Assembly: GCA_048885865.1 (NCBI GenBank)
Contig: JBHLLF010000015.1
Span: 1 to 64,000, forward strand
Source of the DNA: Candidatus Hermodarchaeota archaeon
GTDB taxonomy: Archaea; Asgardarchaeota; Thorarchaeia; Thorarchaeales; Thorarchaeaceae
Reading direction: 5' to 3'
DNA length: 64,000 nt
A model generated the notes under the pieces. The model had not been told where the DNA came from and did no database searches. It worked only from the letters and a program-made list of their open reading frames with translations. A program made the position numbers and the translations under genes. Below are positions 1 to 64,000 of this stretch, one piece after another; the stretch's first letter is position 1; every line of letters begins with the position of its first letter.

Positions 1-1338
1 GCATATGCCGCAACTAAAGGAACTGACGTTGAAACGGTTGTGATTTGCAATATCAAGAGTTTCTTACCGAAGGCAAAAGCGGTTCTAGGTGGCCTTCTAG
101 GAAAGATTCCGAAAGGTGACTCTTACGAGGAGGGAACTGTCTTCTATGATGACATCGTCGAACAATTCGAAGCGAAGGCACCGGACGTGAGCATCGATCC
201 ATTGAATGACCTCGCATTGATTCTCTACACTGGAGGAACAACGGGCACACCAAAGGGGGCTATGCTCACTCACAGGAATCTCTATAGCAATGTCATGCAG
301 GTTGAGGAGTGGAGTCAGTTGGAACCTAAAGGAGGAGGACCACCTGAGAAGCTTAAGCCTGGTGAAGAAGTATTCGTGGGAGCGCTCCCATGGTATCATA
401 GCTATGGATTGACACTGACCATGATAGCATCCTACTATATGGGAAGCTCACTAGTCTGTGTCCCAGACCCAAGGGGCGGAAAGCCACCTATGAGCGACCT
501 TCTCAAAGATATTCAGAAATACAAGGGCTCCATCCTTCACTGTGTGCCTGCACTCTATGCAGGTATGGTGAACAACCCGGATGTAGGGAAATATGACCTG
601 ACCACTCTCAAGGCCTGTGGATCTGGTGCTGCACCATTGCCTCCGGAGCTCGCGAAAGTCTTTGAGAGCAAGACTGGAGCTACGCTCTTTGAGGGGTATG
701 GTCTGACTGAAACATCCCCAATGACTCACGCTAATCCTGCGCTGAAGTCTTTGCGCAAGTTTGGCTCAATTGGAGTTCCTATGCCAGACACATATGCGAC
801 CATTGTTGACATGGAAACTGGTAAGAAAGAACTGGAGCAGGGAGAGACTGGAGAGATCGCCATCAGTGGGCCACAAGTCATGAAAGGATATTGGAACAAA
901 CCTGATGAAACTGCGGCAGTGATGAGGGAAATAAAAGGAAAGCGCTATTTCCTGACTGGTGATATTGGTCACATTGACGAGGATGGGTTCTTCGTCATTT
1001 CTGACAGGAAAAAGGACATGATCAATGTCGGTGGTCTGAAGGCGTATCCGAGAGAGATTGAAGACCTCTTCTTTGAACATCCAAAGGTGCAGCTGGCGGC
1101 TGTCATCGGCCTACCCAGAGAGGACGACCCGAGCAATGAGTATGTCAAGGCATATGTCATCCTGAAAGAGGGAGTAACTGCCACTGAAGACGAGTTCATC
1201 GCATGGGCTAAGGAAAACATGGCGGGCTATAAGCGACCCAAGGAAGTGGAATTTGTCGATACTCTTCCAATGACTGCAGTTGGAAAGGTCCTTCGTCGAG
1301 AGCTTCGTGATGCAGAACTCGCCAAAATGAAGAAGTAG
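1..1338 (+). CDS. Long-chain fatty acid-CoA ligase (5'-truncated by window edge)
   Basis: Frame open from base 1; AMP-binding motifs YTGGTTGTPKG, EGYGLTE, TGDIG, DRKKDMI, VGKVLRR. Confidence 0.93.
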   Translation, partial: AYAATKGTDVETVVICNIKSFLPKAKAVLGGLLGKIPKGDSYEEGTVFYDDIVEQFEAKAPDVSIDPLNDLALILYTGGTTGTPKGAMLTHRNLYSNVMQVEEWSQLEPKGGGPPEKLKPGEEVFVGALPWYHSYGLTLTMIASYYMGSSLVCVPDPRGGKPPMSDLLKDIQKYKGSILHCVPALYAGMVNNPDVGKYDLTTLKACGSGAAPLPPELAKVFESKTGATLFEGYGLTETSPMTHANPALKSLRKFGSIGVPMPDTYATIVDMETGKKELEQGETGEIAISGPQVMKGYWNKPDETAAVMREIKGKRYFLTGDIGHIDEDGFFVISDRKKDMINVGGLKAYPREIEDLFFEHPKVQLAAVIGLPREDDPSNEYVKAYVILKEGVTATEDEFIAWAKENMAGYKRPKEVEFVDTLPMTAVGKVLRRELRDAELAKMKK

Positions 1339-1347
1339 AACATCAAT

Positions 1348-1378
1348 AGGGGGAGTTTCCCCCTGTTTCCTATTTTCC
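1348..1378 (+). terminator. Putative hairpin plus T-rich terminator
   Basis: AGGGGG-AGTTT-CCCCCT followed by GTTTCCTATTTT just after the stop codon. Confidence 0.45.
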
Positions 1379-1446
1379 CGAAGAAATATGAGTAGGCAAT
1401 GCAATAGCGAGCAGATAGTCTGTGATATTGACTTAGGAGTAGATGA

Positions 1447-3201
1447 GTGATGAAAGAACTGTATTGGCAGAAAGGCCCAAGGTGGCCACCTACTGCAAGA
1501 CCGACATTGGAATATCCAAAGGAACCACTGTATGCCATGCTTGATAGGACCGCTGAGAAAAGCGGAGATCGGCCCTTTACATGGTTTATGGGAAAGACAA
1601 GATCCTTTGCTGAGGTTCGAGATCATGCTGATAGGATAGCAAACTTTCTATCTACTCAAGGAATCAAACCGGGTGATCGAGTAGCGGTTTTCCTGCCTAA
1701 CGTACCGCACTTTCCACCGGTGTTCTTTGGAGCACTGAAAGCAGGAGCGAAGGTTGTGACCTGCAACCCCATGTATAAAGCAGGAGAGCTAAACTATCAA
1801 CTCACGGACACGGGAGCTGTAGCTGTCTTTGTGTTGGACCACCCAAATTTCACACCGACTTGCTATGAGGCTATCAAGGGTACAGATATTGAAACAGTAG
1901 TGGTCTGCAGTCTGAAGTCATTCATACCAACAGTCAAGGCATTCCTAGGAGGTCTTATGGGTAAGATTCCAAAGAGCGGGTACTATGAAGAGGACAAGAC
2001 TTTCTTCTACGATGACATTATTGCTGAATATGAACCTAAGTCACCTCAAGCAGACTTCGACCCCGATGATACTGCAGTTCTCATCTATACGGGAGGGACC
2101 ACGGGAACTCCGAAGGGAGCTGAGTTAACTCATGCCAATTTGGTATCGAATATTCTACAAATCTGTGAGTGGGTCTATCTTGAACCTCCGGATGTTGAGC
2201 TTGCGGCAGGAATCAGATACGAAGAGGAGGTCTTTGTTGGAGCAGTTCCGTGGTATCACAGCTACGGACTTACTACAACTCTATTGTTGGCAGTATGGAA
2301 TGCAGGCCAACTCGTGTGTATTCCAGATCCTAGGGCAGGTAAACCCCCTCTATCAGACTTGCTCAAGGATTTGGAGAAGAGCAAAGGAACTTCATTGAAT
2401 TGTGTGCCAGCCCTATATGCAGGCATTGCTACCCATCCCGAAGTGAGCAAGTACGACTTGACCAATGTAAGGATATGCAGCTCTGGAGCTGCACCATTAC
2501 CGCCTGAGCTAGCCAATGCGTTCGAAGCAGTGACTGGAGCACTTCTTTTCGAGGGCTATGGTCTGACTGAAACATCCCCAGTGACCCACATGAACCCGTT
2601 TAACTCACGGAACCGCAAGTTTGGCTCTATTGGACTTCCAATTCCAGACACGATATGCAAGATAGTGGACCTTGAAACTGGGACTAAAGAGATGCCTATT
2701 GGAGAGATAGGAGAGATAGCTATCCATGGCCCCCAAGTTATGAAAGGATACTATGGGAAGCCCGAGGAAACTGATAACGTGATGCGCAACATCAATGGCA
2801 AGCGTTTCTTCCTAACTGGAGATGTGGGGCATATGGATGAAGAGGGATACACCTACATCAGTGACAGGAAGAAGCAGATGATCAATGTTGGCGGTCTGAA
2901 GGCATACCCGAGAGAGATAGAAGACATCTTGTTCACGCATCCGAAAATTCAGCTGGCTGCTGCAGTGGGAATTCCGAGAGATGATGACCCAAGCAACGAG
3001 TTTGTTAAGGCGTATATAGTCTTGAAGGAGGGCGAGTCTGCGACAGAGCAGGAGTTCATCGATTGGGCAAGAGAGAAGATGGCGGGGTATAAGAGGCCCA
3101 AGGAAGTTGACATTGTCGATTCGCTACCCCTTAGCAACGTAGGGAAAGTCTTGCGCCGAGTACTGAGAGAAGAGGAAATCAAGAAGCGCAGTGGCAAATA
3201 G
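1447..3201 (+). CDS. Long-chain fatty acid-CoA ligase (tandem paralog; ATG at 1450)
   Basis: YTGGTTGTPKG, EGYGLTE, TGDVG, VGKVLRR; highly similar to the upstream gene. Confidence 0.95.
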   Translation: MMKELYWQKGPRWPPTARPTLEYPKEPLYAMLDRTAEKSGDRPFTWFMGKTRSFAEVRDHADRIANFLSTQGIKPGDRVAVFLPNVPHFPPVFFGALKAGAKVVTCNPMYKAGELNYQLTDTGAVAVFVLDHPNFTPTCYEAIKGTDIETVVVCSLKSFIPTVKAFLGGLMGKIPKSGYYEEDKTFFYDDIIAEYEPKSPQADFDPDDTAVLIYTGGTTGTPKGAELTHANLVSNILQICEWVYLEPPDVELAAGIRYEEEVFVGAVPWYHSYGLTTTLLLAVWNAGQLVCIPDPRAGKPPLSDLLKDLEKSKGTSLNCVPALYAGIATHPEVSKYDLTNVRICSSGAAPLPPELANAFEAVTGALLFEGYGLTETSPVTHMNPFNSRNRKFGSIGLPIPDTICKIVDLETGTKEMPIGEIGEIAIHGPQVMKGYYGKPEETDNVMRNINGKRFFLTGDVGHMDEEGYTYISDRKKQMINVGGLKAYPREIEDILFTHPKIQLAAAVGIPRDDDPSNEFVKAYIVLKEGESATEQEFIDWAREKMAGYKRPKEVDIVDSLPLSNVGKVLRRVLREEEIKKRSGK

Positions 3202-3819
3202 GTGCTAGACTTGAATTGGAGGAAAATTGGGGCAATTAGTGGGATTCTTGCCGGGCTGCAGTTTGTTGTCCTATCATTTGTTGATATGCTGATTTACCCG
3301 GGTGGATACAACTTCTTTGAGAACTACTTTAGCCAGCTGGGGCTGGCAGTGATAAACAGTGTCGATACGCCAGTTAATTGGTTCCTGTTCGCCACAGCAA
3401 CAACTCTTGGAGGAATATTCACTGTTCCATTCTATCTGTCAATCAGAACTGTGTTCACGGAAACAAGAATGCAGAAAGCCCTCAGCGGACTGGGAACAGC
3501 ACTTGGCGTTGTGGCTGCACCCTGTCTGGCAGGAATTGGAATCTTTGCAGCTGACCTATTTCTCTTTGAACATGCATGGTCTACCATCATATTCTTTGTA
3601 CTCACTGCGATTGCCATTGCCACGTACTCAATCGCAATTCTCCTGAAGAGCGATTATCAGAACCTGTATTCGCTAGTTGGAATCATTGTCGCAATCATAT
3701 GCTTGTTGCATATCTACGGTCCAGGATTTGGCACTGCAATTATGCAGAAGGCTGCGGTCTATGCGCTAGTGTCATGGTCTGCATTTCAAGGATATGAGCT
3801 AAGGAAAATGGTCCAATAG
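3202..3819 (+). CDS. DUF998-like multi-pass membrane protein
   Basis: About 5 TM helices; YPGGYNFFENYFSQLG N-terminal motif. Confidence 0.7.
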   Translation: MLDLNWRKIGAISGILAGLQFVVLSFVDMLIYPGGYNFFENYFSQLGLAVINSVDTPVNWFLFATATTLGGIFTVPFYLSIRTVFTETRMQKALSGLGTALGVVAAPCLAGIGIFAADLFLFEHAWSTIIFFVLTAIAIATYSIAILLKSDYQNLYSLVGIIVAIICLLHIYGPGFGTAIMQKAAVYALVSWSAFQGYELRKMVQ

Positions 3820-3830
3820 TTATAGTCTGT

Positions 3831-4811
3831 TTACCTCTGAATCTCTCCTGGGAGGATGTAGGCATAGTACCTTCTAAGAAGCTTAGATCGAATAAAACGA
3901 TGTAGTCTTCGCATACGGAGGTAGAGCTTCCAGGTAGATGCGTCATCCTTGTAATAGTCCTCTACCTCTTCGTAGACGATAGGTGCAATATCGAGGGTAC
4001 TGGCTTCGGTAGACAGAAAGTCATTTGCGACTTCTATAAGTACTGGGACTAGCTCCGGTCTCTGCTCCTTGAAGAAGTTGGCAACAAGATCGATAATCAC
4101 CTTTCGAAAGTCGTAGTATCTATTGACAATGTCATCGAGGTAGAACTTCTTGAGGATATATCGAACCCCGGGAGGTGTTGGTCGGAGAAAGAGCTCCGCA
4201 TCCAGTTGTTCAATCCCATTCTCTCTGAAGAGGGGTGTGCTGGTATCGAGATAAATCAGGTCAACTCCTTCCTGTATTCCCTTTAAAATATCAGCAGGAT
4301 TCTTTATTGCCCAGTTAGAAACCTGACCGTCGATTGCCACCTCAACAACCGGTTTTTGTCTTGCATTGAACTCCCACACCTTGAGGAGCTGATGTAGAAT
4401 AGTCTTGATTAAAGCCTTGACCTCCTCCTCAGAAGCAGTCTGGATGATCTTATCACCAATTGATTCTGCAGCAAGTTTCCGCTGCCAAAGATATAACACC
4501 AGCCTCTTGTCGTCGGTAGTAACAGAAGTTGCGCCGAATTCGGGCAACTCGATTCCAATTTCCTTCAATCGCTCATGATATCTGAAATAGACGTCCGAAT
4601 ATTGCTCGATCTGCTCATGAGTATCAAACAGTGGCATTCGCTTGAATGCAATCTCTGATTGGGACTCAACATGAATCTCAAAGACTGTGCTAATCTCTCC
4701 ATAGCCAAGGACTCCAGCTGGGATAGGGGACTCTTCAGGCTTAGCTGGATCCAGCTTTTCCTCAAACTCTTTCAGAAGATCCAAATCAATCTCTATCGTC
4801 ATCTCCGTCAT
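3831..4811 (-). CDS. DUF6206-like protein with protein-kinase-like motifs
   Basis: LGYGEISTV, AFKR, DGQVSN, YLDT in the order of PKL subdomains I, II, VIb, VII; 4 nt from the aminotransferase. Confidence 0.7.
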   Translation of the reverse strand: MTEMTIEIDLDLLKEFEEKLDPAKPEESPIPAGVLGYGEISTVFEIHVESQSEIAFKRMPLFDTHEQIEQYSDVYFRYHERLKEIGIELPEFGATSVTTDDKRLVLYLWQRKLAAESIGDKIIQTASEEEVKALIKTILHQLLKVWEFNARQKPVVEVAIDGQVSNWAIKNPADILKGIQEGVDLIYLDTSTPLFRENGIEQLDAELFLRPTPPGVRYILKKFYLDDIVNRYYDFRKVIIDLVANFFKEQRPELVPVLIEVANDFLSTEASTLDIAPIVYEEVEDYYKDDASTWKLYLRMRRLHRFIRSKLLRRYYAYILPGEIQR

Positions 4812-4815
4812 CCTC

Positions 4816-6108
4816 TTACATTGCTAAGTTCCTAGCCAACTCTAGGTAGTCGGGGCGCTCCTTTGCATATGCATAGGCTTTGTCCATTGCATCAATGATG
4901 TAATCCACTTCCTCCTTCCCTATAATTAGAGGTGGGAGAAACTGAAGCACTGAGCGGTCATTATCAGCATAGACAGCAAATGCCCCACAGTTGTAGCTTG
5001 CGATGCTCATCAATGGACCATACCCTATATCACTCATCCTGAGCCCCATGAACAGACCCTTTCCCCTAATCTCAACAAGAATCTCCGAATATCGCTCTTT
5101 GATAGATTCCAGACCAGAAACCAAGCTATCGCTCACTCGATTGACATTGCCGAGGAATTTGGCATTTGATGTAATATCAAGCACTTTAGCTGCCACGGGA
5201 CATCCTATCTCAGCTCCTCCAAATGTCGAAACATGGATGAAAGGATGTTCGTTCATGAATGGATCCAAATCTTCTCTATAACAGGTGGCTGTAATCGGAT
5301 ACACCCCGCCAGCCAGTCCTTTTCCGATAGCAAAGATATCAGGAACAATATCATAGTGTTCATAACCCCACAGCCTGCCGGTCCGACCAAGGCCTGTCTG
5401 GATTTCATCAAGAATTAGGAGAACTCCCTTCTCGTCGCAAATCTCCCGGACCCTCTTATAGAAGTCTTCTGGAGGGAGCAGCATGCCTAGTGTGGCTGGA
5501 ATGGTTTCAAACAGAACGGCAGCGGTTTCATCGTCTATCGCCGTGGTAACAGCATCCGCATCACCAAATGGAACATCCACAAATCCAGGAGCCAGAGGCT
5601 CGAATGGTGCCTTGAAATGAACATCTCCTGCTGCTAGAGCAAGTCCTGTGTGCCCGTGATATGCAGATGTCGCATAGACAATCTTGTGCTTCTTGGAATG
5701 GCCTCTAGCTAGCTTTATTGCGAAGTCAATCGCCTCGCCACCCCCCACACCAAAGACTGTCCTGGTAATCTCTGGTGGAGTGTGTTCAGCAAGCTTCTTT
5801 CCCAGCATTGCACGCTGTTCACTCATTAAATGGTGATTCCCAATATCAAGTTCCTCTAGAGCCGCTCTCATGACTTTCAGAATCTCAGGGTGGCGATGCC
5901 CTAGATTGAAAACCCCACCGTTGCAATGACAGTTAATGAGCTTCTTCTCACCAGTGACATCCCACATCCAAGGCCCTTCTCTTTTGCCAAGAACGAAGTT
6001 TAGATCTACCATGCCATAGAAGTCAGCCTTACCTGATGACACGTGTGCTGCAAAGTCTCTGATGATCTGTTCCTTTGATGTCCCACCTGTATGCACCATT
6101 TGCATCAC
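4816..6108 (-). CDS. Class III PLP-dependent aminotransferase (putrescine/ornithine AT-like)
   Basis: YHGHT, LILDEIQTGLGRTG, PDIFAIGKGLAGG, STFGG. Confidence 0.92.
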   Translation of the reverse strand: MMQMVHTGGTSKEQIIRDFAAHVSSGKADFYGMVDLNFVLGKREGPWMWDVTGEKKLINCHCNGGVFNLGHRHPEILKVMRAALEELDIGNHHLMSEQRAMLGKKLAEHTPPEITRTVFGVGGGEAIDFAIKLARGHSKKHKIVYATSAYHGHTGLALAAGDVHFKAPFEPLAPGFVDVPFGDADAVTTAIDDETAAVLFETIPATLGMLLPPEDFYKRVREICDEKGVLLILDEIQTGLGRTGRLWGYEHYDIVPDIFAIGKGLAGGVYPITATCYREDLDPFMNEHPFIHVSTFGGAEIGCPVAAKVLDITSNAKFLGNVNRVSDSLVSGLESIKERYSEILVEIRGKGLFMGLRMSDIGYGPLMSIASYNCGAFAVYADNDRSVLQFLPPLIIGKEEVDYIIDAMDKAYAYAKERPDYLELARNLAM

Positions 6109-6170
6109 TCTGACAAATGGTGTCCTACGTGATAGCCACGTATCTTTCTTTCTGTCAATAAAAACGCAGA

Positions 6171-6935
6171 CTATACTCTCTCAAAGGTAGCTTGGATCGT
6201 GGCACCGCAATAGTTACATCTAGCCTCAAGTGGCCCTGTCCATTCCAGTGTGCTTTGTGCTAGAGCTGCACTGCAGTTTGGACACTTGTTTGGCACACGG
6301 ACAGTTGTAAGGTCACTTCCATCGGCTCTCGTACTTCCGCGGTGTTCATCAGGAATGGCAAAGGGAGGCGCACTTATGGTAAACGACCTTCGACGGCGGT
6401 AATACTGCTGAGCTCCAGGGCCTCTGCCACGTCTTGCCGCGAATATGCATGGGAAGATGATGAAGATGAAAGGTACGGTGAACAGGAGAATCATCCAATT
6501 GGCTGAAAGGAAAGAACCAACTCTCGCACCAAGAACATGTCCTTCATCGTATACACCAATGTCATAGAAGCCAGACGTGTCGCCGTAGACCGAGTTCTCC
6601 TCGAGCCTGATATAGACTGTCGCATCTGATGATAGGTCAAACTCTATTTCTGGAAAATTGCCTGGGGTCAGACCATTCTCCGCTATGATATCAGTGAAAG
6701 TACTGTCAGTAGCCACATCGATTCTGACTTGAAGCCCCCAGAAAGCATCTGAAGTGACAATGACTGTCCATTGGCCTGCAGTCAGACTCGCCACATAAGT
6801 CACAGACTCTTCGCCCCAAAGATGCTCCATTGTTCGAGCGACATTTGGTTCAAGATTTGATTGCGCTGTGACTGGACTGACAAAAACTAAGGCCAGTAAT
6901 GCACATGTGAATAGAAGGACTGGTACTCTTCGCAA
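6171..6935 (-). CDS. Single-pass membrane protein with ectodomain and C-terminal Zn ribbon
   Basis: Signal peptide, beta-rich ectodomain, TM helix, Arg-rich segment, CPNC...CNYC. Confidence 0.75.
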   Translation of the reverse strand: MRRVPVLLFTCALLALVFVSPVTAQSNLEPNVARTMEHLWGEESVTYVASLTAGQWTVIVTSDAFWGLQVRIDVATDSTFTDIIAENGLTPGNFPEIEFDLSSDATVYIRLEENSVYGDTSGFYDIGVYDEGHVLGARVGSFLSANWMILLFTVPFIFIIFPCIFAARRGRGPGAQQYYRRRRSFTISAPPFAIPDEHRGSTRADGSDLTTVRVPNKCPNCSAALAQSTLEWTGPLEARCNYCGATIQATFERV

Positions 6936-6974
6936 TTTTCTGTCTCCAGTGAACTGTCCTGAAATAATAGTCCC

Positions 6975-7505
6975 TTAAGACTTGTTGGCGTCTTTTGTTG
7001 TTTTCTTGTGCCTTCGACCCAGCTCTACATACATCTCGGCTCCAATCATGAAGGCTTCTTTCATCCCTTCAGAAACCTCCTTCACCACTTTCCCGGGAAC
7101 TCCTAGAACCAAGCTGTTGTCTGGAATCACCTTGTTTTCAGTCACAACCGATCCCGCGCCTATCACACAGTCGGCTCCAACTTTGGCACCTGTTAGAACC
7201 ACGGCACCCATTCCAATAGCTGTGCGATCGCCAATCTCACATGCATGAATCACGCTGTTGTGCCCAACTGTTACATATTCTCCAATCGTTGTGGGATTGA
7301 AGGGAGTGACATGAACTGTGCAATTGTCTTGGATAGACGATCCCTTCCCAATCTTAGCTTTGTTGAAGTCTCCTCGAATTACTGCAAACTCCCATATGCT
7401 ACAATCCTCAGCTATCTCAACATCGCCTATCACTGAGGCACGAGGGGATACATATGCTCGTCCATCGACTGATGGTGTCTTGCCTTCGAACTCATAGAAT
7501 CCCAT
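6975..7505 (-). CDS. Gamma carbonic anhydrase family (hexapeptide repeat) protein
   Basis: IRGD, SIQDNCTVH, TVGHNSVIH; likely start MGFYEF at 7505. Confidence 0.9.
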   Translation of the reverse strand: MGFYEFEGKTPSVDGRAYVSPRASVIGDVEIAEDCSIWEFAVIRGDFNKAKIGKGSSIQDNCTVHVTPFNPTTIGEYVTVGHNSVIHACEIGDRTAIGMGAVVLTGAKVGADCVIGAGSVVTENKVIPDNSLVLGVPGKVVKEVSEGMKEAFMIGAEMYVELGRRHKKTTKDANKS

Positions 7506-7588
7506 TGGATGCACCTTAGAGCGGCAGTACACCCCTTGGTCTTTAAGCATATTGAAAAGGCGCAGCTGATATTCGGTTCAGGATACAG

Positions 7589-8212
7589 ATGCCTGTTACG
7601 CCACTGCATTATCCCGCGGGATACATTCTCTCCAAGACTAACAAGCTGCTGTCATTGCCAGGGCTTTTGGTGGGGTCTGTTATACCTGACATCGAAGTGC
7701 CTCTTATGTGGGTCTTATTTCCAGGACTCTGGGATCATCTGCTCTTGCATAGTCTACTTGGAGTATTCACAGTATGCACCGTGCTTGCTGTGGTGGTCAC
7801 ACGGTTCATCTATCCCCCAGTCATCTCCTTGATTTTTGGAGTGAATCGAGGAGAATTGAAAGAAGCTTGTCGAGTCACTCCGGCTTTAATCGCTTCTTGC
7901 ATGCTAGGCGCGCTTTTTCATGTCCTGGTTGACATACCTATGCATCCGTACAATCCAACACTCTGGCCATGGGTGCCACCCAACGAGATTGTAGGCTCGG
8001 TAGTGCTCTTCTTCGGAGAAGGAAGTATGCTTCTGGGATTTTCCAGAGCAAACATGCTCTTCTCAGTCATCATGGGTGCCCTTGGAGTTCTCATAATCAT
8101 TGCAAACATCAGCAAAAATCTCTGGGATGAGATTTGGCTTGGATACAGTACTTCGGTCGAGGATTATGAACGAACGGGGACAAACCACTCCTCCAGCGAG
8201 ATTTGGGAATGA
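7589..8212 (+). CDS. DUF4184/YdjM-like membrane metal-dependent hydrolase
   Basis: MPVTPLH, GSVIPD, HSLLG, HVLVD motifs; hydrophobic. Confidence 0.75.
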   Translation: MPVTPLHYPAGYILSKTNKLLSLPGLLVGSVIPDIEVPLMWVLFPGLWDHLLLHSLLGVFTVCTVLAVVVTRFIYPPVISLIFGVNRGELKEACRVTPALIASCMLGALFHVLVDIPMHPYNPTLWPWVPPNEIVGSVVLFFGEGSMLLGFSRANMLFSVIMGALGVLIIIANISKNLWDEIWLGYSTSVEDYERTGTNHSSSEIWE

Positions 8213-9141
8213 GTGTCAGCAATATCTTCGTTCATGTAGAGCCTTCTTAGGAACTGGTTGTATCCTTCAACGCTTTCCGTTCGGACCGTCGCAAATAGAC
8301 TATAGTCTTCGCTAGTTCGAAGGAGGTCCCAAACCTCGGTCATCTTGCTGACCATCTTAGCTGTCCGAGCGATTGTACCAGGTATTGGTTTAATCTGCAA
8401 GAAGAACTTGATGGGTAGACCGATGTTATCAAATCTGATGTCGGCTGAATAGCCAATAATCGCGCCGCGTTCCTCAAGTCTTCTCATTGATTTTGAAACT
8501 GCTGGTTGACTGAGGCACGGGTCCATCTTGTCACCAATTTCGCTTTGAGAAAGAGGAAATGGAGCGTCCTCGGAGGGAGCTTGACGATAGATTGTTCGCA
8601 TTAAATCCCAGTCCTTAGATGACACCAGCTTTGGGTGTATTGGTTGACTGTCCAGAGCGAACCCATGGGTCTTGTAAGTTGTGAGGACTTGCACAAGCTG
8701 ATATTTGTCGGCTTTTGCTCTTGCAACAACATGATCTACATTGTCAAGGAATTGGACAAAGGATCCGGACCCACGGAATCGAAATAGACCAAGGAGAGAG
8801 TGGTCCCCGGAGATTCCATCCAAGGACTCTAGCTCTGGCATATCCAGAAGACCTGTACTTACATCAAGCTCTCGCGGATTGGTCTTCAAGAGGAGTAATG
8901 TATTGCGTTCTGCATAGACCTGAGCAGGATCAAACACAGTCACGTATGCCAAAATGATGCGATTGCGTACTAGCTTCCTGATGGTTCGAGCAATCCAGTT
9001 TCTGCCCTTCCCAACCTTCTCACTCAAAGCGGCTAGGCTTGACCTCGAATTCTGCATCAATTCCCACAGGAGCTTCTGTTCACTCTCCGTAATGTCTTGC
9101 ACTCTTCTGACCTCAATTTTGTGCAATCTATTACTTGTCAA
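8164..9141 (-). CDS. Tandem (double) Lrp/AsnC transcription regulator
   Basis: Two HTH+RAM units (LMQNSRSSLAALSE...; LSQPAVSKSMRRLEERGAIIGYSA); divergent from ahcY. Confidence 0.85.
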   Translation of the reverse strand: MTSNRLHKIEVRRVQDITESEQKLLWELMQNSRSSLAALSEKVGKGRNWIARTIRKLVRNRIILAYVTVFDPAQVYAERNTLLLLKTNPRELDVSTGLLDMPELESLDGISGDHSLLGLFRFRGSGSFVQFLDNVDHVVARAKADKYQLVQVLTTYKTHGFALDSQPIHPKLVSSKDWDLMRTIYRQAPSEDAPFPLSQSEIGDKMDPCLSQPAVSKSMRRLEERGAIIGYSADIRFDNIGLPIKFFLQIKPIPGTIARTAKMVSKMTEVWDLLRTSEDYSLFATVRTESVEGYNQFLRRLYMNEDIADTHSQISLEEWFVPVRS

Positions 9142-9190
9142 TATGATGAATTCATATATGTCCTCCGCCCCGCAACCCCCTGTGATTTAG

Positions 9191-10450
9191 ATGACTGACT
9201 ATAAGGTCAAGGATATTGGTCTTGCCGAAGAAGGCAGGATGTTGATTGAGTACGCTGAGAAACACATGCCTGTATTGATGCATCTCAGGAAGAAATACTC
9301 TGAGAGTAAGCCCCTGAAGGGGATGAGAATTGCTGGATGTCTCCATGTGACCAAGGAGACCGCTGTACTGGTTGAAACTCTTCGGGCAGCAGGGGCCGAA
9401 GTCGCATGGTCTGGATGCAATCCATTGTCCACCAACGACAAGGTGGCTGCTGGACTCGCCGCGAACGATGTGCCAGTCTATGCTTGGCATAATCTGAATA
9501 ACGAGGAATACTACTGGTGTATCGAGCAGACACTCAAGACTGAGCCTACCCTCACACTCGATGATGGGGCAGACCTCATATTCACTCTTCACAACAAGCA
9601 TCAAGAACTGATACCGAACCTCTACGGAGGATCAGAGGAAACGACCACCGGTGTTATTCGCGTCCGTGCGATGGCTGATGATGGAGCTTTGAAGTATCCG
9701 ATCATGGCTGTCAACGATGCAGACACCAAGCACTTGTTCGACAATGTGTACGGAACAGGACAGAGCGTCTTTGATGGCGTCATGAGAGCTTCTGCCATAC
9801 TGATTGCTGGGAAGACTGTGGTCATTGGTGGCTATGGGTATTGCGGCCGTGGAATGGCTGAACGTGCACGTGGACTTGGTGCAAATGTGATTGTTACTGA
9901 AGTTGATCCTATTCGTGCGCTACAGGCCAGGATGGATGGCTTCAGGGTCATGCCAATGGATGATGCAGCCCCTGAAGGCGATTTGTTTCTGACCGCTACA
10001 GGAATGAAGGATATCATCACTGGAGCTCATTTTAAGGTCATGAAAGATGGTGCGATGTTTGGCAATGCAGGTCATTACAATGTCGAAATCAATGAGCCCG
10101 ACTTGATTGCACTCAGCAAGGGACCAAAGAAACGGGTCCGTCATGCTCTTGATGAGTATGAGCTGAAGGATGGACGCAGGCTTTACCTGCTTGGTGAAGG
10201 TCGCTTGGTCAATCTTGCAGCTGCTGAAGGCCACCCCTCGGAAGTCATGGACCTGAGCTTCGCTAGTCAGCTCAATGCGATGATTTGGATGACAAAGAAT
10301 GGCAAGGACCTCAAGCCTGCGGTATATGAATTCCCGAAGGAGCTTGATAATGAAACCGCATTTGCCAAGCTTGAAACCATGGACATCAAGATAGACAAAT
10401 GGACACCCGAGCAAGAAGCCTATGCGAAAGCTTATGCTGAGGGGACCTAG
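9191..10450 (+). CDS. ahcY: Adenosylhomocysteinase
   Basis: GCLHVTKETA, CNPLST, EETTTG, KHLFDNVYGTGQS, GRLVNLAAAEGHP. Confidence 0.98.
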   Translation: MTDYKVKDIGLAEEGRMLIEYAEKHMPVLMHLRKKYSESKPLKGMRIAGCLHVTKETAVLVETLRAAGAEVAWSGCNPLSTNDKVAAGLAANDVPVYAWHNLNNEEYYWCIEQTLKTEPTLTLDDGADLIFTLHNKHQELIPNLYGGSEETTTGVIRVRAMADDGALKYPIMAVNDADTKHLFDNVYGTGQSVFDGVMRASAILIAGKTVVIGGYGYCGRGMAERARGLGANVIVTEVDPIRALQARMDGFRVMPMDDAAPEGDLFLTATGMKDIITGAHFKVMKDGAMFGNAGHYNVEINEPDLIALSKGPKKRVRHALDEYELKDGRRLYLLGEGRLVNLAAAEGHPSEVMDLSFASQLNAMIWMTKNGKDLKPAVYEFPKELDNETAFAKLETMDIKIDKWTPEQEAYAKAYAEGT

Positions 10451-10554
10451 TCGAAGGATGGGAGAGTCTTTCCAATAGTAGCGCTCCTTTTCCTAGTTCG
10501 ATAGATGCAAGCATTCTTACCTGCTGGAAACCATATTATATCGGAGAGATTGCT

Positions 10555-10950
10555 ATGAAGATTGTTGGATACTTTGATGGAACAGACTCTATTCTATTGA
10601 CCAATCTAGTGGCACGCGGTTATGGAACTATACCAATTGCTAATGACTGGGATGGTGCAGGAAAGCTTGCATCTCTCATCGAACCAGGAGATGTCGATCT
10701 TCTCGTGGGATACTTGCACAAGGTTATAGCTCCCGAGAGCGAATCAGGAGGAGATATGACGATGCATCGAGGGCTAACTCCATACGATTTGCTTTATCGC
10801 GCGAAAGCGTTTGACATCCCAGCCCTCATTATAGCTCCGAAGGAAGCTCACAAGGCTGCAAAGAAAGCACTTGGCAAAGCTGCCAAATTCGTGACGCTTG
10901 TTACTCCAGAGAATGTTGAAGAGAAGATTTTGGGAATTCTAGCATCTTAG
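10555..10950 (+). CDS. Conserved hypothetical alpha/beta protein
   Basis: GGAG RBS, plausible composition, hairpin downstream; function not recognised. Confidence 0.7.
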   Translation: MKIVGYFDGTDSILLTNLVARGYGTIPIANDWDGAGKLASLIEPGDVDLLVGYLHKVIAPESESGGDMTMHRGLTPYDLLYRAKAFDIPALIIAPKEAHKAAKKALGKAAKFVTLVTPENVEEKILGILAS

Positions 10951-11100
10951 AACGGAATGCAATTCAGGTCGGGAATCCTGCCCGACTCCCATTTTCTAAC
11001 TAGATTCACCTTCTATCTCTGCCCAAAAGCAATCCATCCAAAGCGTAATGCCATAACTTATGAAGCAGAAAGATTTCTTGAGATTCCGGTGATTTCTTCT

Positions 11101-11523
11101 TTGGAGATTGAAGGATTCCTATTTCCGGATGAGCTCTACTACCACCCGGACCATACTTGGGCAAAGATCGAGGGAAGCAAAGTTCGTACAGGAATCACTC
11201 CATATGCAGTGCATCTTGCCGGGGATATTAAGGCGATTACACCCCGCCCCGTAGGAAAAGAGGTCATGATTGGAGGGCCGATTGCTACACTCGAGAGCAA
11301 CAAGTGGGTCGGGCCCATGAGGAATCCCGTTTCTGGAGTTGTTGTTGGATCAAACTCGGCTCTGGAAGATGACTTTAGTGCTCTTGTGAGTGACCCCTAT
11401 GGAGAGGGGTGGATTTGTGTCCTTGAGCCGATTAGTCTTGAAGAAGACTTGAAACAGCTCTTTCATGGGGAAGAAGCGGTGACTGAGTGGATTATAATGG
11501 AGATTCGAGGAAAGGGTGGTTGA
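11101..11523 (+). CDS. Glycine cleavage H-like lipoyl-carrier protein
   Basis: LYYHPDHTWA, TGIT, LESNKWVGP (lipoyl Lys), DPYGEGWI; TTG start after GGTGA. Confidence 0.88.
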   Translation: MEIEGFLFPDELYYHPDHTWAKIEGSKVRTGITPYAVHLAGDIKAITPRPVGKEVMIGGPIATLESNKWVGPMRNPVSGVVVGSNSALEDDFSALVSDPYGEGWICVLEPISLEEDLKQLFHGEEAVTEWIIMEIRGKGG

Positions 11524-11526
11524 AAC

Positions 11527-12474
11527 TCAAATCAACTCTCTCTTCAATATGCCAGTCAGACAACCTATTCCCCCGGCCGCTTTTGTTACCTCACTTATAT
11601 CAACCAGTTGACACCTCAGTCCTAGGTCTTCATAGAACGACTGTGTCTTTGGATTGCCATCAGCAGTCAGGATTTGCTTTGGTCCCAATGTTACGAAGTT
11701 CATTGATAGACCAAGAGATATCTCGGACGCGTCAGGCGCAAAATGCGTAGAGAATCCATGTTCATGTAGTGCTTCTAGCGTTTCTCCAGTTACTCTGCTA
11801 GGTCTACATATTGCGAGATCGCGGTCTGCAAAGCGAAGGTTTCCCATGAGATGCATTGAGCCTGGTGGAAGCTCAGCTTCAACGGTTTCAATCCCCATCT
11901 CCTTCAGAAGGCTTGACACCTGCGAAGCTCCCTCCCTGTTTGTGCGAAAACCGACTCCAATCATGACCGTGTCAGGATTGAGCCATGCTGCATCAGCACC
12001 TTCGAATGTGCCATTCCCACGGATACTTCTCAGGACAGGAATGCCCAGTCTAGACAACGACTCACCAACAAATCTCTCCTCACCAGCTCGTACTGATGAG
12101 GCTGGGCGAGCGAGGATAACTCCCTCAGGTGTAGTAAAGAGTAAGTCTGCCACGAACATTAGATTGGGAGGCGGCTTGGCCGAAGGGTCCACGTAGGACA
12201 TAGCTACGCGTGCTTTCCTGAATGCTGCTGCAATATCATCATGCTGCTTCGTGATGACTTCTATGAAGGGAACCTCAATCATCTGCACCTTGTCTGGATC
12301 TGAGATACCAGTGAGTTCAATTCCCGGGCAATGAAGGAGCACTCTCTTGAGACGAGTCCATTCATTGTTTACTCCGCAAGAACTCCATATGGTTCCAATC
12401 TCCTCTTTCATCGATTTCTTCCGGGGAAACCATCCTTCGCCACCATATGGAGAGGTCTTTGACCGTTCTTTCAT
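11527..12474 (-). CDS. Amidinotransferase/dimethylarginine dimethylaminohydrolase (pentein) family protein
   Basis: GVNNEWTRLKRVLLH, FEGAD, MHL, C-terminal GGIGCLT nucleophile. Confidence 0.88.
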   Translation of the reverse strand: MKERSKTSPYGGEGWFPRKKSMKEEIGTIWSSCGVNNEWTRLKRVLLHCPGIELTGISDPDKVQMIEVPFIEVITKQHDDIAAAFRKARVAMSYVDPSAKPPPNLMFVADLLFTTPEGVILARPASSVRAGEERFVGESLSRLGIPVLRSIRGNGTFEGADAAWLNPDTVMIGVGFRTNREGASQVSSLLKEMGIETVEAELPPGSMHLMGNLRFADRDLAICRPSRVTGETLEALHEHGFSTHFAPDASEISLGLSMNFVTLGPKQILTADGNPKTQSFYEDLGLRCQLVDISEVTKAAGGIGCLTGILKRELI

Positions 12475-12498
12475 CTGCAGCACCCAAGTGGCTTCCAA

Positions 12499-12533
12499 GA
12501 AAATGTGATGGCAAGGGAGTCAACCCCCTCGCC
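12499..12533 (-). terminator. Putative hairpin terminator after dodecin
   Basis: Minus strand GGCGAGGGGG-TTGA-CTCCCTTGCC followed by ATCACATTTTCT. Confidence 0.4.
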
Positions 12534-12554
12534 AATCTCTACTAATAATCGAGT

Positions 12555-12770
12555 CTATTCCTTCTCATACTTGAAACTTAATGCAACCCGAGCTCGATAG
12601 GCAACAATCTTGCCATCCTCGATTTTGACATCAAGGTCCTTTACCTCAGCAATTCTAAGATCACGCAAGTTCTTGGCAGCCTGGGCTACAGCAACCGCTA
12701 CCGCGTCCTCCCAGCTCTTAGCGCTGGTGCCCACTAGGTCGATTATCTTGTATACGCTTCCATCTTCCAT
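12555..12770 (-). CDS. Dodecin (flavin-binding)
   Basis: VYKIIDLVGTS..SWEDAV..AV..A.K.LR.LR...V...KIE.GKIVAYR. Confidence 0.92.
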   Translation of the reverse strand: MEDGSVYKIIDLVGTSAKSWEDAVAVAVAQAAKNLRDLRIAEVKDLDVKIEDGKIVAYRARVALSFKYEKE

Positions 12771-12842
12771 ATTTCTCACTCCGAAAAGAGTATGATATTC
12801 CCTATGCACTCTTGGACAAAAGGATTACTGGACATTGAACAT

Positions 12843-13094
12843 CTAGATATTGGACCCAAACCTCTGAATTTCTGCGCTTAACACACTATCACAGTAGACG
12901 CATACAAGCAGATTGACAAGTGGAGGGTGCTCGTTCACTCGTCCTATCTGCGACTTGAAAGTCCCTCTGACAAACCGTGGCAATCGCTGGATGAATGCTT
13001 CAATTTGTTGTAAATAGTCATCATCAATTTCTGATATGAAGCTCCCTGTGAGTCTAACTCTCAATTCCTCAGAACAATACGGACATTTTGGCAT
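12843..13094 (-). CDS. Small protein with split Zn ribbon
   Basis: MPKCPYC ... CVYC. Confidence 0.6.
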   Translation of the reverse strand: MPKCPYCSEELRVRLTGSFISEIDDDYLQQIEAFIQRLPRFVRGTFKSQIGRVNEHPPLVNLLVCVYCDSVLSAEIQRFGSNI

Positions 13095-13195
13095 GAGAAT
13101 TCTACTCAAATTAGCATATGTACTCTTGCGAATTTTCAATTGGGACTATACATCCATAAGCAGTAGCACTCTATCTCTGAAATGAGGGTTGCGAG

Positions 13196-13519
13196 ATGGA
13201 ACTCAGTCCATGTGGTCATGCCTGTGACATCTGTCCTAGCTACAAGGGAGAAAGTGGTCGTCAGTGTTCAGGATGTCTAGACTCAAAGGGTGAGCCATGG
13301 TGGGGCAATTGCAGGCTCTTCGAATGCGCTAGTACGAAAGGAGTACGTCATTGCGGTATGTGCGATGAGTTTCCCTGTGACCTTCAGATCGGACATTTCG
13401 ATCCATCCAATCCTAAAGGTCAACGGAATGCAGTCTTGCGAACCGGTGTGCTTGCTTTTTGGGCGAAGCATGGTGAAGACAAGACAGTCGAATTAGTCAA
13501 GAGAGTTCATGGAATCTGA
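13196..13519 (+). CDS. DUF3795 Cys-rich protein
   Basis: PCGHACDIC, CSGC, C..FEC...KGVRHCGMCDEFPC. Confidence 0.85.
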   Translation: MELSPCGHACDICPSYKGESGRQCSGCLDSKGEPWWGNCRLFECASTKGVRHCGMCDEFPCDLQIGHFDPSNPKGQRNAVLRTGVLAFWAKHGEDKTVELVKRVHGI

Positions 13520-13610
13520 ATCTGTCCTTAGCTTCTTGCGATTGCATATCTGTTTTGATTCAAGAACAGATAATAATAGGCAAATACTAGCCTGACGAGG
13601 AGATTGTGAT

Positions 13611-15029
13611 ATGAGAAGCTCGGAGAAGCTCAGTAGGAAAAACCTCTGGGGTTATGCGTTTGGTGCAATTCCAACTGGACTCTTGGGATTCGTTTTTAGC
13701 TTCAAGTACATCGAGTTCTTCTTCGATGACCTTGCACTTCTCCCTTCATTTTTCATTCTTGGGCAGATTATCTACATGACTATCAACTCACTGAACGATC
13801 CGCTATCTGGTCAGCTATCAGATAGAACTGACAGAGAACGATGGGGAAGCAGGCGTCTAATCTACATCAAATATGGCGGTCCAATCTGGGCACTCACCTT
13901 CCTGCTTGTGTGGTTTCCGTGGAGTCTAACAAATCAGATAGTCATCTTCTTGCACTATGTTGTGACCATATGTCTCTTTGACACAATGTACACCCTAGTC
14001 ATTCTTCTTTGGCTTGCATTACTTCCCGAGATGACCATGGACATTGATGAGCGTAATAAAGCTCAGTTCTTCGCAACGATTTTGGGCACCGTAGTGACTC
14101 TACCCGTCTTTATAATAATTGCAAGTATTCCGCCTAATTCAGATCAGTTCAGGGCAATAATGTTCATTCTAGCCGCAATTTCTACGGTTTTCATTTTACT
14201 TACAGCCTCTATGTGTGAGGAGCGTCCTGAGTTCCAGAGTGACAAGGTCTTCACTCTAAAGGAATCAATCATTGCCACATTTCGATCAAGGGCATTTCTT
14301 GTCTATGCCGGATTCTATCTCTGTCAGAATATGCTGGGAAGCTTGGGCTTGAGTTACTTCTTCGTATATCTGCTTCTCTTGGAGAGAATTACGCCGGGAC
14401 TAGACGTCATTCTCCTATTCTTTGTCGTCTACTTCATAGTCGGATATTTGGGAAACATCATAGCAATCCGGCTCCAGTCGAGATGGGGAATGAGAAGAAT
14501 CATGCTTAGGTTCGGGATTGTTAGAGTCATAGGTTCGTTGGTCCTTTTCCTCATCATACTTGTACCATCTCTCGAATGGACAATATGGTTCGGACTCATT
14601 GTGATTACTCTTGCATCTGGTTACGGCATTTTCCACATTCCAATGCAGTACTTAGCAATAGATGAGGATGAGGTGCTTCACGGCTCACGGAGAGAGGGTA
14701 TGTTCATCGGAGTAATGGCACTGTTGACTCGTCCAGGGACTAGTCTTGGCCCCATAGTAGCCACGTTTGTGCTTACAGCTTTTGGCTACATTCAAAGCGG
14801 TTTGCCTGCGGCTCAGCCTGCATCCGCTCTACTTGGAATCAAGATTCTCTGGCTACTAGTACCAGCAATAGTGGCGGGATTAAGTCTAGTCTTCATCTAC
14901 TTCTATCCGTTGCATGATGAGGCGTTAGCAGAGATGCAGGAAAAACTGCAGAGGCTTCATGAGGAAAAGAGAGCCGCTCTTCTTGAAGGGGATCAAAAAA
15001 CCTCAGACTTTGCATCAACAGCTAATTAG
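13611..15029 (+). CDS. MFS glycoside-pentoside-hexuronide (MelB/GPH-like) transporter
   Basis: NDPLSGQLSDRT..RWGSRR, ALLPEMT.D..ER, GSRREGMF; about 12 TM. Confidence 0.9.
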   Translation: MRSSEKLSRKNLWGYAFGAIPTGLLGFVFSFKYIEFFFDDLALLPSFFILGQIIYMTINSLNDPLSGQLSDRTDRERWGSRRLIYIKYGGPIWALTFLLVWFPWSLTNQIVIFLHYVVTICLFDTMYTLVILLWLALLPEMTMDIDERNKAQFFATILGTVVTLPVFIIIASIPPNSDQFRAIMFILAAISTVFILLTASMCEERPEFQSDKVFTLKESIIATFRSRAFLVYAGFYLCQNMLGSLGLSYFFVYLLLLERITPGLDVILLFFVVYFIVGYLGNIIAIRLQSRWGMRRIMLRFGIVRVIGSLVLFLIILVPSLEWTIWFGLIVITLASGYGIFHIPMQYLAIDEDEVLHGSRREGMFIGVMALLTRPGTSLGPIVATFVLTAFGYIQSGLPAAQPASALLGIKILWLLVPAIVAGLSLVFIYFYPLHDEALAEMQEKLQRLHEEKRAALLEGDQKTSDFASTAN

Positions 15030-16188
15030 GGATGTCTATAGGATAAGAGCTGTATTTCTCCCGAACCTCCATAACTGCTTCCCATCTGTCAATAGTCACA
15101 GATGGAACAATGCTGTGCCCACTGCTGAATAGATATCCTCCTCCAGGAGCTATTTCTCGAATCAACTTCATACTATATTCCTTAATCTCAGAGATGTTTC
15201 CAGTAGCCAACATGACAGGACTGATGTTCCCTACGAAAGTAAGCCTGTCACCATATTTCTCAGCGAGATTGAAAATATCATAATCAGGATTTGCAGTTGT
15301 GGGTTCAATTGGATGAATTGCGTCTACGCCACAATTCACGATATCATCAAATATCATTGACAAATCCCCATCTGAATGTAGCAGAATCTTGCAATCCCTT
15401 TTATGCGCAGCATCACAGATTCGATTGAGCCAAGGAAAGACATATGTTTTGAAGTTCCGTGGACTCATGAATAACCCATTTTTAAAGCCATAGTCATCCC
15501 AGATTAGGACAACCTCAGCACCGTTCTCTGCAAGGATACTGACCAGTTCAAGTGCTAGATTCCCTCTGTCATCAAAGATCTTCTTTGCCTGTTTGGGCTT
15601 TGCCAAGATGCGTGAGAATACCTCAATTCCAAAAGGTTCCCAAGCAGGTTCGAACATTCCACCAATCGCAGGGACAGACAGGATTTCATTGTTCATCTGT
15701 TCTTGAACCTGTTTGCCAGCCCGGAAAGCAGCAAGTCGCCGTTTCTCATGTGGGCTTGGTTGTTTCCATTTCTCATAATCTTCGAAGCTCTTTAGATATC
15801 CTCCACGATAACCAAGAATCAGAGTTCCATCCTCATAATAGTCCACATTCATGATTCTACCAAACTCGTCTATGTAACCCCCCTCGATGCCTTTGCGATA
15901 CGTATGTGTTACATAACTGAGACCAATATCAATCTTGAGACGTCGGAGAAGCTCATAGCCGTCGACCAAACCTTGGGCAAGCCATTTTTGATTTGAGAAT
16001 GCCCAGTTTGCAATGCGGTCCTTGCCTGGAAGCCGTTTTATGGATTCATATCCGTCCTTAATTCCAGCACCAGGGTCAAGACCGTAGTGCTGCATGATTG
16101 TGTTGTTTGTGAAGGCACTCTCAAACGCTGGAACTCTGTCAGGTTCCTCATGGTTAAGTGCCATCAAAACTCGTGTTGGTGCGTCCAA
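15022..16188 (-). CDS. UroD/MtaA-fold putative methyltransferase (HSDG variant)
   Basis: ALNHEEPDRVP, WDDYG, LLHSDGD, AIHPIE, APGGGYLFSSGHS. Confidence 0.85.
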   Translation of the reverse strand: MDAPTRVLMALNHEEPDRVPAFESAFTNNTIMQHYGLDPGAGIKDGYESIKRLPGKDRIANWAFSNQKWLAQGLVDGYELLRRLKIDIGLSYVTHTYRKGIEGGYIDEFGRIMNVDYYEDGTLILGYRGGYLKSFEDYEKWKQPSPHEKRRLAAFRAGKQVQEQMNNEILSVPAIGGMFEPAWEPFGIEVFSRILAKPKQAKKIFDDRGNLALELVSILAENGAEVVLIWDDYGFKNGLFMSPRNFKTYVFPWLNRICDAAHKRDCKILLHSDGDLSMIFDDIVNCGVDAIHPIEPTTANPDYDIFNLAEKYGDRLTFVGNISPVMLATGNISEIKEYSMKLIREIAPGGGYLFSSGHSIVPSVTIDRWEAVMEVREKYSSYPIDIPN

Positions 16189-16193
16189 TCGTG

Positions 16194-16823
16194 CTATCCC
16201 TCCAACAGTGCTCTGATGCGCCGGACACCTTCTATTGCATCTGCCCCGAAGTCATCAGCTCCCATCTTCTTCGCAAGATCCATACTAAGAGGGGCACCAC
16301 CAACGATAATCTTCACATTGTTTCTAAGACCAGCATCGCTTAGGGCGTTTCCAATTACACGAATCTCATTGACTGTCATTGTTAGTAGACAGCTCAGAGC
16401 CACAATACGAGCTCCACTCTCCTTAACAGCCTCTACAACTTTCTCAGCTGGACAGTCCATCCCAAGATCGATGACATCATATCCCGCAGACATCAGCATA
16501 GTAATGAGGATGTTCTTCCCGATGTCGTGATTGTCGCCTTTGACAGTTGCAGCGATTACCTTCTCACGCTCAACCATCTCATCAGCTTTGAGGTGGGGTT
16601 CAAGAACAGCTACAGCCTCTTTCATCGTTTCGCCTGCTAACACAAGCTCGGCGAGAAAATACTCGTTCTTCTCATAGAGCGTACCAACTTCGTTCATACC
16701 CTCAGAGAGTGCTTGAAGAACATCCTGGGGGTTGGAACCAGCGTCAATATTCTTCCTAACAATCTCAGCGATGTCATCTACCTCTAGTTGGACTACCGCA
16801 TCTGTCACTTCTTTTAATGTCAT
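16194..16823 (-). CDS. Corrinoid (cobalamin-binding) methyl-acceptor protein, MtaC/MtbC-like
   Basis: B12 cap helices, GDNHDIGKN (DxHxxG), DLG.D, IIVGGAP. Confidence 0.95.
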   Translation of the reverse strand: MTLKEVTDAVVQLEVDDIAEIVRKNIDAGSNPQDVLQALSEGMNEVGTLYEKNEYFLAELVLAGETMKEAVAVLEPHLKADEMVEREKVIAATVKGDNHDIGKNILITMLMSAGYDVIDLGMDCPAEKVVEAVKESGARIVALSCLLTMTVNEIRVIGNALSDAGLRNNVKIIVGGAPLSMDLAKKMGADDFGADAIEGVRRIRALLEG

Positions 16824-16969
16824 AGTGATTCCAGCCTTCGGGGATTTTATCGAAAACTACCACCTACAGCTCCACATTAGATTGCATGGGTGTATTTGTT
16901 TGTTTCAGAATAGAATCGGAAAGAGATTAATCTCATATTGAGGGAATAGGATGAAGGTTGGAGTTAGGT

Positions 16970-19702
16970 ATGACAAAGAAACCCTATGGCTCAGGTTACT
17001 TCGGCGAGTGGATTATGGATGAGTTTGGTCTTCCAGCCTACCGATATACTTGTGACCAGACCACAGATCCAAAGGCTGTTTCACCGATGACAGAGGAATG
17101 GCGAGCCAACACAGACCATCTCCATCAGGTTGGAAATGATAGACTTGTGGCAGTTGTTTCCAACTATGGTCAGGTCCAAGTAAGGCAGGATGAGGGTAGT
17201 CCCAAGTTCCTAAATGATTATGACCCCTCAAGATTCCAATATGGTGGTGGTATAGGGTATTTGACTGATGGAGAAACATTCCTCAGTACATTCTACACTG
17301 GACAAGCAGACTCGTTTGACCGCAATTTTGGAATGGGCTATTTTCGAAAGACTGTGAAGGACAATTCACTTGTTGCGGACCAGATTATCTTTGCACCATT
17401 TGGCGATGAACCACTGGTGGTTTCACAGGTCACGATAAAGAACGAACGTGACAAAGCTGCTGATCTCAGATGGATTGAATACTGGGGTTGTCAGCAATAT
17501 CAGTTCTCATTCAAGTCGTTCATGATGTCGATAGCTCTGAAAAAGCCAACTTCAGACATTCGTAGGGAGTTCAGCCGGCGATTTGATCATAAGACGGAGG
17601 TCATAGAGAAGAATAGAGGATTGCTGAACTCAAAGCGTTTCAAAGGAAACACAATGAGTGACAAAGTCACCTGGAAGGCCTTGAATAGGTACTTAGCCAC
17701 AAAGGGAAAACATCTGACTGGTGGTGCTGTCAAGGCTCCAATTAAGGAAACAGTTCTTGAGGATGAAACTCCACCAGCAACATTCTTGGTTTCGTTGGAT
17801 GCTCCTGCTGATGTCGTAGGTACGGATGTTGTGAGTTTCTTTGGTAAGGGTGGTGTTATTGCACCTGATGGGTTGCAGAGCACATTGTCCATGAGTACTG
17901 CCAAAAGGACTGAAACGGGCTTCCTCTTGGAGAGAAAACTGAGTCTTGCACCTGGAGAAGAACAGACTCTCTATTTCGTCTACGGCTATCTGCCTGAAGG
18001 ATTTACACTCGACTCACTTGTTGCCAAGTTTGAGAAAGATCCATCTAATTTATTGGCAAAATCCTGTGAGCAGTGGAAGGCAAACAGGATTCAACTAGTA
18101 ACTGATGATGAATGGGTGGATAGGGAACTAAGTTGGCACAATTACTACCTAAGAGGCAATCTTACTTTTGACAGCTTCTTCAATGAACATATTCTCTCTC
18201 AGGGTCACATGTATCAGTACATAATTGGAATTCAAGCAGCCGCTCGAGACCCTCTCCAGCATGCGTTGCCTTTTGTCTTCTCTCAGCCTGAAATTGTGAA
18301 GAATATCATAAGATACACACTCAAGACAGTGACCCCAGAGGGAAACATCCCGTATGGTATTGTTGGACATGGAATGTATATGCCATCTCCATGGCGCCCC
18401 AGTGATCAGCAACTTTGGCTCCTCTGGTTGACTAGTGAATATGTTCTAGGAAATAGGGATGTTGAGTTCCTTGACGAAAGCATCACCATGTATCCCATTT
18501 ACGGGAAGAAAACCAGGCAAGCCAAGGTTCGTGACGTGCTCGCCCTATGTTTCAGGTACTTTATCGATACAAATGCAACAGGAAAACATGGACTGTCAAG
18601 GCTCTCTTATGGCGACTGGAATGACATGGTTGTACATGGGTATGTCCCACAAGAGAAACGGGATGAAGTCACTGAGGTGGGTGAAAGTATGTTGAATGCG
18701 AGCATGGCCACCTATGTGCTGAATCTATACTCACAGCTACTCACATACATAGGAGAACCTGATTTTGCAAACGAGTCACTCGATTTTGCTAGGAAACAAC
18801 AAGATGCAGTGAATCAGCAATGGCATGGCAAATGGTTTAAACGTGCATGGCTTGGCGACGCTCTTGGATGGGTTGGTACTGATGTCATGTGGCTTGAACC
18901 ACAGCCGTGGTCAATCATAGGCAGTGCTGCGACTAAAGAACAAGCTGATATTCTTCTGAGGTCCTTGAGTGACCTTGCTAGGTCCTCCTCCAAACATGGA
19001 GCAGTGATTCTCTCCAAGCCCATAGAACTGATGGCTGGCAATCCAGGTATCGGCACAAATGCTGGCGTCTGGCCTTCAATCAATGGTACATTGATTTGGG
19101 CGCTTGCGCTTCTAGATGGGGGTTTAGCTTGGGATGAGTGGACGAGAAACTCTCTGGCCAAACATGCAGAGGAATACCCTGAGGTATGGTATGGAATCTG
19201 GAGCGGCCCAGATACCTATAATTCCGAGTTCGCAGATCGGCCGGGGCAAACAATTGTCGTAGAAGCAAGAGGAGGAGTAAGAGATGCCATTGAGGAGGGG
19301 GAGGAAGAAGAGGAGGGATTCATGGGAGTGGGATGGACAGACTTCCCTGTAATGAATATGCATCCGCATGCATGGCCCCTGTATACTATTGGGAAGCTCA
19401 TGGGAATCGAGTTCAACAGCAAAGGAGTAGATTTGGCTCCAACATTGCCTAAGGACAAATACAAGTTCTCAACACCCCTCATAGAGATAGAGAAGTCAGA
19501 TGAGGGGTACTCAGGAAAGTACTCGCCTAAATCACCAGGAACATGGAAAATGTCCTTAAAACTAGATGAGCGGGAATTGGAGATGATGAAAGTTCTTCTT
19601 GTGAACAAGAAAGAGGTCGATATTGCTCGAGAGGGGAACAGAATAGTGTGGGAAGGCCAAAGCACAGAGGACGAACCACTGATATGGAATCTCAGGTTTT
19701 AG
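16970..19702 (+). CDS. GH94-like glycoside phosphorylase/hydrolase
   Basis: ARDPLQH, catalytic-type GDWND, GESMLNA, W.GKWFKRAW, WLEPQPW, GVWPSING; alternative TTG start at 16958. Confidence 0.78.
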   Translation: MTKKPYGSGYFGEWIMDEFGLPAYRYTCDQTTDPKAVSPMTEEWRANTDHLHQVGNDRLVAVVSNYGQVQVRQDEGSPKFLNDYDPSRFQYGGGIGYLTDGETFLSTFYTGQADSFDRNFGMGYFRKTVKDNSLVADQIIFAPFGDEPLVVSQVTIKNERDKAADLRWIEYWGCQQYQFSFKSFMMSIALKKPTSDIRREFSRRFDHKTEVIEKNRGLLNSKRFKGNTMSDKVTWKALNRYLATKGKHLTGGAVKAPIKETVLEDETPPATFLVSLDAPADVVGTDVVSFFGKGGVIAPDGLQSTLSMSTAKRTETGFLLERKLSLAPGEEQTLYFVYGYLPEGFTLDSLVAKFEKDPSNLLAKSCEQWKANRIQLVTDDEWVDRELSWHNYYLRGNLTFDSFFNEHILSQGHMYQYIIGIQAAARDPLQHALPFVFSQPEIVKNIIRYTLKTVTPEGNIPYGIVGHGMYMPSPWRPSDQQLWLLWLTSEYVLGNRDVEFLDESITMYPIYGKKTRQAKVRDVLALCFRYFIDTNATGKHGLSRLSYGDWNDMVVHGYVPQEKRDEVTEVGESMLNASMATYVLNLYSQLLTYIGEPDFANESLDFARKQQDAVNQQWHGKWFKRAWLGDALGWVGTDVMWLEPQPWSIIGSAATKEQADILLRSLSDLARSSSKHGAVILSKPIELMAGNPGIGTNAGVWPSINGTLIWALALLDGGLAWDEWTRNSLAKHAEEYPEVWYGIWSGPDTYNSEFADRPGQTIVVEARGGVRDAIEEGEEEEEGFMGVGWTDFPVMNMHPHAWPLYTIGKLMGIEFNSKGVDLAPTLPKDKYKFSTPLIEIEKSDEGYSGKYSPKSPGTWKMSLKLDERELEMMKVLLVNKKEVDIAREGNRIVWEGQSTEDEPLIWNLRF

Positions 19703-19720
19703 ATTAAGAGATGCCTAGCA

Positions 19721-20761
19721 ATGAATTCCCGCAATCTGACTCTTGAGGCCATCGAAGGTAAAACAGAGAGAGTTCCATTCAATCCATTCATCATGCATCT
19801 TGCTGCGTCGATTTATGGCATAGACTATAGCGGAGTATATTGTCAGGACGCACGAGTGCTTGCTGATGCCCAAATTAAATGCGCCAAAGCATTTGGAATT
19901 GACCACATGAACGTTTCAACTGATGCATATAGAGAGGCTAATGCATGGGGCGTAGAGATGGATTTCTCGAGTCACACTCCGGTGGCGAAGACACATCTTA
20001 GGATTGACGACTTTGACCAGGTTGAGGAACCAGACCTTAATGCTGCCAAGCGAATACAGGATAGGGTTGAGGCAGTCGAGCTGTTAAGAGAAGCTAGCAG
20101 CGACCAGTGTATCATTGGCTGGATAGAGGCTCCATTTGCGGAGATTTGCTGCTTGTTTGGATTGATGAATGTGCTAAAGCTAGCTCGCAGAGATGATTGG
20201 AACGAGCTGGTCCAAGGACTCTTGGACCGAGTATTTTCAATTCAGCTAGAGTTTGCCATGATGCAGGTCGAGGCTGGAGCAGACATCATTGGAGCAGGTG
20301 ACTCTGCCGTTTCTCAGATAGGCCCCAAGCGCTATGAGGAGGCCTGTCTTGAATCAACTCAGACTCTCTTCAAAGAAATCAACAAACATGCGCCTGTACT
20401 CTACCATGTCTGTGGGGACTGTTCAGTGGTTGACACTGAAGGCAGGGATATGTTGGAATTCGTCGCGAGTTCTGGAGCCTCAGTCTTGGACATAGACTAC
20501 CAAGTGGACTTGGCCAGCGCAAAGGCGAAGATCGGTTCGAGAGTATGTCTTCGAGGCAATATCAATACCTCCCTCCTCGGAAGCGAAACGTACAATGAAA
20601 TTCAGGTCACAAAGGAGATATCAGAAGCAATTCAAGCAGGTAAGCCAGGCGGCAGGTACATGTTCTCAGCAGGCTGCGAATGGCCTTGGGAACCCCTGGA
20701 ATTGGCTACTCGGAATCTGCAGATTGCAAGAAACGTGGTCGAAGAGCTTGGAGGATATTGA
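19721..20761 (+). CDS. MtaA/CmuA-type corrinoid methyltransferase (UroD fold)
   Basis: EAPFAE, QVEAGADIIGAGD, canonical Zn motif HVCG...GCE. Confidence 0.9.
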   Translation: MNSRNLTLEAIEGKTERVPFNPFIMHLAASIYGIDYSGVYCQDARVLADAQIKCAKAFGIDHMNVSTDAYREANAWGVEMDFSSHTPVAKTHLRIDDFDQVEEPDLNAAKRIQDRVEAVELLREASSDQCIIGWIEAPFAEICCLFGLMNVLKLARRDDWNELVQGLLDRVFSIQLEFAMMQVEAGADIIGAGDSAVSQIGPKRYEEACLESTQTLFKEINKHAPVLYHVCGDCSVVDTEGRDMLEFVASSGASVLDIDYQVDLASAKAKIGSRVCLRGNINTSLLGSETYNEIQVTKEISEAIQAGKPGGRYMFSAGCEWPWEPLELATRNLQIARNVVEELGGY

Positions 20762-20762
20762 T

Positions 20763-21935
20763 ATGAACTCCCGAGAACGAGTGATGACTGCTCTGAACCA
20801 CAGAGAACCAGATATGGTGCCGCTAGATTTTGGGGGCAATCAGTCAAGTATTCACATTGTGGCTTACAAGCGACTACTCGAATATCTCGACATCGAGGAT
20901 GATAACATTCGCTACAGTGATTTCCTCCAGCAGATTGCGAACCCTTGTGAAAAAATACTCGAGCTATTTGAAATAGATATTCGATGGCTCCGAGCACCTT
21001 CTTCATTTTTGCCTGATGGTTATGTTCCTGAAGTCGAGGGGAAGTTTCAAGGAGTCTTGGATCAGTTTGGCGTATTCTGGGGCAACAGTGCGGAGAAGGA
21101 CCTTGAAGACATTCTCTATTACGATCCAGTCATCCATCCCTTGGCTGAAATGAAATCAGTACGGGAGATTAGGGAGTATGACTGGCCCGATGGAACTGAC
21201 AGGACTCCTCTGAAGGGTTTGAGAAAACAGGCAAAGAAACTCAGAGAGAATACTGACTATGCCATTGCAACGCCACCAGTTGGCTGCATTTATGAATACA
21301 CGACATTCCTCTTTGGTTTTACAAAAGCTATGAAACATCTGCAGAAGAGTCCAGAGCTGATAATTGCCACCATGGAGGAATTAGAGAAATATTGGACAGA
21401 TTATGCTGCCGCACTACTTGATGAGGTGAAATTTGGAAACGAGCATTACGTCGATGTTGTTTCCAACAATGGTGACCTTGCAGAACAGGCAGGCCCAATT
21501 ATGAGCCCAAAACGCATCTATGAGCCTCTAATCAAACCAATAGAACAACGGTTCTCAGAGAAGTTACATGCCCTTGCTGACGTAAGAATCAACTACCATT
21601 CTTGCGGATCAGTTTCTCAATTCATTCCTCACTTCGCAGAAATTGGCTATGACGCACTGAATCCGGTTCAAGTCGGTGCTTTTGACATGGAGCCATGCAG
21701 CCTGAAGAAACGATTTGGGGATATGATAACATTCTGGGGTGGGCTGTGCGACACGCAGAAGACCCTTCCATTTGGGACAGTTGATGAGATATGTCAAGAG
21801 GTCGAGCGTAACATAGCATGTTTGAAACCCAGCGGCGGGTATATTGCTTCAAATATTCACAATATAACTGCTGAAGTTCCACCAGAAAACGTAGTAGCGA
21901 TGTTCGATGCCGCCAAAAGAAGTAGATACTATTAG
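20763..21935 (+). CDS. UroD/MtaA-fold putative methyltransferase
   Basis: MNSRERVMTALNHREPD, YHSCGS, DALNPVQ, FWGG, GGYIASNIHNI; real start ATG 20763. Confidence 0.88.
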   Translation: MNSRERVMTALNHREPDMVPLDFGGNQSSIHIVAYKRLLEYLDIEDDNIRYSDFLQQIANPCEKILELFEIDIRWLRAPSSFLPDGYVPEVEGKFQGVLDQFGVFWGNSAEKDLEDILYYDPVIHPLAEMKSVREIREYDWPDGTDRTPLKGLRKQAKKLRENTDYAIATPPVGCIYEYTTFLFGFTKAMKHLQKSPELIIATMEELEKYWTDYAAALLDEVKFGNEHYVDVVSNNGDLAEQAGPIMSPKRIYEPLIKPIEQRFSEKLHALADVRINYHSCGSVSQFIPHFAEIGYDALNPVQVGAFDMEPCSLKKRFGDMITFWGGLCDTQKTLPFGTVDEICQEVERNIACLKPSGGYIASNIHNITAEVPPENVVAMFDAAKRSRYY

Positions 21936-22032
21936 GCTAGGTTGGTTCCACGGAAAATAAAACGTAATCCAAAATAATGAAATGGTTCTTCATACAAAGA
22001 TTATCATAGTATAACCCAAGGAGTGGAGATGA

Positions 22033-23448
22033 TTGTCTGCATTTGAGGACAGTGCGAAAAAGCTGTCCGAGTTTGGTCTTACACCCTATGAGGCTAAGGT
22101 CTACCTAGCCGCTGCTAAGCTTGGACCTACCTCTGCAAGTAAAATCTCAAAGGTAGCAAAGATTCGTCGCGAGGAAGTCTACCGAACATTGCCTAAACTG
22201 GAGAAAGCTGGACTCATTAATCGGGTTCTAGGCAGACCTGTCAAAATCAGGGCAATGCCAATCGAGAATGCCCTCAGCTTCCTAATTAGTCGGAAAGAAG
22301 AGCAAGCGAAACAGGAGATTTCAAACCTCTATTCAATGAGAGAGAGTATCTTGGATAGCCTGCAGGCCGAACATGAAGAGGCGGATTTGGGTGATGAGCC
22401 CCACCATTTCACATTGATATCCGAAAAGGATGCTGTCGGTGCAAGGACTTCGGCATTAATTGGCAACGCTAGAGCTTCAATTGACGTAGTGGACTCAAGT
22501 GCAGATGTTATTCGATTCATACTCAATTATGCAGATGTTCTGGAAAAAACAATCAATAGAGATGTGAAAGTTAGGATATTAACAGTCTGTCCCGATAATG
22601 AGGAAACTATCCCAGAAGCTCTTCAGAAGCATGTCCCAAACAACTCATTCGATTTGAGGTACGTCGAAACACTCCCAAGTCGCTATATTATGGTCGACCG
22701 AGATCAGGCATTAATCACAACCACTCCCGACGGAACATTATCCGACATGAAATGCCTGTGGACGGATGATCCCACTCTTGTTGGACTTATCGAGAGAGAC
22801 TTCGGAGAGCAGTATGCCAAGTCCACATCCTGGAAAGACTTCAAGCTATCACCATCTGAAAAGATGACCAGGATTGTGAAACACCTAAGGCCAAGAGATC
22901 ATGTGATTCTAATGTATGATTCACTAGAAGCCAAGCGAAACACGCTCTTCAATTACCTCAAATATGGACTCGACAATGGAGAGGCTGTGAAATATGTCTG
23001 TTCAGAAGAGTCTCCTGAAGAGATTCGACTGGCTATGCAGAAATTCGGAATCCCCGTGAGCGAGTATGAAAAAACGGGAGCGCTGGATATAATGAATTAC
23101 ACTGACATCTATATCAGAGAAGGAAAGTTCAGTGTTTTAGACGTCATGGATGCATGGGATAATTACTACACAAATGCACTAGCTGAAGGATTCAAGGGTC
23201 TGAGAGTCACTGGAGAGATGTCATGCTTCATGGAACACTCTCTAGTGGGAGAATTGATTGAGTATGAGAAGGCGCTACATACAATATTGGACATACCCTT
23301 GACCGCAATTTGTGCCTATAACTCCGAAACGCTGGCCAACATTGAGAATCCATTGGACGTATATTCAGAGCTTGTCAAGGCTCATGGAAAAGTCCTTTTT
23401 GCTGACAAAGACAGCACTGTTGGGAAGGTAGAGATGCGTAAAGCCTGA
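22033..23448 (+). CDS. TrmB-family regulator fused to a C-terminal MEDS domain
   Basis: FGLTPYEAKVY...IRREEVYRTLPKLEKAGL (TrmB HTH); DHVILMYDS, GLDNGE, GLRVTGEM, AICAY (MEDS). Confidence 0.88.
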   Translation: MSAFEDSAKKLSEFGLTPYEAKVYLAAAKLGPTSASKISKVAKIRREEVYRTLPKLEKAGLINRVLGRPVKIRAMPIENALSFLISRKEEQAKQEISNLYSMRESILDSLQAEHEEADLGDEPHHFTLISEKDAVGARTSALIGNARASIDVVDSSADVIRFILNYADVLEKTINRDVKVRILTVCPDNEETIPEALQKHVPNNSFDLRYVETLPSRYIMVDRDQALITTTPDGTLSDMKCLWTDDPTLVGLIERDFGEQYAKSTSWKDFKLSPSEKMTRIVKHLRPRDHVILMYDSLEAKRNTLFNYLKYGLDNGEAVKYVCSEESPEEIRLAMQKFGIPVSEYEKTGALDIMNYTDIYIREGKFSVLDVMDAWDNYYTNALAEGFKGLRVTGEMSCFMEHSLVGELIEYEKALHTILDIPLTAICAYNSETLANIENPLDVYSELVKAHGKVLFADKDSTVGKVEMRKA

Positions 23449-23451
23449 TAT

Positions 23452-23697
23452 TCAGGCAGGTAGATAGATCCATTGGCGCATATCTTGAAGACAAGGTATG
23501 CGTTTAATCAGCTTCTTCCTGAGCAGCTTTCGTAGTGCATATCTGACGGTTCTAGCTGCGAAAGGAACTTCCTCAAGAAGCTGCTTTGGAGTTACACCCT
23601 TCTTTCCTCTGGTTCTCATTAGGTCAAGTACGATAGTTTGACTCTTTGTCAAACTTATGTTATGCAGCTCTTCTCTGAGCTGTTCATCACTCATCAC
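23452..23697 (-). CDS. Small winged-helix DNA-binding protein
   Basis: TPKQLLEE...RTVRYALRKL...IKRIPCLQDMRQWIY; similar to 53809..54099. Confidence 0.8.
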   Translation of the reverse strand: MMSDEQLREELHNISLTKSQTIVLDLMRTRGKKGVTPKQLLEEVPFAARTVRYALRKLLRKKLIKRIPCLQDMRQWIYLPA

Positions 23698-23751
23698 ACG
23701 AATTCACCATTTTTATAGTTGATTCGCTGTCCAAATTAGGATTTAAGCACC

Positions 23752-23775
23752 TGTGACTGTGAGGATACAGTCACA
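23752..23775. promoter_or_regulatory. Inverted repeat, candidate operator
   Basis: TGTGACTGT-N6-ACAGTCACA next to a minus-strand TTAAAT box upstream of the wHTH gene. Confidence 0.5.
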
Positions 23776-23803
23776 TTCAATGAGTTGGATAAGCAATTGT
23801 GTA

Positions 23804-24484
23804 CTATCCAAACAGCAATCGTACAATTAGCTCAATCACAGCGATGTAGAAATTTCCGGATGGCGGTGCGATGAAGGTTGTTGATAGATGAAAGTAGGGA
23901 CGAAGCACCCATGCCAACTGTGTGCCTACAAAAGCAAGAACCCCACTGCCAGTAATCATTGCGGGCACCCATTTCTTGTTCTCACCATGAATCTTGCTGA
24001 AGCCCCGCAGCAGATAGCTTACAGCTGTCACTCCAGCTATGCCGAAGAAGAACACATTGAGTAGCACAGTAAAGGCATAAGCTGCGAAAGTCCGCTCCGG
24101 TGTAGTGAGCATGAAGAATAGCGTTACTGGAAGAAATGCCATCATCATTGTGGCCATGACTGTGATGCTTATCATGAACAGCACAGCCATCTGGAGAAGA
24201 CTCATCTCGCCTCCTAGTATGCCATTTAGTACATAGTAGGTCGGCAAAGATACAAGCACTGCGACTAGCAGTAACATTGGAATCTTAATCGCATCAAATA
24301 CAATCTGTAATCCGCCTGCGTATGTCCCCATGCTGGCGCCATAAAGAGCTCCAAAAAGAAGCGTTGCTAGAATCGAGGTCACGAAATAGCTCTTGAGGTT
24401 TTTTTCTTCCTGAATTTCGTTGTATAATCCCTCACGGTCTCGAATGAAACGGCTCAGAGTCTGAAAGAACGATTCATAATCCAC
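23804..24484 (-). CDS. Multi-pass membrane protein (about 5 TM, Yip1-like)
   Basis: YGASMG, AIKIP, SLPTYY, TQLAWVLRPYF; GTG start after GGAGG. Confidence 0.72.
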   Translation of the reverse strand: MDYESFFQTLSRFIRDREGLYNEIQEEKNLKSYFVTSILATLLFGALYGASMGTYAGGLQIVFDAIKIPMLLLVAVLVSLPTYYVLNGILGGEMSLLQMAVLFMISITVMATMMMAFLPVTLFFMLTTPERTFAAYAFTVLLNVFFFGIAGVTAVSYLLRGFSKIHGENKKWVPAMITGSGVLAFVGTQLAWVLRPYFHLSTTFIAPPSGNFYIAVIELIVRLLFG

Positions 24485-24583
24485 GCGCAATCCTCCATCA
24501 TGCAGACAGAGGGTTACTTTTTGTGCGCTGCTACTGTCCAAGAATTGCACTATTCTCAATATGATGATGATTTCGGGCTTATT

Positions 24584-25939
24584 TCAGGCACCCACTCTCT
24601 TCACATATTTGTCGATGGCAAATTTCCGTTCTAGCCCCTTGGAACTCATGTAGCGAACTTTGCCGTAGATAGGTCTCTCTCCCCATGCTCTGTCGTGTTT
24701 TCCAAAGCACCATGCAACACCTGCGTATCCATTTGGATCCCGGCCATCTAGTTCATACTTGTCGTTCAGTAGAAGTGCAGTGCTATACGCCAATTCCGGA
24801 GATGAACTCCACTCTAGTATCTTCTTTCCCCAATACATGCGCATATAGCCATGCATCTTTCCGGTTTTCATCATCTCGATTTGGGCGGCATTCCAATATG
24901 GATCATGAGTTTCAGCGGACTCAAATTCCGCAAGTGAATAGACGTGTTCGCGGGGGTCAGTGGAATGCTCTTCTAGTGTGGTCATAGCCCAATTGGGCAG
25001 ACATCTAATTGAGTCATAGTCCTTGTTGTAATAGACAAAATTCATACTTAGCTCACGACGAACCACCAACTCCTCAAGAAAGGGTTCGGCTCCAATACTT
25101 CCTGTTTCCAAGACCTGTAAAGCAATCTCGAGAGGTGATATTTGGCCAAAGTGGAGATACGGACTCATGATAGAAAGATAGTTCTCGGAAGGATTATTGC
25201 GCAAGTCGCCAAATTGGTCTAGTTTCTCGGAGATGAATTTGCTTAGCCTTTTCTTCGCCTCTTGTGTGCCACCTTGAATCCAGTCCACCCCTTTTACAGA
25301 TCTGTCGATTTCAAACTCATCAAGTACTCTTCTTGGATTCTTCAACTGAATTGAGGGAATCTCTTCGTTTAGCGAAAAAGCAGGGTCAGATTTCACAAGA
25401 GGCTTTAGGAATCTTTCCAAGTGCCGACTTATTTTTGGCCGAAATGTCCCAGCAGAGTATTCCTCCTTAGGAGAAGCGGTTTCAACAGGAACAACCACAT
25501 TGGATTCTACTTGAATGACAGGACATCTAACTGACTCCGCTACCTTGCTACGCCACTCTCTTTGAAGCCGTTGGTAATCACGATCAACAATCATCAGGGC
25601 ACAGTCTTCAGCCAGACTAATCGCGTACACGCTTGGATCTTCTTGACGCACAATTAGCGGCAAATTCCTCTCATTAAGTTCTGCTTCTACTTGAATGAGA
25701 CCTTCTAGTAAGAATTGATAGCTCCTTTCAGTGCCTCCCGGATATTTGCCTGTTAGCCCGAAACATACTACAAGTGGTAATTCATACCTATTTGCCAGAC
25801 CAATTGCATACTCTAGAGCATGATTGCTATCAGATCTCTGAGATGCCTGCATCCAATACAGTACATATTTTCCCTTTTGTATTGAATTGGAGTTCAGCTG
25901 AGTAATTCGTTCCTTGTCAATCATGTTGAATGGGTTCAT
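24584..25939 (-). CDS. phr: Class II CPD DNA photolyase
   Basis: YVLYWMQASQR..SNHAL, SPYLHFGQIS, GKMHGYMRMYWGKKILEW, DGRDPNGYAG; start ATG 25939 or 25924. Confidence 0.96.
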   Translation of the reverse strand: MNPFNMIDKERITQLNSNSIQKGKYVLYWMQASQRSDSNHALEYAIGLANRYELPLVVCFGLTGKYPGGTERSYQFLLEGLIQVEAELNERNLPLIVRQEDPSVYAISLAEDCALMIVDRDYQRLQREWRSKVAESVRCPVIQVESNVVVPVETASPKEEYSAGTFRPKISRHLERFLKPLVKSDPAFSLNEEIPSIQLKNPRRVLDEFEIDRSVKGVDWIQGGTQEAKKRLSKFISEKLDQFGDLRNNPSENYLSIMSPYLHFGQISPLEIALQVLETGSIGAEPFLEELVVRRELSMNFVYYNKDYDSIRCLPNWAMTTLEEHSTDPREHVYSLAEFESAETHDPYWNAAQIEMMKTGKMHGYMRMYWGKKILEWSSSPELAYSTALLLNDKYELDGRDPNGYAGVAWCFGKHDRAWGERPIYGKVRYMSSKGLERKFAIDKYVKRVGA

Positions 25940-25958
25940 GAGTAAAGACTTATTAGCA

Positions 25959-25978
25959 TTATTAACAATTGTTAATAA
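25959..25978. promoter_or_regulatory. Perfect 20-bp palindrome in the divergent promoter region of the photolyase
   Basis: TTATTAACAATTGTTAATAA is its own reverse complement. Confidence 0.55.
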
Positions 25979-26021
25979 CGTTCTATTGTCAAACATTTGG
26001 AGCACTAGGATTGTGTGGGAT

Positions 26022-26483
26022 ATGCAATTTCCAAGCGTAAGTGGAAATGATCTTCTTAGAAACAAGGTTTCATTGCCTGATGACTTGAGTTCGGGACTAA
26101 ATGTCCTGATAGTGGCTTTCCAACAGTGGCATCAGGGACTAGTGAACTCTTGGGTACCTCTTCTTGACCACATGGTGGAAAAGTATCAAGATCTTGATTA
26201 CTATGAATTGCCAACTATCAGGAAGATGAATTGGTTAAGTCGTAGCATAATAGACAACGGAATGCGAGCAGGAATTCCATCAAGAGACACACGAAGGAGA
26301 ACCATAACGCTCTACATTGACAAGGACCCGTTTAGGAAAAAGCTAAACATCCCAGATGAGAGCGATATCCATCTATTCCTGGTTTCAGATGGCGGCGAAG
26401 TCTTATGGACTAGGTCGGGTGCCATCTCAGAGGAAAAAGCAGATTCACTGACTTCTGCAATAGAGAAAGCTAGAGCGGATTAG
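26022..26483 (+). CDS. ATP10-like thioredoxin-fold protein (no CxxC)
   Basis: FPSVSG.DL....VSLP.DL, VAFQQWHQ..VNSW, IDNGMRAGIP, LFLV...GEVLW. Confidence 0.7.
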   Translation: MQFPSVSGNDLLRNKVSLPDDLSSGLNVLIVAFQQWHQGLVNSWVPLLDHMVEKYQDLDYYELPTIRKMNWLSRSIIDNGMRAGIPSRDTRRRTITLYIDKDPFRKKLNIPDESDIHLFLVSDGGEVLWTRSGAISEEKADSLTSAIEKARAD

Positions 26484-26499
26484 CGGACTCAGGACAAAA

Positions 26500-27975
26500 T
26501 CACGTGACAGGAGAAGATTCAGCTACCTGGACAAGCCTTTCAATGAACCTTCTAATCACATATTTCCTAAATGGTAGTAGCCCATACCATGCAACCATTC
26601 CCGCCAGTCCATAGGGGCGGTAGTGGATTTCTGCATCGAGGGAACAACCTTTGGGAATTCTGTCCCTCATTGTAAGTGTGAGTGTCATGAGAGCTGGCAT
26701 CTTTAATCTTGACATGAGTGAGAGTCGGCTAGTAGGAGAGAATTCGACAATCTTCCAGCAGTCTACTGAGGAACCTGCTTTTAAACGAGAGAAAGGAGCT
26801 ATGTTTTCTGCCATGCCGTTTCCTCGAAGAAGAACATCAATGTATCCGCGAAATGGCCAAATCCAACTTCCGTAGTTCCAGCCCTTTGTACCAATAATGG
26901 AATTTAGTGCATTCCAGACATTATCACTTGAAGCAAGTGATTCGAATCTCTGATTTATGGCAAAAGAGGTGCCTCCTGCCCACTGAGGATCCCCCTTCTG
27001 AACTTGCTCAGGAATTGAAACCAGTTTATAATGATCTTCTCTTTCGGAGGAAGTATGATGTCTTCTGTTGTCTATTGCTAGGCGAATAGCCTCACGGACA
27101 GTCAGTAGTTTCTGAGGAACTAATAACTGAACATCATCATTTTGAACGACTGCTTCATTCCGCAAACCTTCAATGAGTGGCCTTGTGAGTGGAGTTGGAA
27201 GAGGAGTCACTAAGGAAAGCCAATAGGAACTCAGACCCGGGGTTAGTATCGGTATGGGGACAATGAATCGTCGCACCAGACTTGCTTCTTCTGCATAGAT
27301 ACGCATCAGATCTTGATAGGAGAAGACATCGGGTCCACCAATATCCAAGACTCGATTGGCAGTCTCTTCGTTCGCAAGACAATCAATGAGATATCCGACA
27401 ACATTGCTAACAGCAATTGGTTGACTCTTTGTGCGAACCCATCTAGGAGTCACCATAGCTGGCAATCTATCAACAAGATACCGCATTATTTCGAATGATG
27501 CACTTCCTGCTCCAATTATCATAGCTGCACGAAGAGTAGTTGCTGGAACTGAACAGTCGTGCAAAATGCGACTGACTTCCATTCGGGATGCAAGATGCTT
27601 GCTGAGTCCGCTCTCAACCTCACCCAGTCCACCCAGGTAGATTATTCGTTTTAATTCAGCCTGCTCCGCAGCTTTGACCATGTTTTCTGCTGCTGTTCTA
27701 TCAAGGTTTACAAAATCCCCCTTACCGTACATAGAATGCACCAGATAGAATGCTGCAAAACATCCCTGTGTTGCACTGATCAATGACTCAACATCAAACA
27801 CATCTGCTTTAACTGGAGTAAGATTCGGATGGGATGACCAAGATTTCATTTTGATTTTGGTGGAATCTCTGTATCCTGCATTGACCCGAAATCCCTTGCG
27901 TAGTAATGCACTCACTAGCCGGGTCCCAATGTAGCCAGTTGATCCGACTACTAGTACTCTTCTCAAATCAGTCAT
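26500..27975 (-). CDS. Atypical SDR (YbjT-like) with DUF2867 C-terminus
   Basis: GSTGYIG, FYLVHSM, SKHLASR, GSASFE, C-terminal P.GLAG...WYGLLP. Confidence 0.88.
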   Translation of the reverse strand: MTDLRRVLVVGSTGYIGTRLVSALLRKGFRVNAGYRDSTKIKMKSWSSHPNLTPVKADVFDVESLISATQGCFAAFYLVHSMYGKGDFVNLDRTAAENMVKAAEQAELKRIIYLGGLGEVESGLSKHLASRMEVSRILHDCSVPATTLRAAMIIGAGSASFEIMRYLVDRLPAMVTPRWVRTKSQPIAVSNVVGYLIDCLANEETANRVLDIGGPDVFSYQDLMRIYAEEASLVRRFIVPIPILTPGLSSYWLSLVTPLPTPLTRPLIEGLRNEAVVQNDDVQLLVPQKLLTVREAIRLAIDNRRHHTSSEREDHYKLVSIPEQVQKGDPQWAGGTSFAINQRFESLASSDNVWNALNSIIGTKGWNYGSWIWPFRGYIDVLLRGNGMAENIAPFSRLKAGSSVDCWKIVEFSPTSRLSLMSRLKMPALMTLTLTMRDRIPKGCSLDAEIHYRPYGLAGMVAWYGLLPFRKYVIRRFIERLVQVAESSPVT

Positions 27976-28204
27976 TTCTAAACGAAGAGCGGCATATAGG
28001 ACATATGTATGATTGGGTATTTCATTTCAGAAAGAAAATGTCGCATTTCCAAACCATGATTCTAACGCTTTGAGTGTGTCCTCGATTGCATAAGATTGCC
28101 CAGGAATTTGCAGAATCATAGTGCAACTTTTATGAAGTCGGAGAACAGATACAATTTAGTCCCTCTCATTGATAGATGGGAATTGCAAAGGAAATGCGGA
28201 GCAT

Positions 28205-28897
28205 ATGCTACAGTTCATTGAATTTACCCATTTGGCAGCGGCATTCGTGTCTGGATTATATATTGCTACATCTCCCTGTATATTCCCGCTTTTACCGCTG
28301 TTTCTTATTAGAAGTCTTGGATCTGCAGATGATAGGTCAAGGAGTGTAATTGTAACTATCGCGCTCACGGCAGGCATTCTAAGCTCACTTGCCATTTACT
28401 TTGCAATATCTGGACTTATTGGACAGTACATACTTCAGAATTATACGCTTATCCAAGCTGTTCTTGGCGGAATCGTGATATTTCTTGGAATTGTAACTGT
28501 TTCATCCACTCTCAAAGAGAAGCTCCGATTGAACTCACTCAGTATTGGAAGGCAGCCAGAAAAACCCACCGGACTTTCTGGAGTCTTTCTTGTGGGATTC
28601 AGCTATTCTCTACTGGCAGCGCCATGCTCGGGACCTGTAATCATTAGTCTGTTTGCACTATTTGGAGGGCAGCCAGAGGTTTCGGTTCAATTAGCTATGT
28701 TCATTCTATTGTCCATAGCTGTGATGATACCGTATTTCGCCATAGCATTCGTGACTGGAGAGGCCAGAACTAGGATAGCAATGCAGATTGCAAATTCAGC
28801 AAGAATCCTGGAGTATTTGGTTGGAGGTCTACTCATTATCATAGGTATTATCTTGATGTATCCATGGCTCAGCTCTTACATTTCGAGGGTAATTTAG
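28205..28897 (+). CDS. ccdA: CcdA/DsbD-type thiol-disulfide transmembrane electron transporter
   Basis: SPCIFPLLP and APCSGP motifs; 6 TM. Confidence 0.85.
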   Translation: MLQFIEFTHLAAAFVSGLYIATSPCIFPLLPLFLIRSLGSADDRSRSVIVTIALTAGILSSLAIYFAISGLIGQYILQNYTLIQAVLGGIVIFLGIVTVSSTLKEKLRLNSLSIGRQPEKPTGLSGVFLVGFSYSLLAAPCSGPVIISLFALFGGQPEVSVQLAMFILLSIAVMIPYFAIAFVTGEARTRIAMQIANSARILEYLVGGLLIIIGIILMYPWLSSYISRVI

Positions 28898-28910
28898 ACG
28901 GTGAATCAAA

Positions 28911-29345
28911 ATGCAACTGACATCTGACCGACTCGTGCACCTCCTAGACAGATTGCATGCGGGAGTGGTGGTAATAGACAAGGACAACAAGATAGTCCTG
29001 TTTAACGAACTCGCGGGAGAGATGCTGAATCAAGATCCGAAAAGCAGGATTGGGACATCGATTCTCCGATGTCACCCTGAAAGAGCTGAGCCGGGAGTTC
29101 TAAAAATGATTGACCAGATGAAAACTGGTGAACTTAAGGAGTACGAGGGATGGGTCAACTTCGCTGGAAGGGTCCTCTACGAATACATCTATCCCTTGCA
29201 TGATGAAAGTGGAACCTACATCGGTGCGGTTGGTGAGATGCATGACGCATCAGAAAAGGCTGAGCTTCTGGGGGCTAAAGGCGAATTTGAAATGCCGGAG
29301 ATGCATGGATTGGGGGAAAGCTCACCCCGAAACCCTCTGCCCTAG
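28911..29345 (+). CDS. Stand-alone PAS domain protein
   Basis: GVVVIDKDNKIVLFN, IG.SILRCHP, PLHDESGTYIGAV. Confidence 0.85.
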   Translation: MQLTSDRLVHLLDRLHAGVVVIDKDNKIVLFNELAGEMLNQDPKSRIGTSILRCHPERAEPGVLKMIDQMKTGELKEYEGWVNFAGRVLYEYIYPLHDESGTYIGAVGEMHDASEKAELLGAKGEFEMPEMHGLGESSPRNPLP

Positions 29346-29420
29346 GGGTAGACTCTGAAATAAACCGGAAAGGAGATGGAAACGGAGCATTACTCCGAGT
29401 CCTCTCCTGAATGTACCGTA

Positions 29421-30278
29421 TCAATCTCTCCAGTCGAATGAGTCAATGCCGCCCCATTTGCTTTTGCCAATTGCCGCTCCAATAACAGCCATGAGGATTA
29501 TGGATAGTATGACAACTGCAAAGTTCTGGTAGTCGTTGAATCCTGAGGCGAAGAAGTAGAACCAGAAAATGAGTAGAACAAGCCATACAAAACCAATCCC
29601 CGGACCTAGCCATCTTGGAATGGGCTCCATTTCTGTTTCAAACACTGAAATGCCAACAGCCACGACATACACTACTAGTGTTACGACTAGGCCAACTGTG
29701 ACATTGAAATAGAGTTCATAGCCTCCGGCATAGAACCAAAGCCAGATGATCAGGAATGCAAAGTACGCATAGAGAGTGACTAGACCCAACACAGCGCGTC
29801 CTCTGAAAGCCATGAATGCTTCTCGAGGAACCTGTGTCATCCAAGGACCTCCTGTCAGTGCGATCAAGGCCGCAACTGATAGAATCATGATGGCGAAATT
29901 CTGGTACCCACTGTAATATGCGGCATAGAAAGGCCACCAGAGCACTATAAAGATCAGCCAACCAATTCCAACTGTGATGGAGAGCCTTATCCTCCATGCT
30001 GAGGGAGCCCACATTATAGCGTTTACCCAACCAATGAATAGGAAAGAAGCTCCTATTACTGCGACATTCTCCCAGAATGTGTATCCTGTTCCAGCAAAGA
30101 AGAATAACCAAATCATTGCAAAGGCAACCCAAACAACAAAAGAAGCAGCCGATGCATTTCCTTTCCTCTTTGTTCCTGACCAGCCAGAACGTCCCCTCCG
30201 AACGTCTGGGGGAGGTGCGCTTTCCTCTTCTTCAGGAGCCTCAACTGGCTCCTCTTCATTATCATTCGAATACTCCAA
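29421..30278 (-). CDS. Membrane protein built of four TM-hairpin repeats
   Basis: Repeated W..F[FY]A..[YF]...[QEF]N unit, four times; acidic N-terminus. Confidence 0.78.
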   Translation of the reverse strand: MEYSNDNEEEPVEAPEEEESAPPPDVRRGRSGWSGTKRKGNASAASFVVWVAFAMIWLFFFAGTGYTFWENVAVIGASFLFIGWVNAIMWAPSAWRIRLSITVGIGWLIFIVLWWPFYAAYYSGYQNFAIMILSVAALIALTGGPWMTQVPREAFMAFRGRAVLGLVTLYAYFAFLIIWLWFYAGGYELYFNVTVGLVVTLVVYVVAVGISVFETEMEPIPRWLGPGIGFVWLVLLIFWFYFFASGFNDYQNFAVVILSIILMAVIGAAIGKSKWGGIDSFDWRD

Positions 30279-30431
30279 GTTTAGTCCTCCACATAATGTG
30301 AATCGAATCGATTGATTTGTTGGAGTTTAATATAGTTAATAAACCTGTGCACTCACGCGGCCTTTTCTGAATGGGCTTAACTAAACACCTTAAAGCAGTA
30401 ATCAGAGTTTGCAACTATTCCATAAGGGGTC

Positions 30432-30689
30432 ATGAATATGAGAGAGGTGGATGATAACTCAAAGAACGTAGCGATATGCAGGCAGTTCTGTGGACCATGT
30501 CCTACATTCCAGTCCAATGATCTGAGAAAAATCCCTCCCAATATGCTATTCTGTGCTAGAGGAGCCTCAGAGAAACAGGAGGAGGAGATGGAGGACAAGG
30601 GTTGCTTCTGTCCAGGATGCGGCATTTACAAGGACTATGAGCTATCAGGCGGTTGGTTCTGTATTTTCGGCAAGGAAGGAAGAAAGTAA
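30432..30689 (+). CDS. DUF2769 Cys-rich protein
   Basis: C..FCGPCPTF, LFCARG, GCFCPGC, WFCIFG. Confidence 0.82.
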   Translation: MNMREVDDNSKNVAICRQFCGPCPTFQSNDLRKIPPNMLFCARGASEKQEEEMEDKGCFCPGCGIYKDYELSGGWFCIFGKEGRK

Positions 30690-30830
30690 TCGATACTGTA
30701 TCTATCCATTTGCTAGGCTTTGTCTATATAGGACCGAACCCATCAAATATATCCTAACAGATGTCGAGCACTACATGGCAATCCTTAAGATACGACCATG
30801 GATGGCGCTGCAAAGGTGAGCTGAGAAAGG

Positions 30831-31112
30831 ATGGCCTATTGCGTAATGGTCCAGGGCCCATGTAGAGGCAAAATGTGCGATTTCTGGGCCAGAGTGAAGC
30901 TCAGAAAGAGGGCTACCGAAGAGGTCGCTCAAGATATGTATCTCAGCATTCGCCAGTGCGATAATCCGGGACACATGGAACTTGATGATGCAATTGTCGA
31001 GTATTGGACTGCATTCGGTGTGAAGAACATTGGGCGACTCTGTGAGGAGGAGCCGGAACTTTGCTCTAAAATGAAGCAAATAGAGCACCACGTTCGAATA
31101 TTGATGTCCTAG
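30831..31112 (+). CDS. Hypothetical Cys-containing protein
   Basis: MAYCVMVQGPCRGKMCDFW; purine-rich RBS upstream. Confidence 0.6.
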   Translation: MAYCVMVQGPCRGKMCDFWARVKLRKRATEEVAQDMYLSIRQCDNPGHMELDDAIVEYWTAFGVKNIGRLCEEEPELCSKMKQIEHHVRILMS

Positions 31113-31163
31113 AAATCAAGGAAACAACGATGCAATTTCATGCATGGTTGTTGGCTATTTGTG

Positions 31164-31215
31164 AAAAGAAACGGAGGCCAGAGAGTAGCAGGAATTATCC
31201 CGCTACCCAACTGGC
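31164..31215 (-). terminator. Long hairpin plus U-tract after the nuclease gene
   Basis: Minus strand GCCAG..GTAGCGGG-ATAAT-TCCTGCTAC..CTGGC then CTCCGTTTCTTTT. Confidence 0.5.
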
Positions 31216-31237
31216 ATTTTAATCAACTATTCATTCA

Positions 31238-32965
31238 TCAGCGAATCCAGAATGAGGCCATGAAAATATCATGGTCCGTAGACCGAATCGCTGTACTCGG
31301 ATCGCCACTCCAGAGGAAGAATGGGAAGTCAGTATTGAAGTGGACAAATCGTGCAAAGAGGAAGCTTCTGTGCAAGGATGGAGTGATCATAATGTGATCA
31401 AGAACACCGGACAAACCACGATAGATGTAGGAATAGCGGCTTCTCCTATTGACCTCAAATACAAGGTCCGTAAGACCACCATCAATTAGTGTTGTTATTG
31501 GAGCCTCATTCTCGTATGAGTTGAGGTCACCTAGCACTATGACCTTCGCCTTGCAGTTAGCTTCTTGTATCTCATCAACCAGACTGCCGACCCATGCTGC
31601 TTGCTGAATCCGTCGGGGCTCAGTGTCAGCGTAGGTTGGTGCATATGTCGACTTCGACTTGAAGTGGTTGATGATAAGCCACAGATCAGTTCCCCCTCCA
31701 TGTCTTCCTCGATACCATTTGCCATGGGTCTTGAGATGAACGACTAATGGAGGTCGTGAGAAGAGGGCATTATATCCCTCAGGGCATGGGAAGTTGGGAT
31801 CTGTCCCGGGTCCATAGCCATCATCCAAGTCGGTGCACGTCTGACGCGCCTCAGCGCTCACAATCGTCACACGGTTCTTTAGATAGAGCAAACCAACATC
31901 AACAGCTCGGTCATAGGGTCCTTCGATGAGTACTGCTCCATACTTGCCTTGGATAGGCTTGGTTTTCGTCAACCTCTCAAGTATCTCAATATTCTCCACT
32001 TCCTGCACCGCAATGAGGTCAGGCATTCGGAGCATTTGCTTGATTGCTAGAGCATGCTTTGTGAGCTGTAGTTCGACATATTCAGGGTCATAAACGGTAT
32101 CAGCCTTGTCTGGGTCATCGAACTCGTCAAAGAGATTATACATATTGTAGGTGGCTACTGTGAGCCCAAATGTCAGTCCACGGGGCCACACACAATCACT
32201 TTCAGCCCACCATTCTGGAAATACCTCTGGTGGTGCATCCGCACTGGGTAGAATCTTGTACTCATCGTATGTGTAATCAAGTGGACCACATAAGTTCTTG
32301 ACCAGTGTGCCTGTTCGAACATTGACTACCAACCCGCCAGAATCATCTGCAAAGATAATCTCTCCTGTGCCTATCGGATCATTCTCAAACACTCGAGTAA
32401 TGCCTGAGTCTGCGACTACCCCTGCAAACTCACCGTAGGAATCAGTACCAGCAACTACCCTCAGTTCCGGTGCACAGACAAGCATTCCCTCTAATGCTTC
32501 ATAGTATACATCAGAGGCATAGTCGTCGACGGGCGGATTTAGCTCAACTGGTTCAGGAAGCGGATAGCCTGTGTCCTCGATGGTGACATATGGTTTATAC
32601 ATCTGGGTCATGCCATAGTATTCACTGACCTTTCCTTGCAGTTTCACATAGTCGCCAACCTGCACATCGTAGTCATATTTGTACACAAAGATTCCATCAG
32701 AGGTGGCTGGATTTCCATCGCCCACTGGATCCTGAACGAAGAATCCTCTCTTGACCTCATCTTGGTAATCAGCTGTTACAACGCCCCATGTATCAATATA
32801 CATTGAAGAGGGTATTGTAGGGGTAAAGCCATCACCTTGAATCTCTGGGATTGTATAATCTGGATTATCATAAGCCTGTACCATCCCTGGACTAAAGCCT
32901 ATCATAATCACAAAGAAAGTTAGAACGCAAATCGTCGTTAGTCGACGTTTCTTTGTGCTAGCCAA
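31238..32965 (-). CDS. Secreted ExeM/NucH-like nuclease (OB-fold plus endonuclease/exonuclease/phosphatase domain)
   Basis: Signal peptide; IPEIQG, GFFVQD..GDGNPATSDGIFVY, YEALEGML, ATYNMYN, QEVEN, NHFKS, GDLN, LDHI, TDHD. Confidence 0.92.
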   Translation of the reverse strand: MASTKKRRLTTICVLTFFVIMIGFSPGMVQAYDNPDYTIPEIQGDGFTPTIPSSMYIDTWGVVTADYQDEVKRGFFVQDPVGDGNPATSDGIFVYKYDYDVQVGDYVKLQGKVSEYYGMTQMYKPYVTIEDTGYPLPEPVELNPPVDDYASDVYYEALEGMLVCAPELRVVAGTDSYGEFAGVVADSGITRVFENDPIGTGEIIFADDSGGLVVNVRTGTLVKNLCGPLDYTYDEYKILPSADAPPEVFPEWWAESDCVWPRGLTFGLTVATYNMYNLFDEFDDPDKADTVYDPEYVELQLTKHALAIKQMLRMPDLIAVQEVENIEILERLTKTKPIQGKYGAVLIEGPYDRAVDVGLLYLKNRVTIVSAEARQTCTDLDDGYGPGTDPNFPCPEGYNALFSRPPLVVHLKTHGKWYRGRHGGGTDLWLIINHFKSKSTYAPTYADTEPRRIQQAAWVGSLVDEIQEANCKAKVIVLGDLNSYENEAPITTLIDGGLTDLVFEVNRRSRYSYIYRGLSGVLDHIMITPSLHRSFLFARFVHFNTDFPFFLWSGDPSTAIRSTDHDIFMASFWIR

Positions 32966-33193
32966 TTTTACTCTCTCTCCCTTTTAGCAAAGCTAAGACT
33001 GATTTCAAGCCTTGGCAGTGCGAACTTGAAACGATAGGTGACTCATCCGGCTATTGTTTGTTGTGGTTTCAATGCGCCATATTTCGAAGGGATTGACTGT
33101 ATAAAGAAGTACAGTTGCCATTTTCGAATTTCGTTATGAAATTCTGGACCATTTCATCAAGAGCGCGTTTGCCTAGCTCAGAATATGTCCAGG

Positions 33194-34837
33194 CTACGCC
33201 TCAGGAACCGCAATCATGTTTTCACGATTAAGGAGCCATTTGGGATCTAATGCGCGCTTTACGGCCTGCATCTCTTCAATCCCCTTTTCTCCATACATTG
33301 CAACCAAGAAATCCCGTTTCAGTTTCCCGATCCCGTGTTCAGCTGCAACTGTCCCTCCAAGCTCAACTGCTCGCTTGGCGAAGATCATGTAGTTGTCCAT
33401 TCCTTGGTGGACCTCTTCATTGTTGCGTGGAAGCATGTTGACATGGAGGTGGTTGTCTCCGATGTGACCGAATATGACATACTCCATTCCCTGGGCTTCG
33501 AGCGTTTCTCTGTAGAACTTCAAATAGTCCCGAAGAGCCTCATCAGGCACGGCCATGTCAGTGCCAATCTTGTGTACCTCATGGTACTGTGCCTTTCTCA
33601 TGGCAATAGTGGCGTTTACTGTTTCCGGCACAAAATGACGGACTGTCTTCATCTTGGCAAGCTCAGATCGGTCCATACCAGCCCAACTGGACTCAGAGGA
33701 GGTGTTGTGCTTGTTCAAGATCTCCTCCAGCCCCATCACCATGGATTCCATGGTTTCATCGGTATAGGAGAACTCGAAGAACACTATTGCCTTGGTGTCG
33801 TCGCCCATTGCTGGAACTGTGATTCCTGATGCGGCGGCCTTCTCCTTGATCATCTTCAGTGCATTAGGACCAAAGTACTCTAGGAAGTTCATAGGAACAG
33901 GCGAGTCTGGTGCGCGAATGTCATATACAAAACCAACAGCATCTTCTTCGCTCTTGAAATAAGCCATAACTGTCATGATTTCCTCGGGCATCTTGTTCAG
34001 ACCCAACTCTACCTCGGTTATGACACCCAAGATACCCTCTGAACCAATGAAGAGATCAATGAGATCCATATTGGGTTTAGCAAACAGACCAGCGGCATTT
34101 TTGGTTTCAGGCATCTTGTAGGACGGGATCTGCAGCTCGACTGAACTGCCGTCACTGAGTACTATCTCGAACCTGCCATCCTTAGCGAAGACCTTGCCAC
34201 GTTCGATGTCCAAGATATCTCCATTCATCAAGACAACCTGAATCCTGCACACCCAATCACGCACAGCGCCGAACTTTAGAGTCCTGGCTCCAGAGGCGTT
34301 GCAGGCAACAATTCCTCCCAGCCATGCACTCATCTCCGTGGGATCAACTGGGAAAGTGAAGCTGTCAGATTCGCCTAGAAACTGCTCAAGGGCTTCTTGT
34401 TGATCAGGAGTCCCCTTTCCCTTAATTGCATCAAGATTTTTGGAGTTCACAGCTGACACCAGGTCCTCTAGAAGGACACCGGCCTGACCAGCGATTGAAT
34501 AGAGCTCGTCTTCAGCTGAATAGTCCATATAGAGTAACTCTGTCATCTTCTCAAGATTCAGGGCCACACCGCCAAGTGGGACTGCTCCACCAGTGAGACC
34601 TGTACGACCGCCTTGTACGGTGACAGGAGTGTCGTTCTCAAAAGCCTCCTTCATGATTGCAGCAATCTGATTCACTGATGTAGGAAAGTAGATTCTCTCG
34701 GCTGCTCCATCAAAGGAGTGGCTCTCATCGTCTAGGTAGAGAGCATAGGTATCGGTTATCTCCGCCTGATCTGTGACAACTTTCATGTTGGAAAGGTCAG
34801 CACCGCCAGGTGCCTGTGCCTTGATTTGATTTGTCAT
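33194..34837 (-). CDS. FAD-linked oxidoreductase (GlcD/D-lactate dehydrogenase family)
   Basis: GGRTGLTGGAVP, FPVDPT, FIGSEGILGVIT, GHIGDNHLH, AEHGIGK. Confidence 0.9.
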   Translation of the reverse strand: MTNQIKAQAPGGADLSNMKVVTDQAEITDTYALYLDDESHSFDGAAERIYFPTSVNQIAAIMKEAFENDTPVTVQGGRTGLTGGAVPLGGVALNLEKMTELLYMDYSAEDELYSIAGQAGVLLEDLVSAVNSKNLDAIKGKGTPDQQEALEQFLGESDSFTFPVDPTEMSAWLGGIVACNASGARTLKFGAVRDWVCRIQVVLMNGDILDIERGKVFAKDGRFEIVLSDGSSVELQIPSYKMPETKNAAGLFAKPNMDLIDLFIGSEGILGVITEVELGLNKMPEEIMTVMAYFKSEEDAVGFVYDIRAPDSPVPMNFLEYFGPNALKMIKEKAAASGITVPAMGDDTKAIVFFEFSYTDETMESMVMGLEEILNKHNTSSESSWAGMDRSELAKMKTVRHFVPETVNATIAMRKAQYHEVHKIGTDMAVPDEALRDYLKFYRETLEAQGMEYVIFGHIGDNHLHVNMLPRNNEEVHQGMDNYMIFAKRAVELGGTVAAEHGIGKLKRDFLVAMYGEKGIEEMQAVKRALDPKWLLNRENMIAVPEA

Positions 34838-35006
34838 TGAAGCGATTCCTCTAGCAACTGATTGAGATGGGCTGAACAAATAGTCAATATCAAGCATTTG
34901 GTATGAAAACTGAATGAATCTCTAGGGAACATTAATGAGTAGGACAAGGCAGAAAGCATCAGCAGCATATCCAGATTAGGCAAAAGAAGGAGACAGAGAC
35001 CGCAAA

Positions 35007-36398
35007 ATGCCGTCTATCAAGAGAATTGGCCCTGGAGAAATTGCTGCGATTGTCGCTGTAATAATGACCGTCGTGGCAATAGTCTTGGTAACAATAGTTC
35101 AAGACATTGGTTCGGCAATTCTCGTGATATTCATTGGCACATATGCAATCATTAGTAGTGAGAAAGTGAACAGAACTGCGATGTCCCTTCTGGGAATGGC
35201 ATTAGTTGGAGTTGTTCTGTGGATTGGGACGTCGTTTGATGACGAGATTTTCGAGGAACTTATCGTTCACATCGAATGGACAACAATAATCTTCGTCATT
35301 GCGATGAGTGTAATTGTTTCAATTGCGGCTGCATCAGGCTTGTTTCAATACATTGCACTTAGGATTGCGAAGCCCAGCGGAGGAGATCATAAGAGCCTGT
35401 TCATAACATTCTTGGTGTTTGTTGCGGGGATTAGCCTTTTCTTCGACACAGTATCAACCATGTTAATCATAGCCCCTCTTACCATAGAGATTTGCAAAGC
35501 CCTTGAGATTGACTTCAAGCCTTTTTTGGTATCTGAAGCGATTGTTTGTAATTTCTCTTCAATACCCTCAATTGTGGGAGCTGTACCAAATCTGGTGATA
35601 GCGGGTGAAACTGGTCTAGATGTGGGATTTCTCTTCTTGGCGTTCATGCCCCTCTCAATAATTCTATTTCTTGTCAGCCTCCCTATTCTTCTAAGATGGT
35701 ATGGAAAGACATTCGGCTCAACAGACGAGCAGAGAGTTGACGTTGTGTTCTCCATAGATCCTGCAACTATGATTAAGGATAGATGGGACTTCAATATCTC
35801 AGTTGTCGCAATTATTTTCCTCGTAATTGGATTCGCGCTAGGACCCAGCTTTGGAATTGTACCTCCAATGACAGCTCTGCTTATTGCATCGTTCATGTTA
35901 CTTATTGCTCACGAGAAGGCAAACGACTTCTTGAATCGGATAGGTTGGCCCACGGTATTCTTCCTCGTAGGCCTTTTCGGGCTGGTTGTCGCTCTGGAAC
36001 TCACGGGTCTGATAGATGCACTCGGAAACGTTGTAGGAGCCATTGTCGGGGATAATGCCCCCTTTGCCACTGTTTTTCTGGTATGGATACCAGCTATGCT
36101 TTCCGCTTTCTTGGACAACCTACCAGTTTCAGCGGTATTGGCTCCAATTGCTCGAGATTTCGCAGTCGTAAGCCCAGTCATACCTCTTGCCCTCGTGTTT
36201 GCTGTGAATATAGGTGGCTACATTTTCACTCCATTGGGGTCTCCAGCTAACATGGTTGCAATAGGTCTATCAGAAGCCGAAGATAATCCAATACCCTTCA
36301 TTGAGTTTGTGAAAATCGGTACGCTCCTCGGCATGATTCATCTTGCCATTGGTTCTGGATACCTATTGGTAATAATGACCCTACTGGGGGCGGGATAA
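35007..36398 (+). CDS. ArsB/NhaD (P-protein-like) ion transporter
   Basis: SEKVNRT, ISLFFDT, VGAVPNL, SAFLDNLP, NIGG...P.GSPAN. Confidence 0.87.
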   Translation: MPSIKRIGPGEIAAIVAVIMTVVAIVLVTIVQDIGSAILVIFIGTYAIISSEKVNRTAMSLLGMALVGVVLWIGTSFDDEIFEELIVHIEWTTIIFVIAMSVIVSIAAASGLFQYIALRIAKPSGGDHKSLFITFLVFVAGISLFFDTVSTMLIIAPLTIEICKALEIDFKPFLVSEAIVCNFSSIPSIVGAVPNLVIAGETGLDVGFLFLAFMPLSIILFLVSLPILLRWYGKTFGSTDEQRVDVVFSIDPATMIKDRWDFNISVVAIIFLVIGFALGPSFGIVPPMTALLIASFMLLIAHEKANDFLNRIGWPTVFFLVGLFGLVVALELTGLIDALGNVVGAIVGDNAPFATVFLVWIPAMLSAFLDNLPVSAVLAPIARDFAVVSPVIPLALVFAVNIGGYIFTPLGSPANMVAIGLSEAEDNPIPFIEFVKIGTLLGMIHLAIGSGYLLVIMTLLGAG

Positions 36399-36535
36399 CT
36401 ACATGAATATGAACCAATCAAAAATAGAGGGCGGCTCCAATTACAATATGGTAGGATGTCGAATAGATAGGATTATTGGGTAGTCACGTAGGCGATAGGA
36501 ACTTGGACAAGAGGTGAAACAAAACGGTAGCTGAG

Positions 36536-37798
36536 ATGATACTTGCAATCTTCGTTATCACCTATGTCGCCATATCGTCCGAGAAAGTGAACAGAACTGC
36601 TACAGCGTTGCTAGGAATGGGTGCTGTCGGAATCGTCCTCTGGGCCACAGGTACAGCAGAATTCAGAGAAGTGGCAGACCGTATCGAATGGACAACTATC
36701 CTTTTCGTGACTTCTATGTTCATCATAGTCACCATAGCCGCATCATCAGGGATGTTTCAATATCTAGCATTGGATCTTACCAGACGCACTGGGGGAGATA
36801 CAAAAAGACTCTTCATTTCTCTACTCGCCTTTGTGTTTGCAATATCACTTTTCTTTGACACTACATCTACAATGCTCATAATGGGACCACTTACAATAGA
36901 GATATGCAAGGCTCTTGAAATCGATTTTAGACCATTCCTAATATCTGAAGCAGTAACCTGTAATTTTGCATCAATCCCATCAATCGTTGGCGCTGTACCC
37001 AACCTGCTTATAGCGGAGGAGGCACATGTGGATCCAGGTTTCCTCTTCGAATCATTGATGCCTCTATCAGCTATTCTCTTTCTAGTTTCTGTGCCATTAC
37101 TGCTTAGGGTCTTTGGGGACCAACTCAAGCAATCAGAAGAGTATCTTGTGTCTCAAATGATGCTCATTAACCCACAGTACATGATTCGCTCACGTACAGA
37201 TTTCTACCTGTCTATAATCGCAATGTTCATCCTTGTGCTTGGGTTCACATTTGGTCCTGCATATGATCTACAGCCAGCAGTAATCGCCATTACTGTAGCC
37301 GCAGCTCTGTTGTTACTTGCTCGTGAATGGGTAGATGAAGTCCTAAAGCGGATAAATTGGGGGACTATCTTCTTTCTAATCGGGTTGTTCGGGCTTATTG
37401 CATCATTGGATATCACAGGCATCATAATAGCCATAGGAGATGTCATTGGGGCTTTGATTCAAGGAAATGTCCTATTTGGAATCATTTTCATGATATGGGT
37501 ACCAGCACTTCTTTCTGCAGTGATTGACAACATACCAGTATCAGCGGTTTTGGCACCAATTGCTTCACAATTTGCCGCAATCAGTCCTCTTCTATCCATT
37601 GCCCTTATACTAGCTGTCAATATTGGGGGTTTCCTGCTTCCTATTGGAGCCCCGGCCAATATTCTAGCATTAGCCTTCTCAGAGAAAGAGCACAAGCCAA
37701 TCAGGATGATTGACTTTGCGAAGATTGCGACACCCCTGGGATTCTTGATGTTAGCTATCGCAACAGGATACCTACTTATTCTCGGAGTACTGATCTAA
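36536..37798 (+). CDS. ArsB/NhaD (P-protein-like) ion transporter, tandem paralog
   Basis: Same motifs as the upstream copy; start may be the in-frame ACG at 36524. Confidence 0.87.
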   Translation: MILAIFVITYVAISSEKVNRTATALLGMGAVGIVLWATGTAEFREVADRIEWTTILFVTSMFIIVTIAASSGMFQYLALDLTRRTGGDTKRLFISLLAFVFAISLFFDTTSTMLIMGPLTIEICKALEIDFRPFLISEAVTCNFASIPSIVGAVPNLLIAEEAHVDPGFLFESLMPLSAILFLVSVPLLLRVFGDQLKQSEEYLVSQMMLINPQYMIRSRTDFYLSIIAMFILVLGFTFGPAYDLQPAVIAITVAAALLLLAREWVDEVLKRINWGTIFFLIGLFGLIASLDITGIIIAIGDVIGALIQGNVLFGIIFMIWVPALLSAVIDNIPVSAVLAPIASQFAAISPLLSIALILAVNIGGFLLPIGAPANILALAFSEKEHKPIRMIDFAKIATPLGFLMLAIATGYLLILGVLI

Positions 37799-37935
37799 AA
37801 AGAGGCGGCGCCCCGCCCCCGTCGTGTGCCGCCGGGAGGACAGAACTCAACGGAGACTGGACACCAGGTATTAATTATGTGCAAAGGCTATTAGCAATAT
37901 GGGTTGTGACAAACTCGACGGAGATACGCAATACA

Positions 37936-38430
37936 ATGCCAAAGCGTGCTCGATGCCCCCATTGTGACAGGTTGTTCAATCGAGATGTACTTGACTCCCA
38001 CATTCAAAATTGTAGAACTCGAAACATGACAGGCATTGAAGAAACAAGAACCGCAAAGAAGAATGTGATACTTGACGGCAATAATGTCGCATATCACCTC
38101 GCACCGACTGGCAAGCCAAGGGTTGCTAACCTTGTCCTAGCAAGACAAAGCCTTGTCAGCTCTGGCTATAAGCCAACCATCATTGTGTCAGCTGCACTAA
38201 TCCACAAAATCGACAAACCAAACAGACTTCGTGAGATGATTGACTTTGGACATATCATTGAAGCTCCAAGGGGGAAGAATGACGACCTCATCATCATTCA
38301 GACTGCACAGCGATCAAATGCAGATATTGTGAGCAATGACAGATTCCTCGACTGGCGGGAGAGGTTCCCCTGGATCTCTGATCGTCTGAGAAGATATCGG
38401 ATGACTCCTTCAGGCTTGATTCTGATGTGA
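37936..38430 (+). CDS. Zc3h12a-like NYN/PIN ribonuclease with N-terminal C2HC zinc finger
   Basis: CPHC-x11-H-x3-C; VILDGNNVA, NDD..II, IVSNDRF.DW. Confidence 0.85.
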   Translation: MPKRARCPHCDRLFNRDVLDSHIQNCRTRNMTGIEETRTAKKNVILDGNNVAYHLAPTGKPRVANLVLARQSLVSSGYKPTIIVSAALIHKIDKPNRLREMIDFGHIIEAPRGKNDDLIIIQTAQRSNADIVSNDRFLDWRERFPWISDRLRRYRMTPSGLILM

Positions 38431-38510
38431 CAGGATGACCTCCAGCAAAACCGTTAAAATCATTCAGAGAATGCCACACTGAAAAACACCTGCGGACTGG
38501 TGAACATATT

Positions 38511-40298
38511 ATGCGTGCCAATGAATTGAGAGCGCTGTACTTGAAGTTCTTCAAAGAGAAGAAACATGCAATAATAGGCTCTGCTTCGCTGATGCCTGAA
38601 AATGATCCTACTGCGCTCTATGTCATGGCAGGCATGCATCCACTCATGCCATTCCTGCTGGGCCAGCCCCATCCAGAAGGGAAACGCTTGGCCAATGTCC
38701 AGAAGTGTATTCGAACCATAGACATTGACGAGGTTGGCGACACAACACATCTCACATTCTTCGAGATGCTAGGAAACTGGAGCCTCAATGACTACTGGAA
38801 AAAAGAGGCGATAACATGGAGTTACGAGTTCCTCACATCCAAGAAGTGGCTGGGATTTGCCCCTGAGAAGCTTTCAGTCACTGTGTTTGAGGGTGATGAT
38901 GATGCACCAAGGGATAATGAAGCAGTTGAAATATGGCGCTCTGTAGGCATTCCAGACGAGCACATCTATTACCTTCCGAAAGAGGACAACTGGTGGGGTC
39001 CCCCTGGCAAGGTAGGCCCGTGTGGGCCATGCACAGAGATGTTCATTGAGGTAGATGAGATTCCAAAGTGCGGCCCTGATTGTAAACCTGGGTGTCACTG
39101 CGGACATTTTGTAGAAGTTTGGAACGATGTCTTCATGGAATACAACCTGAAAGAAGATGGCATCTACGAGAAACTGGAGCAGAGGAATATTGACACTGGT
39201 ATGGGAGTCGAGAGGACTGTAGCCATGTTACAAGGGGTTCCATCTGTCTTCGATATCGAGCTCTTCATTCCACTTATTGAGAAGATTAGGATGCTCTCAG
39301 GAAAAGATGTGATGTCTGAGGAAGAAGACCGGCTCGCAAAGATAATAGCTGACCATGTTAAGTCAGCTGTGATGATAATGGCAGACGATGCTCAAATTGC
39401 CCCCTCAAATGTAGAGCATGGATATATCGTGCGGAGACTCTTGAGAAAGGCGATTCTCAGCGCAGACAAACTTGGCATTGGCAAGGGATTCATGGAGGCA
39501 CTCGCGGACATCACAATCGAGATGTATAAGGATGTCTACGAAGAAGTTGAAAGGAATCGCGACTTCATCAAGAAGAATTTGGAGGGTGAAGAGGCTAAAT
39601 TCCGCAAGACCTTGCGGAAGGCACTTGGCAAGTTTGATAGAATGTTCCAAGAGAATGGGACGATCACAGGAAAGGACGCATTTCTTCTATTCACTAGCTT
39701 TGGACTTCCTCTTGAGATGACAAGGGATTTGGCCGAGGAAAAAGGCATAAAGATTGACCTTGATGAGTTTCGGAAGGAGTTTGAACATCACAGAGACATA
39801 TCAAGAACTGCGACTGAGGGGAAATTCAAGGGTGGCCTTGCAGATCATGGTAAAGAGCATACCAAGCTCCATACAGCAACTCATCTGTTGCAGGCAGCAC
39901 TGAGAAAGGTCCTTGGCGACAAAGTACAGCAGAGCGGTAGCAACATCACAAAGGAGCGGCTTCGATTTGACTTTACGTTCGATCGTAAGCTTACGGCAGA
40001 AGAGGTACAGGAAGTAGAGGACCTGGTCAATGGTATCATCAAAGACGACCTAGAAGTGACAAGGGAGTTCATGCCGTACGAGGACGCAATAGCCAAAGGT
40101 GCGATGGCGTTCTTCAAGGAAACATATGGAGACACAGTTTCTGTGTATTCAGTGGGCGGCTTTAGCATGGAACTCTGTGGTGGACCCCATGTCGAACGAA
40201 CTGGCATACTGGGCAATTTCAAAATCACCAAGCAAAAGAAGATTGGTGCAGGAATCATGAGAATCCGTGCGATTCTTGAGCCTGTTGATGCATCCTAG
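38511..40298 (+). CDS. alaS: Alanine-tRNA ligase, short form without the C-Ala domain
   Basis: AGMHPL, QKCIRT, HLTFFEMLGNWS, GPCGPCTE, IDTGMG.ER, HTATHLL, ELCGGPHV; 595 aa. Confidence 0.97.
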   Translation: MRANELRALYLKFFKEKKHAIIGSASLMPENDPTALYVMAGMHPLMPFLLGQPHPEGKRLANVQKCIRTIDIDEVGDTTHLTFFEMLGNWSLNDYWKKEAITWSYEFLTSKKWLGFAPEKLSVTVFEGDDDAPRDNEAVEIWRSVGIPDEHIYYLPKEDNWWGPPGKVGPCGPCTEMFIEVDEIPKCGPDCKPGCHCGHFVEVWNDVFMEYNLKEDGIYEKLEQRNIDTGMGVERTVAMLQGVPSVFDIELFIPLIEKIRMLSGKDVMSEEEDRLAKIIADHVKSAVMIMADDAQIAPSNVEHGYIVRRLLRKAILSADKLGIGKGFMEALADITIEMYKDVYEEVERNRDFIKKNLEGEEAKFRKTLRKALGKFDRMFQENGTITGKDAFLLFTSFGLPLEMTRDLAEEKGIKIDLDEFRKEFEHHRDISRTATEGKFKGGLADHGKEHTKLHTATHLLQAALRKVLGDKVQQSGSNITKERLRFDFTFDRKLTAEEVQEVEDLVNGIIKDDLEVTREFMPYEDAIAKGAMAFFKETYGDTVSVYSVGGFSMELCGGPHVERTGILGNFKITKQKKIGAGIMRIRAILEPVDAS

Positions 40299-40440
40299 GG
40301 ACTGAAAGAGTGCGAAATATCAGGACGGCTTCAAGCGCAACGCCCATATTGCCTCGCTACGATAGAAGCAACAGAGAGGGATTTTTGAGTCCCTTTGCTC
40401 TCCCAAGATGGAGCGCATTATTCAAACTGAGTGAAAGAAA

Positions 40441-41103
40441 ATGGGAACGTTTTCGAGGATTTTTGGTCTTGGAGATAAAGACCTCCAGAAGCAGGCTGAT
40501 GAGCTTCTTTTGAAACTAAGCAAAGCATTGCAATCAGCTAGTGCAAAACTGCATGTCTGTACTGATGACTGGGAAGACGGCAAGATGAAGCATCTTGAGG
40601 AGTTGCAAGATGAAATAATCACCCTTGAGAGAGAAGCAGATGCAGTCAAGGAGGAGTTGTATGAGAAGATATTCTCTAAGCGAGCATATCTCCCTCAGCA
40701 GACCCAAGAACGATATCAACTAGTCCAGCACATGGACAGCGTGGTGGATGCCTCTGAGGAGGCAGTCAGGATGATGCTTGTGGGAAGAGACTACAAGCCA
40801 CCTGAGGAGTTAACAGATATTGCTGAAAAGAGCTGGATCTGCACAGACCTCCTACAAGACGCAGTCAAATATCTATTCACAGATTTCAAGAAATCTGTGG
40901 ATATAACTATCAAAATCGACAGAGTCAGAGAAGAGGCAAGAGACCTCCATTTCAAACTGCTTGAGAACCTGTTTAATGACAAGAAGTATACAGCAAAGCA
41001 AGTCAGCATGTTTCGTGCAGTATCAGAGAGGCTCATTCTTGTAGCTGTCAGGGCTGAGGACACAGGCGATTTCATCCGCACTATAGTGCTGAAGTACTCA
41101 TAA
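40441..41103 (+). CDS. DUF47/PhoU-like phosphate transport regulator
   Basis: LEREADAVK, YLP...ER..L...MD.VVD; adjacent to PiT. Confidence 0.85.
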   Translation: MGTFSRIFGLGDKDLQKQADELLLKLSKALQSASAKLHVCTDDWEDGKMKHLEELQDEIITLEREADAVKEELYEKIFSKRAYLPQQTQERYQLVQHMDSVVDASEEAVRMMLVGRDYKPPEELTDIAEKSWICTDLLQDAVKYLFTDFKKSVDITIKIDRVREEARDLHFKLLENLFNDKKYTAKQVSMFRAVSERLILVAVRAEDTGDFIRTIVLKYS

Positions 41104-41122
41104 TCAGGGAGGACCTCAGGAA

Positions 41123-42151
41123 TTGGAGCCAGTCCTACTAGGCGTATTGCTCATCATCAGCTTTCTTGTTGCGTTTGCCATTGGAAGCAATGACGAGGCA
41201 ATGGCACCGGCTGTTGGGGCAAGAGTCTTCACACTTAATGCAGCTGTTGCCATTGGCGGACTAATAACCATGTTGGGGGCAGTTACTATGGGCGGCAATG
41301 TTTCTGAGAAAGTTGGCTCTGACTTGGTAGGGGGCCTGACGCTTTCCACTGAAATGGTATTTGCTATTCTAATATCAATGGCAATTTGGCTATTGATAGC
41401 ATCTGCAACCAAAGGGCTTCCAATTAGCACGACACAATGCATAGTGGGGTCTGTGATTGGTGTGGCTGCATTCGCTCCCGTGATGGGATTTATTGGATGG
41501 GGGGCTGAGGCGATAGACTGGTTTGTTGTACTGGAAGTATTTGCAGGCTGGATAATTTCGCCAATAATTGGCTTCCTAATCGCTGCAGCAGTCTTTGCGT
41601 TGGTAAGACGCATCCAGAAGCGAGCAGAAGGATTCTCTGAATTCGAGCGACAGGAAAGGATTGCTTCCTATGGTCTAGCAGCTTTTTTGATATGGACTTC
41701 CTTAAGTAGAGGAGGGAATGATGTAGCCAATGCTATAGCTCCCATTGTAGTGCTTCCTGATTTCCAAGGCACGGTCGATTTTGGAATTATCGTCCTACCC
41801 ACTCTGTTGTTACCACTTCTCATTGGTGGTTTTGGAATGGCTCTAGGACTGATTATTGTTGGTAGAAGGGTGATTAGAACACTTGCAACTGAAGTTGTGA
41901 CTCTTTCTCCTTCTTCGGCGCTTGCTGCGAGTGTGTCTGTGGCTCTGATAATGTTCGTTGGAACTCTTCTTGGATTGCCTCTTAGTGGAACCCATGTCCT
42001 TGTTGCAGCTCTAATTGCGGTGGGGTGGGTGTCAGAAACGCCTGTTCAGATGAAACAAGTAAAGGACATTCTGATATCATGGATTATAACCGTGCCAATC
42101 TCAGCAATCCTTGGAATGGTGGTTTTTGCGGCAATTCTTGGATTCGTCTAG
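41123..42151 (+). CDS. Inorganic phosphate transporter (PiT family)
   Basis: GSND, GLPISTT..IVGSVIG, GGNDVANA, GLPLSGTH. Confidence 0.93.
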   Translation: MEPVLLGVLLIISFLVAFAIGSNDEAMAPAVGARVFTLNAAVAIGGLITMLGAVTMGGNVSEKVGSDLVGGLTLSTEMVFAILISMAIWLLIASATKGLPISTTQCIVGSVIGVAAFAPVMGFIGWGAEAIDWFVVLEVFAGWIISPIIGFLIAAAVFALVRRIQKRAEGFSEFERQERIASYGLAAFLIWTSLSRGGNDVANAIAPIVVLPDFQGTVDFGIIVLPTLLLPLLIGGFGMALGLIIVGRRVIRTLATEVVTLSPSSALAASVSVALIMFVGTLLGLPLSGTHVLVAALIAVGWVSETPVQMKQVKDILISWIITVPISAILGMVVFAAILGFV

Positions 42152-42157
42152 TCATGA

Positions 42158-42898
42158 TTACACGATATCAGGGATTTTATGAACAAGAATGTGATTCTTT
42201 GCCAATTTGCCCAATTCATTGGCTTCATCCTCTGATAGATGCACCCGATGCTCAGATGCAGGAGTTTCTTTTCTAGTGGCTTCAATTATCGCTAAGTCAG
42301 CTCCACGGACAATATCTTCAGCACCTATGCACATTCGCGTGTCGCCAGTGTAGGCAATAACTGTATCACCCACACGCACTCGATAACCTAAGGCGGGCAT
42401 GAGCTTATCCTGATCAGTTGTATTCTCCATTCCGAAATGACACACTTCGATCGCCCTCACTTTGAAGAAGTCGGTATCAAACCCCGTCCCATGTGCTAAT
42501 TCATGATACCAGAATTCGAATTGTAGAGATTCCTTGTAGGCGTTTCTGAATCCTCTGATGCTCTGAATTGCTTCTATGCAATCTACCGGGAGAAGAATGT
42601 GCAACTTCTCAGACCTCTTCATCATCCGAAGAAATCCAAGGAGTGAATGGACACCTCCCATATGGTCGAAATGTCCGTGCGTTATGGCGATCAAGTCCAA
42701 ATCGTGGACGAAGTGGATACCAATATGCAGCAAAATGTCGCGAAGGGCGCCATCACCGACATCCAGAAGCATAATTCTTCCAGTGAACTTTGAAATGAGG
42801 ACAATAATGGTGCCTACGCCAGCAGCACTGAATGGAATTCTCACTTCCACCTCATCATTCTCCCATACAAAAGGACCGGTGTCATTCATCTTCATCAC
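42158..42898 (-). CDS. Metallo-beta-lactamase fold hydrolase (RNase Z-like)
   Basis: LLDVGDG, THGHFDHMGG, AYTGDT, EAT, HL, LVH. Confidence 0.85.
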   Translation of the reverse strand: MMKMNDTGPFVWENDEVEVRIPFSAAGVGTIIVLISKFTGRIMLLDVGDGALRDILLHIGIHFVHDLDLIAITHGHFDHMGGVHSLLGFLRMMKRSEKLHILLPVDCIEAIQSIRGFRNAYKESLQFEFWYHELAHGTGFDTDFFKVRAIEVCHFGMENTTDQDKLMPALGYRVRVGDTVIAYTGDTRMCIGAEDIVRGADLAIIEATRKETPASEHRVHLSEDEANELGKLAKNHILVHKIPDIV

Positions 42899-42949
42899 AT
42901 TATTGGCCTATGGGAGGAGCCGGGACAGCCCCTCCAAAGGTGTAGAACC

Positions 42950-44173
42950 CTACTGGTCGTAACCAAGTTTTGGTACTCTCGCTAGGAAGTTCATGAAATA
43001 GGCGATTAGGACGGACACTACTAGACCTGCTGCAGCGTATAGGAGAGAGTCCACCAGAGTCGGCGTTGCTCCACTCAGAATCTGGAGCCAGCTCCAATAG
43101 AATCCTGCAATGGTCATTCCTGCGAATGCTACCTTCATCAATGGAACTTTGACGCTTCGCGTCTGGAAGATTCCCATATCAGTGAGCGCCGCAGCCAGTG
43201 CACCACCCTTGGCGGGCTTGAGCTTCAGTTTCTTTGAGAAAGATCCAACTGTGACTTTGCTCTTTGGTCTTACTACCTTCATCGCCTTTGGCGCATATTC
43301 TGCAATGTCCTCGGAGAAGTATCTCACTGCTGATGACTCATCAATGCCACACTTTGAACATTCAACAGCATCCTTCTTCCACTTCTTCCCGCACTTGGGG
43401 CATCTTTTGTGGTCCCAGGATTTTCCAGCTGCATCACTGACTCGGCGGACTAACTCATCCTTGCTGATCGTTTCTCCACCTTTCTTAGGTTTTCGTCGTA
43501 AGACTACTGCAGCGGGGAAGATTCCTACATCTGAACCTCTCTTTGCTCCGCGCATCTTCCGTGCAGCCAAGATTCCCTTCTGGAAATCATCAAGGGCCAT
43601 AAGAAGCGAAAAGACAGCCATCACAGTGAAACCCACGGTAACCAGTCCAGTAACTGACATAATGGCGGCCGCGCCTGTGGCTCCTATCTGTAAGACAAAA
43701 TCCTCAGGCAGTGTAACATTAGTACCTGGGTCACTGAGCAAGGAGTAGATGAAGGCTACTTCGCCAATGATGGTCCCGGATATCAGGTCGATGCCTCCGA
43801 AACTAAGCATCGAGCCGAGGGGTATCGATTCATTGACTAACGGTATGGGAACTCCTGCAGGTACAGTTGATCCAATTGGAATCTCCTGATTGATAAACGG
43901 AAATCCCATGTATTGAATCACGAATCTCATGGCATGGATAGTGAGGTTTTGAATAGCCTCAATTGTCAGTTCAAGCTCGAGGTCAGTAGTCAAGTTGTAG
44001 GGGATTGGAGCTGCAACATCTGATTCAGCAGCTGATACCTCATTGACTTCTAAGAGGAATTTCAGGGCATCATCTTCAGTCCAAGTCTGAGCGTGGACTG
44101 TGGATAGTGGATACACGCAGAGAATTCCAGCAATAAAAAGAATGAATGCAAGGTGTGGTAGCGTCCTTTTCAT
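42950..44173 (-). CDS. Membrane protein: ectodomain, TM, basic cytoplasmic Zn-ribbon domain, two C-terminal TM
   Basis: Signal peptide; CPKC-x9-CSKC; Lys-rich middle region. Confidence 0.75.
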   Translation of the reverse strand: MKRTLPHLAFILFIAGILCVYPLSTVHAQTWTEDDALKFLLEVNEVSAAESDVAAPIPYNLTTDLELELTIEAIQNLTIHAMRFVIQYMGFPFINQEIPIGSTVPAGVPIPLVNESIPLGSMLSFGGIDLISGTIIGEVAFIYSLLSDPGTNVTLPEDFVLQIGATGAAAIMSVTGLVTVGFTVMAVFSLLMALDDFQKGILAARKMRGAKRGSDVGIFPAAVVLRRKPKKGGETISKDELVRRVSDAAGKSWDHKRCPKCGKKWKKDAVECSKCGIDESSAVRYFSEDIAEYAPKAMKVVRPKSKVTVGSFSKKLKLKPAKGGALAAALTDMGIFQTRSVKVPLMKVAFAGMTIAGFYWSWLQILSGATPTLVDSLLYAAAGLVVSVLIAYFMNFLARVPKLGYDQ

Positions 44174-44254
44174 TTCGAGTGAGCCTCCAACGGCAAAAGC
44201 ATCGCGCGTTGGTAGGTTTGCATTGCTTTAATGGTTATCGAGTTTATATTGCTA

Positions 44255-44659
44255 CTATCCACCAGTTGCCTCTCGAAGTTGTCGATCAAACTCTTCGTCA
44301 TCTTCCTCAGGATCGAATATGACATGGCGCTTGGGAGGCGGCTCTGCGAATGGCTCCCAGTGCAATGCAGCTCCAACTCCTATCCCCCCAAAAGTAGTCA
44401 TTATGCTTAGCAGGAACATCAGACTTAACCTGGCTGCTTCCTCATCTGGAGGAACATCTGGTCTGGCAACGATTATGCCAGTGTTCTGTAGAACTAATGC
44501 GATGATGACTCCCCCAATTAGTCCAACAGTCAGAGTAATGAAAAAGCGATCTCTAGTACTCAGGGACTTGGATGCACCCAAGATATATCCCACGAGAAAG
44601 CCAACCATGAGTCCTGGAAGACCTGCATATAGCGCATCAAAGATGGAGATTTGCAGCAT
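44255..44659 (-). CDS. Hypothetical 3-TM membrane protein
   Basis: Three hydrophobic helices, acidic C-terminal tail. Confidence 0.7.
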   Translation of the reverse strand: MLQISIFDALYAGLPGLMVGFLVGYILGASKSLSTRDRFFITLTVGLIGGVIIALVLQNTGIIVARPDVPPDEEAARLSLMFLLSIMTTFGGIGVGAALHWEPFAEPPPKRHVIFDPEEDDEEFDRQLREATGG

Positions 44660-44776
44660 TTTTCATTCCTCTTGTTGGACTGATAAATAACTGACCTCTC
44701 ATAACACTTCCCATCCAGACCGCACATCACAACAGTTTTACTCGTAGATTTCTCTCATCGTGATGAGGTCGAAAGG

Positions 44777-45337
44777 GTGAACGCTAGCGAAGGACTCATT
44801 CTTAGCGAGATTCTGAAGAGACGTAGTGGGAGGGCATATTCTGATAGGCCGGTCTCTGATGACATGTTGGAGTCCATCTTGGAGGCAGGAAGACGAGCAC
44901 CATCTTGTGCGAACACCCAAGCCTGGAACTTTGTCGTGTTGAAGAGTCCCGATAAGCTAGCAATGGCACATGAAGCCTTGAGTAGAGGAAACGCATGGGG
45001 AAAAAGGGCACCAGTTATGATCATAGTTGCAGCCAAAGAAGATGGTGGGTGTTCATCTCACGGGTTGCCATACTTCATGATGGATGTTGGACTTGCGACA
45101 GAGAATATCCTCCTACAGACTGTCCACTTGGGTCTCCTGGGTCATCCGACAGCTGGGTGGAATGAGGACAGGATGAAAGAGATAACTGGAATACCCGATG
45201 AGTATAGAATTGTAACAGTGATATTCATCGGCTATGAGGGTGACATTGACCTGCTGGATGAGAGAAATAGAGAGAAAGAGAAGAAGCCGTTTACTAGAAG
45301 GCCGCTCTCAGAGATTGTCCACTGGGATAGCTGGTAG
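44777..45337 (+). CDS. Nitroreductase family protein
   Basis: RRSGRAY, APSCANTQAW, DVGLATENILL. Confidence 0.92.
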   Translation: MNASEGLILSEILKRRSGRAYSDRPVSDDMLESILEAGRRAPSCANTQAWNFVVLKSPDKLAMAHEALSRGNAWGKRAPVMIIVAAKEDGGCSSHGLPYFMMDVGLATENILLQTVHLGLLGHPTAGWNEDRMKEITGIPDEYRIVTVIFIGYEGDIDLLDERNREKEKKPFTRRPLSEIVHWDSW

Positions 45338-45338
45338 T

Positions 45339-45506
45339 CTATGGATTATACTCCATGACCTGCCCACAATGATCAGGCATGTCTTGATGTCCACACTGAG
45401 GACCCATCCAACAAACCAGCTGGTCACCTTCTTGGTGCATCTCCTTTCCGCAGTGAACAGGAACTTTTACCTTTTCTCCACATTTTGCACACACTAGTTC
45501 TGCCAT
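45339..45506 (-). CDS. Small double desulforedoxin-like metal-binding protein
   Basis: CAKC..PVHCGKEM and CWMGPQC..PDHCGQVM; GGAG RBS. Confidence 0.7.
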   Translation of the reverse strand: MAELVCAKCGEKVKVPVHCGKEMHQEGDQLVCWMGPQCGHQDMPDHCGQVMEYNP

Positions 45507-45715
45507 TCGAAACAAAATCTCCATTCAAAGTCATTGCACGATCTGTGCATCATTAACAATAGTGAAAATAGTGTTGCTATAAACGTTTGGCTGGAGGAAA
45601 GATGCTTTCGTGAGATAACAAGAACTTCATGGCATTGGAATGAACTAAGATATGACAACGGCTCTATGATACTGAGGGGTGACTTCGCGGACCTTTTTTT
45701 CTTGGAATGATTCAA

Positions 45716-46975
45716 CTACTTTGGGAGGTACTTATCTGGGTCCTCTGAATACACCTTTTCTTCTGTCTTGTGAGCGCCTGGTGTGTCAAGCTCTATGTCA
45801 CGTTTCAAGTTCCGGTCAAGTGACAGAATCTCCTTGAATATCTCATTCTGGACTATGAGGCGTTGTACCTCGTTACTGCCTGTCCAAATGGTGGCCAGCC
45901 TCGCATCACGATAGAGCCGCTCAATTGGATAGACATCGGTATATCCGATTCCACCAAGAATCTGCATTGCTTCATGCACAGCTTTGAAGCCAGCTTCAGT
46001 GCTATACGCCTTTGCTTGAGAGACCTCCTTTCTACACCAGGCACCTGTATCAGCTACCTTGGCTGCACGATATACCAAGCCACGTGCGGCATCGAGCTCT
46101 GTCACGCAATCTGCCACCTTGAAGCTAACGGCTTCAAACCTGCGTATTGGCTTACCGAAAGCTTCACGCTTGTCCGCATATCTAGCTGCAAGCTCAATTG
46201 TCACTTGGCCCAATCCAATTGCACCTGCAGCAGATGTCAGGCGTTCCGGAACCATCATGGCGTTGAACACGTCATTTCCGCCATGCAGTGCTCCAACGAG
46301 ATTGGACTCTGGAACCTCCACGTCTGACATCACGATTCGTGCCGCACCCATGCCACGACAACCCATGAGCTCGTATTCCTCTTGGACTTTGACTCCTGCG
46401 TCACGGTCCACTAGAAACGCACTCAACGATTTATGCGGTGGAGCTTCAAAGCCAGTCTTGGCATACACCAAGAAATAATCAGCTCCAACTCCCCCCGCCA
46501 CAAATCGTTTCTCCCCATTTATGACGAATGTATCACCATTCTTTATGGCGGTGGTGTTTGTGCCGAAGAAGTCCGATCCGCCCCTAGGCTCGGTCAGACC
46601 CTCGCCACAAATCTTCTCACCTTTGAGTGTTGGTAGCAAGTATTCTCGCTTCTGTTCCTCTGTGCCGTACTTCTCTATGCCTTCCCCTATTATGCTAGGA
46701 AGTGAATAGGCACATCCGAGAGAGATTCCTAAAACACCTACTTCCTCCACCGCAAGCATCTCAGATACCCAACCAAGCCCTCTGCCCCCATATTCTTCTG
46801 GAAATCGGAGACCGAGTAGATTAGCTTTTGCAGCAGCCTTGACAAATTCATAGGGATACTCTTTCTCTTTTGAGTCCATGGCAACAATCAGGCTTGGGTC
46901 CACTTTATCACGGACAAATGCGCGAACCTCGTCACGCAACTTCTTTTCTTCATCACTCATTAGAATATCAAACAT
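45716..46975 (-). CDS. Acyl-CoA dehydrogenase
   Basis: GLTEPRGGSD, INGEKRF, R.AFGKPI, QILGGIGY, ERLYRDAR...IWTGSNEVQR. Confidence 0.95.
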   Translation of the reverse strand: MFDILMSDEEKKLRDEVRAFVRDKVDPSLIVAMDSKEKEYPYEFVKAAAKANLLGLRFPEEYGGRGLGWVSEMLAVEEVGVLGISLGCAYSLPSIIGEGIEKYGTEEQKREYLLPTLKGEKICGEGLTEPRGGSDFFGTNTTAIKNGDTFVINGEKRFVAGGVGADYFLVYAKTGFEAPPHKSLSAFLVDRDAGVKVQEEYELMGCRGMGAARIVMSDVEVPESNLVGALHGGNDVFNAMMVPERLTSAAGAIGLGQVTIELAARYADKREAFGKPIRRFEAVSFKVADCVTELDAARGLVYRAAKVADTGAWCRKEVSQAKAYSTEAGFKAVHEAMQILGGIGYTDVYPIERLYRDARLATIWTGSNEVQRLIVQNEIFKEILSLDRNLKRDIELDTPGAHKTEEKVYSEDPDKYLPK

Positions 46976-46999
46976 TGTCGGTTCCTCGCGGATAGATAG

Positions 47000-47356
47000 C
47001 TATGCGCCGCGCAATAAAGAGTCTAGGGTGTCTTGAGACCCAGGGTCCCTCCGGATATGAATGGCGTCAGTTGGACATACTAGCTCGCATGCTAGGCACA
47101 GGATACACTCAGCATCAAGAACAGGATCCACGACATCGTCGCCATCATCGGAAACCCAAGCCGTGAAAACATCCACAGGACATGCAATCACGCACTTCAT
47201 GCAACCGGTACACGACTCAAAATGCACACCGGCAATGTCACCATGAATCCGACCAGCTCTCTTATCGTTTGACCAGACTGGATGGCCTTCGTGCGAGTCA
47301 ATTATTGACCAAGTGGTTCGAAATGTCTTATCAATGGGCACATGGCGTATTTCCAC
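47000..47356 (-). CDS. 2x[4Fe-4S] ferredoxin with N-terminal extension
   Basis: CTGCMKCVIACP and CILCLACELVCP. Confidence 0.9.
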   Translation of the reverse strand: MEIRHVPIDKTFRTTWSIIDSHEGHPVWSNDKRAGRIHGDIAGVHFESCTGCMKCVIACPVDVFTAWVSDDGDDVVDPVLDAECILCLACELVCPTDAIHIRRDPGSQDTLDSLLRGA

Positions 47357-47438
47357 AGTGGGGCTTTAGAATATACCGTGAGAATGATAGATGATGCTCT
47401 AGCCGTTTCATTGACGAAAAGGCTTTCCAATTCATCAA

Positions 47439-48326
47439 TCATCTGCCTATATCAGACTCTTTGAGGAGATACTCAAGAACACTCTGCCAGATTGTGCCAT
47501 CCTCTCTCCACTTGTTCTCGAAGTTGTTTGTATTGACCCACTCTCTCAAAGCATTCGTGGCATCAGATGAGAATTCTTCTTCTACTGCTGTGAGGAAACC
47601 CTGCTTTACAAGAGCCTGCTGAATCTTCAGTGAAATACTTCCCTCTATGCGATGCAACATGCTAGGATCTTCTCTATTCAAGAGTGTCATGTCATATAGA
47701 GCAAAGATACGTTCTAGTTCCTCAATCGGTTTTGGATGATCATCGACCCTTACATCAACATATCTATCATTTCCACCCTCATAGCCGCCTTCCTTCCTGA
47801 CCACAAGGATTGCTGCAGACTGCATTCCTCTTCTGTCGCCGCCAGCCGCCTGTCCAGCATTGAGTGCAGCAAACAGTCTGTCTATCAGATCCCCCTCTGT
47901 CTTCTCATATGCTTCGGCCATATTCTTGACAACGGCTTCACCTGCTAAGATGTTCCCTTGACACGCATATCCATCACCAACCACATGACCTGCCCACTCC
48001 ATGCATTCTTTCCCTGTGTGTGAAACGGCAAGGCCATTGTCATCGACAATTCCAACTTGTCTATGCTCAACCTTGTCATCACCCTTCAGTAAGGCCTTCA
48101 GGGTTTCTGAAGCATTCTTTCCTTCAGAAAGGAGATCGAGTCCTCTTGGACCGTAGGAAGTATTAGCCCAAGCCTGAGTCGCCACTCCTCCTGCCTCAGC
48201 TAATGCCCATGGGACAACAGCGCCTACTGCAGGAAACTTCGACTGTACAATGATTCCAATATCACCATTTGAGGGGTCTCTTGCCACAACAGAGAAGGTC
48301 GATGGACAACAGCATCTTTTCACCAT
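47439..48326 (-). CDS. DUF1028 (Ntn-hydrolase-like) protein
   Basis: TFSVVARD, GGVATQA, RQVGIVD, QGNILAG, GGDRRG.QSAA, RVDDH. Confidence 0.9.
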   Translation of the reverse strand: MVKRCCCPSTFSVVARDPSNGDIGIIVQSKFPAVGAVVPWALAEAGGVATQAWANTSYGPRGLDLLSEGKNASETLKALLKGDDKVEHRQVGIVDDNGLAVSHTGKECMEWAGHVVGDGYACQGNILAGEAVVKNMAEAYEKTEGDLIDRLFAALNAGQAAGGDRRGMQSAAILVVRKEGGYEGGNDRYVDVRVDDHPKPIEELERIFALYDMTLLNREDPSMLHRIEGSISLKIQQALVKQGFLTAVEEEFSSDATNALREWVNTNNFENKWREDGTIWQSVLEYLLKESDIGR

Positions 48327-48478
48327 TTGTCACCTCTAGAGAACAACGAGTGTTTAGAACCCGTTCCTCTTTAGGTAGCCGGTTCAATGAGGAGAAAAAT
48401 AAAACAAATCTTAAGAGAAGGAAGTCCTGAAGGAGGGATGCCTTCCCCGGGGTGACTGATTCAGGAGACTAGCAATCG

Positions 48479-48967
48479 ATGGCGGAAATCTATGTCTGGT
48501 ACGTGAATTCTACTGGACAAGAGAAAAGCATCGGTGTCGAAGTAAGCGAGAGGTGCGTCAATCTTGACCTTCGCGATATGATTTCGGTAGACATCTTGCC
48601 CCTCATTTGGTGCCAGAATCTTGAAGATTTAACAATCCGAAACAACAAGCTCACAGAGATAGACCTCTCTCCTCTCTCAAAGTGTCCGAACCTTCAAGCA
48701 CTCAGACTAAATAACAATCTGCTCGAGAAACTGGACTTGTCACCCCTTGCTGAATGCTCCAAATTGGAGGAACTTGCCATCCATGAAAACAGACTCAGGC
48801 GCGTCGATATTTCTCCACTTTTCGAGTGTCATGAGTTAAAGGAGCTTAGACATGATACATCTGTCACACTATTGGCGGATTTGACCCTGAAGTCTGTAGG
48901 CAGCTGGCCCGAAGTTCTGATGGAAAGATTTCACAGAATACTCTGGAAGATGCCACAGTCCACTTAG
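48479..48967 (+). CDS. Leucine-rich repeat protein
   Basis: Repeats of L..L.L.NN.L..[IL]DLSPL..C. Confidence 0.9.
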   Translation: MAEIYVWYVNSTGQEKSIGVEVSERCVNLDLRDMISVDILPLIWCQNLEDLTIRNNKLTEIDLSPLSKCPNLQALRLNNNLLEKLDLSPLAECSKLEELAIHENRLRRVDISPLFECHELKELRHDTSVTLLADLTLKSVGSWPEVLMERFHRILWKMPQST

Positions 48968-48972
48968 AAGAA

Positions 48973-49006
48973 CAGAAAAAGTGGACCCGGGAGATGCCCC
49001 GGGCCC
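48973..49006 (-). terminator. Hairpin plus U-tract terminator
   Basis: Minus strand GGGCCCGGG-GCATCT-CCCGGGTCC-ACTTTTTCT. Confidence 0.6.
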
Positions 49007-49021
49007 TGAGAAAAGACGTGT

Positions 49022-50002
49022 CTAAGCCCCATTATTTCGGTATTTCACAGCAATGACGATTATTGCTAGGACACTGAAGCCACCTGCAAGAAGAACAAGC
49101 TGGTTGTATTCAATGCCTAGAAAGGTCCAAGGTGTTGATAGTGCTGTAATTCCAAGGATGGGGTCATATTCCAGAGCTTCATCTCCAAAGTACTCGAAGG
49201 CAATGAAAATCGACTTTCGTTCTTGTTCCATGAGAGGATCACCATGCGACGCTCTCACTTGGACTTGATGAGAAGCATTACCTGCAAAGGCGTTCTGAGC
49301 ATACTCCATCCAAGCATTGCCAAAAGTGAATTTTTGACCTTCATGATCAATACTTGAAACATCTCTCTCACTGATGTTCCGGTTGTGCTCACTCTCACCA
49401 ACTGCGAATTGGAACACCAGAATGGAATTAGTGCTTGTCCATTCCCAGCCAGAAACCATAAGGTCGAACTTGAACTGGTCTGGTGTTGCCAGATAGAAGT
49501 GAATGCGTATCTGAATCTCAACATCCATTGGATTTGTGTGTCCTGGCATGCCAGGCATCCCGGGCATCGTCATTCCTGGTCCATCGTGTTCATAGGTGTT
49601 AGTGTTTGTGAAGTTAAAGTGAATGGCGGTGACTACGTCGTTCTGCTCTTCAGTCAGGAAGCCACTGAACTCCCAGTCATCCATTGGCAAACGGAACATA
49701 GAACCAACCAAATAATCGATACCACGATCAAACGCTCCATTCTCATTCGTATCATTTGCCTCAAATAGCCTATTGAACGTGATATGAGAGTCTGTTCCAG
49801 GATCGGTTTCATTCCACCACGCAAAGTGAGGCACCTCGCCGTCTGCAGCCACTCGTACTCCTATGTCACCAGTCGTTATTGTCACCACTCCAAGGGATTC
49901 CTCAAACTGGAACATTCGGTGGTGGGGCTGAGCTGCCACGAATGGTACTGATGCCAATACCATCATTGTGGCGAAGACAGCTAGTAGTCTTTTATCAATC
50001 AA
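49022..50002 (-). CDS. Type-I membrane glycoprotein with beta-rich ectodomain (paralog of 52773..53738)
   Basis: Signal peptide, 5 N-x-S/T sequons, YDP.LG before the C-terminal TM, short basic tail. Confidence 0.82.
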   Translation of the reverse strand: MIDKRLLAVFATMMVLASVPFVAAQPHHRMFQFEESLGVVTITTGDIGVRVAADGEVPHFAWWNETDPGTDSHITFNRLFEANDTNENGAFDRGIDYLVGSMFRLPMDDWEFSGFLTEEQNDVVTAIHFNFTNTNTYEHDGPGMTMPGMPGMPGHTNPMDVEIQIRIHFYLATPDQFKFDLMVSGWEWTSTNSILVFQFAVGESEHNRNISERDVSSIDHEGQKFTFGNAWMEYAQNAFAGNASHQVQVRASHGDPLMEQERKSIFIAFEYFGDEALEYDPILGITALSTPWTFLGIEYNQLVLLAGGFSVLAIIVIAVKYRNNGA

Positions 50003-50105
50003 TGATTATACACCAAGTAAATGATTCCTCAAGTTGGTATATAATCATTCTATTCCAATGCTATAGAAAGGCAACTTCGAGAAGACTCGAAGTCATTTTG
50101 GTGCT

Positions 50106-50933
50106 TTAAATCAGCGCAGAACTGACTATGGCCAAGAGAAGGATGTTCAAATTCGTGACGATAAGCGTCACGATGGCAGCTCGAGAACTCCTAACGGACT
50201 TTGCACGTGATAGCGCAATTGTGAGAATATAGGTGCTCCATGTGATGATACCGAACAGTAGGACTGTGAGAGGCCAGCCGCTGAGAACACCCCATTCTGG
50301 AATGAAGTACCACATCAGCTCCACAAGTATGTGAGGCACAAATGCCATTGGTATCGCTGCAAAGAGACCTCTTGACATGCCTCGCTTCCGAAGAATCGGG
50401 ATTGACAGGGCTTCGACAAGTAAGTAGGTAGTAATCCAAGCTACCATTGCTGCAAGGATTGTAATCCCTGTATCAAAAGCGCCTTGTAGAAAGAAGAGAA
50501 AGACAGGAAGAAGACCTACCTCTGCGGCAAAGTATCCATAGAGACCAAGAAACACTACAATCTCAAAGAAGAATCGAAGGGGATCAGATTGAATTCGTTT
50601 CACGATTGGCTTCATAGCCAAGATGTCCAGAACCAGATCTCTTGTTGTACTCTCACGTTCACTTGTGATCACAACGGCCTCTACTTGGTCCTCGCTCTGT
50701 TGAATGATATCGTATGCTGCTTGCCCGAGCTCTGTTAGAGAGTACAGTTTGTTCCCCGTACGTGACACCAGAGGATCATCCGATTTGCTAAGATTGTCCA
50801 GATGGAAATATAGTGTTCCTGGTTCCAGTCCCAACTCTGTGAGATCAGTGTACGAAACCGCCCCCTGATTTCCAATCATGGCAATTATTTGGCGTCTAAT
50901 GGTATGCGATAGTGCGCTATACACATCATCCAT
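50106..50933 (-). CDS. ArsR-type wHTH fused to a multi-TM (Yip1-like) domain
   Basis: ALSHTIRRQII, GTLYFHL, YSLTELG followed by about 5 TM helices. Confidence 0.8.
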   Translation of the reverse strand: MDDVYSALSHTIRRQIIAMIGNQGAVSYTDLTELGLEPGTLYFHLDNLSKSDDPLVSRTGNKLYSLTELGQAAYDIIQQSEDQVEAVVITSERESTTRDLVLDILAMKPIVKRIQSDPLRFFFEIVVFLGLYGYFAAEVGLLPVFLFFLQGAFDTGITILAAMVAWITTYLLVEALSIPILRKRGMSRGLFAAIPMAFVPHILVELMWYFIPEWGVLSGWPLTVLLFGIITWSTYILTIALSRAKSVRSSRAAIVTLIVTNLNILLLAIVSSALI

Positions 50934-51019
50934 GACAGAGTCTTTATCCCGCAGAATTATCCCTCAAACTGATTTCTTCACTCGAACCCCAAGATAATGC
51001 GCACTTATTCGTTTCCCTG

Positions 51020-51787
51020 TCAGCGTCGAGCCCAGACCACTAGATTTCTCGATCTGTCTGGCACAAGCTTATTCTTCTGATAATCTGAAAAGAAGTCGAA
51101 ATTCTCAAACCCAGCGGCGACGAGAGCGTTCTTCACTACATCCCTGGTGGTATGTAGGACTCGTTGCGCGGAGATTTCCGTTTCCCAGTCAAGTCCTTTC
51201 TTTACAAATGAAGTAGCAACTAGCGTCGACCAATGTTCGTCACTATGCTCATAGAATCTAGAGAACACTACTTCCTCACCAGTAGATGTTTTTCCACCCT
51301 TTATCGGAAAGAACCTGAATCCTGAGTTCAGGATTTCCTCGAAGTTGAGAACTTGGAAAATGAATGAGCCAGACGGACTCAACACATTAAGGACTGCCTT
51401 TACGACATTCTGCAGAACTTCAAAACTAGGAAGCAGTGCTAGCGAGTTGCCAAGACAGAGAACAACATCAAATGACTCATTCACGACTGTCGAGAAGCTT
51501 TGCATGTCGGCGATATGAAACTCCACTTCCACATTAGCATTCATTGCATGATTCTTAGCTTCTGCAATCATGCCTTCGCTGATGTCAAATGCAACGACCT
51601 GACAGCCAAGAGAAGCAAGTGCGACTGACTGCCGTCCACTTCCGCACGCCATGTCAAGCACTCTCCTTGCGTTGTATTCGCTTATCACTGATTGCAGAAA
51701 TGGCAGCTCTCTGCTTAGTCTTGAATCCCAATTGATAGAATTGTCGTAGGCTAATGCCAAATCATCAAAGGACGTCATATCTGTCAA
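51020..51787 (-). CDS. Class I SAM-dependent methyltransferase
   Basis: VLDMACGSG, ADM, FDVVLCLGNSL. Confidence 0.9.
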   Translation of the reverse strand: MTDMTSFDDLALAYDNSINWDSRLSRELPFLQSVISEYNARRVLDMACGSGRQSVALASLGCQVVAFDISEGMIAEAKNHAMNANVEVEFHIADMQSFSTVVNESFDVVLCLGNSLALLPSFEVLQNVVKAVLNVLSPSGSFIFQVLNFEEILNSGFRFFPIKGGKTSTGEEVVFSRFYEHSDEHWSTLVATSFVKKGLDWETEISAQRVLHTTRDVVKNALVAAGFENFDFFSDYQKNKLVPDRSRNLVVWARR

Positions 51788-52599
51788 CCTCGAGATTGGG
51801 AGGGATCAACTTCATCCTGCATGAAGAGCACGCGCCCCTCCATTCCTCCTGCTACATTGATTATCTGACCGCTCACATGACCAGATAGTCTGTCAGAAGC
51901 AAGATACAGAATGGTATTGGCTATGTCTTGAACTGCGGCGACCTTGCGCATCGGAATGGTCTGCAGGATTCGTCGAACCATGGCTTTGTCATTCATAGCG
52001 TCTTCAGCCATGGGTGTCACGGTCCATCCTGGATTTACCAAATTCACTCTTCCCTTGCGTGCGAGGTGGACTATCTCATTCTTTAGACTAAGCATCAAAC
52101 CCTGAAGACCAGCTTTTGATGTTGAATAATCGCAGTACCATGCTTCACCGAAATATCCAGCTGTCGATCCGATTAGTATGAGTGACGCATAGTCGCCAGG
52201 GTTAGATTCCAAGTTGGCCAAGAAATGCTTTGAGCAAAGAAAAACTCCGGTTAAATTAACAGCCAGTGTATTCTCCCATTGCTCCAAGCTCATCTCATGG
52301 ACGCCCACACCTACATGATTGGCAATGCCTGCATTTGCAACTAGGATATCTACTCTACCGAACGAGTCATTAGCTCTTCGAAAGACCTGTTCAACATCAG
52401 ATTCTTTGCGAACGTCGGCTTGTACAATGCATATCTTTTTGGACCATTTGTCAACAAGATCTGCCAATTTCGTGTCAGATGTCCGATAGGTCGCTGTTAC
52501 AAGAGATCCTTCCTCTAGGAACGCTCTGGTTGTTTCAAGTCCAATGCCTCCTGACCCTCCGGTCACGACCACATGTCGATTCTTCAGACCTGATTCCAT
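51784..52599 (-). CDS. Short-chain dehydrogenase/reductase
   Basis: TGGSGGIG, ANAG, YSTSK, VNPG; likely start MESGLK at 52599. Confidence 0.92.
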   Translation of the reverse strand: MESGLKNRHVVVTGGSGGIGLETTRAFLEEGSLVTATYRTSDTKLADLVDKWSKKICIVQADVRKESDVEQVFRRANDSFGRVDILVANAGIANHVGVGVHEMSLEQWENTLAVNLTGVFLCSKHFLANLESNPGDYASLILIGSTAGYFGEAWYCDYSTSKAGLQGLMLSLKNEIVHLARKGRVNLVNPGWTVTPMAEDAMNDKAMVRRILQTIPMRKVAAVQDIANTILYLASDRLSGHVSGQIINVAGGMEGRVLFMQDEVDPSQSRG

Positions 52600-52772
52600 A
52601 GGAATATCCTCTCCATTGTTGGCCAATTTGACAGACAGCCTTCTCCCTTTCAAGGATTGTGACTTGAAGAAATGCACTCGAATTCAGTTCGAACAACCCC
52701 GAGGTAGTATTTCCATAAATTTCGAATGGAACTATTATATATCTATTTGAAAGAATCTACCTTGGTGATTAG

Positions 52773-53738
52773 ATGATCACAGTGCGCAGAACAATGATGT
52801 TTGCATTAGCTCTGACGGCCTTATTGGCATCTTTGCCTTTCGTTGCCGCACAGAGCACAGGAATTCAGTATCAGCACGCCAATGGTGTTGTGACTCTCAC
52901 TTCTGATGATATTGGAGTCAAAGTGAGCGCATTCAACAATGTGCCGCATTTCCAGTTCTGGGATGAGAGTGATGACACACCTGGGGCTGACTACCATGTC
53001 ACCTTCAGCAAGCTGTTTGAGGCGAATGATACTAACAATAATGGTGCATATGATGCAGGAGTCGACCACCGTTATGGGGACCCCTACACTCTGCCGACTG
53101 ATGACTGGGAGTTCAGCGGTTTTGCCACCGATGAGGAAGATGGTGTTGTGACTGGTGTTCACTTCAATTTCACTAATGAGGACACCTTTGTGCCTCCAAC
53201 TCCAGTGGTATTGGCTGATATACCAACCTCTATGGATCTTGAGATTCAGATTCGAGTCCACATCAACCTGACTAACTCTAATGAGATGAAGTTCGATATT
53301 AGGCTAGAAGGGTGGGAATGGGCATATGCAGACTCGATACTCGTGTTTCAGTTCTCAGTAGCTGAAAGTGAACATGGTCTCCAGGAAGGAACTGGAGAGC
53401 CAGCAGACTTTGAACAGGACACATCTGGCTACCGCTTCGAGTTCGGTGATGCCTATATGGAGTGTGCTGAGTTTGCCTTTGCAGACAACTCAACTACTGA
53501 ACCTCATCAAGTTCAGATGAGAGCCACCCATGGTGAAGCTGAACAGGGATCTATTGGTAAGGCGGTATACCTTGCGTTCGAGTACTTCGGAAACGAAACA
53601 CTTGACTACGACCCTACTCTAGGGGTTCTCTCAGCTGATGGTCCTGCACCGCTAAGTACTGAGCAGCTCTTGCTCATAGGCGGTGGATCAGTTGCAGTTC
53701 TTGTCCTAGTTGCACTTGTCATAAAGACCAGAGGATGA
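52773..53738 (+). CDS. Type-I membrane glycoprotein (paralog of 49022..50002)
   Basis: Shared VPHF, LFEANDTN.NGA, DDWEFSGF, HFNFTN, KFD, AFEYFG, YDP.LG; 5 sequons. Confidence 0.85.
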   Translation: MITVRRTMMFALALTALLASLPFVAAQSTGIQYQHANGVVTLTSDDIGVKVSAFNNVPHFQFWDESDDTPGADYHVTFSKLFEANDTNNNGAYDAGVDHRYGDPYTLPTDDWEFSGFATDEEDGVVTGVHFNFTNEDTFVPPTPVVLADIPTSMDLEIQIRVHINLTNSNEMKFDIRLEGWEWAYADSILVFQFSVAESEHGLQEGTGEPADFEQDTSGYRFEFGDAYMECAEFAFADNSTTEPHQVQMRATHGEAEQGSIGKAVYLAFEYFGNETLDYDPTLGVLSADGPAPLSTEQLLLIGGGSVAVLVLVALVIKTRG

Positions 53739-53774
53739 GCCGGAACCCGAATCTCTCTTCGCGTCTATGTGGAT

Positions 53775-53806
53775 GGCCCCGCCCTCTGCGGGGCCTTTCT
53801 TTTTTT
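53775..53806 (+). terminator. Intrinsic-type terminator
   Basis: GGCCCCGC-CCTCT-GCGGGGCC-TTTCTTTTTTT. Confidence 0.7.
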
Positions 53807-53808
53807 CA

Positions 53809-54099
53809 TCATCTCATTGCCAGAATCAATGTAAGTTGAACGGCAACCATGGAATCAGGTCCGTGTATCCTGATTATCTCTTTAGCTGCCTCAAGATTGG
53901 GACCATAGAGACACTTCCGCATGTCTTGTAGGTCCGGAACACGTCTGAGCAAGCGGAGCTTAGTGAGACGCTTGATTGCTGAACTAACGGTTCTGGAAGG
54001 TAGTTTAGTCTTACTCGTGATTTCCTTAGGACTCATAGGACCGCCTTGAGCCAGACTCCGCAAGACAACCAGCGCGCTACCAGGGAGCTGAAAAGCCAC
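53809..54099 (-). CDS. Small winged-helix DNA-binding protein
   Basis: SPKEI...LPSRTVSSAIKRL..LRRVPDLQDMRK; start overlaps the upstream stop. Confidence 0.78.
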   Translation of the reverse strand: MAFQLPGSALVVLRSLAQGGPMSPKEITSKTKLPSRTVSSAIKRLTKLRLLRRVPDLQDMRKCLYGPNLEAAKEIIRIHGPDSMVAVQLTLILAMR

Positions 54100-55577
54100 T
54101 ATCCAGACCTCCTTCGATACAACACAACAATGACTGCAATCACAACGACCAATCCAGAAGCAATCACCAATTGCATTGTGGTATCCTCACGAGAAACAGA
54201 TTCCAAGGCATCAGCTGCTGCAACCCATGCGTCTGCTATCTCTATAAGATGGTCACGAATGTCCTCAAGATCTTGCTCGTAGTATTCAATAGCACTCTCA
54301 AGGTCTTCAGTTTCGTAGTAGAGGTCTGCAATATTGGTGAGTGCTTGAGTCAGAATTGTACCATTCACAGTATAGTATGGATCAATCAAGCTCGCATTGT
54401 CACTCAGCATCGCCAAGTGTGAAACTGCTGGACTGGCGGATTCCAAAAAGGGCTCTAAATCCAAGCCTGCCAAGATGCCTGGCAATGTCTTGAGACTCTC
54501 ACGATAGGACAGATATTGCAGAGTAATGCCCATTTCCATCTGTAATCCTGTAATAATCAATGTGTAGTAGCGATCATCTTTGTCGGAGCTCACATCATCT
54601 AGATAGGCGATTATTGTTTCCTTTGTAAGGTCATAGCTGAGACCTCTAAAGGCATCTGCTCCGAAGTTGGCGTAGAAGACATTCTCTAGACCCTCGCCAT
54701 ATGATGAACGCACACCTCTCAGCCTCTCACAGATATATGAAACAAGACTAGATTCAAAATCATCTGGAGGACCACTACCGGCCTTAACTACCACAGACCC
54801 ATAGCCCATGTCTTTCATTGCATTTTGTAATGTGCTATAATTGACTGAGTATAACCATCGACCATCATCAGGAAATCCAAAGTTCTCACCGATAGCTCCA
54901 ACTCCCGGATCCATGATTGTGACCTCACTTGCAGTGTCATTGTATCCAATACAGAGAACTGTATGTCCTGAGCCTGTATCTGCTGATTGTATTCCCATGG
55001 TTCTCGCAAAATCATAGTCAGAAGGGGGAAGGTAATATGGATCGGTCCAAATAGCCAAGGGATGCCCATCATCAACAGTGGTTCGTATCAAGTCTAGAGT
55101 GTCAGTCCAGCCATCGATGTCAGTGTATTTCAATCCCCAAGCTGCCATTGCCGGACCATATACTATGCCAATTCCTATATCATCGTCCATGTAGATGTCG
55201 ATGTCTAAACCGTAAAGATTAGCTATTGTAGGCAAAGGTTCCATCTGTCGAAGCATAGCACCTGGTAGAAACACTGTCAAATCTTCATAGCGGATGTAAC
55301 CCGCTGAGAAGCCGATCCCGGAAGCTGCGAAGAGACTGTGAAGATCCAATGGTGCTCCTGCATGCTGTAGTGCCATTGAGAGTGCGGACCACTGACAAAA
55401 GCCATTGATCTCCTGCCATTGATACGGAACTCCCGATATGTGACCATACCCATCACTTGCAGGGGTATAGCCAGGGCTAGGGATAGCTAGCCCCGGCTCG
55501 GAGATAGAAGAAGGAAGCTGCATTACTGTTACGCAGATTGCTGCAACAATCATTATTGCGACACGAATCTTATTCAA
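54099..55577 (-). CDS. Membrane-anchored C39-like/BtrH-like papain-fold protein
   Basis: Signal peptide; VPYQWQEINGFC, GHTVLCIGY, IMDPG; C-terminal TM plus RRR. Confidence 0.8.
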   Translation of the reverse strand: MNKIRVAIMIVAAICVTVMQLPSSISEPGLAIPSPGYTPASDGYGHISGVPYQWQEINGFCQWSALSMALQHAGAPLDLHSLFAASGIGFSAGYIRYEDLTVFLPGAMLRQMEPLPTIANLYGLDIDIYMDDDIGIGIVYGPAMAAWGLKYTDIDGWTDTLDLIRTTVDDGHPLAIWTDPYYLPPSDYDFARTMGIQSADTGSGHTVLCIGYNDTASEVTIMDPGVGAIGENFGFPDDGRWLYSVNYSTLQNAMKDMGYGSVVVKAGSGPPDDFESSLVSYICERLRGVRSSYGEGLENVFYANFGADAFRGLSYDLTKETIIAYLDDVSSDKDDRYYTLIITGLQMEMGITLQYLSYRESLKTLPGILAGLDLEPFLESASPAVSHLAMLSDNASLIDPYYTVNGTILTQALTNIADLYYETEDLESAIEYYEQDLEDIRDHLIEIADAWVAAADALESVSREDTTMQLVIASGLVVVIAVIVVLYRRRSG

Positions 55578-55597
55578 CCTGAAACTACCCCCTCTCG

Positions 55598-55625
55598 GTA
55601 GAGGCTAGTACTGAATAGCCTCTAC
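55598..55625. promoter_or_regulatory. Inverted repeat upstream of the C39-like gene
   Basis: GTAGAGGCTA-N8-TAGCCTCTAC. Confidence 0.4.
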
Positions 55626-55707
55626 TGTATTTCCATCGAAACACCCGAGTCAGAGTGGTCTCACGCTTTGCTTTTTCAGTTCGATATCTCCTCCTCCCCA
55701 CCTATAT

Positions 55708-56478
55708 TCACCTCCAAGCTAACAGCTTGCTCTTGTCGATTTGCCCTCCAACAATCTTGAGATATGCATCCTCAAGGTCCCTAGTTCCTGTGGAAGCCAC
55801 AATCTCCTCAGGTGAACCAACAGTCACCAAAAATCCATCGTTGATTATACCAACAATATCGCAGGCATCCTCCGCGAATGAGGTCTGGTGTGTGCAGATG
55901 AAGAACGTGGTGTCGGTTTCTTCAGCAAGCACATGGATGAGGTCCTTGACGAGGGCTCCCGCACTTGGATCTAGCCTGGATGTGGGTTCATCTAGGAAGA
56001 CAAGCCTTGGTTCGTGAAGAATAGTGGAGGCGACGAGGACCTTCTGTTTCATTCCACTTGAGTAGGTGTCAAGGAGATCATCCTGACGCCCTTCAAGCCC
56101 TAGCATGTTCAGCAGACTGTCAATTCGCCTCCGGAGAGACTTGCCCTCCAGGTTGTTCAATGCCCCTATGAACTCGAGGAACTCGATGGCAGAGAGCTTT
56201 GAATAGAGACCAGGGGTTTCGGGCAGGAGACCAGTCATAGACTTGATCTCTCCTGCCTTCTCGACGATGTCCATCCCTAGTACTTTTGCAGTGCCGCTCG
56301 TGGGTTTCATAAGTCCCGAGAGCATGCGTACCGTAGTTGTCTTTCCTGCACCGTTTGGCCCTAGGAAGCCGAATCGACCTCCCGAGGCGACTTCCAGGTC
56401 GAGGTTTCTGACAGCTTGGATTGGACCAAAGGTCTTGTTTAGTCCTAGGGTTTTGATGGATATGCCGTTGTTGCCCAT
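55708..56478 (-). CDS. ABC transporter ATP-binding subunit
   Basis: GPNGAGKTT, YSSGMKQK, FLDEPT. Confidence 0.95.
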   Translation of the reverse strand: MGNNGISIKTLGLNKTFGPIQAVRNLDLEVASGGRFGFLGPNGAGKTTTVRMLSGLMKPTSGTAKVLGMDIVEKAGEIKSMTGLLPETPGLYSKLSAIEFLEFIGALNNLEGKSLRRRIDSLLNMLGLEGRQDDLLDTYSSGMKQKVLVASTILHEPRLVFLDEPTSRLDPSAGALVKDLIHVLAEETDTTFFICTHQTSFAEDACDIVGIINDGFLVTVGSPEEIVASTGTRDLEDAYLKIVGGQIDKSKLLAWR

Positions 56479-56483
56479 CGAAT

Positions 56484-58175
56484 CTACACCTCCACCTTTC
56501 CTAGGCTCCTGGTACCAAGAACCAACATCAGACCGCCCACAAGCAGTAGCGCAGTAGGTCCAAGCAGTATCTCCACAATATAGAAACCATTGATACCAAA
56601 GATACTCTCCATGAATCCAAAGAGGCTGAAGCCGAGTCCTATGTCGAGGAAAATCGCTGCAAAGAGGGGTCCAATCAGCGTAAACTGCGTCAGCATCATC
56701 GATGTAATTAGCACCGTCTGATGTGCAGAAGACTTGGTGTCCTCATAGTTCGGGTTCTGAGCGGTTACACCCATAGCAACCATTACAGCACCACAGACCA
56801 CAACAAATGCAGTGATGAAGATCTGGATTGTCGTTAGGACAGGTAGACTGAATATAATAGCCATCGCCAGGCTTGGTGCCAGACTTAGGGGCACAGCCAT
56901 TAGGAAACCTGTCGCAATGCGCGCTCTCATGAAGCGTGAGGCTCCCTTTGGTGCACTGCGAATTATCCATAGTTGGTCTTTCGATTCTAGGAATCCTGTA
57001 CCAGCAAATGGAAACACCCCGACTATCCCAATCATGATGCTGACCATGGGCAATATCTCTGCGGCTTCAAACACCTCTCCCTCCATGATTGTCATCTGTT
57101 GGATTAGGATTGGCATGATTATTGACAATACGACTCCATAGAATATCTTAGAGAGATTCTGCGCCTTTCTACCAAAGTCCTTTAAGCTGACGGCAGTGAG
57201 TGCGCCAAAAGGACCCTTTGCTACACTTCGGACACCTCGAATGAAGATGTTCTCGCGGCCAACAGTAGTCACTGTTTCAGTCCGTGCTCCTGCGCTTATC
57301 GTGAAAATCCTGTCAGCTGCCACTATTGCTATGGGTACGAATGCCAAACCAAAGGCAGACATTAGCACTGCACTTGTCAGCATGTCTAGTTGGAGGATGG
57401 CACCGAATGCAAGAATCTGAGATCCAGTCAGACCGATTCCGTTGTATGTGATGGCGACCCAACTAACCAAGTCAGCAGGCCAAGTGAAGGGCATGACTAG
57501 GAATGCGTTCATTCCAAGGATATCTGACAGCTGTGGCATGAAGAACATCAGACCATACATAGGTATGATGACTATGAGTGCAATCACAAAAGAGAGTGCC
57601 TTTGCGATATCGTTGCCACGTGACGAGTCCCCAAGCCTTGCCTGAACTACTGCTGTAATGAAGTTCGCTAACCAAATGGTCGATATGACCATTAAAGCGA
57701 TTACAGTGTAGACCAATGCCTGACCCACGATTGAAACCTCAAAGGCAAGCATGAAGGGGGAAATCAGTAATGGGGCAAAGACCATTACAATCAATCCATA
57801 CAAGGGCATTTTGCCGACAAATGTCCCGGTCAGAATGTCCCTTGTCCTAACATTGTTAGACAGAAAGATCTCCCATTGTCCAATCTTGATCTCTTGCAGA
57901 GAGTATGAGAGGGGGTACAGTAGTAGGAGTGCCCATAGGAAGAGCATCACTGTCCGCATGAGTCCAGGAAACATCACCATCAATAGTGTACGAATAGTTT
58001 CCAGCGGAATGATTAACTGGATGAATCCATTCACAAGCATCGGAGCCAAGTACACAGCCCATATTGCCGCCAGTGCAAACATCAGACCGACTACCGCTTT
58101 TCTGTGCTTCCGCATGCCTGCTGTCAGTACGAAGAACTCAGCCTTTGCGATATGATACCACTTGCGTGTCATCAC
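56484..58175 (-). CDS. ABC-2-type exporter permease (large, internally duplicated)
   Basis: About 12-14 TM helices, lies between two ATPases. Confidence 0.82.
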   Translation of the reverse strand: MMTRKWYHIAKAEFFVLTAGMRKHRKAVVGLMFALAAIWAVYLAPMLVNGFIQLIIPLETIRTLLMVMFPGLMRTVMLFLWALLLLYPLSYSLQEIKIGQWEIFLSNNVRTRDILTGTFVGKMPLYGLIVMVFAPLLISPFMLAFEVSIVGQALVYTVIALMVISTIWLANFITAVVQARLGDSSRGNDIAKALSFVIALIVIIPMYGLMFFMPQLSDILGMNAFLVMPFTWPADLVSWVAITYNGIGLTGSQILAFGAILQLDMLTSAVLMSAFGLAFVPIAIVAADRIFTISAGARTETVTTVGRENIFIRGVRSVAKGPFGALTAVSLKDFGRKAQNLSKIFYGVVLSIIMPILIQQMTIMEGEVFEAAEILPMVSIMIGIVGVFPFAGTGFLESKDQLWIIRSAPKGASRFMRARIATGFLMAVPLSLAPSLAMAIIFSLPVLTTIQIFITAFVVVCGAVMVAMGVTAQNPNYEDTKSSAHQTVLITSMMLTQFTLIGPLFAAIFLDIGLGFSLFGFMESIFGINGFYIVEILLGPTALLLVGGLMLVLGTRSLGKVEV

Positions 58176-58176
58176 T

Positions 58177-58956
58177 TCACCTCCAGGCTAGGAGCGCATC
58201 GCGGTCGATCTTGCCGCCGACTATGTCTAGGTACGCGGCTTCCAGATTCCGCGCATGTGACGCCTCAATGATGTCTTGAGGTGCACCCTGTGTGACAATC
58301 GCACCCTCGTTGAGGATCGCAATGACATCACAGACGTCTTCCGCAAAGCTCGTCATGTGAGTGCAGATGAAGAACGTTGTATCTGTTTCCTCAGAGAGGA
58401 CTAAGATCATGTCCTTGACTATGGCACTTGCACTGGGATCAAGCCGTGAAGTTGGTTCGTCAAGAAAGACGACCTTGGGCTCGTGTAGAAGTGTCGAGGC
58501 GACAAGGACCTTCTGCTTCATGCCTGATGAGTAAGACTCCAGCAAGTCGTCCTGTCTGCCCTCAAGTCCCAGTATGCCAAGTAGGCTGTCAATACGTCTG
58601 TGCACACCATCACCATTCCTACCATTGAGTGCTCCAATAAACTCTAGGAACTCAACAGCAGACAGCTTTGAGTAAAGACCGGGGGTCTCTGGGAGTAGGC
58701 CTGTTATTGCCTTGATAGCGTCGCGATCTTTGCTAACATCCATGCCGCATACTTCGGCATATCCGCTAGTCTGTTTTAATAGACCTGAAAGTATACGGAC
58801 TGTGGTTGTCTTCCCAGCTCCGTTAGGACCAAGGAAGCCAAACCTGTTGCCCGACATCACCTGCAGGTCTAGGTCACGTACGGCTCGAACAGAGTCGAAA
58901 GACTTGTTCAGCCGCTCGGTTCGAATTGTTATTCCGTTTCTAGCCAACTTGCTCAC
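58177..58956 (-). CDS. ABC transporter ATP-binding subunit (paralog)
   Basis: GPNGAGKTT, YSSGMKQK, FLDEPT; same LLAWR C-terminus. Confidence 0.95.
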   Translation of the reverse strand: MSKLARNGITIRTERLNKSFDSVRAVRDLDLQVMSGNRFGFLGPNGAGKTTTVRILSGLLKQTSGYAEVCGMDVSKDRDAIKAITGLLPETPGLYSKLSAVEFLEFIGALNGRNGDGVHRRIDSLLGILGLEGRQDDLLESYSSGMKQKVLVASTLLHEPKVVFLDEPTSRLDPSASAIVKDMILVLSEETDTTFFICTHMTSFAEDVCDVIAILNEGAIVTQGAPQDIIEASHARNLEAAYLDIVGGKIDRDALLAWR

Positions 58957-58966
58957 CGAAATTGTC

Positions 58967-59073
58967 TTGCAGTAAATGTTTACCGCAATCTATGTAAACA
59001 ATCACCACATTTAAATATAAACTTTCCCAAGTACGTAGTGAAGAATTACCCGAAAGCTTTATAGCTGGGTAAT
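58967..59073. promoter_or_regulatory. Divergent promoter region with two inverted repeats
   Basis: TTGCAGTAAA-TG-TTTACCGCAA (58967-58988); ATTACCC-N15-GGGTAAT (59045-59073) bracketing GAAAG-C-TTTATA. Confidence 0.55.
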
Positions 59074-59097
59074 GACGAAAACAGTGAGGATAAGAAG

Positions 59098-59670
59098 ATG
59101 CTACTCTCAGTTCACGAAGCAACGGTCTGGTGGGAATTCCAGCAGGGAAAGACCACTGGTGAAATTGCGAGTGACTATGAGGGCCACGTAGTAGCTCCTC
59201 CATATGTCCATGCCCTTTTCGAGCAGTCTGACAAGAGATCTGAGAGAGAAGGCATTGAGGATGTACAACTTAAGGATACACAGTATGTTTCTAGAGTTCT
59301 TAACAGAGCTCGTTCCAAGATTGAAAAAGCTCTCAGAGACCAGGCGAAAAGTCATCGGCTTGATATTGAAACTGTTCAAGACTACAAGGGGCTACTAAGA
59401 GGATTCGATTACCAGGCAAACACAGAGGTGTATATCATCTATACGATGAAGCTTGGCGTTGTGGTCTGGTATAAGCACGACTCCTATGCTGGCAAGCTCT
59501 GTCCAGATTGTCCAAAGAAGGAAGAATGCCGTGAAACCCTTGATGCCATTATGACTGAATACAACATTACGCTCCGACCAGACGAGGAACAGCTCTACAT
59601 GACTGAACAATCAATTGCCATCTTCAATAAACTCGCTGCCAAAGAAGTACCGAGGTATAAGAGAGGATAA
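59098..59670 (+). CDS. Putative transcription regulator (sigma4/LuxR-like HTH plus CxxC-x5-C domain)
   Basis: LS..E..VW....QGKTTGEIA ... QYVSRVLNRARSKI; CPDCPKKEEC. Confidence 0.65.
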   Translation: MLLSVHEATVWWEFQQGKTTGEIASDYEGHVVAPPYVHALFEQSDKRSEREGIEDVQLKDTQYVSRVLNRARSKIEKALRDQAKSHRLDIETVQDYKGLLRGFDYQANTEVYIIYTMKLGVVVWYKHDSYAGKLCPDCPKKEECRETLDAIMTEYNITLRPDEEQLYMTEQSIAIFNKLAAKEVPRYKRG

Positions 59671-59686
59671 TGGAGAGTAGTGAAAG

Positions 59687-60439
59687 ATGGGTCGGGATTA
59701 TGAAGGGAAATTAATCAGGCCACCAATGGAAACAGTGGCTTATGGGAAAGTGTTCAAGCCCGCAACTGCATTGAGGAACAAGTACTGGTTCATTACGATA
59801 GTGACCTTAGTGACGATGTATGCAATAACCGCAGGCACGTTTCTTGGACTCTTCTACTTGTTATTCATGTTCGACAGCGACCTCTTTCAGTTCTCAGCTT
59901 GGCTCGACGCGGTGTGGACGCCGATCAACTTCTGGTTCTGGACTATCTCCCTCATCATAGTTGTCCCGGTGTTCGTACTGATTCCAATCTATCTGAATCG
60001 GTTTGAATATTCGGTGAGAGGCGAGTCAGGGAAGTCACTGCCTGAGATATACGTCAAGAAAGGACTCATCGATGTCACGGAGAAACATGTGCCGCTTAGA
60101 ACCATCACAAATATAGCGAGCAAGACTGGTCCCTTCGACCGGCTGTTTGGTATAGGCAATGTTGAGATTCATACTGCCGGATATTCTGGCGGGCCGTATG
60201 AAGGAGGAAAGCCGGAAGAGAAGATAGAGGGCATAGTGTTCTATCAGGAGCTGCGGGACTTCATTCTGAGTGAGATGAGGAGCCTAAAAGGCACTTATGC
60301 AACGACAACCGAGGTGCTTACAGAGCAGGACAGTACAATTCGAGTGGGTTCGGTTGAGGAAGCAACACTAGCCACACTGCAAGACCTTCGCCATATACTA
60401 CGTCGAATAGAAGACAAACTTGACAGGAGTGGAGTATGA
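59687..60439 (+). CDS. bPH_2 (YdbS/DUF304-like) membrane protein, copy 1
   Basis: 2 TM, then IYVKKGLI..TEKHVP.RTITNI....GPFDRLFGIG.VEI.TAG. Confidence 0.87.
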   Translation: MGRDYEGKLIRPPMETVAYGKVFKPATALRNKYWFITIVTLVTMYAITAGTFLGLFYLLFMFDSDLFQFSAWLDAVWTPINFWFWTISLIIVVPVFVLIPIYLNRFEYSVRGESGKSLPEIYVKKGLIDVTEKHVPLRTITNIASKTGPFDRLFGIGNVEIHTAGYSGGPYEGGKPEEKIEGIVFYQELRDFILSEMRSLKGTYATTTEVLTEQDSTIRVGSVEEATLATLQDLRHILRRIEDKLDRSGV

Positions 60440-60440
60440 C

Positions 60441-61208
60441 ATGAGCGGTTATTATGACGAGAGAGTGATCAAGCCTCCTATGGAGAGGATAGCCAGTGGG
60501 AAGATCTTCAAGCCAGCCAGGTCCTTAATCTTCAAGGGTTGGTTACAAGCTATCATGTTCTTTGCATTCTGGTGGATTGTCGGAATGACAGCTTGGACTG
60601 GCCTGTCATTCATAATCTTGGTATTCGATAGAGGGCTGACCCCGCTTCAACATGCTCAGTATATGGGAACGTGGTGGTGGATTGTAAACTTATGGTTCTG
60701 GGGAGTAGTTTGCATCATTCTAGGTATCGCTTTCGCGGTTTGGGCTGCATATGTTCTGAAAATCGAGTATTCGATTTTGGCTGAGTCAGGAAGAGCAATG
60801 CCAGAGATCTATGTGAAGAAAGGCATTCTCACAGTGACTGAGAAGCATGTGCCCTTCAGAACAATAACTTCCATCTTCTCGAAGAAAGGTGTGTTCGACA
60901 GGTTGTTTGGGATTGGGAGTGTTGAGATTCAGACTGCCGGGATGACAGGAGGCCCATCCCCTGGCGGGTTCCAACCAAGGCCAGAGGAGAAACTCGAGGG
61001 GCTGCCATACTTCAATGAACTCCGCGACTTCATTCTAAGAGAGCTTCGGAGATTCACAGGTCAATATGTCACAGGAACTGAAGTCGTTGTTCCTGAACAA
61101 GACAGGGCATTTGCAGACCTTGGACAAGGAGAAATACTGCGAACACTTCAGGACGTGCGGGACATTCTCAGGAGGATGGATGAAAAGCTTGACAGGAGGG
61201 ATATATGA
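60441..61208 (+). CDS. bPH_2 membrane protein, copy 2
   Basis: Same architecture; ATG 2 nt after the copy 1 stop. Confidence 0.87.
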   Translation: MSGYYDERVIKPPMERIASGKIFKPARSLIFKGWLQAIMFFAFWWIVGMTAWTGLSFIILVFDRGLTPLQHAQYMGTWWWIVNLWFWGVVCIILGIAFAVWAAYVLKIEYSILAESGRAMPEIYVKKGILTVTEKHVPFRTITSIFSKKGVFDRLFGIGSVEIQTAGMTGGPSPGGFQPRPEEKLEGLPYFNELRDFILRELRRFTGQYVTGTEVVVPEQDRAFADLGQGEILRTLQDVRDILRRMDEKLDRRDI

Positions 61209-61209
61209 G

Positions 61210-61971
61210 ATGAGTGATAGCAAAGTGATCAAACCTCCTTTGGAGGAAATCAAGAGCGGAAAGGTGTTCAAGCCCGCCACGGCATTCGTATACAAGGGCT
61301 GGTTTGGGCTGATTCTAGGAGCCATAGGACTCTGGATCTTTGCAATGCTAGTATGGCTCGGAACAGCGTATCTGGTCATTGTTTTCGATAGTGGAGCCAC
61401 ATTCTCAAGCTTCATTGTCTACCTCAACATCTGGTGGTGGCCAGTCAACTTCTGGTGGTGGGTAGTCAACGCGTTCTGGCTCATCCCTGCAATTCTCGTA
61501 TGGCCCTTCTATGTAAACAGGTTCGAGTACTCAGTGATAGCCCATTCAGGTGAAACAATGCCAGAGATCTATGTCCGCAAGGGAATCATCACGGTCACCG
61601 AGAAACACGTACCATTTCGTACTATAACAAACATATCAAGTAAGGCGGGTCCGATTGATAGACTCTTCAAAATTGGGAGTGTTGAGATTCAGACTGCAGG
61701 TTTCTCGGGAGGGGCTCAGGCTGGGGCGAAACCCGAAGAGAAGCTAGAAGGACTTCATATCTTTGAATCTGTGAGAGACTTTGTGCTAAGAGAGCTTCGG
61801 AGATTCACAGGCCAGTATGTCACCACGACCGAGGTAGTCGCTCCTACTGACAAGCCAGTGCAAAGAATGGATGACACGCTCCAAGACGAAATACTAATCA
61901 CACTACGGCAGATTAGAGATAAGATGGGCCCACTAGATGAAATCTTGGACCTTCTTAAGAAAAGAGCATAG
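61210..61971 (+). CDS. bPH_2 membrane protein, copy 3
   Basis: Same architecture; ATG at 61210 after GGAGG. Confidence 0.87.
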   Translation: MSDSKVIKPPLEEIKSGKVFKPATAFVYKGWFGLILGAIGLWIFAMLVWLGTAYLVIVFDSGATFSSFIVYLNIWWWPVNFWWWVVNAFWLIPAILVWPFYVNRFEYSVIAHSGETMPEIYVRKGIITVTEKHVPFRTITNISSKAGPIDRLFKIGSVEIQTAGFSGGAQAGAKPEEKLEGLHIFESVRDFVLRELRRFTGQYVTTTEVVAPTDKPVQRMDDTLQDEILITLRQIRDKMGPLDEILDLLKKRA

Positions 61972-61983
61972 GCGAGTCAAGGA

Positions 61984-62706
61984 ATGAGCAGTGACGGAAA
62001 AGTAATCAAACCTCCAATTGAGGAAGTAAAGAGCGGAAAGGTGTTCAAGCCATCAAAGGCCTTCCGCAACAAGAACTGGGTTTTGATGATATCTATAGCA
62101 TTGGGAATCTGGGTGACCTTTATCTCCATCATGCTTGGAATTGGGTATCTCGCGTTTGGTCTAATTGGACAGTCAGGCTTTCAGGGCTGGATCGATGTTT
62201 TCTGGAATGTGATCAATCCTTGGTACTGGCTGCTGACTGCTGTCTGGTTCATCCCTGCCTTTATCCTCTACCCAATCTACATCAACGCATTCGAATATTC
62301 AGTCATTGCTGAGTCAGGTGAAACGATGCCTGAGATATACGTGAAGAAAGGTCTCATCAACATCACACGCAAGCACGTTCCCCTGAGAACGATTACTAAC
62401 ATATCAACCCGGGCAGGTCCATTTGACCGCATCTTTGGAATTGGCACTGTTGAGGTGGAAACAGCTGGAGCCTCAGGACCACAAGTTGGGGGATCGGCGG
62501 AGGAGCGTCTGGAAGGGTTGGTCTTCTATGAAGAGCTCCGTGACTTCATCCTACGCGAGTTGCGCAGATTTAAGGATCCGTACGTTACTGGGACAGAGGT
62601 AGTGATTCCAGAGGACGAGAAGATTATCAGAGTGGGCAGTTCAATAGAAGAAGAGGTCCTCAAGGTGCTTGAGGATATCCGCGACCTACTAGGAGATCGC
62701 AGATAG
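61984..62706 (+). CDS. bPH_2 membrane protein, copy 4
   Basis: Same architecture. Confidence 0.87.
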   Translation: MSSDGKVIKPPIEEVKSGKVFKPSKAFRNKNWVLMISIALGIWVTFISIMLGIGYLAFGLIGQSGFQGWIDVFWNVINPWYWLLTAVWFIPAFILYPIYINAFEYSVIAESGETMPEIYVKKGLINITRKHVPLRTITNISTRAGPFDRIFGIGTVEVETAGASGPQVGGSAEERLEGLVFYEELRDFILRELRRFKDPYVTGTEVVIPEDEKIIRVGSSIEEEVLKVLEDIRDLLGDRR

Positions 62707-62708
62707 GA

Positions 62709-63473
62709 GTGAGTGTCATGAGGGAGGGATCTGCTCGAGTCATCAAGCCCCCCAGCGATGAGTTCGAGAGTGGCAGAATATTTAGACCTCTCCCTTCCCT
62801 GCGTCACAAGAAATGGTTGAAATTCATTCTGGCGGCGTTTGCATTCTATGGAGTATTTCTTTTCGCATTCTTTGGACCACCCATTGTCACGGTATTCATA
62901 ATCGAATTCATACCCTTGAACCTTTATCTTCCCATGGACAGTTGGATTGTTGGAAGCCAGATCTATTGGCTAATTACTCCGTTTTGGCTCATTCCGGCAC
63001 TAGTCTGGGTTCATCTCTATGTAAGAAGCATCGAGTATTCTGTTGTAGGTTGGCAGGGAGAAACAATGCCAGAGATCTACCAGAAGAAGGGCATCATCAC
63101 GATAACAAAGAAGCATGTGCCATTCAAGAACATTACCCACGTGAAGAACAGAGTTGGGATATTTGATAGACTGTATGGGATTGGCTGTGTGAAGGTAGAA
63201 ACGGCTGGTGAGAAAGGGGGAATGCAAGCCACAGGGGTGCTGACACTCATTATTTCGCGACTGTTTTCTTCCAGTTCCGAAGAAAACATAGAGGGCATTC
63301 GATTCCACGAGGAATTGAAGAGATTCATCCTGAAAGAGATGCGCGGATTTGGGAAAGCTCCTCTTCATGTTTCCAGGGAGAGAAGAGTCACCTCCAAGGG
63401 TCTTTTCACAGAACGTACTCTGCGAGCCTTTCAGGATGTCAGAGATGCGCTAAGAACTGAAGCACAAAGGTGA
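62709..63473 (+). CDS. bPH_2 membrane protein, copy 5 (most divergent; ATG at 62718 possible)
   Basis: Same core with a hydrophobic insertion (ATGVLTLIISRLF) after the TAG motif. Confidence 0.85.
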   Translation: MSVMREGSARVIKPPSDEFESGRIFRPLPSLRHKKWLKFILAAFAFYGVFLFAFFGPPIVTVFIIEFIPLNLYLPMDSWIVGSQIYWLITPFWLIPALVWVHLYVRSIEYSVVGWQGETMPEIYQKKGIITITKKHVPFKNITHVKNRVGIFDRLYGIGCVKVETAGEKGGMQATGVLTLIISRLFSSSSEENIEGIRFHEELKRFILKEMRGFGKAPLHVSRERRVTSKGLFTERTLRAFQDVRDALRTEAQR

Positions 63474-63569
63474 ATGATAATGCGATCTATGAAGTATGTA
63501 TTGGTGCTATTATTGGGATTGTTGATGTTTTTCTTCTTCCTGGCTCTCTACCTCTCTGGACTTCTCTAA
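63474..63569 (+). CDS. Putative 31-aa single-TM peptide
   Basis: MIMRSMKYVLVLLLGLLMFFFFLALYLSGLL; ATG abuts the copy 5 stop; too short for the ORF track. Confidence 0.5.
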   Translation: MIMRSMKYVLVLLLGLLMFFFFLALYLSGLL

Positions 63570-63572
63570 CAT

Positions 63573-63998
63573 TCAGTAGGTGAAGCCGAGCGGAACCGGG
63601 GGAGTAGTTATTAGTGCTTCTCCGTCGTCCCAGACAACATGAACTCTAGCATACAGATCGATGCCCTCTTCTAGGTCAGGCGAGTAGATTGTTTCACGGT
63701 CGTTAGTGAACTGAATGAGTTGTGAGCTATTTGAGGACACAGTGAACTCATCGAAGCAACAGGTAAGGCCTGGCTGAATCTTGAATGTGTGTAGGATGTT
63801 TCTACTGCCGCCAAAATAGACTGTGACTGCGCGGACATTCAGCCCAAACACAGTTGTATTGGCGCGATTAGTCGCATTTAGACGGATTATTAGATAGAAT
63901 GGAGGCCCCTCAGGAGGGATTTCAGGCATGAAGTCTTGCCAAAAGTATGCGGTGGCAGTTAGCTCGAAATCATCCACAATTACAGGTTCGACAGACTG
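63573..63998 (-). CDS. Hypothetical beta-rich protein (5'-truncated by window edge)
   Basis: Frame open to the edge; FWQDFMP motif and sequons suggest an extracellular domain. Confidence 0.6.
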   Translation of the reverse strand, partial: QSVEPVIVDDFELTATAYFWQDFMPEIPPEGPPFYLIIRLNATNRANTTVFGLNVRAVTVYFGGSRNILHTFKIQPGLTCCFDEFTVSSNSSQLIQFTNDRETIYSPDLEEGIDLYARVHVVWDDGEALITTPPVPLGFTY

Positions 63999-64000
63999 TG

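Follow-up and report, generated by a model that had tools for sequence, protein, structure and literature searches.

The window analysed here, 64,000 nucleotides of contig JBHLLF010000015.1 from Candidatus Hermodarchaeota archaeon, contains a compact gene cluster that an earlier note, made from the sequence alone, had read as a cobalamin-dependent locus for the use of methylated sugars. All seven genes named in that note were recovered by Pfam and NCBIfam profile matches (Table 1), and the divergent orientation of the corrinoid and GH94-like genes on either side of 16824-16969 was confirmed. The third UroD gene is also present, although not with the start first given to it (20595); the ATG at 20763 fits the homologues (390 aa). 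The regulator combines a TrmB-type HTH with a MEDS domain, as described, but the name TrmB gives way to that of an HTH-MEDS methylotrophy regulator of the Msr/DcmR type.

Table 1. Genes and features of the cluster, with positions in the window.
Feature	Position	Strand	Evidence
DUF3795 small Cys-rich protein, accessory	13196..13519	+	Pfam DUF3795, E 2.8e-10
GPH/MFS_2 glycoside:cation symporter-type importer	13611..15029	+	Pfam MFS_2, E 2.7e-48
UroD-1, UroD-superfamily methyltransferase-like, 388 aa	15022..16188	-	Pfam URO-D, E 1.6e-29
Corrinoid (B12) carrier protein (Corr), MtaC/MtbC type	16194..16823	-	B12-binding_2 and B12-binding domains
Divergent promoter region (putative)	16824..16969	.	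Sequence and alignment of eight orthologous intergenic regions
GH94-like glycoside-cleaving enzyme (predicted), 911 aa	16970..19702	+	Pfam Glyco_hydro_94, 4e-19; supersandwich domain, 1e-9
UroD-2, MtaA-sized UroD-superfamily methyltransferase (predicted), 346 aa	19721..20761	+	Pfam URO-D, E 3.8e-47
UroD-3, UroD-superfamily paralogue, 390 aa	20763..21935	+	Pfam URO-D, E 4e-15
HTH (TrmB-type) and MEDS-domain regulator, Msr/DcmR type	22033..23448	+	Pfam MEDS, 6e-31; TrmB HTH, 4e-17

The DUF3795 gene, which adjoins the cluster in loci L014-L016, L172, L173, L176 and L187, is an accessory retained in the closest relatives only. The regulator gene also adjoins it solely in closest relatives (L014, L015, L020 and L094), and a regulator of the Msr/DcmR type is not evidence for sugar sensing. 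A GPH transporter gene is adjacent in 16 of 44 Asgard loci; the transporter encoded here scores 108 bits against NCBIfam TIGR00792 (gph), under the family cut-off. Two A/T-rich boxes of the divergent intergenic region, at about 16890-16903 and 16921-16931 (AAGAGATTAAT), are conserved in the eight-orthologue alignment and may represent promoters. A gene for S-adenosylhomocysteine hydrolase lies near the cluster.

The GH94-like protein has a supersandwich and a catalytic domain and no signal peptide. Domain architecture and fold are like those of GH94 phosphorylases (of cellobiose, chitobiose, and cellobionic acid), which are the best Foldseek matches of its structure model (pLDDT 85.6; TM 0.68-0.76), although at only 15-18% identity. 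It shares RD...Q and EPQ motifs with them, and in alignment its GDWND falls on the catalytic DWND of cellobiose phosphorylase; the catalytic Asp, D556, aligned with the cellobiose-phosphorylase-type D490, is thus retained together with the adjacent Trp. The phosphate-binding His, in contrast, has become an invariant Ser (S707, aligned with H666 of GH94 enzymes), and no Arg aligns with the phosphate-binding Arg351. Because both these residues are absent, phosphorolysis is doubtful, and the protein may be no phosphorylase. Present in at least 449 species genomes, the family is separate from GH94 phosphorylases and uncharacterised. Sugar genes surround its members everywhere, with sulfatase, GNAT and HAD hydrolase genes in Loki-type loci, and sugar transporter, ROK kinase, SIS protein and SDR genes in Acidobacteriota. 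UroD-2, in genomes in which it does not adjoin the GH94-like gene, likewise has a sugar setting, next to genes for a GH2 glycosidase and an MFS_2 transporter. No UroD or corrinoid gene was found near the GH94-like gene in Acidobacteriota, so that the substrate of the enzyme need not be methylated. MetE-like genes occur near it in some Acidobacteriota.

When the ORFs flanking the GH94-like gene were clustered without bias, UroD-fold genes emerged as its most frequent neighbours (40 of 80 loci, and 34 of 44 Asgard loci), with a median gap of 23 bp. This adjacency is kept in at least eight gene orders, and the two main clades of the GH94-like tree both show the link, Anaerolineales and Thermodesulfobacteriota included. 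Among 201 Asgard genomes, 29 had both the GH94-like gene and UroD-2, 5 and 2 had one only, and 165 had neither; the GH94-like gene accompanied UroD-2 in 29 of 31 genomes and UroD-3 in 32 of 37. The GH94-like gene and the three UroD genes were all found in 22 genomes, with at least three of them in 34 of the 42 having any, and the four orthologues follow one common distribution, patchy within families. Fisher p-values overstate this signal because the profiled genomes are related. The co-occurrence extends to Loki-type genomes with the genes on different contigs; in most of these the corrinoid gene and all three UroD genes are scattered, with UroD-1 among housekeeping genes. The cluster arrangement is far beyond chance, and the link between sugar and corrinoid genes is real. 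Across Asgard lineages, and also in a small number of anaerobic bacteria, genes of the GH94-like, UroD, corrinoid and GPH types lie together and occur in the same genomes. This is the co-occurrence in other genomes on which the earlier note had staked its proposal, and the reading given there is thus supported in part, namely in its sugar-corrinoid connection.

The corrinoid protein scores 169 bits against TIGR02370, and its DNHDIG (DxHxxG) motif is conserved among orthologues, D96, H98 and G101 being invariant. Its clade occurs in 56 of 201 Asgard genomes, a wider range than that of the GH94-like and UroD genes, and the protein is therefore not dedicated to their pathway. In many loci no corrinoid gene was found within 8-10 kb of the GH94-like and UroD pair. 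This would be expected if the corrinoid gene were a bystander and the UroD-fold proteins beside the GH94-like enzyme were not methyltransferases, but either zinc TIM-barrel proteins of sugar modification or neighbours without a shared pathway. The Loki-type UroD-x beside the GH94-like gene, which has no conserved third ligand, the MetE-like genes of Acidobacteriota, and the non-methyl-transfer enzymes of the UroD/MetE clan, decarboxylases for example, would all agree with it. We nevertheless consider this very unlikely. Of the 42 genomes having the GH94-like gene or any of the three UroD genes, 39 encode an orthologue of the corrinoid protein, and in all five tested genomes in which its gene is not adjacent it was found elsewhere; in Thor-, Atabey- and Hel-type loci the corrinoid gene lies directly next to the GH94-like gene, in divergent orientation. 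Moreover, UroD-2 lacks the Arg-rich N-terminal motif of true uroporphyrinogen decarboxylases, which we take to be a mark of HemE, and is predicted to dock on the B12 face of the corrinoid protein. The model of this complex reached 0.83, a mark attained by 58 of 80 solved complexes and by 2 of 110 mismatched pairs, whereas the best control had 0.13. Runs shared at least 85% of contacts, with a partner pLDDT of at least 82, and the modelled interface joins the DxHxxG loop to invariant barrel-mouth residues of UroD-2.

The three UroD proteins belong to separate lineages, each a clean clade with an invariant ligand motif: His/Asp/His in UroD-1 (HSDGD...SSGHS), His/Cys/Cys in UroD-2 (HVCGD...GCEWP; H229, C231 and C319), and His/Cys/His in UroD-3 (HSCGS...NIHN). 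The structure model of UroD-1 has the UroD/MtaA fold. Within the superfamily, S-methyltransferases are recognised by His-Cys-Cys, and O-methyltransferases by a carboxylate in place of Cys (PMC10418091). By ligand motif and protein length, the sole basis of MT1 and MT2 assignment here, the likeliest candidate for an O-demethylating MT1 is UroD-1, whose gene is apparently co-transcribed with that of the corrinoid protein. That a UroD-fold protein might serve as MT1, as had been suggested, agrees with the literature on MtvB, OdmB, VdmB and CdmB; all of these are UroD-superfamily MT1 enzymes (PMC13222342), and an MtvB-type MT1 is thus not missing from the locus in kind. The window does lack a RACo/RamA activase and an MttB/MtaB-type MT1, both of which are encoded on other contigs of the genome. 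Since RACo and MtrH-type pterin methyltransferases are supplied in trans, the missing activase is no problem. Together with MtrH, an MTHFR-like gene and Mch, also present, make entry of the methyl group into C1 metabolism possible; a search of the genome, which is 87% complete, found neither an acetyl-CoA synthase gene nor one for ComA.

The triad of UroD-2, typical for S/Se-methyltransferases (PMC10418091), would also suit a substrate-facing S-demethylase, in a module that handles methyl groups bound to sulfur or selenium, as has been suggested for mlp clusters, with methylthio-sugars or further metabolites of methylthio or thiol type as substrates. Like the present cluster, type 1 mlp clusters combine three distinct UroD lineages with a corrinoid protein and contain no folate methylase, and the S-adenosylhomocysteine hydrolase gene near the cluster analysed here would fit. 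In Loki-type genomes, the genes for a DUF6206 protein of kinase fold and for a HAD hydrolase share an operon with UroD-2, a lead only, which presumably recalls the methylthioribose kinase and HAD phosphatase steps. However, one paralogue in three is His/Cys/Cys, no sulfur- or selenium-metabolism genes were found inside the cluster, the activase lies outside it, and the strongest partner, the glycoside-cleaving enzyme, would be left unexplained. Such a module is thus quite improbable.

The methyl group might instead be carried by an aglycone. From glycosides or glucuronides of methoxylated aromatics, such as lignin- or lignan-derived phenolic glycosides, the glycosidase would release the aglycone for a classical aryl O-demethylase composed of UroD-type MT1, corrinoid protein and MT2. 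No new chemistry would be needed, since the characterised O-demethylating MT1s of the superfamily (MtvB, OdmB, VdmB, MtoB) all use aryl methyl ethers (PMC13222342, PMC8630106). A common aglycone would also fit the association of the same UroD set with different glycosidases, GH94-like here and, where UroD-2 lies away from the GH94-like gene in Loki-type genomes, GH2 together with an MFS_2 transporter. The GH2 and GPH pairing presumably echoes the glucuronide (gus) pairing, in favour of an aglycone, and the second-best NCBIfam match of the transporter is a glucuronide transporter, far under cut-off. Against this, members of the GH94-like family lie among the carbohydrate genes listed above and not among aromatic-degradation genes, no aromatic-catabolism genes were found in or near the cluster, and known GH94 enzymes use disaccharides, not aryl glycosides. 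Full metal triads are kept in all three UroD proteins, whereas in aromatic O-demethylases coordinating residues have reportedly often been lost (PMC10418091). We therefore regard a methylated aglycone as unlikely.

Our preferred reading, held with somewhat less than even confidence, is a cytoplasmic, oxygen-independent pathway for methyl-bearing glycosides. What the analysis shows is which genes the cluster contains, how they are linked and co-occur from genome to genome, their fixed metal motifs and folds, and a predicted docking; all catalytic steps and the substrate are inferred. The glycoside would be imported by the GPH-type symporter and cleaved by the GH94-like enzyme, maybe by hydrolysis rather than phosphorolysis. 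Carried as CH3-Co(III) on the corrinoid protein, the methyl group would move from one zinc-dependent methyltransferase of the UroD superfamily to another, with UroD-1 most likely as the O-demethylating MT1, the MtaA-like UroD-2 passing the methyl group to a thiol or acting on a sulfur-linked group, and UroD-3 serving a second donor or acceptor. Reductive activation by RACo and pterin transfer by MtrH would both come from other loci, and the divergent operons would be controlled by the Msr-type HTH-MEDS regulator. As substrate we favour methyl ethers on carbohydrate, for example in methylated, often sulfated, algal or plant glycans. Known substrates of UroD-type MT1 enzymes are aryl methyl ethers, haloalkanes and methylthiols; we know of no precedent for Co(I) attack on an alkyl (sugar) methyl ether, which counts against a carbohydrate methyl ether. 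To our knowledge, oxygen-free demethylation of methylated glycosides by such machinery has never been demonstrated so far.

Among known systems, the MtaA/MtbA/MtsA methylcobamide:CoM methyltransferases of methanogens resemble UroD-2 in size, fold, His-x-Cys...Cys zinc motif, and corrinoid-protein docking, the last predicted for UroD-2. In contrast to them, UroD-2 falls far under the NCBIfam equivalog cut-offs (77-89 versus 244-400 bits) and co-occurs with glycoside enzymes, and neither ComA-route coenzyme M synthesis nor an MCR context was found for it. The likeness to type 1 mlp clusters (Kountz and Balskus, PMC10418091), with Mlp1-3 compared by description, extends to a function inferred mostly from genomic context in both; Mlps, however, are almost all His-Cys-Cys, and mlp clusters join a Ram activase to sulfur or selenium genes, whereas the partners here are sugar genes and the activase is elsewhere. 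With the O-demethylases that combine three components around a corrinoid protein (MtvABC of Moorella, Odm/Vdm from Acetobacterium and Desulfitobacterium, and MtoABCD of Methermicoccus shengliensis), the cluster shares a UroD-superfamily MT1-type enzyme, an MtaC-like DxHxxG corrinoid carrier, the need for a RACo/RamA-type activase, and hosts that are anaerobes. It differs in its three UroD paralogues with intact but differing metal triads, in having the MtrH/MeTr-type MT2 and the activase in trans, and in its conserved partners, a glycoside importer and a GH94-like enzyme; its substrate is probably no free methoxy-aromatic. The cytochrome P450 sugar O-demethylase of marine porphyran degraders requires oxygen and releases formaldehyde (PMC6292453, PMC10033563), and the enzymes of the cluster are unrelated to it in sequence and mechanism. 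The proposed job is nevertheless the same, the removal of an O-methyl group that blocks sugar catabolism and, if our preferred reading is true, the cluster would be the anaerobic methyl-transfer counterpart of that enzyme.

The observation behind the earlier note is confirmed and its interpretation partly supported; all the genes that it had listed were recovered in the cluster by Pfam and NCBIfam searches (see the table below). The MFS_2 match of the transporter (2.7e-48) covers residues 14-435, and TIGR00792 gave 108 bits against a cut-off of 231. Three URO-D-family proteins, the known fold of substrate:corrinoid (MT1) and corrinoid:acceptor (MT2) methyltransferases, are encoded together with a corrinoid carrier, here termed Corr (Pfam). 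The start of the third gene, UroD-3, is corrected to an ATG one base past the UroD-2 stop, giving a protein of 390 aa, the length seen in all homologues. The regulator had been called TrmB; its HTH domain is indeed of the TrmB type, but the whole protein couples an N-terminal HTH with a C-terminal MEDS domain, presumably the architecture of the methylotrophy regulators Msr and DcmR, and therefore gives no evidence for sugar sensing. Domain searches of the rest of the window bore out the lack of a reductive activase, and no RACo gene was found on the window's contig. The window likewise contains no MttB/MtaB-type enzyme, as had been claimed; the further claim that an MtvB-type enzyme is absent was wrong in kind, since the O-demethylase MT1 enzymes MtvB, OdmB and VdmB and the dehalogenase MT1 CdmB belong to the UroD superfamily (PMC13222342), and the "missing" MT1 is therefore the UroD fold itself. 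A tRNA scan of the window found none. The names given to the closest homologues point to an Asgard archaeon of the Thor/Sif type as the source.

Coordinates of the cluster and of neighbouring features in the window
Feature	Position	Strand	Evidence
Whole gene cluster	13196-23448		Pfam, NCBIfam
MFS_2/GPH transporter	13611-15029	+	Pfam, NCBIfam
UroD-fold protein (UroD-1)	15022-16188	-	Pfam, NCBIfam
MtaC/MtbC-like corrinoid protein (Corr)	16194-16823	-	Pfam, NCBIfam
GH94-like protein, 911 aa	16970-19702	+	Pfam, NCBIfam
UroD-fold protein (UroD-2)	19721-20761	+	Pfam, NCBIfam
UroD-fold protein (UroD-3)	20763-21935	+	Pfam, NCBIfam
HTH + MEDS regulator	22033-23448	+	TrmB HTH 4e-17, MEDS 6e-31 (Pfam)
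A/T-rich box, GTAATATT-like	16890-16903		
A/T-rich box, AAGAGATTAAT	16921-16931		
DUF6206 kinase-fold gene, then class-III aminotransferase gene	3831-6108	-	DUF6206, E 3e-22
S-adenosylhomocysteine hydrolase gene and GcvH-like gene with N-terminal extension	9191-11523	+	
Photolyase-domain gene and NmrA/DUF2867 SDR gene	24584-27975	-	

The two A/T-rich boxes of the divergent intergenic region are common to eight orthologous loci and are probably either TATA/BRE elements of two operons or operator sites of the MEDS regulator. The photolyase-domain and SDR genes lie directly downstream of the cluster, in a genome that is otherwise anaerobe-like. Upstream lie the S-adenosylhomocysteine hydrolase and GcvH-like genes; in the Thor genome CP070761 (L004) the hydrolase gene directly adjoins MFS_2, and the literature records GcvH-like genes close to methyltransferase genes of Asgard archaea (PMC11291895). 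Tying these two genes to a thiol or methyl acceptor would be pure speculation. The DUF6206 and class-III aminotransferase pair, about 7.5 kb upstream of the cluster, recurs directly upstream of the GH94-like gene in a Hodarchaeales locus (L009), and an APH-type kinase adjoins the Anaerolineales cluster (L007); a kinase of the DUF6206 or APH type may be a further recurrent pathway partner.

The link between the sugar genes and the corrinoid/UroD genes is real, because three independent tests, on neighbourhoods, on the family tree and on the genome profile, agree. As the earlier note had anticipated, sugar, UroD and corrinoid genes are found together in other genomes (80 loci; 201 Asgard genomes). 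Homologues of the GH94-like protein with 83% to 57% identity are accompanied by the same or a rearranged gene set in Thor, Hermod, Hel, Hod, Atabey and Njord archaea and in one Anaerolineales bacterium. Unbiased clustering of all flanking ORFs in 80 species-representative loci (44 Asgard, 36 bacterial) gave a UroD-fold gene as the commonest neighbour of the GH94-like gene (40/80 loci; 34 of 44 Asgard and 6 of 36 bacterial; median gap 23 bp), followed by MFS_2 (18/80) and the corrinoid gene (15/80), and the adjacency is kept in at least eight gene orders. In the GH94-like family tree, the UroD link occurs throughout the Asgard clade, in basal bacterial branches (Thermodesulfobacteriota, Bacteroidia, Actinomycetes) and, separately, in Anaerolineales.

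Among 201 sampled Asgard genomes, the GH94-like gene has the same patchy distribution as the UroD-1, UroD-2 and UroD-3 orthologues; these genomes are related, so that p-values of co-occurrence are overstated. The GH94-like and UroD-2 genes are both present in 29 genomes, only one of them in 5 and 2, and neither in 165; all four genes occur in 22, and at least three of the four in 34 of the 42 genomes with any. This pattern persists within families and in Loki-type genomes with the genes on separate contigs, and is thus more than inherited synteny. The Corr orthologue is more broadly distributed (56/201), yet it occurs in 39 of the 42 genomes that have any gene of the GH94-like/UroD set and in all five genomes where it is not adjacent, which indicates that it is needed by the set but not exclusive to it. 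Two complete Atabeyarchaeia genomes (G017:C1 and G028:C1; loci L018, L056, L183 and L186) each contain two copies of the Corr clade, one divergent from the GH94-like, UroD-2 and UroD-3 genes and the other adjoining UroD-1 some 0.5-0.8 Mb off; the set is thus split there into two carrier-plus-methyltransferase units.

A reciprocal search with UroD-2 gave 89 hits, almost confined to Asgard archaea. The GH94-like gene is adjacent in 22 of the 80 loci examined, and UroD-2 stands alone in 52 Loki-type loci, with no corrinoid gene beside it. The neighbours kept in these loci are a divergent GH2 glycosidase (18), MFS_2 (15), a DUF6206 kinase-fold gene immediately downstream (20), a glyoxalase-fold protein, a LigT-like phosphoesterase and a HAD hydrolase. 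The GH2 and MFS_2 genes are a second glycosidase-plus-GPH context of UroD-2, which counts for less than the cross-lineage evidence since these genomes are close kin. Neighbours of lone Loki-type UroD-1 genes (inositol monophosphatase, methylpurine glycosylase, cation efflux protein, ribosomal S10) were discarded as functional clues, being housekeeping synteny, as were the uninformative flanks of dispersed corrinoid orthologues (ABC/FtsX transporter, MBL, aminotransferase).

The GH94-like protein has the supersandwich and (alpha/alpha)6 catalytic architecture (Pfam; model with pLDDT 85.6 and pTM 0.90), its closest folds in Foldseek being cellobiose, cellobionic acid and chitobiose phosphorylases (TM 0.68-0.76, identity 15-18%). 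Residue D556 aligns with D490 of cellobiose phosphorylase (DWND) and is invariant in 29 family members, as is the Trp of this motif. In the Cellvibrio cellobiose phosphorylase, Arg351 and His666 are the phosphate-binding residues. An invariant Ser707 occupies the His666 position, in sequence alignments only (single-sequence and profile), and no Arg aligns at the Arg351 position, 16-18 residues before R430. With the phosphate-site His and Arg missing, the protein is therefore not filed as a GH94 phosphorylase, and it may be an inverting hydrolase.

Members of the GH94-like family occur in the genomes of at least 449 species, invariably with sugar genes around them. Loki-type Asgard loci have an SGSH-like sulfatase immediately upstream, with MFS_2, GNAT, HAD and FAD oxidoreductase genes alongside. 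Acidobacteriota loci have a sugar transporter, ROK kinase, SIS protein, SDR, FAD oxidoreductase and PTE-family protein, and no UroD or corrinoid genes were found near the GH94-like gene there. The GH94-like protein is thus an independent carbohydrate enzyme, with the methyl-transfer set added in anaerobes. Ten Acidobacteriota loci (L059, L061, L062, L066, L069, L073, L076 and L080-L082) also encode, about 5 kb from the GH94-like gene, a 344-aa MetE-like protein (Meth_synt_2, of the same clan as URO-D) and a metallo-beta-lactamase-fold protein, which may be an aerobic or cobalamin-independent counterpart, or unrelated.

Corr consists of a B12-binding_2 cap and a Rossmann B12-binding domain (Pfam, 1.2e-18 and 1.7e-25), and its DNHDIG motif (DxHxxG) is invariant in 13 orthologues. 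In a tree, 69 UroD-fold neighbours form four clades, each with a fixed metal motif at the zinc-ligand positions of MtaA: HSDGD...SSGHS (His/Asp/His) in UroD-1, HxCGD...GCEWP (His/Cys/Cys) in UroD-2, H(S/C)CGS...N(I/V)HN (His/Cys/His) in UroD-3, and HCCGK, with no conserved third ligand, in the Loki-type UroD-x. Within the UroD superfamily, His-Cys-Cys marks S/Se-methyltransferases and carboxylates in place of Cys mark O-methyltransferases (Kountz and Balskus, PMC10418091). This ligand rule and the MT1 enzymes of the superfamily (PMC13222342) are the basis for the roles proposed here: UroD-1, co-transcribed with the corrinoid gene, would be an O-demethylating MT1, and the MtaA-sized UroD-2 would be a thiol-directed MT2 or an S-demethylase. 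True uroporphyrinogen decarboxylases were discarded as an explanation, given three paralogues with zinc motifs, the corrinoid linkage and the lack of a HemE-type N-terminal Arg motif.

The UroD-1 model has the UroD/MtaA fold; MT1 and MT2 are not separable from it, because true UroD and MtaA tie in the fold search and the structures compared include no O-demethylase or CdmB. A profile search of UroD-2 against solved structures had the same outcome. A complex model of UroD-2 with Corr scored 0.83 against 0.13 for the best control; 58 of 80 solved complexes attain that mark, as do 2 of 110 mismatched pairs. Between runs, no less than 85% of contacts agree, and the partner pLDDT is 82 or more. In the model, the cap helix and DxHxxG loop of Corr are placed against invariant barrel-mouth residues of UroD-2. 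This supports, though as a prediction it does not prove, binding of UroD-2 to the B12 face of Corr.

No MtrH or Pterin_bind gene was found in the window. Elsewhere the genome encodes two RACo activases (contigs C3 and C17), two MttB-family genes, about seven corrinoid proteins and Mch. MtrH-like, RACo and corrinoid genes occur together on C3, two more MtrH genes lie beside an MTHFR-like gene on C64, and C40 has a Pterin_bind gene. The MtrH, MTHFR-like and Mch genes thus offer a pterin route in trans; in the Mto system the MT2 is a pterin-type enzyme (PMC8630106). CdhC (acetyl-CoA synthase) and ComA were not found in the assembly, which is 87% complete, so that their absence is not proven. The methyl acceptor may be a thiol, via UroD-2, or a pterin. 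In one MttB-family gene (G000:C2:153345-154790), which adjoins a corrinoid gene, the matched region is interrupted by a TGA and a TAG, both in frame; these stops could reflect a pseudogene, sequencing error or recoding.

Methyl ethers on a sugar are favoured as the predicted substrate because of the sulfatase, the sugar kinases, the GPH transporters, the two glycosidase families and the intact zinc triads. By analogy with MtaB, where zinc polarises methanol, these triads could polarise the ether oxygen. To our knowledge, alkyl (carbohydrate) methyl ethers have never been shown as substrates of corrinoid methyltransferases, and the chemistry would be unprecedented. Methoxy-aromatic glycosides, which require no new chemistry, are a serious rival, and the His/Cys/Cys site of UroD-2 has suggested a methylthio compound. 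In a single Helarchaeota locus (L010:19950-20733), a GH67 alpha-glucuronidase gene is found about 8 kb away from the cluster. Enzymes of family GH67 free 4-O-methylglucuronic acid from xylan, and the hint at a candidate methyl sugar is only a lead. It is possible, though less likely than not, that the locus is an anaerobic counterpart of P450 sugar demethylation. In this reading, zinc-assisted, B12-dependent methyl transfer off carbohydrate (alkyl) methyl ethers to a thiol or pterin would work together with a GH94 sister family that is new and non-phosphorolytic. The system, found widely among Asgard archaea, would give them access in anoxic sediments to glycans of algae and plants that are methylated and often sulfated.

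Sugars that bear methyl groups are an obstacle to ordinary carbohydrate catabolism. If true, this proposal would add carbohydrate ethers to the aryl ethers, amines, thiols and halides on which corrinoid methyl transfer is known to act, assign a role to a large family of uncharacterised enzymes, and provide a specific, testable Asgard trait in sediment carbon cycling, possibly yielding methanethiol or C1 units from glycans. Even with methoxy-aromatic glycosides as substrate, a glycosidase so constantly paired with four methyl-transfer genes would represent a new variant in gene organisation.

The literature search found no paper joining GH94 and corrinoid systems and none on anaerobic sugar O-demethylation. 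The paper on mlp clusters (PMC10418091) does not mention glycosidases, MFS transporters or Asgard archaea, and the Atabeyarchaeia paper, which covers two complete genomes with the cluster, does not mention it. The sole described sugar O-demethylase is an aerobic cytochrome P450 (PMC6292453, PMC10033563), of which the locus would be the anaerobic counterpart. From GH94 phosphorylases, which share its architecture and catalytic Asp, the GH94-like enzyme differs in the phosphate-site His and Arg, as judged by sequence alignment. In its predicted working mode, the locus resembles three-component corrinoid O-demethylases. The Mto, Odm, Vdm and Mtv systems encode an MtrH/MeTr-like MT2 with the MT1 and corrinoid protein, whereas here it lies in trans. 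Type 1 mlp clusters have three UroD lineages, as does the locus; however, almost all of their Mlps have His-Cys-Cys, found here in UroD-2 only, and a Ram/RACE activase is encoded in the cluster, unlike in the locus or its contig. Relative to both the O-demethylases and the type 1 mlp clusters, the locus thus mixes metal triads, places activase and pterin MT2 in trans, and has a glycoside importer and a GH94-like enzyme as its conserved partner.

Follow-up and report, generated by a model that had tools for sequence, protein, structure and literature searches.

A plausible autoregulated envelope module around five tandem YdbS-type membrane PH proteins in an archaeon

To our knowledge, the function of the bacterial proteins YdbS and YdbT is unsettled. 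Their common unit consists of two TM helices and a bPH_2 domain. In B. subtilis, with homologs in Bacillota and Actinomycetota (COG3402/COG3428), several of these units are encoded in a co-directional operon, and YdbS and YdbT contribute one and three modules, respectively. Envelope or antimicrobial-peptide phenotypes are described for proteins of this type (PMC8657885; bioRxiv 10.64898/2026.07.05.736553), and loss-of-function mutations in ydbT/ydbS of S. aureus are selected by pleurocidin and pexiganan (bioRxiv 10.64898/2026.07.05.736553). In the enterocin DD14 locus, ddE and ddF adjoin the ABC genes (ddHIJ), and each is required for export of the leaderless bacteriocin (PMC8657885). Leaderless-bacteriocin loci, including those of lacticin Q (lnqC/lnqD) and aureocin A53 (orf7/orf8), have bPH_2 membrane proteins beside an ABC exporter and small peptide genes within the unit (PMC8657885). 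PH domains of a different Pfam family, PF08000, form C5 and C12 rings through open beta edges, and that work only infers a relationship between them and DUF304 (now bPH_2) (PMC2817789). The archaeal regulator EnfR is a Tfx-family dimer that binds a pseudo-palindrome (PMC10570040).

The window, meaning the entire stretch of 64,000 nucleotides of archaeal DNA that was analysed, contains one tightly coupled plus-strand operon for a Tfx/EnfR-like HTH regulator (REG), five bPH_2 paralogs (P1 to P5) and a 31-aa TM peptide. The features are collected in Table 1. The repeating unit is that of YdbS/YdbT, and several units are again encoded in one co-directional operon. Unlike YdbS/YdbT, the array is composed of five separate single-module genes with no triple-module fusion, is associated with a dedicated HTH regulator and its own candidate operator in place of sigma-W control, and resides in an archaeal host. 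A search for longer relatives returned no YdbT-like multi-module fusion, only one 512-aa protein with a single bPH_2 domain. With moderate confidence, we explain the locus best as an archaeal envelope module that controls its own expression and has YdbS-type membrane PH proteins at its core.

Table 1. Features of the bPH_2 operon, the divergent ABC operon and the region between them (positions in the window)
Feature	Coordinates	Strand	Remarks
96-aa MarR-family winged-helix protein	53809..54099	-	PF12802 E 1.1e-9; at end of divergent operon, putative member
492-aa protein, Peptidase_C39_2-like domain	54099..55577	-	PF13529 E 1.2e-10
ABC ATPase 2 (DrrA-like)	55708..56478	-	PF00005 E 2e-25; TIGR01188 E 5e-66, under its cut-off
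563-aa polytopic membrane protein, presumed ABC permease	56484..58175	-	beside ATPase in relatives
ABC ATPase 1 (DrrA-like)	58177..58956	-	PF00005 E 7e-24; TIGR01188 drrA E 2e-61, under its cut-off
Inverted repeat TGTTTAC-N10-GTAAACA, candidate operator of REG	58977..59000	.	divergent intergenic region
AT-rich TATA-like box TTTAAATATAAA	59010..59021	.	between divergent operons; intergenic alignment conserved
REG, 190-aa cytosolic regulator-like protein	59098..59670	+	
P1, bPH_2 paralog, 250 aa	59687..60439	+	PF03703 E 1.7e-8; orthogroup P1; N-terminal strand motif, 2 TM helices, PH domain, C-terminal helix
P2, bPH_2 paralog, 255 aa	60441..61208	+	PF03703 E 1.6e-8; orthogroup P2
P3, bPH_2 paralog, 253 aa	61210..61971	+	PF03703 E 5.8e-9; orthogroup P3
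P4, bPH_2 paralog, 240 aa	61984..62706	+	PF03703 E 3.1e-11; AlphaFold2 model, PH-like fold matches
P5, bPH_2 paralog, 251 aa	62718..63473	+	PF03703 E 9.7e-7
31-aa single-TM micro-ORF	63474..63569	+	abuts P5 stop codon

The original prediction of five bPH_2 paralogs of 240-255 aa spaced 1-12 nt apart was borne out, at 59687-63473. The interval assigned to them, 59098-63569, was right about the array and wrong at both outer borders, since it starts with the non-bPH_2 gene REG and ends with the micro-ORF. That reading had not picked up REG, its candidate operator, the micro-ORF or the ABC exporter opposite. All five proteins score above the PF03703 (bPH_2) gathering cut-off of 22 bits, at 29-44 bits (E 1e-6 to 3e-11), and their reading frames are intact with 0 internal stops. 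A six-frame PF03703 search of the genome returned P1-P5 and one further match elsewhere; the NCBIfam models gave no match to the paralogs. The host is a member of Thorarchaeota (Asgard), and MAGs carrying that label supply near-identical homologs. The intergenic gaps from P1 to P5 are 1, 1, 12 and 11 nt, with the ATG of P2 and the ATG of P3 each 1 nt past the preceding stop codon. The RBS-like GGAG claimed for the C-terminal codons of the first two paralogs is there in the sequence, as GGAG or GGAGG within the final codons of P1 and P2, immediately 5' of the following ATG. An alternative start for P5 is the GTG at 62709, and two 26-nt identical runs are common to P2 and P3.

REG is followed directly, on the same strand, by one to five bPH_2 genes in 119/119 related loci examined (20/20, 19/19 and 80/80). 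These loci come from MAGs of Thorarchaeia and Bathyarchaeia and from Hermod-labelled MAGs, and REG with one or more bPH_2 genes forms an invariant cassette in them. At its N-terminus the protein has an HTH of the sigma-70 region 4/LuxR type that is interrupted by about 30 inserted aa; a long helix comes next, followed by an alpha/beta domain in which H127, C135, C138 and C144 are invariant (His/Cys3). No Pfam or NCBIfam family was found for REG. Its AlphaFold2 model has a mean pLDDT of 91. Residues 1-81 were aligned by VIA-align with the HTH domains of sigma region 4, LuxR and EnfR over about 51 residues (Z 4-4.8, rmsd 0.8-1.1 A), and nearly all of the top 50 matches belong to these three classes (Z 3.3-4.8); the Z values are low because the domain is small. 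The closest known relative is EnfR (TON_1525, PDB 8hno) of the archaeal Tfx family, in which a sigma-70 region 4-like HTH is likewise joined by a long helix to a C-terminal alpha+beta domain. The alignment with 8hno covers only the HTH part (rmsd 0.9 A over 51 residues, 26% identity). REG differs from EnfR in the HTH insertion and the invariant His/Cys3 motif. With E values up to 1, TFX_C (PF14601) did not match REG in hmmscan, and a six-frame PF14601 search of the genome did not match 59098-59670.

The REG/bPH_2 operon faces the ABC operon across a 141-bp region that contains a conserved palindrome and the TATA-like box, a putative promoter element. The site at 58977..59000 is the single GTTTAC-N8-11-GTAAAC in the whole genome. 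Relatives keep the palindrome in the corresponding position and vary in the spacer. TTTAC-N8-11-GTAAA is located at most 240 nt upstream of REG in 51 of 78 loci, and the remaining 566 kb of those loci contains 2 copies. A REG dimer would bind this element and control both divergent operons. Paralogs of REG elsewhere in the genome precede other envelope genes without bPH_2, and given these REG may be a general-purpose regulator.

The same observations bear on a signalling pair, in which the PH proteins would hold REG at the membrane in an anti-sigma-like manner until envelope stress frees it to turn on the ABC exporter. The linkage in all 119 related loci examined, the sigma-4-like HTH with its conserved His/Cys3 site and the candidate operator shared by the two operons are in its favor, as is the common binding of peptides by PH-fold domains at the open beta edge (PMC2817789). 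We consider this pair unlikely, however, since REG paralogs exist apart from bPH_2 genes, co-transcription with an autoregulator is common and accounts for the linkage without contact, and the five copies are left without a reason.

ABC ATPase 1 is the first gene of the divergent operon and faces REG in most Thorarchaeia loci. The 563-aa membrane protein is 48-90% identical in relatives and has no Pfam or NCBIfam family. The 492-aa protein combines a hydrophobic N-terminal segment, a TPR-like stretch and a C-terminal TM; every TPR model is under its cut-off, the best at E 4.7e-4 and 20.6 bits against 25.7. Its homologs come after ABC genes in several genera. The neighborhood resembles the leaderless-bacteriocin loci, from which it differs in that the ABC genes are divergent and missing at single-copy loci; the cassette is also not known to confer antagonism. 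The ABC link is not universal, as single-copy bPH_2 loci lack the ABC operon. It recurs independently: a distant Asgard family has, on one strand, a REG-like gene followed by three tandem bPH_2 genes and then an ABC ATPase and an ABC-2 permease. No gene for a cationic amphipathic bacteriocin (30-50 aa) was found at the locus, the sole small conserved ORF being the 31-aa TM peptide, and no gap in the operon is large enough for a further gene. By analogy with YdbS/YdbT and DdE/DdF, the PH assembly may cooperate with the ABC exporter in moving small amphipathic or hydrophobic peptides, or lipids, across or out of the membrane.

The micro-ORF encodes a very hydrophobic peptide with two basic residues. 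In 7 related loci (L011-L014, L019, L021 and L022) a similar intact ORF directly adjoins the final bPH_2 gene, and in L027 a similar one is located 99 nt downstream. The ORF stands for a genuine micro-protein, one that gene-calling programs may overlook, and the peptide may be an extra subunit of the PH assembly.

The paralogs are 35-52% identical to P1 in the alignment. P5 is the most diverged, with 35-41% identity to the other four and a 12-aa loop insertion. Identity between paralogs is 21% in TM1, 13% in the loop, 34% in TM2, 61% in the PH domain and 50% at the N-terminus, and the TM segments are by far the most diverged part, as had been proposed. Hydrophobic Trp-rich segments are present in all five copies, and the archaeal paralogs conserve an N-terminal IKPP..GK[VI]FKP motif and a C-terminal helix. 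The motifs quoted earlier for the paralogs are present, except that the N-terminal motif of P5 has D instead of E. The TM hairpins are 68-72% identical inside one orthogroup versus 21-34% across paralogs. P1-P5 are position-specific orthogroups whose order is kept across genera; orthogroup P2 is sister to P3, and orthogroup P5 is the deepest and spans at least 3 genera. The dN/dS values are 0.06-0.14 for the TM/loop region (TMs 0.08-0.14) and at most 0.015 for the PH domain, showing purifying selection in all regions with the TM/loop evolving faster than the PH domain. The diversifying immunity or sensor repertoire put forward in the original prediction is weakened by this clear purifying selection on the TM/loop and by the behavior of the copies as stable orthologs with no turnover.

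The paralogs would assemble side by side into a hetero-oligomer, and single-copy genomes would make a homo-oligomer. The hetero-oligomer fits the translational coupling, the ordered orthogroups and the TM identities within and between orthogroups. Stable orthogroups under purifying selection are easier to reconcile with fixed subunits of a putative hetero-oligomer than with a repertoire that evolves fast. Related loci contain 1-5 bPH_2 genes, and G016 and G003, genomes of the same genus, have a different first copy; with copy number and composition varying in this way, a fixed stoichiometry is unlikely. A less likely alternative is that the five proteins act separately as homo-oligomers, a stable sub-functionalised repertoire in which the diverged TM hairpin and outer loop set the ligand or partner. 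It agrees with the placement of the greatest divergence in the TM and loop, with single-copy genomes in which one protein is enough, and with the differences in copy number and composition across genera. Several points speak against it. The 1-nt gaps, with ribosome-binding sites inside the preceding genes, suit co-translation in equal amounts, gene order and orthogroup membership are retained, and dN/dS, never above 0.14, gives no hint of positive selection. In addition, four of the five paralogs of this operon share a W...N.W.W motif at the outer end of TM2, and in a 75-sequence family alignment this motif is at least 90% conserved.

The AlphaFold2 model of P4 contains helices at 25-59 and 65-100 (pLDDT 78-90) followed by a beta-rich domain, in which the strands of a PH-like beta-sandwich fall within 104-179 and the C-terminal helix that caps it spans 182-196. 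The mean pLDDT is 65; most of the PH domain reaches no more than 52-67, and one block is at 45. The best Foldseek matches to the model are 3hsa and 3dcx (probability 0.98-0.99, E 0.02-0.05). Those structures, like 3b77, are soluble PHb ring proteins of PF08000, whereas P1-P5 belong to PF03703. The top 50 VIA-align matches are mostly PH, PTB and FERM-F3 domains, at Z 7.2-8.4 over 82-113 residues, next to a few TM helices, and most alignments begin at residues 15-19, so the N-terminal strand is included. In this monomer model of modest confidence, the conserved GK[VI]F strand would be beta-1 of the PH domain, and the TM hairpin would then be an insertion in the beta1-beta2 loop (split-PH); this reading shares the modest confidence of the P4 model. 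Each protein would be anchored in the membrane by its Trp-rich TM hairpin and expose its PH-like domain on the cytoplasmic side.

We know of no demonstration of ring formation by bPH_2 proteins. A bolder proposal, which we regard as doubtful, is an undescribed machine of Asgard archaea and Bathyarchaeia: a split-PH ring with TM hairpins in the beta1-beta2 loops and a pore conducting peptides or lipids, forming a hetero-pentamer with the micro-peptide in this genus, with the Tfx-like regulator reporting the state of the pore to the genome. A pentameric channel for mechanosensitive or osmotic release, with an MscL-like terminal helix bundle, is very improbable. It draws on the five copies, each ending in an amphipathic L..[IL]R[DE]..L helix, on a similar helix in the genome's own MscL, located there at the N-terminus, and on the C5 rings of PF08000 domains (PMC2817789). 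The five C-terminal tails (44-55 aa), however, match neither MscL PF01741 nor SHOCT PF09851 at E up to 10, the resemblance to MscL is a short amphipathic motif only, the copy number is not always five, and the C5 rings are known from a different Pfam family.

A bearing of the array on the origin of eukaryotic PH domains had also been suggested. PF03703 was detected in 210 of 301 sampled Asgard genomes, the control genomes of Bacillus, Corynebacterium, Synechococcus and Haloferax contain it as well, the same type of REG and bPH_2 cassette is found in Bathyarchaeia, and the best Foldseek matches are to bacterial PH domains. Because bPH_2 is common in prokaryotes and the cassette is present in Bathyarchaeia, this angle is not supported; the archaeal cassette shows no special tie to eukaryotic PH domains and does not inform the question of how they arose.

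Membrane bPH_2 proteins are widespread, and those of Bacillus and Staphylococcus affect the export of, and sensitivity to, antimicrobial peptides, by a mechanism that is not understood even there. The archaeal version offers a clean two-gene core, the regulator and one PH protein, together with a defined candidate operator sequence. REG marks a conserved, unnamed regulator family, and the natural series of one to five paralogs could show the transition from a homo-oligomer to a hetero-oligomer.

The presence of five intact, tandem bPH_2 (PF03703) membrane paralogs, designated P1 to P5, is real and borne out by the open reading frames, all five of which exceed the Pfam cut-off for bPH_2. The genes are separated by gaps of 1, 1, 12, and 11 nt, respectively, and the final codons of P1 and P2 contain GGAG or GGAGG, as originally predicted. 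The proteins P2 through P5 are 35-52% identical to P1. The sequence motifs quoted in that prediction are found, except that the N-terminal motif of P5 has D in place of E. The interval 59098-63569 assigned to the array does enclose the five paralogs, but it starts with the gene for a regulator-like protein (denoted here as REG) and ends at the stop codon of a 31-aa ORF. The host genome is a 3.58-Mb MAG, 87% complete, that contains one additional bPH_2 match on another contig; near-identical homologs are labelled Thorarchaeota. The features are summarized in the table.

Positions of the genes and sites in and around the bPH_2 array
Feature	Position	Strand	Description
MarR-family protein	53809-54099	-	96 aa; end of ABC operon
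C39-like membrane protein	54099-55577	-	Peptidase_C39_2-like domain and TPR-like stretch; all TPR matches below Pfam cut-offs
Second ABC ATPase		-	facing operon
Membrane protein		-	563 aa; facing operon; no family
DrrA-like ABC ATPase		-	first in facing operon
Facing ABC/C39 operon	from 58956	-	runs opposite to the array
Inverted repeat	58977-59000		candidate operator
REG	59098-59670	+	190 aa
P1	59687-60439	+	250 aa, intact
P2	60441-61208	+	255 aa, intact
P3	61210-61971	+	253 aa, intact
P4	61984-62706	+	240 aa, intact
P5	62718-63473	+	251 aa, intact
Micro-ORF	stop at 63569		31 aa, very hydrophobic
Convergent ORF	63573-63998	-	at least 134 aa; no Pfam family; runs past window end

The relationships among the paralogs were analyzed using a quick maximum-likelihood tree (IQ-TREE) of 70 proteins, in which five position-specific orthogroups are resolved with SH-aLRT support of 95-99. 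The P5 orthogroup is the deepest split, P2 and P3 are sisters, and the P4 orthogroup is common to other genera. The first copy differs in two genomes of the same genus. Identities between paralogs are 21, 13, and 34% for TM1, the loop, and TM2, respectively, versus 61% for the PH domain, and the membrane segments are thus more variable than the rest of the protein, as had been claimed. The corresponding values within orthogroups are 68, 60, 72, and 89%. The dN/dS values, calculated by the Nei-Gojobori method against three close relatives, are 0.06-0.14 for the TM and loop regions, at most 0.015 for the PH domain, and 0.11-0.19 for the linker. From the identities by region and the dN/dS values, it follows that the TM segments are paralog-specific and conserved rather than diversifying. 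The proposal of a diversifying repertoire with specificity in the TM segments and loop is weakened, and arms-race diversification of these segments is rejected on the dN/dS of no more than 0.14. At its outer end, TM2 carries a W...N.W.W motif in four of the five copies; P5 deviates. This motif is at least 90% conserved in a family alignment of 75 sequences.

The copies in relatives were checked for pseudogenization, and no stops were present in any homolog found. In 2 of 80 loci (L065:5403-6126 and L067:6158-6873), one bPH_2 copy appears as two neighboring fragments in separate frames, which may reflect a frameshift or misassembly. The P2 and P3 genes share 56% nucleotide identity, yet contain two runs of 26 nt and one of 19 nt that are perfectly identical. 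The longer runs are located at approximately 60913-60938/61673-61698 and 61037-61062/61788-61813. A run of 26 nt was reached in none of 2000 codon-column shuffles, a procedure that ignores the clustering of conserved residues. Unusually long identical runs appear likewise in the P3-P4, P3-P5, and P2-P5 pairs. Short gene-conversion tracts between the neighboring paralogs P2 and P3 are a possible reading of these alignments.

The two divergent operons are separated by a 141-bp region that contains the perfect inverted repeat TGTTTAC-N10-GTAAACA, which occurs nowhere else in the genome, with a TATA-like box adjoining it. The position of the palindrome is constant in relatives, and the spacer varies. 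In 51 of 78 loci, from all three labelled groups, the 240 nt upstream of REG contain an exact TTTAC-N8-11-GTAAA, which matches only twice in the remaining 566 kb of these loci. In many Bathyarchaeia loci, the spacer of the palindrome is AT-rich and falls about 45 nt ahead of the start codon, at the distance expected for a TATA box. The palindrome is a putative binding site of REG.

REG has no Pfam or NCBIfam family, and a search of 1.84 billion proteins yielded only 95 representative clusters for it at E ≤0.001. The AlphaFold2 model is confident (mean pLDDT of 91) and has a long helix at residues 61-85 followed by a four-stranded alpha/beta domain. No match below E 0.3 was obtained with this model using Foldseek, the C-terminal domain gave no usable match in the ESM Atlas, and PDB sequence searches with REG and bPH_2 family profiles returned no matches. 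In an exhaustive structural comparison, residues 1-81 resemble the HTH domains of sigma-70 region 4, LuxR, and EnfR-type proteins and almost nothing else, with Z of 3.3-4.8 and an rmsd of 0.8-1.1 Å over about 51 residues. Approximately 30 residues are left unaligned as an insertion within the HTH. The layout is similar to that of EnfR, a Tfx-family regulator that binds a pseudo-palindrome as a dimer (PMC10570040), but REG is not matched by the Pfam TFX_C model and membership in TFX_C was rejected on that basis. Residues H127, C135, C138, and C144 are invariant among 66 homologs.

The REG paralogs of this genome stand before other envelope genes, and REG-like proteins occur in several copies in these genomes, as a small family of regulators linked to the envelope. 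One paralog of 160 aa (contig C11 of this genome, L039:4939-5421) has a contiguous HTH without the insertion, together with an H..C..C...C motif, and is encoded ahead of two large proteins that are secreted or membrane-anchored.

The ATG of the micro-ORF lies directly 3' of the P5 stop codon. Seven related loci have a similar, intact ORF directly adjoining the last bPH_2 gene; in an eighth, a similar ORF is found 99 nt downstream of that gene. The convergent ORF is kept 3' of the array in four close relatives, and in several genera a homolog of the C39-like gene comes after the ABC genes.

Related loci were collected from the PH proteins (20 loci), from REG in further genomes of the phylum (19 orthologous loci), and from REG in named GTDB genomes (80 loci). 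REG is followed by at least one bPH_2 gene on the same strand in 119 of 119 loci, although the three samples overlap partly and related genomes are not independent. Five bPH_2 copies are present in the closest relatives, and four, three, or two in other Thorarchaeia genera. A single copy appears in some Thorarchaeia, in Hermod- and Promethearchaeota-labelled MAGs, and in about 35 Bathyarchaeia-labelled loci, three of them chromosome-level records. YVTGTEV is retained in the single-copy proteins, as are the N-terminal motif and the C-terminal helix LDDEIL.TLREIRD.L. Most Thorarchaeia loci have the divergent ABC/C39 operon together with the cassette; the single-copy loci among those examined lack it. 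No description of an archaeal cassette of REG and bPH_2 genes was found in literature searches.

In a distant AT-rich Asgard family (f22), a REG-like gene precedes two or three tandem bPH_2 genes. This REG lacks the HTH insertion and is 38% identical over the C-terminal 111 residues; the accompanying PH protein shares 38% identity with P4. The ORFs were read at one locus (L132:2115-6981, genus g44), where genes for the REG-like protein, three bPH_2 proteins of about 225 aa, an ABC ATPase, and an ABC-2 permease lie on one strand. This looks like a second tandem array of the same cassette. With the ABC genes on the same strand here, the ABC association has either arisen or been kept in two different layouts. 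REG of Bathyarchaeia MAGs (contigs L081, L094-L131) is about 60% identical to that of Thorarchaeia, and the single bPH_2 partner about 50%. These identities are high for two phyla and suggest horizontal transfer between sediment archaea. A contig labelled Patescibacteria (L090) also carries the cassette and is probably misbinned.

The monomer model of P4 has pLDDT values of 78-90 in the TM hairpin and mostly 52-67 in the PH domain, where one block drops to 45. The top Foldseek matches are the bacterial PH domains 3hsa and 3dcx (probability 0.98-0.99, E 0.02-0.05). An exhaustive comparison gave mostly PH, PTB, FERM-F3, GRAM, and GLUE domains (Z 7.2-8.4) and a few TM-helix matches. Most alignments begin at residues 15-19, the conserved GK[VI]F strand before TM1. 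The model suggests, as a lead only given its quality, that the N-terminal motif forms beta-1 and that the beta1-beta2 loop accommodates the TM hairpin as an insertion; DUF304 was observed by Xu et al. to be seemingly without beta-1 (PMC2817789). The P4 model shows no greater structural similarity to eukaryotic than to bacterial PH domains, bPH_2 is broadly prokaryotic, and the cassette is also present in Bathyarchaeia. The proposed bearing on the origin of eukaryotic PH domains is therefore not supported and should be dropped.

PADLOC gave no defense-system match for REG, P1, P4, P5, the permease, or the C39-like protein. The C-terminal tails of P1 to P5 gave no HMM match to MscL or SHOCT, and that identity was rejected. 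The MscL homolog of this genome (120 aa; contig C7, L031:1483-1845, - strand) has an N-terminal amphipathic LEELREIRKLL helix with a motif similar to the helices at the C-termini of the bPH_2 paralogs. Formation of C5 and C12 rings is known only for the soluble PF08000 family (PMC2817789). YdbS and YdbT, which together carry 1 + 3 modules, resemble the array in the repeating unit and the multi-module operon; no fused multi-module bPH_2 forms were found among near relatives, which is weak evidence. The YdbS/YdbT homologs DdE and DdF adjoin ABC genes, and both are needed for leaderless enterocin DD14 to be exported (PMC8657885), and pleurocidin and pexiganan select loss-of-function mutations in ydbT and ydbS of S. 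aureus (bioRxiv 10.64898/2026.07.05.736553). The array is best read as a regulated, putative hetero-oligomeric membrane assembly of the YdbS/YdbT kind.
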